The notes under the pieces: generated by a model
The model's database searches: none
Seen by the model: only the letters and a program-made list of their open reading frames with translations
What the model was told of the DNA's origin: nothing
Program-made: the position numbers and the translations under genes
Shown: piece after piece, positions 1 through 64,000 of the stretch
Position numbering within the stretch: position 1 is the first letter of the stretch
How the letters are laid out: every line of letters begins with the position of its first letter
Assembly (NCBI GenBank): GCA_000004695.1
Contig: CM000155.2
Span: 2,784,001-2,848,000, forward strand
DNA from: Dictyostelium discoideum
Taxonomy: Eukaryota
Direction of reading: 5' to 3'
Length of the DNA stretch: 64,000 bases

Positions 1-11507: not shown

Positions 11508-11991
11508 ACCAGGTCCTACAGAACTTTAAAGGGAGGACTTCTAAATCATCAGAGTTACACCATACTGATTTCTTACGTTTGTAAATAAAAATAATAAAAA
11601 AAATATATTTTGAATTTCTCTTTCTTATGGAAATTTAGAATTTTGCCCTGTGTGATATTTAATCTTAAACCCAAACCCAATTATTTTTATTTTTTTTATT
11701 TTTTTTTATTTTTTTTTTTGAGCGTTTCCGAATGTTTTCAGACATACCAAAACTAGTTTTCAAAAAAAGCAGTTAGGGATAGATATTTTATTTGAATAAA
11801 AAATAAAATAAAATAAAATAAAAATTAAAAATAAAAAAAAAAATTTTAAATGCCCTGGTTGGTTGGTTGGTTGGTTTTGATTTAAACTGAAAATTTTTTT
11901 TAATATTTTTTTTTTTTTTTTTCTTTCAATAAATACTTTAATCTTTTCTCTTTGGATTATAATATATCTATACATATATCGAATAAAAAAA

Positions 11992-12727
11992 ATGAAATTA
12001 ATTTTCTCTTTAATTTTAGTTATCTTCACTTTATTTGTTTCAGCAAATGCTAATGTTGATTCACAAATTGATAGACTCGCTGAATTTGGCGAATCAATGA
12101 ATATCACTTTATCACAATCAGTTTGTAATGCTGCTGCTGCTAAAGCAGAACATTACGCAACTTGTGGTTGTAAGTTTTTTTTTTTATTTTTTCTAAACAC
12201 TTTTTTTATTTTATTATTTTTTACTAATTTTTTCTTTTTTTTTTAAAAAAAAAAAAAAAATAGGTCCATACGTTTGGGGTGTAAGAATTTAAACATATTA
12301 ATATTTTGGAATTTTTTTTTTTTAAAAAAAAATAATTAAAAAAGAAAACTAATTAAAAAACTTTTATTTTTAGGGTACAAGCTGTGGTTGTGGTGGTTCA
12401 GGTGGTATGGATTGCAGTGGTATCGTTTATACCTCATTTAGGTTAGTATTATTATTGAAAACAAAAAAAAAATATCATTTTTATTCTTTTAAATAAAAAA
12501 AAAAAAAAAATCTAACTTGATTTCATCACTATCAAAATATTTAAATTGGATAAAATAATATAGAGAAGCAGGTTGGACTGGTATTACCCGTACTACTACA
12601 ACTCAATACAAACAAGGTACCGCATGTAGTGGTTGTAGCGGTAGTAATACTTCAGGTTGTAAAGCTGGTGATTTATTATTCTACTGTTTCGGTTGTTCAG
12701 GTGGTGTCCCAGATCATGTCGTAAGTA

Positions 12728-12761
<34 letters not shown>

Positions 12762-12907
12762 TCCATAATATTAATATTATTTGTATTATTTTTTAGATCA
12801 TGGCAATTGGTGGTAACAGAGCTGTTCAATGCCCAGAACCAGGTCAAGATTGTTCTGTTATTGATATTTATTCTGAAAACTATATGTTATGTCGTTCAAT
12901 GTGTTAG
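11992..12907 (+). CDS. Secreted NlpC/P60-family cysteine peptidase-like protein, 5 exons including a 17-nt micro-exon, 176 aa
   Basis: Exons are 11992..12169, 12264..12280 (GTCCATACGTTTGGGGT), 12374..12441, 12564..12720 and 12797..12907. The spliced protein has a signal peptide (MKLIFSLILVIFTLFVSANA), then ...ATCGCPYVWGGTSCGCGGSGGMDCSGIVYTSFREAGWTGITR...GDLLFYCFGCSGGVPDHVIMAIGGNRAVQCPEPGQDCSVIDIYSENYMLCRSMC. The YVWGG...DCSG...H...H pattern is the NlpC/P60 catalytic signature. Only the micro-exon restores the frame (531 nt total). Confidence 0.7.
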
Positions 12908-13120
12908 AAATAAACTGTTTCTTTCGATTTGATATTCATAATTTAACATTTTCTTTTCTTTTCTTTTTTTTTTTTTTCTTTTTTCTTTTATAAATTTTTA
13001 TTTTCTTTTTTTTAACAATTAATTCAACATGTAATAATAAATAAATTTTAAATTGGAAGAGAAGATATTATCTTTAGTAAATTGGGATTGGTTCAAAATT
13101 TTTAAAAAGATAGTTGGAAA

Positions 13121-13262
13121 TTATAGCGATGCTTCGTGAATACCAGGTGATTCATTAATTAACAAAATTGAAGGTTGAAATAATACCTCTGAACAACGAA
13201 ATCTCTCGTTACCAATTATTAGATTTTGACCATCAGAGTAATTCATATCTTTATATTTTGGT
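13121..13262 (-). pseudogene. Actin gene fragment (about 45 codons homologous to actin subdomain around [16 protein letters not shown])
   Basis: The 68-aa ORF 13121..13327 contains [43 protein letters not shown], to be compared with actin [40 protein letters not shown]. No actin-like sequence or splice signals continue on either side, so it is an isolated fragment. Confidence 0.4.
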
Positions 13263-13815
13263 ATTAATTTTGAAAGTAATTGACATTGAACATTTTCTTT
13301 TTTTTTACTTTTGGAAAATATGGCCAAATTTCGGGCTAATTTTTTTTTCGTTTTTAAAATAAAATAATGATAGCAAATATCTAAAAAAAATATTCTTTAA
13401 TGTAAAGATATTTATAATTATTTATTTAAAGATATTTATAATTATTTATTTTTTAATTAAAAATAAAAAAAGTTGGTAAAAAACACACTTTTAGAAACCA
13501 ATCTCAAAAACCAATATTTCAAATAAAGATAAATTAAATATTAAATTAATGTAAAGATATTAGTAAATTTTTTTTTAAAAAAATAAAATTAAAAAAAAAA
13601 ATGAAAAAAAAAAAAAAAATAATAAAAGTAAAAAAATCTTTTTTTTTTTAATTTTCATTTCTGAAAAATACTAAATCCTTTTTTTTATTTTTTTTTATTT
13701 TCATTTCTAAAGATTAATCATTTTAATTTCATTTCTAAAAAAAAAATCCAATTCTAAAAATAAATTTCAAACAAAGAAATTAATTTCCCTAAAAAAAAAA
13801 TAAAAAAAAATTAAC

Positions 13816-14133
13816 ATGTTCAAAATTATATTTTTTTGTCCTTTGGAAGATACAGAAAAAGTTAAAAATGCACTTTTTGAAATTGGTGCAGGTAAAATTG
13901 GTAATTACCAAGAATGTTGTTTCGTTACAAAAGGAGTTGGCCAATTCAGACCAATAGTTGGAGCAACACCATCAATTGGAAAAGTTGATAAACTGGAATA
14001 TGTAGACGAATATAAAGTTGAAATGGTTTGTAAAGTTGAATTAATTGAAACAGCAATAAAAGCATTAAAAAAATCACATCCTTATGAAGAACCAGCTTAT
14101 GAAGTTTATAAAATTGATATATATGGGTTATAG
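13816..14133 (+). CDS. Small single-exon protein (105 aa); CutA/PII-like fold, resembles the insert domain of long Nif3 (YqfO-type) proteins; family tentative
   Basis: The protein is MFKIIFFCPLEDTEKVKNALFEIGAGKIGNYQECCFVTKGVGQFRPIVGATPSIGKVDKLEYVDEYKVEMVCKVELIETAIKALKKSHPYEEPAYEVYKIDIYGL. It has no low-complexity runs. The HPYE(E/V)P motif and the beta-alpha-beta-beta-alpha-beta spacing recall CutA/Nif3-insert proteins. Confidence 0.5.
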   Translation: MFKIIFFCPLEDTEKVKNALFEIGAGKIGNYQECCFVTKGVGQFRPIVGATPSIGKVDKLEYVDEYKVEMVCKVELIETAIKALKKSHPYEEPAYEVYKIDIYGL

Positions 14134-14297
14134 TAAATAGGTATATTAATAAAACAAAAATTTAAAAATAGTATTCATATTAAAAATAAAATAAAATTAA
14201 TAAAAAGTATATTTGGTTTTTACTATAAAAAAAAAAAAAAATCCGTCGATTTATTTATTATATATATATGTTTTTAAAAATTTTTTTTTTTTTTTTT

Positions 14298-16165
14298 TTA
14301 AAGACTAATTGCAATTGGTGAAGAAGATGATGGTACAGGTAATGGTAATAATGAATTTCCAGATGATGAAGATGGTGAAGATGGAACAGAAATATTATTA
14401 TTATTATTATTATTTTGAATTGGTAAAGTTACTTTTGGATTTAAAATCTTTAAAATTTCTTCACCAGTTAAAGTTTCTTTCTCCAATAATTGGCCGACTA
14501 ATTTCTCCATGTTATCTCTATTTTTAATGATTAATTCTTTAGAGTATTGATATTGTTTATCTAAAAGATCTTTAACTTCATCTTCGATGATCTTTTGAAC
14601 CTCTGGTGAAGTTTTATCTTTATGATAGATGAAACCAACTTTATCGGACATACCCCATTTGGTAATCATAGAGAAAGCCAAAGAAGAAGCTTGTTGGAAA
14701 TCGGATGATGCACCGCTTGTAACACCATCGACACCGAAAAAGATTTCTTCAGCGGCACGACCAGCCAAACAAATTGCAAGACGAGCCATCATTTGTTTAC
14801 GAGTATATTGGACATGATCCATCTCTGGCAATTGTGAAACCATACCTAAAGCTTGACCTCTTTGAACGATAGTGGCTTTATGAATTGGGTCGGCGGCTTC
14901 AGTCATTGCTGCTACCAAAGCATGACCAGCTTCATGATAGGCAGTGTTACGTCTTGCTTCTTCACTCATTACAGCATTCAAACGAGCACGACCCATTAAA
15001 ATATCATCTCTTGCATCATCGATTTGTTTGATACTAATGGTTTCTTTACCATTTTGAACGGCTTTAATAGCGGCAGTATTGATAAGATTTGATAAATCGG
15101 CACCAGTGAAACCAGGTGTTGCTCTTGCGATTGTATCGGCTTTAACCTCGACAGTATGTTTAACCTTTTTCAAATAGTGATCAATGATTTCGGATCTTCC
15201 TTTCATATCTGGAATTGGTACAGAGATATGTCTATCGAAACGACCTGGACGAAGTAAAGCTGGATCCAATGAATTTGGAGCATTGGTGGCACCAATGATC
15301 ATAATTTGAGAGTTACCTTCGAAACCATCCATCTCTGTCAACAATTGTAACAAGGTTTCATTGTGGTGCGCGGTATTTCTTGATTTACCAACGGCATCGA
15401 TTTCATCAATGAAAATGATACAAGGTTGTTTTTCACGTGCTGCATTAAACAATTCACGAACACGACGTGAACCAACACCAACGTATTTCTCATCAAAACT
15501 ACTACCAGTGGTATAGAGGAAAGAAACGCCTGCCTCACCGGCAATGGCTCTTGCCAATAAAGTTTTACCAGTACCTGGTTCACCAGAAAGTAAAACACCC
15601 TTTGGTAATTTTGCACCAATGCTATTGTATTTGGTTGGATGTAATAAATAGTCAACGATTTCTTCCAACTCTTCCTTAACCTCTTGAATACCTTTAACAT
15701 CATCGAATGAGGTTGGAGTTTGATTGGTTTCATCATATTCCTTGGCAAAGTATTGAGGTTTATTTCCATTGGCTTCCTTTACAGTGGATGTCTCTGATGT
15801 GAGAGAATATACCAAGAATAATAATACTGGTAACCATAATAATGAAACAAAACGATCAAACCATGATAAATTGGTTTTGGAATTTGCATTGATATTGAAA
15901 ACTGGAACCACTGGTTTTTGATGAATCTTTTCATTTACCTCTGGAAAATGATTAAATCTTAAAAAGAATCCTTTCATTGCTTCTTCAGATCCCAATGCTT
16001 CCCTTGCTGCTTTTGTCATTTTTTTAGTTGGTGGTGGTAATTTTGTCATTCCTAAATTTGCTTTATTAATTTTACCACTATATACTAATGCTTTAAAATA
16101 ATATCTTACACATTCTTCATTTGATGAAAATGCTAAACTTTCAAATCTTTTTACAATACTTTAAA

Positions 16166-16198
<33 letters not shown>

Positions 16199-16696
16199 AT
16201 TAATATTAATTTTTAAAAAATAGAAATAAAAATAAAAAAATATATATACATACGTATCATAATCACCCATTTCAATTAATTCTTTATATGCCATCTCTTG
16301 AATATTTTCATCATTTGGTAATGAATCAGCATTTGAAAGAACTTTCTCTCTTGCAGTTGCATATGTTCTAATATTTGATAAAGATGATGTATTTGTTGTT
16401 GAAATTGATGTATTACTATTTAATAAATTATTTGAAAATGAAGATATATTTAATGGATTAGATTGATTATTGGTGATATTGTTATTTTTAATTATATTTT
16501 TAAATTCATTATTATAAATTGATTTATTATTATATTGGCGAATATTTAAACCACTTGTATAATTTCTACTTTTATAAGATGATGATGGTGATATAATATT
16601 CTTTAATATTAAACTTTTAAATCCATTTAAACATAATTTAGAATTTTGAGGATTTGATAATGCTTTTGATGATAGTGATAATTTTGATAAAGACAT
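14298..16696 (-). CDS. FtsH-family AAA+ ATP-dependent zinc metalloprotease, YME1-like (mitochondrial i-AAA), 2 exons, 767 aa
   Basis: Exon 1 is 16254..16696 (MSLSKLSLSS...AYKELIEMGDYD). The intron 16159..16253 has a GTATGT donor and an AAAG acceptor. Exon 2 is 14298..16158, with one TM segment, Walker A GEPGTGKT, Walker B IIFIDEID, the SRH motif, and the zinc site HEAGHALVA. The N-domain plus single-TM layout fits YME1 rather than m-AAA. The 2304 nt are in frame. Confidence 0.85.
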
Positions 16697-17193
16697 ATTT
16701 TTATAAGATTTTATTTATATGATATTTTTAATTATTTATTATTAAGTGTAAACAGTTTTTTAAAATTGTTTTGTTTTGTGTTTTTTTATTTTTATTTTTT
16801 TTTTTTAAAAAAAGTATTAATATTTGTTTTAAAAAATTATCGGTAGTGTCGGTTTTTAAATTTGTATTTATTTTAAAAAAAAAAAAAAACCCTTTAAAAA
16901 GTGTGGTTGTGTGGGAGATTTTTGATATTTAAAAAAAAAAAAGAAAATATATTTTAAGAATCCTTTTAAAGAAATCTATGTAATGTTATAATTGGTTGAT
17001 AATGGTACAAAAAATTAATAATAATAAAAATTTTATTATTATTAATGTAAATTTATATATATATATAATAAAATTATGTTTCAGTCGACTATTGTTGGGA
17101 AATTAAAAAAAACAAAAAAAAAAAAATGTTCCCTTTTTAAATCCAAAAAAAAAAATTAAAAAATTAAAAAAAATAAAATTTAAAAAAAATAAA

Positions 17194-17226
<33 letters not shown>

Positions 17227-17636
17227 ATTTAATTACAACCTAATTGTGTCACTGAAGACTATGAAATTACAAAGGGGATCAGTTAAAAAAAAAATAAAAA
17301 AAATAAAAAAAATAAAAAAAAATAAAAAAAAATAAAAAAAAAAATAAAAAATAAAAAAATAATTTTAAAAATAAAAAAAAAAAAAAAAAAAAAAAAGAAG
17401 TTTAAGGTTTTAGGTTTTTTAACTTCTTTTTTTAGTTGTCAACATCATTAATCATTATGTTCGAAAAAATTATTAAATAAAATAAAATAAAATAAAAACT
17501 GAAAACTTAATATGTGTCAGTTATCCAAAATATTATATATAATAAATAAAAAAAAATAAACTATTAATAGTTTCCAAGTTTTCAAATTTTTTTAATTTTT
17601 TAAATTTTTTTTTTTTTTTTTATTATTTAATAATTT

Positions 17637-20016
17637 TTATTTTTTTTGAAGTAATTCTGATTCATAATTATTTAATTTAATTAATAATTGTTCAAAATTT
17701 TTATAATGTTCAGTTTCTTTCCAAGAGGATTCACATTTTTTGAGAATACTTTTAACTTTTAATTTTGCAGAGTAAATATTTGAGGTATTTGGATATTGGA
17801 AATAAAGATCACACAAGGTTGTATTGAATTGTAAAACCTTTTCAAAAGTTGATTGTTCACCTTCCCAATGAGCAGACTCACAAGAACGACAGGCTTTTTG
17901 TTGGAGATCTATTGCCTTATCAACATTACCTAAACGATGATGATAGGAGGAATAAAGACGCCATAAATCTGGATTATTGGTAAGTTTTGAAGTTAAACGA
18001 CCGAATAATTCCGATACAGTTTTCTCCATTTTTGAACCGGAAATACCTTGTTTATCCAATTGATCCTTTGAAACTACATGGTCGGCAATGATTGATAATA
18101 ATTTAAGATTGACCTTTTTATCATTTAAATCAAAGATATGATTGATTGCAATGACAGCATTTTGATAATCTTTAATGGCAATACAACAAAAGAGGAAGTT
18201 TTCCCACATTTTCCAATTCTCTCTCTTATGTTTAAGACCTTCCATTAATGCTGATGAAGCTTTATCCATTTTATTTTGGTACATATAGATGGATGCTAAA
18301 TTTGCCCAACCCTCACCTTCCTCTGGCTCTAATGAAACTACACGAGAGAATGCATTCAATGCAGTATCCCATTTCTCGATTTTCATAGCTGCACAACCTA
18401 AAGAGAACCAAGAATTTGGGAATAACGGATTGATTGCCAATGCGATTTGAAAAGCATCAATACAAAGTTGATATTGCTCTCTTTCTAGATAAAATCTTGC
18501 CAATGATCTTTGAGCACGAGAATAACGTTTCTTTGAGAGTTCCCAACCTTTAATGTAGAATTGTTCATCCGATTTCAAATCACCCAATACACAATAGAGC
18601 TCAGGTGATGGTTCAATCTCCAAACGTTGTAAAACCAATTCCTCTGAACGTGAATTCTTTCCCATAAAAGTTAAGCATTTAATAGCTTCATCCCACATTT
18701 CTAAACGTTCGAAAATTTCAAATGCTGATGCTGCCGCACCAATACCAATGAAACGTTCTGCCACCTCTTTCTCTAAATCCCAACGTGCTGGGTAGTCAGT
18801 GCTATAGATAGCATTGATTCTTTCTGTAGCACTCGATGTTGGATCATCATATTGGTCTACCAATGCTTGAATTTGAAGTACTGCCCTCTCTGCAGTTTTA
18901 GAACTTACAATCTCCAAACGCGATTTAATAAGCAACCCCATTGAATGAATGATCCAATTATTCGATTTCTCCAATGTCTTTTGAATATATGGTAACATCT
19001 CCTCTGTAGTTAAACCATTGTTACTATTTTGATTCTTTACATTTAAACATTGTAATAGAATTAACATTTGATCAACATTACGTAATAAAATATTTTGACC
19101 TTTAACCTCTTCAATCAAAGATGGTCTAACTAATAAAGTTGGATCATCATTTGTAACTTCTCTCTTAATTGATGAATTTCTATTAAATTCATTATTATTA
19201 TCACCATCACCACTGTCATCTCTTTGACGACAATTTTTAACTTCCATTACCAATTGTGCTGTATCAAATGTTTGAAAACGAGTTCTCTTACCCAATGCAC
19301 CAGTTAATGCACAATCCAATTCTGAAACTTCACATGCTCTTTCCATTGATTCTTTAATTTTATTTAATTGTCTAAAATAATTGAAAACTAATGATTGTTC
19401 AATGATTGCACGTGATGCTAAATCTTTTAAACCATTGATTTCTTTTATTGATTTCTTTGATTCACTTGTTGTTGATGATGATGTGTCCATAAACTCTTCA
19501 GAATCCTCTAATAATGTTGAAATTGAATAAAATCTAGTAACAATTTGAAATCTTTCATTTAATAATGATTTAAATGTTGGTGTTGCATTCTTTAATGATC
19601 TTTGATGATACATCACTGATCTACATGACCACCAACATGATGATTTACAACTATCTAACATTGAATAATTATCAACTAAACAAATCTTTGATAAATATAA
19701 AAATATTGGATTCTTAACTTTTTTATAAACTGTTTCACCATCAACTTCTAATAATTCTAATATTGATTTATTATCATTTTTTAACTAAAAAATATATTAA
19801 ATTAATATATTTATGTTTTAAACATTATAAATGTTATATAAAATACATACAGTGAAATCTGGTGAAATTTGAACAGTTGGACCAGTCCAATTAATTTGTA
19901 CATATAAATTTAAAAATGTAATACCACTTAATAAAACACTTAATTGATTTAATGGTGTTTCATTTAAACTTGTAATATTATTATTAACTTTTTCAAAATA
20001 TTCTAAATTTTATATA

Positions 20017-20057
<41 letters not shown>

Positions 20058-20362
20058 TAATAAATAGTTTTTAAAAAATATATTTAATTAAAAATATTAC
20101 CATTAATATTATCTTTATAATTATTTAATGAATCTAATAAGAATAATTTTTTCATTAAATCAGTTTTAAATGAACCAACTAATGAATCACCTAATAATAT
20201 ATTAAAAGCTAATGTAATACAATCTTTTAATATCGGTATATCTTCAAATTCGTTATCGGCTTTACTTGATTGCCTATAGAGTTCTGAAATTTTCTCATCA
20301 TTTGATTCTATAACCCATTGATCAATTGATTCTATTAAAGTATTTAATTTTTTATTATCCAT
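17637..20362 (-). CDS. TPR-repeat protein, TTC27-like, 3 exons, 853 aa
   Basis: Exon 1 is 20101..20362 (MDNKKLNTLIESIDQWV...). Intron 20003..20100. Exon 2 is 19851..20002 (EYFEKVNNNITSLNETPLNQLSVLLSGITFLNLYVQINWTGPTVQISPDFT). Intron 19785..19850 has a GTATGT donor. Exon 3 is 17637..19784 with C-terminal TPR repeats (...CIDAFQIALAINPLFPNSWFSLGCAAMKIEKWDTALNAFSRVVSLEPEEGEGWANLASIYMYQNKMDKA...). The 2562 nt are in frame. Size and layout match TTC27 (843 aa in human). Confidence 0.65.
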
Positions 20363-20655
20363 ATTAAAAATATTTATATATATATATATATGTGTGTAGG
20401 TAGATTTTTTATCTTTTTAATATGGATGGTTAACGACTAAAAAAAAATGAAATAATTAATTAAAAATAAATTTTGTGTTCTCAAAAGATTTCGCGAATGT
20501 CGTTTTTTTTTTTTTTTTTTTACAAATTTATTTTTTATTTTTTATTTTTTATTTTTTTTTTTCCTTATTACGAAATTTGATTTATTTTTAAACGAAAATT
20601 AATGGGAATATGAGGAAAAAAAAAGAATGATTATAAATAAATTGATGTGATGGTT

Positions 20656-20687
<32 letters not shown>

Positions 20688-20870
20688 GATTAAAATATTT
20701 AATTGTTTATTGATTGTTTATAATATATGGCAATATTCTCTCCACTATTAAAAATTATTATTGAATGTACATGAAAGTATTATTGTGTAAAGTGTGGTTA
20801 TTTTTGGTTTGGTGTGGGTTTTTTTTTTTCTTTTCTTTTTCCTTTCTTTTTTTTTTTTTTTTATATAGGC

Positions 20871-21532
20871 TTAATTTTGAACTTTAACACCAGTTGAACC
20901 AAAACCACCGGCACCTCTTTGAGTTTCATCAATTTCATCAACCTCTAATGGTTCTGGTGTAACGATTCTTTCAAAGATTAATTGGGCTACTCTATCCCCA
21001 ACTGCAACTTTAAAGTCAACATCTGAATGATTGAATAAAACTACACCAACATTACCTCTATAATCTGAATCAATAACACCAGCACCACAATCGATGAAAT
21101 TTTTCCATGCTAAACCTGATCTTGGTGCAATTCTACCATAGGTACCATCTGGAATTGCAATTTGAAGATCTGTCATTGCTAATGCTTTTCCATGAGCTGG
21201 AACAACTAATTCATGGGCTCTAAAAAAAAAAAATAAAAAACAAAAAAAAAAAAAAACAAAAAGAATAATTAGATAATTTTATGATAATAATAATAATAAT
21301 AGTTATAATAAAAAAAAAAAAAAAAAAAAATTAAAACTTACGATGATAAGTCATAACCAGCAGCACCTTTTGAACCACGTTGTGGAATGATTGCTTTATC
21401 TGATAATTTTTTAACTTTGAAAGTTTCGAAATTTGGTGGAGCCATTTTTAAATAATTATTATTATTATTATTAGTTGTTAATCTTTTAAATAAATTTGAA
21501 AATAATGAAAAATATTTTTGTTCGATTGGCAT
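20871..21532 (-). CDS. dut: dUTP pyrophosphatase (dUTPase), 2 exons, 179 aa
   Basis: Exon 1 is 21342..21532 ([63 protein letters not shown]). The intron 21220..21341 has a GTAAGT donor. Exon 2 is 20871..21219 ([86 protein letters not shown]...[10 protein letters not shown]). All five dUTPase motifs are present. The 540 nt are in frame. Confidence 0.9.
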
Positions 21533-21773
21533 TTAAATTTTTTTATATTTTTTTAATTAAAAAAAAAAAAAAAAAAAAATACTTTTTTAAAAATTTTCAA
21601 AAAAACGGCGGTTTTATTAGAAATTTGAAAATTTAATTTTTTTTTTTTATAACAGTCATAAAAAAATGGGAACAATAATTAATTTTTCTAAATTATCTAT
21701 TTATTTTATTTTATTATTATTATTATTTTTTTTTGGATTAAATTTATTTATTTTTGAAAAATTCAAATATTAC

Positions 21774-21804
<31 letters not shown>

Positions 21805-21933
21805 AATAAAATTGAATCGTTGTTAAAAAAAATGGAAATGATTTAATTTTATTTATTTTTAATATGAATTTAGTTTATTTAATTTTAATTTAATATAATT
21901 TATTTATTTTATAATTTATTTATTTATTTTAAT

Positions 21934-37564: not shown

Positions 37565-38045
37565 AAAAATAAAATAAAAATATAACACATATAACGGTTA
37601 AAAAAATAAAAACATTATATTAATAAACCTCATTAATACCTAATTAAATTCGTACAATTTTCGATTAGGGTAAGTTATGATTCTTTGGTTTTTTAGAAAT
37701 AAAAAAAAAAAAAAAAAATAAATAAAATAAAAAAAAAAAAATAATTTAAAAAAAAAAAAAAAAAGTAGTTAGTTCAGAAAGTATTTTTTACAATAAAATA
37801 AGAAAAAGAAAAAAAACCTCAACTAACTTCCAAAATAATTTATTCATTTAAATATATTTAAATTTAAATTTCTTTTTTTTTTTTTTTTTTTTTTTTAAAA
37901 AATTAATTTTTATTTTTATTATTATTATTTTTTATTTTACTTTATTTTCATATGGAATTAAAAGATATTCAAAAACAAATAAACTCTTTATTTATAGAAA
38001 AAAATTTTATAAAATTTAATAATATATTTAATAATCCATTTTTTT

Positions 38046-38081
<36 letters not shown>

Positions 38082-38105
38082 ATAATAAAAAATAATAATT
38101 AAAAA

Positions 38106-40254
38106 ATGCAAAAAATAATTTATCTATCAATAGTATTATTGGTAGTTTCATTATTTTTAATATCGATTGGTTTTTCATCACCAACACTTTTTAATAATAA
38201 TAATAATAATAATAATAACGAAAATGAAAATAATAAATTATTAAATAATAATGTCAATAAAGAAATTAATAATATTATAAATAAAGGTTATCAAAAAATG
38301 GTAGATGGATTGAAATTAAAAAGTCAATTTCACTACAATGAAGATAAATATATGAAAAGAGCAATGGAAAAACAACAACATAATCCACTTGGTTATAAAT
38401 GCCAACATGATTCAATTGTTCAAAAGAGAATAAATAAATTAAAATTAAAATCCGCCGACGATAATAATAATGGTGAAAATTTAAAAACTAAAACCGTTAC
38501 TGAAAAATTAGTTAAAGATGCCAAAGCATTGGAAGCAAGTGCAACTACTGTATCTGCAACAACAGCAAGTCAACCAATTCGTTTCCAATTTGATACAAGT
38601 TATATCACTGGTACAAAAGATAAATATGCATGTCATAATGTTGGTGATGTAATTTCAGTTGGTTTTTCATCTGGTGCAACTAAACCATGTGAGCCAGATG
38701 GTTCAGTTGAAGTTTGTTTATATACATGTACTGAAGCAGATATACAAACCACTCAACTTCAAAATTTTTATAAAAACAATATCATTGAAACTATTAAAGA
38801 AGTTTTCCAATCAAGATTATTAGTCAGAAATCCACAAAACTCTTTTACTTTTAATCCAGCTGCAACCGATGGTACTTGTGATTATGGTGTTCCAATTCCT
38901 GATAGTTATTATACCGATGGTATTGAAAATACTGATATTTATGTTTGGGTAACTTCAAGACCAACTTCTTCAAATAGTAAGTTTATTATTATTATTATTA
39001 TTTAAAAATAATATATATGGGATATTAATTTTTTTATTTTTATTTTTTTTATTTATTTTTTATTTTTTTTTAATAGATACAATTGCATATGCATTTGCAT
39101 GTGATTATGATACAACAAATAATATTTTAGGTAGACCAAGAGCAGCATCAATTAATTTTAATCCAATATATTTTTCACCATTTATTGGAGCAGAGAATTC
39201 AATTTCATTTAATGAATATGTTAGAGTTGGTATACATGAGATGACACATGCATTAGGATTTTCATCATCATTTTTCGATTCATTTGTTAAACCAAATACA
39301 GCAGATGTAATTAGAGATGGTACTGGAGCTGCTGAAAATTTTAAATTCTCTGGAAAAACACCAAGTGGTGAAAGTTATTCAGTGACTAAATCTGCGATTT
39401 ATTCGGATCATGTTGTAAACTTTGCCAAACAACATTATGGTTGTAATGATTTGAAACATCAAGAACTTGAAGATTTCGGTGGTTCAGGTACAGCTGGTAG
39501 TCATTGGGAAGCCAGAACCGCCGGTGAAGAGTATATGTTGGGTTTTGTCAGTCCAGTGATGCCAATTACCGATTTATCATTCAATTTGTTATTGGACTCT
39601 GGTTGGTACGAAATTGTGACCAACTCTAGTGAACCATTAATTTGGGGCAAAGGATTAGGTTGTGATTTTGTCCAAAAGCCATGTTCTACAAGTACATGGA
39701 ATTACCAAGGTTACTTTTGCACTGAAAATGGTGCCTCCTCTTGTACCGGTACAAGAATGGGTAAAGGTGTTTGTAGAATAGTTACAGGTCAAAACGAATG
39801 GTTGCCACAATACCAACATCTTGATAATCCAAAATTGGTTGGTTATAATTTGGCAGCTGACGGTTGTCCATTCTATTCGGTTCAAGATAATAATGTATAC
39901 TGTTTTGATACATCCAAACAATCCACTGCAAACTCTCAAGTATTTGAAGAATATTGTGAAAACTGTCGTTGTTTTGAATTTAAAGATGGTAACGATGGTT
40001 CAATTCAACAATCTTGTTGGGAACAAAGATGTGGCTCAAATGGTTTACAAATTAAAATTAATAATAATTGGGTTGATTGCCCTGATTCTCAAACTATAGT
40101 CTCAAGTGGTGTAACTGTAGTTTGTCCAACTGGTTATACAATTTGTGGTGGTGATCCAAAACCAGTAATTGTAACTGGTAGTTCTGGAATTAAAATCTTA
40201 CCATATTTTATTTTAATTTCATCATTAATAATTTTAATTTATTTATTAATTTAA
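38106..40254 (+). CDS. Leishmanolysin (GP63)-like M8 zinc metallopeptidase, 2 exons, ~682 aa
   Basis: Exon 1 is 38106..38976 (signal/TM MQKIIYLSIVLLVVSLFLISIGFS, Asn-rich region, ...YACHNVGDV...). The intron 38977..39076 runs GTAAGT...AATAG. Exon 2 is 39077..40254 (DTIAYAFACDYDTTNNILGRPRAASINFNPIYF...YVRVGIHEMTHALGFSSSFFDSF...). HEMTHALGF is the M8 HExxH signature. The hydrophobic C-terminal tail ILPYFILISSLIILIYLLI could be a GPI signal or a TM segment. The 2049 nt are in frame. Confidence 0.8.
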
Positions 40255-40550
40255 AAAAAAAAAAAAAAAAAAACAAATAAAAAAAAAAAAAAAATCTATT
40301 TAAAAAAAAAAAAAAAAAAAAAAAAACAAAATTTTTTATTTTTAGCTTTATTTTTTTTTTTATCTATAAAAATAAAACTTTTTTACAACCCATAAAAAAA
40401 AAAATAAAATTTAATTTTTTTTTTTTACATTTTTTATTTTTCGTCTTTTTTTTTTTAAGTTTCATATTTTTTTATTTTTTTTTTTTTTATTTTTTTTTTT
40501 TTTTATATTATTATTTTTTTTTCTTTTAAAAATTTAAATTTATTTTTAAT

Positions 40551-42236
40551 ATGAAATTATTTATAACAATAACACCAAATTTAGAAAAATTATTACATAA
40601 TGAAATTAAAGATATTTTAAGAACAAATAAATTAACGTTACCAAAATTTCAAGTTTTTGAAGGTGGTATTGAAATTGATTTAACAAAGGATCCAAATATA
40701 AGTGAACAAGAAAAAGAATATTATTTATGGTCAATTTCAAATTGTAGTAGATTAGCAGAATCGATTAGAATTAGAGTAGGTTTATCATTTCCATGTAAAA
40801 ATTTCAGTCAATTTAATATTAATTTAGAGAAATTAGATTATAAAACCTATTTTCCAACATCATCAATCGAACCACAAGTGGCGGTTAGTTGTAATGCTTC
40901 AACATTGTATCATACAAATGCAATTAAAGAAAGATTTATTAAACATTTTAATAATTCAATAAAAGATAAAATATCAATCGATATAAATTATTCAAAATTT
41001 AAACCAATTAAAAAATTATTAAAAAATTTAAGATATAAATTAAGAAAAATTCAAAATCCTAATGATGATGAAATAATTGGTGGTGGTGATGATCATGAAA
41101 TAATTGGTGATGATGAAGAATTAAGTGAAGAAGAAATTTTAAATAGAATTGATAAATTACAAATTGAATTAGAGCAAGTTATTGGTAAGCAAAAGAATAT
41201 ACCACAAAGTAAAGTTTTTATAAGGATTGATCAAAATGTAGGACAATTATCAGTTGATGCATGTACAAGTGGTGAAGGTCAATTACTTCATAAGAGAACA
41301 TTAAATAAACATATATCAGATGCACCAATTAGGGAAACATTAGCATCTGCAATTATAATGGCAATTATTTCAAGTACTCGTAGGGTTGGTAGTGGTACCA
41401 CTGAAGGTAGTTACCTGGATTTGAATAAAACCAATATTTGGGACCCTTTCGTTGGTAGTGGAACCTTAATTCAAGAGGCTATTAGCATGCTTTTAAAAGC
41501 AAAACCATCAAGTTGCACAAACTATAAAAGGTCATTCCAATTTGAAAGATTTAAAAATCATTCAACTGAAAGATATTTAAAATATTTAGAATCAATCAAT
41601 AAACCCATTTCACCATTAATTAAAAATACAATTTTAATTGGTTCCGATATTGATCAAAAAGCAATTGATTCTTCAATTTTTAATTTATCAAAACAAGGTT
41701 ATCAACATGAAAATATTAAATTTTTTAAGGGTGATTTTAAATCAATTTATTTAGATCAAATTAATATTGATAATAGTTTAGATGATGATGGTGATAATAA
41801 TAATAACAAACCATTTACAATTATTACAAATTTACCATACGGTACTAGAGTTTTAAATAGAAATCAACCACAACAACAACAAAATCAACCAATTCAACCA
41901 AAAGCAACAAAAATTAAAGAAGGAGAAAATTATTATGAAGATGACGATGATGATGATTTCTTTTCAATTAGAAGTCCAAAAAAAGATAATGTTAATATTT
42001 ATTTAAATAATAGTATCTCAAAAGATTTAAGAGATTTATTTAAAAGATTTGGTGATATGATTCATGAATCTAATGAATCAGTTTTAAGAGATGTTTTCGT
42101 ATTAAATGGTAATAGTCATTTTCAATCAATTTCAACAAATAATGGTAAAAATAATTTTGAATGGGAAAGAATTTTAAATTTTAGAAATGGTGGTTTAACT
42201 GTTGAATTATTAAAAATGGTTAAAAAACCAAATTAA
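40551..42236 (+). CDS. THUMP-domain RNA methyltransferase (Trm14/THUMPD2/3-like, SAM-dependent), 561 aa
   Basis: Single ORF. The N-terminal region is THUMP-like. Motif I reads IWDPFVGSGTLIQEA and motif IV reads ITNLPYG(TR), the N6-adenine/m2G-type DPPY-like catalytic motif. Acidic low-complexity insertions are present. Confidence 0.75.
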   Translation: MKLFITITPNLEKLLHNEIKDILRTNKLTLPKFQVFEGGIEIDLTKDPNISEQEKEYYLWSISNCSRLAESIRIRVGLSFPCKNFSQFNINLEKLDYKTYFPTSSIEPQVAVSCNASTLYHTNAIKERFIKHFNNSIKDKISIDINYSKFKPIKKLLKNLRYKLRKIQNPNDDEIIGGGDDHEIIGDDEELSEEEILNRIDKLQIELEQVIGKQKNIPQSKVFIRIDQNVGQLSVDACTSGEGQLLHKRTLNKHISDAPIRETLASAIIMAIISSTRRVGSGTTEGSYLDLNKTNIWDPFVGSGTLIQEAISMLLKAKPSSCTNYKRSFQFERFKNHSTERYLKYLESINKPISPLIKNTILIGSDIDQKAIDSSIFNLSKQGYQHENIKFFKGDFKSIYLDQINIDNSLDDDGDNNNNKPFTIITNLPYGTRVLNRNQPQQQQNQPIQPKATKIKEGENYYEDDDDDDFFSIRSPKKDNVNIYLNNSISKDLRDLFKRFGDMIHESNESVLRDVFVLNGNSHFQSISTNNGKNNFEWERILNFRNGGLTVELLKMVKKPN

Positions 42237-42520
42237 ATAAAATAAAATTAAATTAAATAAAATTAAATAAAATAAAATAATTAAATACATAAAAATTAAT
42301 TTTTTTTTTTTTTTCTTTTATTATTTTTATTTAATTTATAACTTAACCCATGGGATTTAGTTTTTTTTTTTTATTTTTTTTTTTTTTTTTTAAAAAAATA
42401 AAATTCTTTGATTAAAATAAATATAAAATTAAACAACAAATGCTCTAAAAATAATAATTACTTTTATTTAGATTTTTCTATTAACATTTTTCCAAATTTT
42501 AAATTCTTTGAATGTGTTAA

Positions 42521-42551
<31 letters not shown>

Positions 42552-42650
42552 ATTTAAATTGTTTTTTTTTTTTTTTTTTTCATTAATACAAACCCCACAC
42601 ACACATTAATTATTTTATAATATAGTTTTTTAATATAAAAAAAAAAAAAA

Positions 42651-43580
42651 ATGTCAAATAGAAATAGTTTAAGTTTAAATATTAGTTGTGATAAATTATT
42701 AAATTTAAATCAAAAGAAAATACCAAATCTTGAAACTTATTGTTTGGATTATGTATTATCAAAACTTGATTTATTTAATATTGAACAACAATATACAAAT
42801 GATATTAAAGAGAAATTATTACAAAGAATGTTAAGTTTATATCAAAATAAATTTACAATTAAAAATATACCACAACCACAACCAACAATACAAAGAGTTG
42901 AACAATTAATAAATTTTGAAACAACATCACATTTAGATTTATCATCAATTAATATGAATAAATATATACTTGGTAATAATAATAATAATAATAATAATAT
43001 AAATAATAATAATAATAATTTAATAAATTCTTTTTCATTTTTAAGTAAATGTAAAAAATTAACAAATTTAACAATGTCTGGTCAATCGACAATAACATCA
43101 GATAAATTATTACCAATATTAGAAATGGTTGGACATTCATTACAAAGATTAGATTTAAGTAAATGTCCAAGATTAAATGATACAATAATTCATTATATTT
43201 CATTTTATTGTCCTAATTTAGAATATTTAAACCTTGAAGATTGTATCGGTATATCTGGTGCAGTTTTTCAACGAGCTTCGACTTATGATATTAAAAATAA
43301 AAATAATATAATAATTAAATTAACCACAAATAGTAATAATAATAATAATAATAATTATAATAATAATAATAATGATAATAATAATAACAATAATAATAAT
43401 ATTTCACCAAATAATAGTCAAAATAATTTAAATAATTTAACATCAACATCAACATCAACAATAATAACACCAGTATTTATGAATAAAATGTTAAATTTAA
43501 TTGAATTAAATTTATCAGGATGTAAAAGTATAAATCCAAAGAATTTATATTGTTTAAAGACAGCATTTCCATCATTAAAA
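42651..43580 (+). CDS. Leucine-rich-repeat (cysteine-containing LRR type, FBXL/AMN1-like) protein, 3'-truncated by gap
   Basis: It has repeats such as LQRLDLSKCPRLNDTIIHYISFYCPNLEYLNLEDCIGISGAVF and LIELNLSGCKSINPKNLYCLKTAFPSLK. The ORF runs straight into the N-gap at 43581, and the sequence after the gap is low quality. Confidence 0.6.
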
Positions 43581-43680
43581 NNNNNNNNNNNNNNNNNNNN
43601 NNNNNNNNNNNNNNNNNNNNNNNNNNNNNNNNNNNNNNNNNNNNNNNNNNNNNNNNNNNNNNNNNNNNNNNNNNNNNNNN
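43581..43680. other. Assembly gap (100 N)
   Basis: A run of 100 n. The roughly 500 nt to its right (43681-44200) contains C7/G7 runs and looks like low-quality sequence. Confidence 0.99.
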
Positions 43681-44430
43681 TATTAATATTGGCGAAAAAA
43701 AATTCTGATTTGCTTCTTTTTTTTTTTCAAGTGTGTCCCATTTATTTTTTTTTTCTTTTTGGAAGGGAAGTTTTTTTTTCCCAGGCCAAAAAAAAAGTTT
43801 TGGAAAAAAAAAAAGGCTGGAAATTCCCCTTGGAAATTTTTCCAATTGGGGGAAATGTGGAATTAGTTTTTTTTTTTTTTTTTTTTGGGTCCTTTTACCC
43901 CCCAAAAAAAAAAAAAATATTAAAAATTTTTTAAATGGTTTCCCGGTTAATTTTAATAAAAAATAATTGAATTTTTTTTTTTTATTAAATTTTATGGGGA
44001 AAAAAAAAAAAAAATTTTTTTCTGTTCAAAAAAATTAATTAATTAATTAAATTTTAATTAAAAAACCCCCCCCTTTAAATGGTTTTTTAAAAAAAAAAAA
44101 AAAAAGAAGGGAAATCCAATCAAAACAAAACCCCCCCTCAACCCACATTTTTACTCTTTTTTTATGTAATTATAATTTTTTTTAAAAATAAATTTTAAGC
44201 ATATATATATATAACATACCACACATTAATTTTAATTCCATTGATCAATAATATTTTTTATTGATGACGAATAATATGAAAAAAGATGGCATAATTAAAA
44301 CAATATAACAACAAAAAATTATTATTTTTTTTTTATATTTTAATTTAATTTTATTTTATTTTTTTTTATTATATTTTTTATTATTCATTTAATTTTTTTT
44401 TTTTTATTTTATTTTTTTTTTGGGTATTTA

Positions 44431-44462
<32 letters not shown>

Positions 44463-44733
44463 TCAAATTTTTATTTGTCAAATGTCGGAATGAATTATTA
44501 AGGTATTAAATAGTAATAATTTTAATATTGTAATTCTCAATATCTAAACAATTTTATTATTATTTATTTTTTTTTTATAAAAAAAGTTTTATAATTTCTT
44601 TTTTTTTTTTTTTTTTCAAAATAAATTCCTTTGCTATAAAATTTTCCTATTTTTTTATAAAAAAAAATTATTTATTATATCTAAATTAATTTATAGTAAA
44701 CTTTTTTTTTTTATTTTTTTAAAAAAAAAAAAA

Positions 44734-45773
44734 ATGGATCATCAAAAATTAAATTATTTAATTATAATTATTTTATTATTTTTAACTACTTTTATATATT
44801 TTGGAAACTCAAGTCTTTTAAAAATTGAAGATATAAGGGAAAATAATAATTATAATTATATTTTTTATATAAATCCAAATATAGTAAATAATGATAATAA
44901 AATCAATAATAATAATATAAATAAAAATAAATTTTGTGGAATTAATATAAATAATAGTTGTTCAACAATTAGTAGTGCAATAAATTCATTTAAACAACAA
45001 ATTTTAGATGTTAACCATAAATATCAATCATTAACATTATTATTAATGGATGGTATATATAATTTAAATCAAGAAAATGGTTCCGAAATTACCATTATTG
45101 GAATGAATTTAACAATCAAACCTTTTAATTTTAAAAACCCAAATATAATAATAAAGGGTTCAATTAATAATAAAAATAAAAATAATAATCTTTTTACAAT
45201 AATAAATAATAAAGATAATATAAATAGTAATATAAAATTAATAAATTTAAAATTTCAACAAATAAAATCTACAACTTTAATAAATTATCAAATTGATTCA
45301 AATAAAAATAATAATAACGAAAATATAATTATTTTAAATAATATTGAAATTATTGATTCAAATAATATTATAATTGTTTCAAATTTAGTTGGATCAAAAC
45401 TTTTTATATCAGATCTTTATTTAAAAAATAATAGTGATAATAATAATAATAATAATAATTATAATAATTATAATAATTCTTTAATTAATTTACAATCTTC
45501 AAAATTATTTTTAAATAATACCATTTTAGAAAATAACGAGTTTTCAAATTGTATTTATGATAATTCAAATTCAACAATTGAAATTAATAATAATTTTATT
45601 TTAAGTAAAAATAATAATAATAATAATAATAATAATTTCTTATTTTGTAAAACAAGTTGCTTAATTAAAATAAATAAAAATGAAAATGAAAATAATAATT
45701 TAAAACAATTAGTTATCGAATCAACTAAATCAAAAAATTTATCAAAAATTATTATTTGTGATATATCTAAATT

Positions 45774-45812
<39 letters not shown>

Positions 45813-46125
45813 AACAAAAAAACAAGAAGAAGATTATAAATGTGAAATTGAAATTATTTCACCAATTTTAAAAGAAGAAATTATTACTACTGATAAAAAA
45901 AAAAATTATGGTAAGAGTGATGATACTAGTGATGAGTCTAGTGATGGTGGTAATAGTCAAGAAAAACAATTTATGAAATCATTGGAAATATTTGTAGTGT
46001 GTATTGGTTTAATTATTGGTTTTGCAATGATTGTATCAGCAATTTATTATTTAAATAAATGTTATTTAAAATATCATCCTGATTATTATTCAGAATATAA
46101 TTACGATATTATTCCAGATTTATAA
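44734..46125 (+). CDS. Lineage-specific type-I membrane protein (signal peptide, Asn-rich ectodomain, poly-Thr stalk, one C-terminal TM), 463 aa
   Basis: N-terminal hydrophobic segment LIIIILLFLTTFIYF. Many N-x-S/T sequons. A T13 run. TM segment IFVVCIGLIIGFAMIVSAIYYL followed by a short cytoplasmic tail. I recognise no conserved catalytic motif. Confidence 0.55.
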
Positions 46126-46402
46126 TAATTATAAAAAAGAAAAAAAAAAAAAAAAAACTTAGAAAAATTAAAATTTAATAAATAAAAAAAAAAAAATTTT
46201 TTTAAAAAAAAAAATATCAGTTTTTTTAATTTAATTTCTTTATCAAAAAAAAAATAATAAAAATTCTTTTTTTTAAAAAAAAAGTAATTAACACGTCACT
46301 TTAAATGACATTATCATTTTTTTTTTTTAAAAAATTTTATTTTTCATTTTTTTTTTTTTTTTTTTTTTTTTTTGGGTTGAAAAAAAAAAAAGGGGTCTTT
46401 AG

Positions 46403-46465
<63 letters not shown>

Positions 46466-46537
46466 TATTTTTTATTAAAAAATAAAAAGAAATAATAATT
46501 AATTTATTTATTTAATTAATAATAATTATAATAATAA

Positions 46538-47647
46538 ATGGAAGAAATAAATGAAGAATATGAAAGAATTAAATCATCAAAAAATAAAGAAGGTAGATTT
46601 AATAATCCATTCGGAGTTAGTGGTGTATTTCCAGGATTTTCAAAAGTAGTTAATAGAATTAAAGAGATACGTAAATTTCCAATCATACCATTAACAGAAG
46701 AAGAGAGAAGAGATATTCATCCATGTTTAAAACCAAATTTTGAATTGATTAAACAAGAATATGATTTTAAAACAACAATAAAATCAACATGGATTGGTCA
46801 TTCGACAGTGATTGTACAACTTGAAGGATTCACATTCTTGACAGACCCAGTTTGGAGTGATAGATGCTCACCATTCACATCGATTGGTCCCAAACGTCAT
46901 ACTGACCCAGCTTGTGCAATCTCTGAATTACCAAAAATTGACTTTGTTTTAATTTCACATACCCACTATGACCATTTAGATTATCAATCAGTTGTTGAAA
47001 TTTATAAATTACAAAAACCAACTTTCTACGTCCCATTAGGTATGAAACAATGGTTTTTAGATGCTGGTATATTTGATGTTTTCGAATTAGATTGGTGGGA
47101 AGAAATTAAATTTATTAAAAATGAAAATGAAAATGAAAATAAAAATGAAAATGAAAATGAAAATAAAAATGAAATAAAATTAATATATACACCAGTTAAT
47201 CATAGTTCACGTAGAGGTTTATTTGATAAAGATAAGGCACTTTGGGGTGGTTGGATAGTTCAAGGTGAATTTAGAAGATTTTGGTTCTCTGGTGATACTG
47301 CATATAATGATAAATTATTTAAAGTTATTGGTCATCATTATGGTCCATTTGATTATAGTTTAATTGCAATTGGTGCCTATGATAGAAATAGAGAAATAAT
47401 GAGAGCAAATCATATCGATCCACAAGAAGCAGTAATGATTCATCGTGAAATTAAAAGTAAACGTTCATTCGGTATACATTGGGGTACTTTTACATTAACA
47501 AATGAACCAATTTTAGAACCTCCACAATTACTATTATCAGAATCAAAAAAACAATCATTAAAAGAAAATGAATTTTTCGTTAGTAAAATTGGTGAAACTT
47601 CAATAATCAGTAATGATTTTAATCAAAATAATAATGATGTAAATTAA
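46538..47647 (+). CDS. NAPE-PLD-like metallo-beta-lactamase-fold hydrolase (N-acyl-phosphatidylethanolamine phospholipase D family), 369 aa
   Basis: It contains WIGHSTVIVQLEGFTFLTDPVWSDRCSP...GPKR...ISHTHYDHLD...WFSGDT...IAIGAY...HWGTF. This is collinear with mammalian NAPE-PLD, and the metal-binding His/Asp are conserved. It has an (NENE/K) insertion. Confidence 0.85.
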   Translation: MEEINEEYERIKSSKNKEGRFNNPFGVSGVFPGFSKVVNRIKEIRKFPIIPLTEEERRDIHPCLKPNFELIKQEYDFKTTIKSTWIGHSTVIVQLEGFTFLTDPVWSDRCSPFTSIGPKRHTDPACAISELPKIDFVLISHTHYDHLDYQSVVEIYKLQKPTFYVPLGMKQWFLDAGIFDVFELDWWEEIKFIKNENENENKNENENENKNEIKLIYTPVNHSSRRGLFDKDKALWGGWIVQGEFRRFWFSGDTAYNDKLFKVIGHHYGPFDYSLIAIGAYDRNREIMRANHIDPQEAVMIHREIKSKRSFGIHWGTFTLTNEPILEPPQLLLSESKKQSLKENEFFVSKIGETSIISNDFNQNNNDVN

Positions 47648-47682
47648 ACATTTTTGTATAATATATATATATTAATAAAATT

Positions 47683-47995
47683 TTATTTAATAATTGTTAA
47701 TAATCTTTTTGGATTATTTATTAAAATATTATTAATATCAGTATCAGAATAACCAAACTTTTTCATTCTTGGTATAATATTGAATAGAATATGAGAATAA
47801 CCATGACCACCATAACTAACCAAACGATGTTTTGTATAAATATCATGAGAGATAACAATATTTTCACCATAACCATGTTTAATTAATTGATAAATCCATT
47901 CAATTCTTTGATTATCTGATGGCATTCCAACTTCACCACCAAATGGATAATGTGAAATTTCCATACCCTATACATATATATAAATTATAATATTA

Positions 47996-48035
<40 letters not shown>

Positions 48036-48887
48036 TGTATAATTATTTTATTAATTATTTACAAATAAATCAAATTCTAAGATACAACCAGTTTTGGCAG
48101 TTTCTAGTAGAATATTAATATCATGAATTGTACGATCAATGTGACCAATGATTACTCTTGATAAGTCTGCACCGGAATCTTTTAGGATTTGGATTATTTC
48201 AAGTGGTGCAGTTTGAGATCTACCTGGGTGGATTGAAATAGAGAGTCCGGTTCTTTGTTGGGCTTTTGCTGATGCAATTAATGACTTTTTTTCATTGTTT
48301 GTTAAGGGAAATGAGCAACCTACTTCCCCGATGATACCTGCTTTAATGGATGTATCATCTATACCTATTAAACATTGTTTAACAATTTCATCTTCCATTT
48401 GTTTTTCAGTCATTGATTGAACAAATTGTGAAATTGATTTATCTAAATAGTATCCTGCACCCATTACAATATTTATATTTAATTCTTGTGATACTTTTAA
48501 ACATTGGAGTGGATCTCTACCTATACCTTTAGTTGTCACTTCAACTATTGTCGAGCCACCATTTCTTTTAAACATTTCTAATTCCCTTATTGCAATTTCC
48601 ATTTCATTTAATTGTAAATTATGTAAATTCTTATTATAATTATATTGTACCCAATGATTATTTATAAGTGATATCTTTTCATTTGATAAATCTTCAATTG
48701 TTTTATTACTATTACTATTACCACTACCACTACCACCACCTAAACAACACATTTTTAATTCTTGTTCATTTGGTTTTTCAAAATAATCCAAATAATTTAT
48801 AAATATATGTTCATGCATATGTGTTATACCTAATTCATCTTTTTCTATTAAACCTTTAATTGTTTGAATTTTACCAATTCTTTCTGT

Positions 48888-48890
<3 letters not shown>
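47683..48890 (-). CDS. Phosphotriesterase-related protein (PTER family amidohydrolase), 2 exons, 370 aa
   Basis: Exon 1 is 48063..48890 (MTERIGKIQTIKGLIEKDELGITHMHEHIF...IGEVGCS...ISIHPG...IIGHID...EFDLF). The intron 47968..48062 has a GTAAAT donor and a TATAG acceptor. Exon 2 is 47683..47967 (GMEISHYPFGG...IVISHDIYTKHRLVSYGGHGYSHI...). The metal-ligand His pairs and the carboxylated-Lys region are conserved. The 1113 nt are in frame. Confidence 0.85.
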
Positions 48891-48926
<36 letters not shown>

Positions 48927-49282
48927 TATGAGGTATGAAAATTATTAATGCAGGAAAAAAATATAAAAAAATAAAAAATTAATTAATAATTTAAATTTTA
49001 GATGCCCTAAAAAAAAAAAAATAAAAAAATAAAAAAATAAAAAATTAAAAAAAATATCTTACAAATACTTTGTATAAAATTAAATTAGTAAAAATTTGTT
49101 TAAAAAAAAAAAAAAATAAAATAAAATAAAATAAAGAAGAAAATCTTTGGAATCTAATTTTATTATTTTTAATAATTAAAAAAAGGGATTTTTTTTTTTT
49201 TTTTTTATTTTTTAAAGTAAAAAGTTTTTACATTAAAAATTGATTAGATTTTTTAAAGTTGAAATCTTAATTCTATTAAAAT

Positions 49283-49316
<34 letters not shown>

Positions 49317-49625
49317 TTTTGGCTAATTAAATTTTAAATTTTTTTTTATCCGTTAGTTTAAAAAAAAAAAAAAAAAATCTATTTTTTATTTTGCGCGTGT
49401 TTGGATAAAAATATAATTTTAAAAAAACACTTTTTCCACCAAAACAAAAAAAAAAATTTTTTTTTTTTTTATTTTCCACTTTTTTTTTTTTTCATATTCA
49501 TTTTTTTATATATATATATTTTTTTTTTTTTTACTTTATAAGGAGAAACATTTAATTATTATTCTCAATATTAAAAAATAAAATTTTTTAAAAAAAAATA
49601 TAAAAATATAAAAGAATATAAAAAA

Positions 49626-51611
49626 ATGATAAATAATAATAATAATAATTTTAATTATGAAAATAAAGAAAATCAATATAATCATACCCCTGTTAACAGA
49701 AGTAACAGTGGTGGATTTGAAAAATCAACACCATTATCACCATTATCACCTCAACCAATGATGATGTCACCAAAAACCAATGGTTCAACAAAAACACCAT
49801 TATCACCATTATCACCAAATGATAAAATGGTTTTATCACCACCAAAATCAATAAATAATAATAATAAATTAAATTTAATGGGACCACCAAGTGGAATTCC
49901 ATTAAAAAGACCAACTAGTAATTTATTTGAATATGTTTCAAAACAAATTACATCAAATTCTTTAAATTCAACTACTATTGTATTACCAACTTCAACTTCA
50001 AATGAAAATTTAAATTTATATAATAATAATAATAATAATAATGAATTTTCATTTCCAACACCACAAAGTGTACCTTCAACATCAACAACAACAACAACAC
50101 CAACAACATCAAATAATAATACACCAATACCAACACCAACATTATCAAGAAATAATACATTAAATAGAAGATCAGCACAACAACAACAAGCTAACAAAAC
50201 ATTTTCAAAAACTGGTGAAGAAGATTATTTTTCAACTAAAAAAAGAGAAGATAGAAAAAGTACTCAATTACTAAGACAAAGTAGTAAAAGAGATATGTTA
50301 ATTCAAGCTTCAAGACAATTAAATCAAAGATCATCACCACCAAAACAACAACAACAACAACAACAACAATTACAAAAACAACAAGAAGAAGAAGAATTAC
50401 AAAAACAATTAAAACAAATTAATGAAGAACAACAAAAATTATTACAAGAAAAGAAACAACAACAATTACAAGAATTTTTAATTAAAGAAAAGAAAAGAAC
50501 AGAATCTATTAAGGAGGTTTATACATCAGAGTTTGCATATATTGGTCATTTGAATACAGTGATTGATCAATATCTGCTACCATTGCGTAGAGAGTATTCT
50601 GCACCTGAAGAGGTTAGATTAATTGTATCGATCTTTTCAAATATTGAAAGTATTAGATCAATTAATAAATCCATGCTATTGGATAGGGTTGGTGAACGTA
50701 TTAGTAATATTGGTAGTTCGACAAATACAAGTTTAAATGTAATCATCTCTGATCTATTCTTGGCATTGATTCCATCGATTTCAAATATTTACATTGAATA
50801 TTATGTAAACTATTATCGTTCTTTACATAGTTTAGATTATTGGTTCAATAAATGTAAAAAGTTTAAAAAATTCTTGGATCATGATTCAATGATTTTAAAA
50901 TCATTATTAATTATGCCAATTCAACGTATTCCAAGATATTCTCTACTATTGGATGCTATCATTCGTTTTACAAATCCAACTCATCCTGATTTTCAAAATT
51001 TAAATTTGGCTTTAGAAAAAATGAAACAATTAACTGAAATTATTAATGAAAAAATTCGTCATTCTGAATTAATTCAAAGAGTTACAAATATTAGATTTAA
51101 ATTTAATGATACAATTGGTGTAAGTATTTTTTTTTTTTTTTTTAAATTTATATTTTTATTTATATTTAAAATTATTAATAAATAATTTTTTTTTTTTTAA
51201 AGTTTTTGGATCAAACACATAGAATTTTAATTAAAGATAGTGGTGATAATACACTTCAATTACAACCATTTAAATGTGTTAGTATGTATAATAGCAACAA
51301 TAATAATAATAATAATGAAAATTTAATAGAAGAAGAAGATATAAATAGTAAAGAAAGTGATGATTTAACAGATGAAGAAGAATACAATAGTGGTTTAATT
51401 TTAAATACATCTTTTAAAAGATCATTGTCTTCAATTCCTCAACAATCACAAATTAAAAAAAGTTCTAATAATAGTATTTTAAAGAAATCATCATCAATGA
51501 TTACATTAGTACCAAGTGATTGTGTACTTTATTTATTTAATGATACATTATTATTAGGTACAACTTCTCAAAATAATATAAATAATAATAATAATTTAAA
51601 TGAAGATTCAA

Positions 51612-51653
<42 letters not shown>

Positions 51654-52198
51654 GTAATAATAATGGTAATAATAATGGTAATAATAGTAATGGTAATAGT
51701 AATAATAGTAATGGTAATAATAGTAATAATAAATATAATGTTGTTTTAAAATCAAAATTAGTTGAAATTTTTATAAAGGATTATACAAAATTAGCACCAA
51801 CTATATTTTCAATTCACCATAATAGTGGCACTTATTTAATATCTTGTCAAAATATTGAACAACGTGAAACTTGGGTTAAAGCTATTTTAGAGACAATAGA
51901 GAAATTAATTTCACAAGATAATGAATTGGCAATTAGAAGAAGTAAAATCTCTTTAAAAGGTAGTGATGAATATGGTTGGTATGCTTTCGATTCAGAATGT
52001 CAATCTCAAGATGCAAACCTAATTTCACGTTCTCTTCAAGAGTTGGAGAAGAATCAAGTTTTCACTCCAAAGAAACGTAAATCAATGATTGGTAAAGTAA
52101 AACAAAGAATGTCAAGTGCTTTATCTTCTCCTCATAAAAATCAAAATGTAAAAAGAAATTCTTCATTTGTTTTAAATTCATTATGTAATTATGACTAA
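49626..52198 (+). CDS. RhoGEF (Dbl-homology domain) protein with C-terminal PH-like region, 2 exons, 829 aa
   Basis: Exon 1 is 49626..51119 (Asn/Ser/Thr/Gln-rich N-terminus, coiled-coil QQQLQKQQEEEELQKQLKQINEEQQKLLQEKK, then DH domain ...ESIKEVYTSEFAYIGHLNTVIDQYLLPL...LLIMPIQRIPRYSLLLDAIIRFT...). The intron 51120..51202 runs GTAAGT...TTAAAG. Exon 2 is 51203..52198 (FLDQTHRILIKDSGDNTLQ...). The annotated ORF start at 51206 is a TTG. The 2490 nt are in frame. Confidence 0.8.
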
Positions 52199-52209
52199 AA
52201 TCTAAAAAA

Positions 52210-52242
52210 AAAAAGAAAAAGAAAAAGAAAAAGAAAAAGAAA

Positions 52243-52274
<32 letters not shown>

Positions 52275-52320
52275 AAAAGAAAAAAGGAAAGAAAAGGAAA
52301 GGAAAAGAAAGGAAATCAAA
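52210..52320. repeat. (AAAAAG)n / purine-rich tandem repeat directly after the RhoGEF stop
   Basis: The run is aaaagaaaaagaaaaag... degenerating into (gaaaag)(gaaagg) units. Confidence 0.85.
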
Positions 52321-52489
52321 AAAAAAAAAAAAAAAATCACCTTTGAAATCATTTTAAAAAAAAAAAAATAAGAAACAAATTTACAAAAAAAAAAAATTAA
52401 CCAAATTTAATATTTTTGGTTAAATATATATAATTAATTTAAGAATAAAAAAAGTTAATTCTTTTTTTCAAAATAATGCAACTTCACTA

Positions 52490-52550
52490 AGGTTTTTTTT
52501 TTTTTTTTTTTTGAATTGGATAACGCAATTATTAGTTGCTTCTCCTTGAG
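52490..52550 (-). repeat. Short dispersed repeat family R (poly(A)-terminated on minus strand); other copies at 52725-52774, 53766-53810, 53827-53889, 54855-54900, 56086-56124
   Basis: gaattggataacgcaattatta[g/t]ttgcttctccttgag occurs at least five times, always immediately after a poly-T run on the plus strand. Read on the minus strand this is ...GCGTTATCCAATTC(A)n, the 3' end of a retroelement. One copy (56117-56124) is only 8 nt plus A/T runs. Confidence 0.55.
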
Positions 52551-52862
52551 TTTAAAATTTTTAACTCTATTAAAATGAGAAAAAGTAGGAGAAGCAGGTA
52601 TCGATTGCATTTTCCTTTTAAATAAAGGGAGAAAAAAAGTGACGCCATTCTTATTAAAATAGTTTATTGACAAGTAAACATTAAATCATAATCATTTAAA
52701 ATAATAGTTAATGCAACTTCACTAAGGTTCTTTTTTTTTTTTTTTGAATTAATTATTAGTTGCTTCTCCTTGAGATATAATTTTTTAACTTTTTTTTTGA
52801 ATGAAGTAACGCAAATATAATTTTTTAACTTATTGTTCTATTAAAATTATAATTTCAAAAAA

Positions 52863-52944
52863 GTAAGCTTGCCCGAGCTGGTCTAAGGGGTTGCATTAAG
52901 GCTGCAATATCATTGATACAAGGGTTCGAATCCCTTAGCTTACA
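52863..52944 (+). tRNA. tRNA-Leu (anticodon AAG), long variable arm
   Basis: 82 nt. Acceptor gtaagct/agcttac. D arm tgcccgagctggtctaagggg. Anticodon stem ttgca/tgcaa with loop ttAAGgc. Variable stem-loop atcattgat. T arm aagggttcgaatccctt. Discriminator A. Confidence 0.85.
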
Positions 52945-52974
52945 ATATGTTTAACAAATGAAACTTAAAGTCGT

Positions 52975-52985
52975 GTGTTCGATTC
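52975..52985 (+). promoter_or_regulatory. Candidate external B-box downstream of tRNA-Leu
   Basis: gtgttcgattc lies 31-41 bp after the tRNA 3' end and is near the B-box consensus. Confidence 0.4.
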
Positions 52986-53585
52986 TATCTAAAGATTAGA
53001 AAGGTCTTTGAGCAAAGAGAAAAAAGTTTTTAAGTTTACATTCAGGAAGGCCACAAATTATCAAGAATCCAATAGATTGATTCAACCCATTGTAGTCTCC
53101 TTACCAGTCATATAATCAACAACAGTTTCATAATTTATTTTATCAATTTAATTCAATTAAAATACTGGTTAGAATTTAATTTCAGTCAAAATCCAAATTG
53201 GTTACTTTATTTTCAAATTACTAAATTCAAATTAATATATAGTTAATTTAAATAAACTCATTTTTATAAAATAGAATTAAAACCATTATATACTTCAGTT
53301 AATTTATAATTCAATTAATTTATTAAATAAATATATAAACAAACAAATAAATAAAAAACAAATAAATAAAAAACAAATAAATAAAAAACAAATATAATAA
53401 ATAAATAAAAAAATAAATAAATAAATAAATAAATAAAAAAATAAAAAAATAAACAAATAAATAAATAAATAAGTAAAGTTTAATTAAATATATTAATAAA
53501 AAAAAAAAAGAAAAAAATATTAAAAAAGATTCAACCAACCACTTCTGCTGCATAATCATGTAGTAAACAAAAAAACCATCAGCAT

Positions 53586-53632
53586 GTCAGGTTGGCTGAG
53601 TTGGTAGAGTGTAGGCCTCATAATCCTAAGGT
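53586..53632 (+). pseudogene. 5'-half tRNA-Met(CAT) fragment (truncated after anticodon arm)
   Basis: gtcaggttggctgagttggtagagtgtaggcctcataatcctaaggt equals the first 47 nt of the intact tRNA-Met at 56202, with 3 substitutions, and includes a similar 12-nt upstream flank (ccatcaRcatg). There is no T arm and no acceptor 3' strand. Confidence 0.5.
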
Positions 53633-53956
53633 AGAGCCCATTTTTCCAATTTTAACCTATAAATAATAATTAGGCCACTCAATTAAATAAAAATAGAAAA
53701 AATAATTGACACACATTTAAGATATGTTAGTGAAAGTCTGTTTCATTATAAAAGAAATATCACTTTATTTTTTTTGAATTGGAAAAGGCAATTATAATTA
53801 GTTACAAAGTTAAAAAAAAATCCCTTTTTTTTTTTTTTTTTTTTTTTTTTTGAATTGGATAACGCAATTATTATTTGCTTCTCCTTGAGATGCTAGATCT
53901 CATTTTATTTTATTTTTTTTTTTTTTTACAGGGTCTCTAAAAGAGGGGTTGGTTTA

Positions 53957-53987
<31 letters not shown>

Positions 53988-54286
53988 GGTTCCGAATTTT
54001 GAATTGTATTATTACTTTTGATTAAAACATCTTTTTTTGTCCAAACTTTTTTCTAAATCTTTTTTTATTTTATGGGCTGGTTCGGGATTGATGTTTATGA
54101 CGTATTTGAATTGTTTTTTTTTTAATTGAGTTTTATCCACAATTTCCCTTTTTTTTTGAGGCCATTTGGGTTGCTTAATATTTGGGGGGGTGGTTGGGAT
54201 TTTCCATTTTATTTTCTTTCTATCTTTTTTATTTTTCTTTAAAAAGTTAAAAATCTGGAAATTTTTTGATTAACTTGGGTTCCCAG

Positions 54287-54336
<50 letters not shown>

Positions 54337-54353
<17 letters not shown>

Positions 54354-54836
54354 TTATAGAAAGTACTGAGTGAATTATTGTATTTTTTGAGATGTTTAGG
54401 AAGTTCTATTGCGTGAAGAGGTGAGTTCCATTGTCTGCTAAATTGTAATAGCTTTAGCGAGATTAGTGAGTCTAATTTATTTTGTTCTTCTGGCCGTTGC
54501 TTTGATTTGATTCTTAATGTTTTGTTTATAACCGCTTGTGTCCTGTCCCATGCAGCTCTTTGTGTTTTAATTAGTTCACGTATGACTTGTTGTCTGTGAA
54601 TTATTATTTCTTTTTCATCGTGAATGAGTTTATTTCTTTTGTGCCAGATTTTATCGAATATAATAGCTATTAAATTGGCTACTAGTGCAATTTGTAGATG
54701 GTTTAAAATCTTCACATTCCAGGTGTGAGTGGTGTGTCCACACTTAGTTAGGGTGTAGTTGAAGATTTCTTGTGTGTTTTTGATGTGGGCTTTGCAGTTG
54801 AAGAATATATGTTCTGAGGTCTCATCTTCCCCACAA
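54337..54836 (-). mobile_element. 3'-terminal fragment of a TRE-type (tRNA-gene-targeted, non-LTR/LINE-like) retroelement, copy 1, 5'-truncated
   Basis: About 95% identical to 55315-55815. It encodes the same C-terminal ORF2 tail (121-aa ORF 54350..54715) and ends in poly(A), seen as poly-T 54290-54350 on the plus strand. The adjacent 54100-54300 is low quality. Confidence 0.6.
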
Positions 54837-55151
54837 ATTTTAATTACAAAACTTTTTTTTTTGAATTGGATAACGCAATTATTATTTGCTTCTCCTTGAG
54901 ATGCTAGATCTCATTTTATTTTTTTTTTTTTTTTACAGGGTCTTTTTGATTAAAACATCTTTTTTGTCCAAACTTTTTTCTAAATCTTTTTTTATTTTAT
55001 CGTCTGGTTCGTGATTGATGTTTATGACGTATTTGAATTGTTTTTTTTTTTTTTTAATTGAGTTTTATCCACAATTTCGCTTATTTTTTGTAGGCACCTG
55101 TGCTGCTTAATATTTGTGGTGTTCCAATTGCATCAACAAACCATTATCTGT

Positions 55152-55251
55152 NNNNNNNNNNNNNNNNNNNNNNNNNNNNNNNNNNNNNNNNNNNNNNNNN
55201 NNNNNNNNNNNNNNNNNNNNNNNNNNNNNNNNNNNNNNNNNNNNNNNNNNN
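55152..55251. other. Assembly gap (100 N) inside the retroelement/tRNA cluster
   Basis: A run of 100 n sitting between two copies of a composite repeat. Confidence 0.99.
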
Positions 55252-55256
55252 TTTTT

Positions 55257-55261
<5 letters not shown>

Positions 55262-55316
<55 letters not shown>

Positions 55317-56062
55317 TTATAGAAAGTACTGAGTGAATTATTGTATTTTTTGAGATGTTTAGGAAGTTCTATTGCGTGAAGAGGTGAGTTCCATTGTCTG
55401 CTAAATTGTAATAGCTTTAGCGAGATTAGTGAGTCTAATTTATTTTGTTCTTCTGGCCGTTGCTTTGATTTGATTCTTAATGTTTTGTTTATAACCGCTT
55501 GTGTCCTGTCCCAAGCAGCTCTTTGTGTTTTAATTAGTTCACGTATGACTTGTTGTCTGTGAATTATTATTTCTTTTTCATCGTGAATGAGTTTATTTCT
55601 TTTGTACCAGATTTTTTCGAATATAATAGCTATTAAATTGGCTACTAGTGCAATTTGTAGATGGTTTAAAATCTTCACATTCCAGGTGTGAGTGGTGTGT
55701 CCACACTTAGTTAGGGTGTAGTTGAAGATTTCTTGTGTGTTTTTGATGTGGGCTTTGCAGTTGAAGAATATATGTTCTGAAGTCTCATCTTCCCCACACT
55801 GTTGGCATGGCATGTTGTATATTTTTGGTAGTGCTTTCAGTGTGTATCTCCATAATAGATCTCTACCTTTCATGTTTATTATTTTTTTGATTTCTTTAAA
55901 TGGAAGGTGTTTGCTATTAATTTTGGTCATTATTTCTTTTTGGCCAGGAGTTGGTATGAATTTGTTGTGTTCAGGAGATTGAGTTGTCATCATATCCTCG
56001 TATATTTTTTTTAATTTTGGGAGGTGTTCGTAGTGTGTTTGTTTATTTTGTGGAGTTTTTAA
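55262..56062 (-). mobile_element. 3'-terminal fragment of a TRE-type non-LTR retroelement, copy 2 (ORF2 C-terminus with Cys-rich CCHC-like motif, 3' UTR, poly(A))
   Basis: The minus-strand ORF stays open from about 56062 down to 55313 (...KTPQNKQTHYEHLPKLKKIYEDMMTTQSPEH...CQQCGEDETSEHIFFNCKAH...). It is followed by a 3' UTR ending in ctcagtactttctataaata, then a poly(A) of more than 50 nt (plus-strand T run 55262-55314). Its 5' end lies about 140 bp upstream of tRNA-Met(+) in head-to-head orientation, as expected for TRE5-class elements. Confidence 0.65.
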
Positions 56063-56082
56063 TTGGGTCTAAAAAAAATCCC

Positions 56083-56117
<35 letters not shown>

Positions 56118-56121
56118 AATT

Positions 56122-56167
<46 letters not shown>

Positions 56168-56201
56168 GATCAAGCAGTAAAAAACAAAATTCCATCAACA
56201 T

Positions 56202-56274
56202 GTCAGGTTGGCTCAGTTGGTAGAGCGTAGGTCTCATAATCCTAAGGTCCAGAGTTCGATCCTCTGACTTGACA
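56202..56274 (+). tRNA. tRNA-Met (anticodon CAT), elongator type
   Basis: 73 nt. Acceptor gtcaggt/acttgac (one G-U pair). D arm ggctcagttggtagagc. Anticodon stem taggt/tccta with a U31-U39 mismatch as in metazoan elongator Met. Loop ctCATaa. T arm cagagttcgatcctctg. Discriminator A. A T5 run at 56276-56280 follows. Confidence 0.85.
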
Positions 56275-56275
56275 C

Positions 56276-56280
56276 TTTTT
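56276..56280 (+). terminator. Pol III oligo(dT) terminator after tRNA-Met
   Basis: A ttttt run 2 nt after the tRNA end. Confidence 0.5.
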
Positions 56281-56391
56281 AAAATCCACAAATGACGATT
56301 AGTAATTAAAAAAAAAACACATTACACCGCTTTTAGGTAAAAAAAAAAAAAAACAAAACAAACACATAAATCAAAAATTTTTGTAAAATTC

Positions 56392-56462
56392 GCCGTGATA
56401 GTATAGTGGTAGTACATCAGATTGTGGCTCTGTTGACCCTGGTTCGATTCCAGGTCGCGGCA
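56392..56462 (+). tRNA. tRNA-His (anticodon GTG)
   Basis: 71 nt. Acceptor gccgtga/tcgcggc. D arm gtat/agtggta/gtac. Anticodon loop ttGTGgc. T arm cctggttcgattccagg. Discriminator A. Nearly collinear with metazoan tRNA-His. G-1 is not encoded, as expected in eukaryotes. A T6 run at 56464-56469 follows. Confidence 0.85.
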
Positions 56463-56463
56463 C

Positions 56464-56469
56464 TTTTTT
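56464..56469 (+). terminator. Pol III oligo(dT) terminator after tRNA-His
   Basis: A tttttt run 2 nt after the tRNA end. Confidence 0.5.
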
Positions 56470-56625
56470 AGATACTTTACGAAGTTCGGTTTGTTAAAAC
56501 CGAAAATAAAAATAAAATAAAATAAAATATAAAAACAATTTTTCGTTTTTCGAAAAATCAGTTTTACGTTTTTATACTTTCGCAAACAAATAATACTTTC
56601 ATTGTTTTAAATTATCTCTTTCATT

Positions 56626-56667
56626 AAATAATGTGGTATTGTTAAATTTAACAATACCACATTATTT
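56626..56667. repeat. Perfect 42-bp palindrome (21-bp arms, no spacer) followed by an orphan consensus B-box
   Basis: aaataatgtggtattgttaaa|tttaacaataccacattattt is an exact reverse complement. ggttcgattcc (B-box consensus) follows at 56676-56686, then a T5 run. Confidence 0.8.
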
Positions 56668-57032
56668 GGACCAATGGTTCGATTCCCATTTTTGAAAGTA
56701 CAAACATCCAATTAAAAATGTGGGCTATTGTGATTGGGTGAATATTTTTTTTCTGAGATACGTGGTTGAATGATGAATTCCTCTGAAGTTTATAGCTTTT
56801 GTGGAACAAAATAGGTGAAAAACTCTCATTCTCAAATGGCACAAAACATAATATTGAAAATAAAAAAAACACAATTAACCAAAAAAAAGTTTAAAAAAAA
56901 AAAAAAAAAAAAAAAGGTATCTTTATAGAGTTTTATAATTTAAAAAAAACCCATAATATCTTTTTTATTTAAAAGAATTTTTTTTTTTTTAAATTAATAA
57001 AAGTACAAATTATAAATACAATATAAATTTTA

Positions 57033-58064
57033 TTAATCGGAAAGAAAAGAAACATCACAATAATAACGTTTACATCCATAAGGTCTTTCCGAAAATGAAA
57101 ATAATTTATAACCTTTAGGGCATAAAGGAGTTGGAATATCATTACATTTTTCATAATTTAATTTGCCATCATTTTTAATATTATTATTTATACAACCACT
57201 AAAATATAAACATCTTGAATAATCTCGATGGAATGTTGGTAATAATATTGAATGATTTTGATTTTCAAAAGAAGAATTAGTTTTATCCTGACTATTATCT
57301 TCTTGATCACTACTACATATATTACTAATATTAAAATCTAAACAATTATTTGAATCAATTAATGGAATATTAATATAAATTTTAGTGATTTGAAAGTTTT
57401 TATTATTTTGATCCATAAATCCAAAGCTAATTGTTTTTGAATTTGTAATAACATTATTTAACCAACCGATATCTAAATTGTAAATTGATTTACTATACAT
57501 TTCTGTAAAATTCATTAATTGAAATTGATAATTTAAATTTAATGATTTAGCAATAAATGGATAAAATTGATTATTTTTATTTTTATTATTTTTATTACTA
57601 TTAGATGAATATAAATTATCAATAAAATTAAAAATTCCAGAATTTTGATTATTATTTTCATTTATAGTTAGATATTGATATTTTCTATTAAATAATTGTG
57701 GACCATATAATTTTTCACCACCATTGGTATAAATTAAACGTGTTGCATTGTAAACTTGAAAATAATTAAATTTTGGATAAGATCTTATTAATCCACCCAA
57801 AATTAAATCATCTGTAAAGGCCAATGTAATTAATGACATATTAAAATTTACAATTGATGGGTCCAATGATATTGAAGAAACATAAACTGCACTCATCCCA
57901 ACATTTACTCTTTGTAACCAATAACCACCACATTTTGGAAATTCACAATCTCTATCATCCAATTTTACTTTATAAAATATAAAATCTTTTTCTGATAATC
58001 CATTTATTAATTTTAAATTTAAAAAAAATAAAATTAATTTTAAAATTATTATTTTTTTTAACAT
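57033..58064 (-). CDS. Lineage-specific secreted Cys-rich protein, 343 aa
   Basis: Single exon. Signal peptide MLKKIIILKLILFFLNLKLINGLS. At least 14 Cys, including CEFPKCGGYW and a C-terminal CPKGYKLFSFSERPYGCKRYYC. Many N-glycosylation sequons. I recognise no family. Confidence 0.55.
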   Translation of the reverse strand: MLKKIIILKLILFFLNLKLINGLSEKDFIFYKVKLDDRDCEFPKCGGYWLQRVNVGMSAVYVSSISLDPSIVNFNMSLITLAFTDDLILGGLIRSYPKFNYFQVYNATRLIYTNGGEKLYGPQLFNRKYQYLTINENNNQNSGIFNFIDNLYSSNSNKNNKNKNNQFYPFIAKSLNLNYQFQLMNFTEMYSKSIYNLDIGWLNNVITNSKTISFGFMDQNNKNFQITKIYINIPLIDSNNCLDFNISNICSSDQEDNSQDKTNSSFENQNHSILLPTFHRDYSRCLYFSGCINNNIKNDGKLNYEKCNDIPTPLCPKGYKLFSFSERPYGCKRYYCDVSFLSD

Positions 58065-58292
58065 TTTATTTTTATATTTATTTAAACTTTTTTTTTTTTT
58101 TTTTAAAAGTTATATTACAATTTATAAAAAATGTTTTTAAATTTGTTTTTTTTATTATTTTGTATTTTTAAAAAATTAAATAAATAAAATAAATAAATAA
58201 AAAAAATAAATAAAAAAAATAAATAAATAAATTATTTTGATTTAAAATATTTTATCATTATTTAATTCAAATTAAATATGGCTTAAGGATTA

Positions 58293-58392
58293 NNNNNNNN
58301 NNNNNNNNNNNNNNNNNNNNNNNNNNNNNNNNNNNNNNNNNNNNNNNNNNNNNNNNNNNNNNNNNNNNNNNNNNNNNNNNNNNNNNNNNNNN
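58293..58392. other. Assembly gap (100 N)
   Basis: A run of 100 n. Arm B of the inverted duplication begins immediately to its right. Confidence 0.99.
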
Positions 58393-58557
58393 CCAAATAA
58401 TAATAATACAAATAATAATAATAATAATAATAATAATAGTAAATTAACTATAAATGATTATTCAAATAGGATTGGCTCAATTTCAACAGCATATAATAAT
58501 AATAATAATACTTTATCTTTAGCAATTAGTTCTTCATGTCATTTATTCCTTTATAGG
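58393..58557 (+). pseudogene. Duplicated 3'-terminal fragment of the PP2A-B55 gene (last ~54 codons + stop), cut by the gap
   Basis: Identical to the reverse complement of 8033..8200 (...NNNNNNNNNSKLTINDYSNRIGSISTAYNNNNNTLSLAISSSCHLFLYR*). There is no upstream coding continuation across the gap. Confidence 0.5.
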
Positions 58558-58897
58558 TAAAATCATTTATTTTATTTGATAGGTTAAAAAAAAAAAAAAA
58601 AAATGTATATATTTAGAAAGAAAAAAAGAAATGCAATTGTAAGAGTTAATTCTCTTATAATTAAATAAATAAAAAACTAATATTTAGTTTTTTTTATTGT
58701 TTTTTTTTTTAAAAAAAAAAGGATTCTATTGTTTTTAGTTTTTTTTTTTTTTTTTAATTGTTTTTTATTTTTTGTTTTTTTTTTTTGTTATTTTTTTTTT
58801 TAATTTTTTTTTTTTTTTTTTTTTTTGTTTTTTGTCATTAAATGACGATTGTATTATTATATTATATATTTATTATTATTGATTTTTTTTATTCGAT

Positions 58898-59374
58898 TTA
58901 ATAGAAGGTTGGACCAGAAATCTTTTTACATTCTAAGAAAGATTCGTAAACCCATTGGCATGAATTGATATCGCTTTGGTTCTTTTCTAAACAAGTCATA
59001 AAAGATTTGTATAATGGGTTGCAAGCATTTTCGGTTTGTTGTTGGTTATTGCTCATCATTGATTGTTGTTGTTGTTGTTGTTGAGTGTCGACATTATTGT
59101 TATCTGAACCACCAAAGAGTGATGAAACACCACCAACAAGGGCGTGACCAACTACGCTACCAGCCATAGCACCAGCCATTGAGCTACCCATTGTTGCTAA
59201 CATACCTGGACCTTGGACAACAACTGGTTGAGCTGGTGTAGTGGCAGCTGGGGTTGTAGCAGCTGGAGTTGTTTTAGCTGGTGCTGATGTGGTTGTTGGT
59301 TTTGATGCTGTAGTTGGTTTTGATGCTGGTTTTGAAACTGATCTTGATGATGCTCCACGTCTTGAACCTGCCAT
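58898..59374 (-). CDS. CHCH-domain protein (twin Cx9C), copy B, identical to 7219..7695
   Basis: The 158-aa translation is identical to copy A. Flanking 5' and 3' sequences are also identical. Confidence 0.75.
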   Translation of the reverse strand: MAGSRRGASSRSVSKPASKPTTASKPTTTSAPAKTTPAATTPAATTPAQPVVVQGPGMLATMGSSMAGAMAGSVVGHALVGGVSSLFGGSDNNNVDTQQQQQQQSMMSNNQQQTENACNPLYKSFMTCLEKNQSDINSCQWVYESFLECKKISGPTFY

Positions 59375-59757
59375 TTTTTTATATTTATTATTTATATTAA
59401 TTTATTTGAGAAAGGAGTATAAAAATTCTTTAATAAAAAATTTTATATGTAATGTTATATGAAAGTGTATGAAATTTAAAAATAAAAAAAAAAAAAAAAA
59501 AATTTAAAAGTTTTTTAAAAAAAAAAATGAAAAAAAAAAAAAAAAAATAAAAAAAAATAAAAAAAATAAAAAAATTAAAAAAAAATAAAAAAAAAAAGTT
59601 TTTGGGATAGTAGATTACATGTAATTATTATTTCAACAAAATTCCAATTAAAATTCATATATTTTAGGTGTCATTTGAATTCAACAAATAATTTTAAAAT
59701 TATTTATTTTATTTTTAAATTTTAAAAAAATAAAATAAAATAAAACAAAACAAAATA

Positions 59758-59795
<38 letters not shown>

Positions 59796-60114
59796 ATAAA
59801 AAATTAAGAAATAAAATAAAACTTAAATTTTTATTAATAAATTTATTATTTTAAAATTTTTAATAAAAATGATAAATAAGATTTTTAATAAAAATAGAAA
59901 AAAATAAATAAAAATGGAATTTAATTAAAATTAATTTAATTGGGGTGTTTAGAAAAAAAAAAAAAAAAAAAAAAAAAACGAACGAAAATTTTTTTTTTTT
60001 TTTTTTTTTCATTTTTTAAAATTTTCGTCGGTTTTTTGTTTTTATTTATTTATTTTTTTTTTTTTTTCTTTGTTGTTGTGTAATAATAAATAAATTATAA
60101 ATAGAAATATAAAT

Positions 60115-61138
60115 ATGGATAGTTTTTTTATAAAACCAGGAACAGCTCATACACTTTCATCAAACAGAGCAGGTGCTAAAAATGTAGTTGATACAAGAAT
60201 AAATTCTAGACCATCATCAAATCGTGGTGGTAGAGGTGGAGGTATGTCATCATCTCGTGGTGGTGGTGGTAGAGGTGGTAGAGGTGGATTCATGTCATCA
60301 TCTCGTGGTGGTGGTAGAGGTGGATCTATGTCATCATCTCGTGGTGGTGGTAGAGGCGGAGCTATGTCATCATCCCGTGGTGGTGGTAAATTCAGAGAAA
60401 GAGAATCAGCAACAAATGACACAACAAATAAATATAGAGATAGTAAAAATAATTATAAAAGAAAATTATCAACAGAAAAAGATGATTATTATGATTCAGA
60501 TGATAATCAAGATGATGAAGATAATGAAAAACCATCTGATGAAGAATCAGATGATAATAATAATAATATTAAAAATAATTTCAAAAATAATATAGCAGTT
60601 AAAAAGAATATAAATAAATATAAAAATATAGATTCTGATGATCAATCAGACGATGATGATGATGATGATAATAATAATGGAGAAATTGAAGAATTTCATT
60701 CAGGTGATGAGGATAGATTTAATAGTGAAAATGATTCAGAAGAAGATAAATCATCAATTAAAAAGAGATTAAAATTATCAGTTGTTCAAGAAGATGAAAC
60801 TACTGATGAAAGACGTCTTAGATTAGCAAATGAATATTTAGAGAAAATTAGAAAAACTAAACAAGATTTAGATTTAAATGATGCAGTTAAAGATGATTTA
60901 GATAAATCTTCTGGAAGATATCAATATTCATATCGTCAACAAGTTTCAAATATTAAATTCATTGAAAACTCTTCAAATATAACAATACTCAAAGGTCATT
61001 CTTCACCAATTACTTGTATAGTTTTATCTGATGATCAATCAATTGCATATTCAGCATCACGTGATATAATTATAAAATGTAAAATATATTTAAATATATA
61101 TTTTCAATAATAATCATTTTTTATAATAGTAATATTAA

Positions 61139-61183
<45 letters not shown>

Positions 61184-62244
61184 ATTAATTATTATTAGGG
61201 GATTTAATAAATAAAATTAAATTAAATAAAATTAAAGGATTTATACCATCAAAAAAGAATAGAATTGAATTAGAAAGTTTAGGTAAAGATGGTAAAGAAG
61301 AATTAAAGAAAAAGAGTTATCAAGGTAAAATTTTATCAATGGCATTAAGTTTTGATGGTAAATATTTGGTTACTGGTGGTGAAGAGAAATTAATTAAAGT
61401 TTGGGATACAGAGAGTATGCAAGTGGTTGAAACATTTAAAGGACATAAAGATGTTATATCGGCATTAACATTTAGAAAAGGTACTTATACACTTTATAGT
61501 GGTTCAAATGATCGTACCATAAAGATTTGGGATTTATCACAAATGGCATTCGTCGACACTCGTTATGGCCATCAATCACCAATCACAGCAATGGATTCAT
61601 TATCACGTGAACGTTGTATCTCTGTTTCAACTGATAAAACCGTTAGAGTTTGGAAAATCCCTGAAGAGTCACAATTGATCTTTAGAGGTCATACTCATTC
61701 TGTAGATTGTTGTGTTTTAGTGGCTGAAGATAAATTTTTAACTGGTTCACAAGAAGGTTCTATTGCTTTGTGGAATGTAAATAAAAAGAATGCAACTTTC
61801 ATAAAGAATAATGCTCATCCTGTTAATAGTGGTGGTAATAGTGGGACTGATTCTTTTTCATGGATTTCAAGTGTTTCAGCCATTCCAAACTCTGATATGG
61901 CAGCTTCTGGAAGTTGTGATGGTTCCATTCGTCTTTGGTCAATTATGGGTGGTGATAAACTCAAAGAAATTAATCAAATCCCTGCTATTGGTTTCGTTAA
62001 TGATTTAAAATTCGCTCATGATTGTTCTTTCTTATTAGCTGCCGTCTCTAAAGAACATAAATTTGGAAGATGGAAGAAAATTGGTTCCGCTAAAAATTCA
62101 CTTTTATTAATTAATTTAAAAGAACAAGTTAATCCAAATGATTTATTACAACAAGAAGAACAAGTTGAAATTGAACTTAATAATAATATAGAAAATCAAG
62201 ATGAAGATGAAGAAGATGAAGAAGAAGAAGAAGAAGAAAATTAA
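60115..62244 (+). CDS. U3 snoRNP WD40 protein Rrp9/U3-55K-like with N-terminal RGG (GAR) repeats, 2 exons, 669 aa
   Basis: Exon 1 is 60115..61078. It has five MSSSRGGG(R)GG repeats, an acidic region, then ...DERRLRLANEYLEKIRK...ILKGHSSPITCIVLSDDQSIAYSASRDIIIK. The intron 61079..61198 has a GTAAAA donor and a TATTAG acceptor. Exon 2 is 61199..62244 (WDLINK...GKYLVTGGEEKLIKVWD...GSNDRTIKIWDL...TDKTVRVWKI...GSIALWN...GSIRLWS...), a WD40 propeller with an acidic C-terminus. The 2010 nt are in frame. Confidence 0.8.
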
Positions 62245-62361
62245 ACTTTTAAAAGAAGAAATAATAAAAAAATAAAATAAAAAAAAAAATTAAAAATAAT
62301 ATTGATTTCCTTTGTTTTAACTTTTTTAATTTTATTTTATTTTTTATTTTTATTTTTTTTA

Positions 62362-62545
62362 TTATATATCAACAATAACATGAATATCTGATTTATCAGG
62401 ATTTTCTTCAATTTTCATACATGAATATGTTATTGCTTTAATTTCAGTACCAGTTGTATGTTTGCTTTTATCTAATTCAACACCTTTACTATAATTACAA
62501 ATAAAATAAAAATAATAAAATTAGTAGAAAAATAAAAAAATAAAC

Positions 62546-62641
<96 letters not shown>

Positions 62642-63142
62642 GAAAGGGTTACCCTATTGCTTTAATTGAAAAGTTTTCACGATCAAATGAAATGATTTGA
62701 ACTTGTTTAAATATAATGAATTCAGTACTGAAAACAAATAAAAATTCATCCAATAATGCAAATAATAATGAATCCATATCATGACCATTAACACTTATAG
62801 TTTGTTCAGTTGCGCTATCATCCAATTCAACTGAATCTAATTCAACCATATAGTTATTCATAATTAATACCATTTGTTCAAGTGCTTCTTTTAAATCTTT
62901 ACCCCATGTATGCTATTTTTTAGGAAATAAAAAACTAATCTATTAATATATGTTCATTATTATTATCATGATTATTATTATTATGGTAATCTTACAAACA
63001 TAATATCAGCGGTATGGTCTAAATCTATATTGATGATTGTTTTGGTTAGTATTTTTTTAATATATAGAGTATTTTTTGTGGTTATATTTAGTATTTATTT
63101 ACATTCAAAGTTTTTTAATTGACCTAAACCATAGCTTTCCAT
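62362..63142 (-). CDS. Archease (tRNA-ligase cofactor), 4 exons, 151 aa
   Basis: Exon 1 is 63103..63142 (MESYGLGQLKNFE). Exon 2 is 62996..63024 (YLDHTADIMF). Exon 3 is 62653..62912 (HTWGKDLKEALEQMVLIMNNYMVELDSVE...GHDMDSLLFALLDEFLFVFSTEFIIFKQVQIISFDRENFSIKAIG). Exon 4 is 62362..62488 (GKGVELDKSKHTTGTEIKAITYSCMKIEENPDKSDIHVIVDI*). It is collinear with the conserved archease blocks (YLDHTADVQLHAWG...SLLF.FLDE.L...SIG.G.E.......GTEVKAITYS). Donors are GTAAAT, GTAAGA and GTAACC. The 456 nt are in frame. Confidence 0.8.
62551..62640. repeat. (ATT/AAT)30 microsatellite inside archease intron 3
   Basis: A perfect 90-nt ttattattatt... run. Confidence 0.9.
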
Positions 63143-63822
63143 TTTACATATATAAATATACTATTTTTAATTAAATGATTTATTTTGAGAGAAAATGAAA
63201 AAAAAATTTTAAAAAAAAGAAAATAAAAATAAAAATAAAAATAAAAAAAAAAAAAAAAAAAAAATTAAAATAGAAAAAAAAAAAAAAAAATATAAATAGT
63301 TTTTATTTTTTAGATTGATTTTTATTATTGGATTAATCTAAAATTGATATTAATAAATCTTATTTCCCAAAATTAAAAAAATAAAAGTTTTTGAAACACA
63401 TTTTTCATGTTTTTCTTGGAATTTCTCAATTTAATATTTTTTTTTTATTGCTTTTTTTTTAATTTTTTATTTTTTTTTTTATTTTTTTTTTTCATTTTTA
63501 TTTTTTTTTAAAAGATTAGTCTTTGTAGTAATAAAAAAAAAAAAAAATTATAATAAAAATAAAAAAAAAAAAACCAAATAAAAAAATAAAATAAATAACT
63601 TGTGTTATTTTAAAAATAAAAAAAATTCAAAAATAAAAAATAAAAAAAATAATAAAATAATAGCTAACCTATCATATTTCATATTTCATAGTTGTTTTTT
63701 TTTTTTTTTTTTTAAATCCACTATCTTTTTTATTTTTTAAATATATTTCTTTTTTTCTTTCTCTTATTAAAATAATCTTTTTTTTATAAATGATAAAAGA
63801 TTAAAAAAAAAAAAAAAAAAAA

Positions 63823-64000
63823 ATGAAAAGTAATTCAAATAAAAGAGAATTTTCAAGTGATGATGATAATTCGAATGTAGAATCTGATTCATCAAAGAAA
63901 ACTAGAATTTCACCCCCATCAACACCGCAACCACAAACAACTACATCTTTAATACCACCACCAGTATTCAAAGGATTCAGTACAGGTAGAGGTGCAGCTG
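63823..64000 (+). CDS. 5' end of a gene continuing beyond the window
   Basis: ATG at 63823 preceded by an A-rich leader. The ORF reads MKSNSNKREFSSDDDNSNVESDSSKKTRISPPSTPQPQTTTSLIPPPVFKGFSTGRGAA... and is open to the window end. Too little sequence to name. Confidence 0.4.
   Translation, partial: MKSNSNKREFSSDDDNSNVESDSSKKTRISPPSTPQPQTTTSLIPPPVFKGFSTGRGAA

Follow-up and report, generated by a model that had tools for sequence, protein, structure and literature searches.

A gene of five exons, totalling 178+17+68+157+111 = 531 nt and encoding 176 codons followed by TAG, resides on the plus strand at positions 11992-12907 of the window, i.e. of the whole 64-kb stretch of Dictyostelium discoideum DNA analyzed. 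The coordinates and the arithmetic reported in an earlier note on this DNA (five exons, 531 nt, 176 aa) were found to be exact on recheck. Upstream lies a gene for a WD40 protein and downstream one for a Yme1-like AAA/M41 protease, both on the minus strand; the same neighbours flank the locus in D. firmibasis, denoting synteny. Paralogs were searched in the 64-kb window by tblastn with the 176-aa protein, and no locus besides 11992-12907 was detected. The gene is organized as follows.

11992..12169, plus strand: exon 1, 178 nt; the ATG lies in AAAAAAAATG context, and the last base is the first of the Cys60 codon
11992-12051, plus strand: signal-peptide-like N-terminus MKLIFSLILVIFTLFVSANA, residues 1-20, in exon 1, as read from the sequence
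Within exon 1, plus strand: NIT sequon, N37; the helix preceding the catalytic domain is likewise encoded by exon 1
12170..12263, plus strand: intron 1, 94 nt, GTAAGT..ATAG, GC 8.5 %, phase 1
12264..12280, plus strand: exon 2, the micro-exon GTCCATACGTTTGGGGT, 17 nt; codes for (C)PYVWG, part of the CGCPYVWGG block, which is invariant
12281..12373, plus strand: intron 2, 93 nt, GTAAGA..TTAG, GC 9.7 %, phase 0
12374..12441, plus strand: exon 3, 68 nt; encodes GTSCGCGGSGGMDCSGIVYTSF(R)
12413-12415, plus strand: catalytic Cys79 codon TGC, in exon 3
12442..12563, plus strand: intron 3, 122 nt, GTTAGT..ATAG, phase 2
12564..12720, plus strand: exon 4, 157 nt; contains the CAT of the catalytic His139 (12715-12717)
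12721..12796, plus strand: intron 4, 76 nt, GTAAGT..TTAG, phase 0
12797..12907, plus strand: exon 5, 111 nt with the TAG stop counted in; the Cys-rich strands at the C-terminus are encoded here
12827-12829, plus strand: Gln151 codon CAA, third active-site position, in exon 5
12909..12914, plus strand: AATAAA hexamer, 2 nt past the stop codon, a probable polyadenylation signal

The window is strongly AT-rich, GC ranging from 16 to 34 % in 2-kb bins. The introns are short (94, 93, 122 and 76 nt), extremely AT-rich (GC 8-13 %) and Dictyostelium-like, the GC of the exons being 32-53 %. Donors are GTAAGT, GTAAGA, GTTAGT and GTAAGT in intron order, and each acceptor is an AG preceded by an A/T-rich tract. 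Four introns in a coding sequence of 531 nt are a dense set by D. discoideum standards. Bacterial contamination was considered and rejected, given the spliceosomal introns, the AT-rich flanks and the synteny with D. firmibasis.

The reconstructed protein was looked up in a public protein collection, and coincides residue for residue with XP_629164.1/EAL60750.1, "NLP/P60 domain-containing protein [D. discoideum AX4]". The DNA is that of AX4 or of a strain nearly identical to it. The identity cluster also holds 176-aa orthologs from D. firmibasis, D. citrinum, D. dimigraforme and further D. discoideum isolates, and a 176-aa product was found in all 8 Dictyostelium assemblies compared. Because the two proteins are identical, the public model already includes the micro-exon; the record refers to the same gene with the same exon structure, and carries no experimental function. 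The earlier note predicted that ORF-based annotation would overlook the micro-exon; in practice this has not happened, as the public AX4 model gives exactly this protein. The gene, its name and its exon structure are already public, and the finding is correct, not new. A literature search found no paper characterizing the D. discoideum protein, nor data on its expression or activity.

The 17-nt exon

The micro-exon has a GC content of 53 %, and is set between introns with GC contents of 8.5 % and 9.7 %. Its first two bases complete the Cys60 codon and the rest specify P-Y-V-W-G, in the context ATAG/GTCC...GGGT/GTAAGA (slashes mark exon boundaries), i.e. between a canonical AG acceptor and a GT donor. 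The earlier note had placed a 17-nt exon between a canonical AG acceptor and a GTAAGA donor, and this is confirmed, exon and splice sites being 100 % kept in D. firmibasis. The same note had assigned to the exon the (C)PYVWGG block, which is correct for (C)PYVWG and not for the second Gly, encoded by exon 3. In the alignment of the two loci, 17 of the 17 exon nucleotides are identical, as are the adjacent ATAG and GTAAG, and the flanking introns exhibit substitutions and indels. D. purpureum has no micro-exon, and CPYVWGG is contiguous inside exon 1 of its gene. Within the PYVWGG block, none of 76 homologs departs from Y62 or G65, and P61 and G66 are almost as constant. By our own estimate, based on the base composition of the introns, about 1e-8 occurrences of PYVWG would be expected by chance within the 204-nt interval. 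Metagenome and metatranscriptome contigs were searched for exact copies of the spliced junction (exon1-exon2-exon3), with 0 matches.

The coding sequences of D. discoideum and D. firmibasis differ by 37.5 synonymous and 5.5 non-synonymous changes (dS 0.42, dN 0.0135, dN/dS 0.03). Judged from this comparison, the coding region is under strong purifying selection, and the low ratio argues that the gene is functional.

Omission of the micro-exon shifts the frame and introduces premature stop codons. The path through the micro-exon had been described as the only one able to maintain the frame, and this is overstated, as 8 single-intron GT-AG alternatives keep the frame open. These alternatives lend some weight to the notion that the 17 nt are not used, the locus being a decaying pseudogene or making a frameshifted or shortened product. 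Yet all 8 lose PYVWGG, most of them via cryptic AGs inside exon 3, and would thus drop a block which is near-invariant in the 76 homologs. The micro-exon and both its splice sites are perfectly kept in D. firmibasis despite the divergence of the introns, and the 8 Dictyostelium assemblies uniformly yield the 176-aa product. The dN/dS of 0.03 led us to reject a pseudogene, and non-usage of the exon is, altogether, extremely improbable. The splicing model is backed by the comparison of species and by the curated public annotation, and on these grounds the micro-exon is real.

Fold, active site and secretory features

Residues 59-164 match the Pfam family NLPC_P60 (PF00877, MEROPS C40) with 46.8 bits, against a gathering cut-off of 23 (E 3.2e-12). 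Amidase_5, a family of phage peptidoglycan hydrolases in a related clan, scored 13.1 bits against a threshold of 21, and membership was rejected. The best solved relative by sequence is the NlpC/p60 domain of Enterococcus faecium SagA (PDB 6b8c, E 5e-12), followed by Bacillus, LytE, Spr/MepS, RipA and Trichomonas enzymes; 23 PDB sequences were matched at E<=1, and these are NlpC/P60-type hydrolases, except for the two weakest. A structure was predicted with AlphaFold from the alignment of 76 sequences (mean pLDDT 91.4, pTM 0.82), and compared to the PDB with Foldseek. The 50 matches listed were, without exception (50/50), NlpC/P60 hydrolases or assemblies containing one, and a probability of 1.00 to 3h41, 7cfl, 6b8c, RipA, LytE and MepS points to a papain-like alpha+beta fold of the predicted model. 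The match to SagA is strong (TM 0.83, target-normalized; rmsd 2.6 A), with PYVWGG, DCSG and the catalytic His aligned in the two proteins. The NlpC/P60 domain claimed from the sequence is therefore borne out both by the PF00877 match and by the AlphaFold/Foldseek fold.

Among the 76 aligned homologs, eukaryotic and bacterial, no variation is seen at D78-C79-S80-G81 or at H139. C79, within MDCSG, begins a predicted helix spanning residues 79-89, and H139 a predicted beta-strand spanning residues 139-145. Cys79 (DCSG), His139 and Gln151 would form a papain-like active site. Gln151 aligns with the His of the '..IHAP..' stretch in the SagA chain 6b8c, which we take to be the third catalytic residue of SagA, so that the third active-site position is occupied by His in 6b8c and by Gln in the D. 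discoideum protein. All 8 representatives of the D. discoideum complex have Gln here; the other dictyostelid orthologs mostly have Glu, and one environmental relative has Asp. Gln is polar, and a plausible residue to orient the catalytic His.

The N-terminus is hydrophobic and ends in A-N-A, resembling a signal peptide with an A-x-A site, cleavage after ANA being a putative event read from the sequence; the signal-peptide-bearing product proposed earlier agrees with this reading. The hydrophobic stretch is kept in the dictyostelid orthologs, and the N-x-T sequon found just before the domain in most of them. The mature protein features 15 Cys, namely the catalytic one and 14 others, most of which are kept across the clade. 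The extra Cys are absent from the bacterial relatives examined (e.g. P0047, P0068). The Gram-positive DL-endopeptidases SagA, LytE (8i2d) and Bacillus cereus 3h41 similarly lack the 14 Cys of the dictyostelid protein, as well as its eukaryotic signal and glycosylation features, and usually carry extra wall-binding domains. The 14 extra Cys, missing in bacterial relatives, point to a disulfide-stabilized enzyme, either extracellular or lysosomal, and we infer that the protein is secreted.

Relatives and intron positions

Orthologs were found in all dictyostelid groups: three in D. purpureum (DICPUDRAFT_28130/148543/25810), two in P. violaceum (CYY_010361/009690), and others in T. lacteum (DLAC_01431), C. 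fasciculata (EGG24385), A. subglobosum and H. album. They are 48-63 % identical to the D. discoideum protein over the full-length query, have the Cys pattern, the signal-like N-terminus and the N-x-T sequon in common with it, and differ from it in having mostly Glu in place of Gln at the third active-site position. Profile scores in the best 120 of 1422 matches are 205-237 bits for dictyostelids, 91-140 for environmental eukaryotes, and <=81 for bacteria. No named eukaryote outside Dictyostelia is present in the best 120 of 1422 matches, the remaining relatives found being either bacterial or metagenome proteins. Among named bacteria the highest scores belong to Actinomycetota (Thermobifida, Streptomonospora, Nocardiopsis, Pseudonocardiaceae), Thermobifida and Streptomonospora being at the top. 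Environmental sequences with the same Cys signature have GC contents of 31-65 %; one of them contains an unspliced GT..AG intron, and one contig ends in poly(A). Cys signature, intron and poly(A) indicate that the clade reaches other eukaryotes beyond dictyostelids.

A phylogeny against bacterial and eukaryotic P60 proteins, a check proposed in the earlier note, was obtained by neighbor joining (NJ) with bootstraps on 120 domains and 102 alignment columns. The Cys-rich sequences of eukaryotes form a single clade in 259/300 bootstraps, the dictyostelids by themselves in 59/300 only, and the nearest named relatives of the eukaryote-only clade are Actinomycetota. On this evidence the gene belongs to a Cys-rich NlpC/P60 clade limited to eukaryotes. 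This NJ tree, limited to the 102 usable columns, does not single out any bacterial group as donor or sister lineage.

Intron positions were monitored by mapping annotated proteins back to the genomes, and are given below as D. discoideum residue.phase.

D. discoideum: 59.1, 65.0, 87.2, 140.0
D. firmibasis: 59.1, 65.0, 87.2, 140.0 and, in addition, 80.1; second micro-exon, 22 nt
D. purpureum 28130: 79.1, 154.2
D. purpureum 148543: 79.1
P. violaceum: 137.1 (both genes), 156.0 (one gene)
C. fasciculata: 56.0, 139.0
T. lacteum: 59.2, 62.1; 8-nt micro-exon TCCTTATG, the first intron being 1 nt away from D. discoideum intron 1
H. album: 69.1
A. subglobosum: none, intronless coding sequence

Four introns are present in D. 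discoideum and five in D. firmibasis, in contrast to 0-2 in the other dictyostelid orthologs. Positions may lie 1-3 nt apart in different species, and micro-exons of 8, 17 and 22 nt occur around the most conserved motifs. As positions differ among lineages and the A. subglobosum ortholog is intronless, introns were acquired after transfer; on this pattern they have been gained, lost or shifted lineage by lineage.

Origin and function

The data are best accounted for by a single-copy D. discoideum gene of bacterial derivation, already annotated as XP_629164.1, which encodes a small, secreted or lysosomal, disulfide-rich NlpC/P60 cysteine peptidase, and this explanation as a whole is highly probable. 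A gene for a bacterial cell-wall hydrolase would have entered a dictyostelid ancestor, possibly an earlier amoebozoan or another soil eukaryote, and after transfer would have gained a signal peptide, an N-glycosylation sequon, about 14 extra Cys and spliceosomal introns. Two of the introns would, on the way to D. discoideum, have ended up flanking 17 nt of coding sequence. As the introns are short (76-122 nt), they are presumably recognized one by one (intron definition), and an exon of 17 nt would be no obstacle.

Transfer from bacteria is well supported by the relationships described, and would be ancient. Orthologs in all dictyostelid groups and in other environmental eukaryotes indicate an event older than the radiation of the dictyostelids, not one confined to D. 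discoideum. The horizontal acquisition by an amoeba suggested in the earlier note holds as far as bacterial ancestry is concerned (clade in 259/300 bootstraps, named relatives bacterial), and fails as a D. discoideum-specific event, the transfer being older.

That bacterivorous eukaryotes have acquired NlpC/P60 hydrolases laterally is well established. Laterally transferred enzymes of Trichomonas retain peptidoglycan hydrolase activity (PMC6299479, PMC10461829), lateral acquisition has been proposed for the expanded NlpC/P60 genes of Trepomonas (PMC4967989), and Aspergillus fumigatus CwhA is a secreted endopeptidase which lyses Gram-positive bacteria (PMC12332128). A dictyostelid protein, the C. 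fasciculata homolog EGG24385, had already been placed in a tree of NlpC/P60 proteins from eukaryotes (PMC5586350). Trichomonas vaginalis NlpC_A1/A2/B3 (6bim, 6biq, 8ev4), CwhA and the house-dust-mite LytFM (PMC5586350) are likewise bacterial P60 peptidases domesticated by bacteria-associated eukaryotes, and have the same fold. Yet these enzymes are 20-28 % identical to the dictyostelid protein and are not among its nearest relatives; moreover, the Trichomonas enzymes carry bacterial SH3 domains, whereas the dictyostelid enzyme is a single Cys-rich domain. The low identity of the solved Trichomonas proteins fits independent acquisitions, and the Trichomonas, fungal, mite and dictyostelid genes were probably acquired independently. 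With the gene and its micro-exon already in the public annotation, and transfers of this kind well known, the finding carries little weight as a discovery.

The gene might alternatively be an ancestral eukaryotic paralog, vertically inherited and lost in most lineages, in which case no horizontal acquisition took place. The extension of the Cys-rich clade to environmental eukaryotic sequences with GC of 31-65 %, one with a poly(A) tail and one with an unspliced intron, may be read in this way. The steep drop in bit score, from 205-237 to <=81, the bacterial nature of the other named relatives, with no named non-dictyostelid eukaryote in the best 120 of 1422 matches, the 20-28 % identity of the solved Trichomonas NlpC/P60 proteins, and intron positions that are not conserved, one ortholog being intronless, all argue against it, and vertical inheritance is very unlikely.

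Returning to the gene of bacterial derivation, the likeliest activity of its product would be the cleavage of peptidoglycan stem peptides (gamma-D-Glu-diamino-acid endopeptidase) of bacteria that are eaten or met. We infer a peptidoglycan-cleaving, antibacterial function from family membership; by analogy, a secreted or endolysosomal stem-peptide endopeptidase acting on bacteria is the most likely product, judging from its family, its intact motifs, its secretory features and the precedents described. A real enzyme might have a role other than the killing or digestion of prey, such as the trimming of muropeptides for bacterial sensing, in a SagA-like manner, or act on a substrate other than peptidoglycan, as the LRAT/H-Rev107 branch acts on lipids. 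SagA, the closest solved relative, belongs to a type of enzymes which produce signalling muropeptides, and the change from Glu to Gln at the third catalytic residue in the D. discoideum complex would also be in line with another role. However, the domain scores as the classical P60 type (PF00877) and not as the LRAT type, the substrate-groove motifs PYVWGG and DCSG are intact, and the characterized eukaryotic acquisitions of NlpC/P60 degrade peptidoglycan (PMC6299479, PMC12332128). Such other roles are, on balance, unlikely. The role of a Cys-rich enzyme in a bacteria-feeding model phagocyte is of mild interest.

Two readings may tentatively be put forward together, their joint truth being possible and somewhat doubtful: that 'CGCPYVWGGTSCGCGGSGGMDCSG' proteins constitute a eukaryote-specific, disulfide-locked NlpC/P60 branch, and that the family is an unusually clear natural experiment in post-transfer intron gain and boundary shifting. 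The 'CGCPYVWGGTSCGCGGSGGMDCSG' branch may be widespread in soil amoebae and other uncultured eukaryotes, and act as a specialized effector, phagosomal or secreted, for cutting peptidoglycan. A once-intronless gene, in which lineage-specific intron gain, loss and small boundary shifts would have led to micro-exons, may provide a tidy case for the study of intron origin. That the clade spans uncultured soil eukaryotes of widely differing GC content is mildly interesting as well.

Intron shifts and a second micro-exon in the NlpC/P60 family

Intron positions in the NlpC/P60 family fall into four zones, exact coincidence being rare. The D. firmibasis gene (locus L005, 3406-3576) features a fifth intron of 149 nt, located directly 3' of the catalytic Cys/Ser codons, which turns 22 nt of coding sequence (GTATTGTTTATACCTCATTTAG) into a second micro-exon. 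This intron is precisely missing from D. discoideum (compared with window 12374-12441, the exon encoding Cys79), and in all three D. purpureum paralogs an intron interrupts the gene 3 nt 5' of the D. firmibasis position. The annotated T. lacteum model DLAC_01431 (locus L008, 3165-3343) requires a micro-exon of only 8 nt (TCCTTATG; flanks ..AAATAG and GTAAAT..), coding for CPY(V) of CGCPYVWGG; relative to D. discoideum intron 1, the intron 5' of it is displaced by 1 nt.

Variation in the protein and environmental relatives

In the T. lacteum protein (P0009; L008), the loop following domain residues Q105-G106 holds an insertion of about 95 residues, rich in Ser and Gly. At the same loop, 413 nt of GTTCA-type repeats are spliced out as an 'intron' in D. 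purpureum DICPUDRAFT_25810 (P0007; locus L009, 3324-3736), a model which also requires an 8-nt exon close to the catalytic His. This partial gene model looks doubtful. The third active-site residue, Gln151 (window 12827-12829), is Gln in the D. discoideum species complex (8/8 proteins). Most of the remaining dictyostelid orthologs carry Glu there, and a single environmental relative carries Asp.

Relatives featuring the CGCPYVWGG...DCSG cysteine signature were found on soil metagenome and metatranscriptome contigs (L010-L024; roughly 1-3 kb, 31-65% GC). One contig (L017) ends in a poly(A) tail, one relative (L011/P0010) retains an unspliced intron, and one (P0012) is fused to a WSC domain. The clade therefore reaches far past the dictyostelids with sequenced genomes, into other eukaryotes.

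Other features of the window

A single unbroken ORF of 3608 aa spans window 21934-32760 on the minus strand. In its C-terminal third, a Ras/Roc GTPase domain is embedded between bacterial-type alpha-2-macroglobulin domains. This domain architecture is unusual and may be another bacterial-derived module within the window.

Domains of the 3608-aa ORF (window 21934-32760, minus strand)
aa 2264-2404, minus strand, A2M_BRD
aa 2519-2633, minus strand, Ras/Roc
aa 2842-2928, minus strand, A2M
aa 3472-3595, minus strand, bMG10

The window also hosts four tRNA genes and two poly-T runs of 60-67 nt. Both runs lie within the 54-56 kb bin, which shows a strong negative AT skew, probably due to them.

tRNA genes and poly-T runs (window coordinates)
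596-668, tRNA-Ile (AAT)
52863-52944, tRNA-Leu (AAG)
54289-54355, poly-T run
55259-55318, poly-T run
56202-56275, tRNA-Met (CAT)
56392-56463, tRNA-His (GTG)

Follow-up and report, generated by a model that had tools for sequence, protein, structure and literature searches.

A tRNA gene cluster of Dictyostelium discoideum with known TRE5-A insertions and an apparent tandem that is probably an assembly expansion

The retrotransposon TRE5-A of Dictyostelium discoideum inserts approximately 47 bp upstream of tRNA genes bound by Pol III, and its ORF1 protein binds TFIIIB subunits; targeting requires the B box and TFIIIC. The element always lies on the strand opposite to the tRNA gene, with its 5' end toward the tRNA, and follows a strict orientation within an integration interval of 47 +/- 3 bp (PMC5391098). 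Integration proceeds via target-primed reverse transcription, which starts at the oligo(A) tail and the C-module stem-loop; incomplete reverse transcription yields 5'-truncated copies, and staggered nicks produce target-site duplications of 12-15 bp. Such truncated insertions often come with target-site deletions (PMC3159450). A later insertion at the same position pushes older copies outward, resulting in head-to-tail TRE-TRE tandems, which are common and real at tRNA genes (PMC5391098). The published layout of TRE5-A is AB-ORF1/ORF2-BC, with a B-module of 290 bp, a C-module of 134-137 bp and an ORF1 product of 51 kDa (PMC3159450, PMC5911963). Among the TRE5 elements, the 3' B-module is specific to TRE5-A and is lacking in TRE5-B and TRE5-C; the C-modules of TRE5-C and TRE5-A share 78% identity; and in TRE5-A.2, the C-module is reduced to its 3'-terminal 87 bp by a 72-bp BC deletion (PMC3159450).

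We analysed a stretch of D. discoideum DNA of 64,000 nucleotides (the window), in whose tRNA gene cluster three tRNA genes lie on the plus strand, as originally predicted: tRNA-Leu (AAG; 52863-52944; ARAGORN, and Rfam at 50.8 bits), tRNA-Met (CAT; 56202-56275) and tRNA-His (GTG; 56392-56463), the latter two identified by both ARAGORN and Rfam. The predicted half tRNA-Met was recovered as a plus-strand pseudogene at 53565-53632 that consists of the 5' half of the gene and 23 nt of upstream flank, with 88% identity to 56181-56248; it lacks the T-arm and the B box and was called by neither ARAGORN nor Rfam. The cluster is indeed a landing pad for TRE5-class non-LTR retrotransposons. At least five separate 5'-truncated insertions are located upstream of tRNA-Leu and of tRNA-Met, the latter a TRE5-A insertion target, and no TRE5 insertion is present upstream of tRNA-His. 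All these elements are on the minus strand, opposite to the plus-strand tRNA genes and with their 5' ends toward the tRNA 5' ends, as had been claimed. The element 5' ends are 46 bp (a 1.25-kb fragment and a mini-insertion, both at tRNA-Met), 48 bp (two remnants at tRNA-Leu) and ~51 bp (an old remnant) upstream of the respective gene, and three insertions carry target-site duplications, of 12-13, 15 and 15 bp. In position, orientation and duplications, these insertions show textbook TRE5 behaviour.

The original prediction described the material between the tRNA genes as a composite of different repeats: an ORF2 fragment with poly(A), a repeat X and a repeat R. Judged by their sequences, these are consecutive parts of a single element, TRE5-A, an assignment made from the architecture and published descriptions of the family. 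The 3' portion of TRE5-A comprises, in this order, the ORF2 3' end, an internal A-run, a 290-bp 3' B-module, a ~140-bp C-module and an oligo(A) tail. The poly(A), interpreted as the 3' end of a retroelement, is the internal A-run that follows ORF2. X is indeed repeated, but it consists of the C-module and most of the B-module, that is, it belongs to the 3' UTR of the same element as ORF2. Likewise, R, expected in at least six copies, occurs at seven places in varying completeness (52513, 52746, 52799, 53776, 53852, 54863 and 56117), and its motif TTTTTGAATTGG has 5 matches against 0.25 expected, but it is the C-module terminus with the stem-loop, part of that same 3' UTR. The [X + TRE fragment] unit is, then, one TRE5-A 3' region.

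Comparison loci bear out this layout. In L001, a single continuous element adjoining a tRNA-Met runs through the ORF2 end, the A-run, stretches of ~290 and ~140 bp and the oligo(A). The 3' UTR (B-module, C-module, oligo(A)) is found at 53852-54288 in the window and at 11158-11583 in L001, with measured sizes of ~295 bp for B and ~142 bp for C, variation in A-run length included. The ~290-bp module recurs at the element 5' ends in L004 (6209-6498) and L005 (~4209-4497), with 98% identity to the 3' B-module, and in both loci encompasses the ATG of ORF1, which encodes 444 aa; this matches the published AB-ORF1/ORF2-BC layout, 290-bp B-module and 51-kDa ORF1. The last 54 nt of the C-module fold at -11.3 kcal/mol (z = -3.1) into a predicted stem-loop. 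The terminal C-module stem-loop is needed for TRE5-A retrotransposition, and mutations at four positions have been published (PMC3159450); the bases that these replace (C38A, A35C, C26A and T15C) agree exactly with the R sequence at the respective positions, counted from its 3' end, and all four lie within the predicted stems. The C-module end in the window thus matches the TRE5-A terminal stem-loop, with the same function predicted.

The two near-identical minus-strand fragments of the ORF2 C-terminus were confirmed (54289-54835 and 55252-55798; 98.9% identity over 547 bp). The Cys/His motif attributed to both is present as C-x2-C-x7-H-x4-C, of which copy 1 keeps only a part; the match to Pfam zf-RVT is weak (E = 0.015, below threshold). 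The translation of the fragment at 55252-56070 is 99% identical to D. discoideum proteins named 'hypothetical protein'. In TRE5-A, ORF2 codes for endonuclease, reverse-transcriptase and zinc-finger domains, and a -1 frameshift links it to ORF1. The window retains only the C-terminal 250 aa of ORF2, the endonuclease and reverse-transcriptase parts being absent through truncation.

It is very unlikely that the pieces derive from other tRNA-associated families (TRE5-B, TRE5-C, TRE3 or DGLT-A), or that X and R are independent non-autonomous repeats. The elements possess a 3' B-module, whereas TRE5-B and TRE5-C have none (PMC3159450), and lie upstream of the tRNA genes on the opposite strand, whereas TRE3 is found 40-150 bp downstream of tRNA genes (PMC5911963); in L001, L002 (see below) and L005, X and R form one continuous stretch with ORF2. 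The one feature that fits another family is the divergent terminal sequence TTGCGTTACTTCATTC of the micro-insertion at 52790-52814, which could derive from TRE5-C.

Three C-module-end remnants, all on the minus strand, are found at tRNA-Leu. The first, an extremely 5'-truncated TRE5-A (52493-52550), consists of oligo(A)20 and the terminal 38 nt of the C-module with 1 mismatch in 38, and is identical in L002. The second (52731-52774; A15 and 29 nt, with a 9-nt internal deletion) had its 5' end 48 bp from tRNA-Leu prior to the next insertion. The third is the micro-insertion at 52790-52814 (A9 and 16 nt of a variant C-module-like end), which together with its flanking duplications spans 52775-52829; the perfect 15-bp target-site duplication ATATAATTTTTTAAC is at 52775-52789 and 52815-52829. 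This insertion is 48 bp upstream of tRNA-Leu and was found in L002 too.

At tRNA-Met, alignment to the C-module end identified an old, degenerate remnant (53768-53805, minus strand) that would have been ~51 bp upstream of the gene before later insertions. Next comes the resident 1.25-kb TRE5-A.1 fragment. Its left target-site duplication AAAAAAAAATCCC (53812-53824) belongs to a pair that also brackets the one element present in L002. The fragment lies on the minus strand and includes an oligo(A) tail, read as T27 on the plus strand, together with the C-module (53825-53993; C-module proper, 53852-53993), in which R corresponds to the last ~50 nt, stem-loop included; the 3' B-module, most of X (53994-54288; 98% identity to the L004 5' B-module in a 292-bp alignment); and the internal A-run that separates the B-module from the ORF2 stop (54289-54351; T63 in the window versus 33 in L002). 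The right contig starts with an internal A-run (T56) followed by 758 bp of the ORF2 3' end (copy 2, 55252-56070, minus strand). Being 100% identical to L002 across the 804 bp of 55282-56085, copy 2 is, on alignment, the true continuation of the resident fragment. Between its 5' end and tRNA-Met lies a 70-bp mini-insertion (56086-56155, minus strand) with the structure T31-GAATTGGT-A31, 46 bp upstream of the gene and flanked by a perfect duplication, two 15-bp copies of AAAAAAAATCCCGAT (56071-56085 and 56156-56170). The precise empty site of L002 at this point runs counter to an artefact: at least one TRE5-A event may truly distinguish the two genomes, and a further true difference between them is possible.

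The left contig ends differently. Beyond the A-run, at higher coordinates, is copy 1 of the ORF2 3' end (54350-54835, minus strand), which is 5'-truncated within the CCHC motif and begins with TGTGGGGAAG. Its alleles at the four variable ORF2 sites are all those of the paralogue L001 and not of the local copy 2; the left contig thus joins L002-private B/C alleles to L001-type ORF2 alleles, and the A-run at 54289-54351 is probably the point of a chimeric join. The same allele pattern would also fit a real tandem, with L002 produced by recombination or by assembly collapse. Copy 1 is followed by a 17-nt junction, AATTTTAATTACAAAAC (54836-54852), within the string ...CCAATTC-A10-GTTTTGTAATTAAAATT-TGTGGGGAAG. 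The junction is unrelated to the tRNA-Met target duplication AAAAAAAATCCCGAT and, not being tRNA-Met target sequence, presumably represents the target of another tRNA locus; in the TRE5-A.2/TRE5-A.1 tandem of L005, the equivalent junction is the target-site duplication of that tRNA gene itself, and the truncated copy there shares the identical 5' end TGTGGGGAAG with copy 1. Target-site deletions could remove the duplication expected at an inner junction. The remainder (54853-55151, minus strand) is a TRE5-A.2-type 3' end made up of A10, a C-module that carries the BC deletion, and a portion of the B-module. It has 96.7% identity to the L004 TRE5-A.2 and aligns to it across the deletion without a gap. 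The BC segment missing from 54853-55123 (the second copy of X) measures 69 bp against L001, and the stretch between the deletion junction and the element 3' end spans 87 bp in L001, as published, and 81 bp in the window, where the A-runs are shorter. No alignment was obtained for the final 28 nt (55124-55151), after which comes the gap of 100 N (55152-55251).

The apparent tandem duplication of [X + TRE fragment] around this gap was not reproduced in a second, independent assembly, GCA_054883475.1, which may differ from the window in strain. The orthologous locus, L002, has no gap and contains a single copy of [X + fragment], that is, a single 1.25-kb element with matched target-site duplications; a single copy is what the original prediction had set as its own refutation. 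Because this gap-free assembly holds one copy, the tandem is most likely an artefact, an assembly expansion, which the original prediction had listed among its alternatives and which explains the duplication better. Identity between the window and L002 is 100% at 52000-53987 and at 55282-56085, and the flanks are identical including long homopolymers. By contrast with its L002-private alleles, the B-module at 53994-54288 shows a patch of errors: 16 differences between the window and L002 cluster at 53988-54204, straight after a T29 run, and nine of these are G-for-T. Only two repeats longer than 250 bp exist in the window, and both start at the first base past a 100-N gap; the other one (6999-8200, matching 58393-59594 as its reverse complement) occurs as one copy in L003. 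Low-quality sequence is found at other contig ends as well. Taken together, the mixture of alleles, the alien 17-nt junction to a TRE5-A.2 end, the G-for-T patch and the position of the right copy at the gap edge indicate a chimeric contig end. Under this scenario, the left contig would have passed through the true local C- and B-modules and a long homopolymer, and then into reads from a presumed TRE5-A.2/TRE5-A.1 tandem elsewhere in the genome; the right contig would restart inside the same resident element, and the left one, having run into the reads of the foreign tandem, would have failed to merge with it.

A real tandem in the strain of the window, with the TGTGGGG-truncated A.1, A.2 and the 1.25-kb A.1 head-to-tail upstream of tRNA-Met and the other assembly or strain rendered single-copy by recombination or collapse, is possible but considerably less probable. 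TRE-TRE tandems are the normal result of repeated integration (PMC5391098), L005 is a real A.2/A.1 tandem, the alleles are compatible with L002 being a recombinant of two copies, and the absence from L002 of the mini-insertion with its perfect 15-bp duplication suggests true polymorphism at the same site. However, the tRNA-Met upstream target sequence is absent from the inner junction (54836-54852), unlike the outcome of successive integrations at -46; the extra material sits inside the resident element, not between it and tRNA-Met; the L002 flanks are identical down to the long homopolymers; the duplicate begins exactly at the gap edge, as does the other, demonstrably spurious duplicate of the window; and the final 28 nt before the gap have no match. 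A related possibility, also unlikely, is that the strain truly differs from the near-identical GCA_054883475.1 both in extra TRE5-A copies and in the T31-GAATTGGT-A31 hairpin, which would then be a naturally formed abortive product of snap-back or twin priming, with reverse transcription having covered just 8 nt, the shared 5' end TGTGGGGAAG being a preferred cDNA stop or start. Local duplication of the resident [B/C + ORF2 fragment] by unequal crossing-over, as the original prediction also suggested, or by replication slippage is extremely unlikely. The two copies are 98.9% identical and ~963 bp apart, but an in-place event should copy private alleles, whereas the four sites that distinguish copy 1 from copy 2 all show the L001 allele in copy 1; furthermore, beside copy 2 lies a BC module of the TRE5-A.2 deletion type and not a duplicate of the local one, and the 17-nt junction has no local source.

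Given that assembly expansion is the preferred reading, the apparent composite repeat is not to be counted as biology nor used to infer copy number or recombination. The scaffold contains unmerged contig overlaps, and its contig order disagrees with a chromosome-scale assembly. The stacking of TRE5-A at tRNA genes is a known phenomenon, and this locus is a clean example of its position and orientation specificity, ~47 bp upstream of tRNA genes; the sole new addition is that two very short insertions show how little of the C-module an integration can copy.

Compared with TRE5-A.2, a non-autonomous AB-ORF1-BC derivative, the piece at 54853-55123 has the diagnostic B/C deletion and aligns without gaps to the L004 and L005 copies, but it amounts to ~270 bp of 3' end before the gap, the gap-adjacent 28 nt match nothing, and its presence at the locus is doubtful; the AB-ORF1-BC layout with the large ORF2 deletion was seen in L004 and L005 only, the upstream part in the window falling in the gap. 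In LINE-1 biology, second priming or fold-back copying of the first cDNA or poly(A) tail would yield an inverted duplication of the tail. The mini-insertion at 56086-56155 resembles the products of such twin priming (5' inversion) or snap-back synthesis in that it duplicates the tail region in inverted orientation and is flanked by intact target-site duplications, but differs in holding only 8 nt of element sequence, and the mechanism is suggested by analogy. The "tandem" of two ORF2 fragments, lacking target sequence at its inner junction and absent from the second assembly, is unlike the TRE-TRE tandems of Spaller et al. 2017 (PMC5391098), which the locus matches in its head-to-tail stacking at -47, where tRNA-Leu has three remnants and tRNA-Met two or three. 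Finally, unlike TRE5-A.1 (formerly DRE), all copies in the window are 5'-truncated and dead, without the A-module, ORF1 or the endonuclease and reverse-transcriptase domains, but they share with it the putative ORF2 zinc-knuckle end, the A-run, the 290-bp B-module, the ~137-bp C-module with its terminal stem-loop and the oligo(A) tail, as well as 5' truncation, target-site duplications and integration 46-48 bp upstream of a tRNA gene that the element 5' end faces.

The three tRNA genes of the cluster, identified with both ARAGORN and Rfam, lie on the plus strand: tRNA-Leu(AAG) (52863-52944), tRNA-Met(CAT) (56202-56275) and tRNA-His(GTG) (56392-56463). Beyond these, an Rfam E-value scan of 50000-59000 returned only chance-level matches. 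A half tRNA-Met (53565-53632, 68 nt) matches the 5' half of tRNA-Met and the 21 nt preceding it at 88% identity and has neither a T-arm nor a B box. Two C-terminal ORF2 fragments on the minus strand (54289-54835 and 55252-55798, 98.9% identical to each other), the second of which runs on to 56070, contain a C-x2-C-x7-H-x4-C motif; Pfam search of the ORF2 fragment gave a sub-threshold zf-RVT match only, and protein search found D. discoideum proteins 99% identical to it, with relatives confined to Dictyostelium. The repeats designated X and R in the original prediction are likewise present in the sequence, so the raw observation holds.

The parsing of these pieces has to be revised. Four comparison loci were taken from the chromosome-scale assembly GCA_054883475.1. 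In L001, which adjoins another tRNA-Met, a single unbroken element comprises the ORF2 end, a stop codon, an A-run of ~40, ~290 bp, ~140 bp and oligo(A), and the succession of TRE fragment, poly(A), X and R in the window aligns with it base for base. The complete elements of L004 and L005 begin with two tandem 5' modules of ~200 bp each, of which the first is 5'-truncated in L005; these are followed by the 290-bp module, which contains the ATG of the 444-aa ORF1, then by ORF1, an ORF2 remnant, the 290-bp module again and a terminal module. This architecture is the one published for TRE5-A, AB-ORF1/ORF2-BC, in which the B-module measures 290 bp, the C-module 134-137 bp and ORF1 51 kDa (PMC3159450, PMC5911963); the 3' B-module is missing in TRE5-B and TRE5-C (PMC3159450; see also PMC5911963). 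Protein search with the ORF1 N-terminus encoded by the B-module gave short gene calls only, and the 5' B-module was shown through L004 and L005 instead. The published C-module mutations C38A, A35C, C26A and T15C, counted from the 3' end (PMC3159450), name exactly the bases that R carries at these positions, which sit in the stems of its predicted fold (-11.3 kcal/mol, z = -3.1). TRE5-A.2 is characterized by a ~72-bp BC deletion that keeps the last 87 bp of C (PMC3159450); window segment 54853-55123 carries a deletion of this type, with a kept part of 87 bp as measured in L001. Given this layout, the matching C-module bases and the TRE5-A.2 deletion, X can be identified by sequence as the C-module together with the greater part of the 3' B-module, R as the terminal stem-loop region of the C-module, and the poly(A) following ORF2 as an internal A-run. 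Thus, X and R are consecutive parts of the TRE5-A 3' region, not separate repeats, and the poly(A) does not mark an element end. TRE3, TRE5-B and TRE5-C were rejected as the family of these pieces. Two elements could serve as references, namely, the complete TRE5-A.2 with two A-modules in L004 (5800-8277) and the TRE5-A.2 in L005 (3909-7259), which is located 47 bp upstream of tRNA-Thr(AGT), has a 14-bp target-site duplication and forms a tandem with a truncated, older TRE5-A.1.

The description of the cluster as a landing pad is borne out: all TRE5-A pieces lie on the strand opposite to the tRNAs, with their 5' ends facing the tRNA 5' ends. Upstream of tRNA-Met, there is an old C-module remnant of ~35 nt (53768-53805; original site ~51 bp upstream), a resident 1.25-kb, 5'-truncated TRE5-A.1 fragment flanked by AAAAAAAA(A)TCCC, with its 5' end 46 bp upstream, and a 70-bp mini-insertion (56086-56155), also 46 bp upstream, between two perfect copies of the 15-bp AAAAAAAATCCCGAT (56071-56170 overall). 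Upstream of tRNA-Leu, a remnant (52731-52774) had its original site at 48 bp, a micro-insertion of 25 bp made up of A9 and 16 nt (52790-52814), within perfect 15-bp duplications (52775-52829 overall), lies at 48 bp, and a third tRNA-Leu remnant (52493-52550) lies farther out. The terminal sequence of the micro-insertion, TTGCGTTACTTCATTC, is unlike the TRE5-A C-module, and the insertion might come from TRE5-C. The mini-insertion is a perfect hairpin, T31-GAATTGGT-A31, in which the TRE5-A 3' end contributes just 8 nt. L002, the orthologous locus, has a precise empty site at this position; the mini-insertion may be polymorphic between near-identical strains and may represent an abortive integration in which snap-back or twin priming took over once 8 nt of cDNA had been made. 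Truncated TRE5-A.1 copies at unrelated target sites, in the window (54826-54835) and in L005 (6295-6304), start at the same nucleotide inside the CCHC motif (TGTGGGGAAG), each immediately following the 3' end of a TRE5-A.2; the shared position may be a truncation or start point that is used repeatedly, or it may be coincidental.

No further repeats were found in the spacers 52945-53850 and 56276-57032. Weak collinear similarity between 52470-52712 and 52705-52990 extends past the common C-module remnant and 21-nt flank (TAATGCAACTTCACTAAGGTT), which marginally suggests an old tandem duplication of ~235 bp including a now-degenerate tRNA-Leu. The candidate for this second tRNA-Leu (~52590-52660) has a local alignment score of 23, within the range of shuffled sequences (mean 17.3, sd 2.5, maximum 26). 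An external B-box-like sequence, GTGTTCGATTC, is found at ~52985-52995, ~40 bp downstream of tRNA-Leu, and another, GGTTCGATTCC, at 56677-56687, after a perfect 42-nt palindrome (56626-56667) located ~165 bp downstream of tRNA-His. Elsewhere in the window, tRNA-Ile (AAT) (596-668) has no upstream TRE5-A. A stretch ~90-245 bp downstream of it (596-915 region) ends in an A26 run and contains two short matches to the flanks of the L001 element; these faint similarities hint at a possible remnant of an element of the downstream-targeting TRE3 type.

The remaining claim, tandem duplication of X and the TRE fragment around the gap at 55152-55251, describes the window accurately but does not extend to its orthologue. 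L002, retrieved from GCA_054883475.1 via the neighbouring single-exon gene (57033-58064), contains the same three tRNAs, the half tRNA-Met and the three tRNA-Leu remnants, is gap-free and carries one TRE5-A.1 fragment with a matched target-site duplication. The window is 100% identical to L002 over 52000-53987 and 55282-56085. Differences start at 53988, directly after a T29 run, with 16 within 217 bp, 9 of them a window G for an L002 T; the internal homopolymer is T63 in the window vs 33 in L002. In a multiple alignment, the left copy carries alleles private to L002 in the C and B modules and L001 alleles at all four variable sites of ORF2, and the right copy is identical to L002. By this allele distribution, the left copy appears chimeric, with the switch at the internal homopolymer. 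Such a pattern contradicts local unequal crossing-over, one of the two origins originally proposed. The left copy ends in TGTGGGGAAG; a stretch of 17 nt (AATTTTAATTACAAAAC) connects it to an A10 tail and a BC of the TRE5-A.2 type. The 17-nt junction is unrelated to the tRNA-Met target sequence and was not found in L001-L005, and the corresponding junction in L005, which has a genuine A.2/A.1 tandem, consists precisely of the target-site duplication of its tRNA-Thr. Hence, block 54350-55151 has the look of a true tandem junction made at a different tRNA gene. The 28 nt adjoining the gap (55124-55151) match no comparison locus.

The window contains four 100-N gaps (6899-6998, 43581-43680, 55152-55251 and 58293-58392), and in a self-comparison no more than two repeats exceed 250 bp, each starting with the base that directly follows a gap. 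The first is the X-TRE fragment repeat; the second is an inverted 1.2-kb repeat, 6999-8200 vs the reverse complement of 58393-59594 (98.8% identity), which is single-copy in L003, with the two contigs overlapping, and is therefore an unmerged contig overlap. In GCA_054883475.1, contig order and orientation are different: 43681-58292 comes first, followed by 1.1 kb that the window lacks, by 6999-43580 in reverse complement and by 58393-64000. The disagreement reflects a scaffolding error or else a large rearrangement. Doubled letters and G-for-T calls occur at the contig ends 43681-43900 and 58280-58292. Otherwise, the two assemblies differ only in clustered patches and homopolymer lengths, and the multi-kilobase stretches with no mismatch indicate the same or very closely related genomes.

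The simplest account, and probably the correct one, is assembly expansion: the left contig would have run through the homopolymer into reads of another TRE5-A locus. It could then not have been merged with the right contig, whose start lies within the same resident element, and the outcome would be a gap between the two and a duplication of ~550 bp together with foreign sequence. A real extra TRE5-A tandem in the strain of the window seems unlikely, even though the mini-insertion and the perfect target-site duplication around it point to one or more real differences between the genomes, recombinational collapse in the other genome would also be compatible with the allele pattern, and target sequence can be lost when a truncated copy inserts (PMC3159450).

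The primary integration site reported in the literature is position 47 +/- 3, with strict orientation; 61% of D. discoideum tRNA genes have a TRE, and repeated insertion yields TRE-TRE tandems (PMC5391098). According to the literature, ORF1 of TRE5-A binds TFIIIB, targeting requires TFIIIC as well as the B box, and the element integrates by target-primed reverse transcription (PMC5911963). The one unusual-looking feature of the cluster is most likely not real, and the secure points, namely, the TRE5-A.1/A.2 modules, position, orientation, target-site duplications and stacking, are already described.
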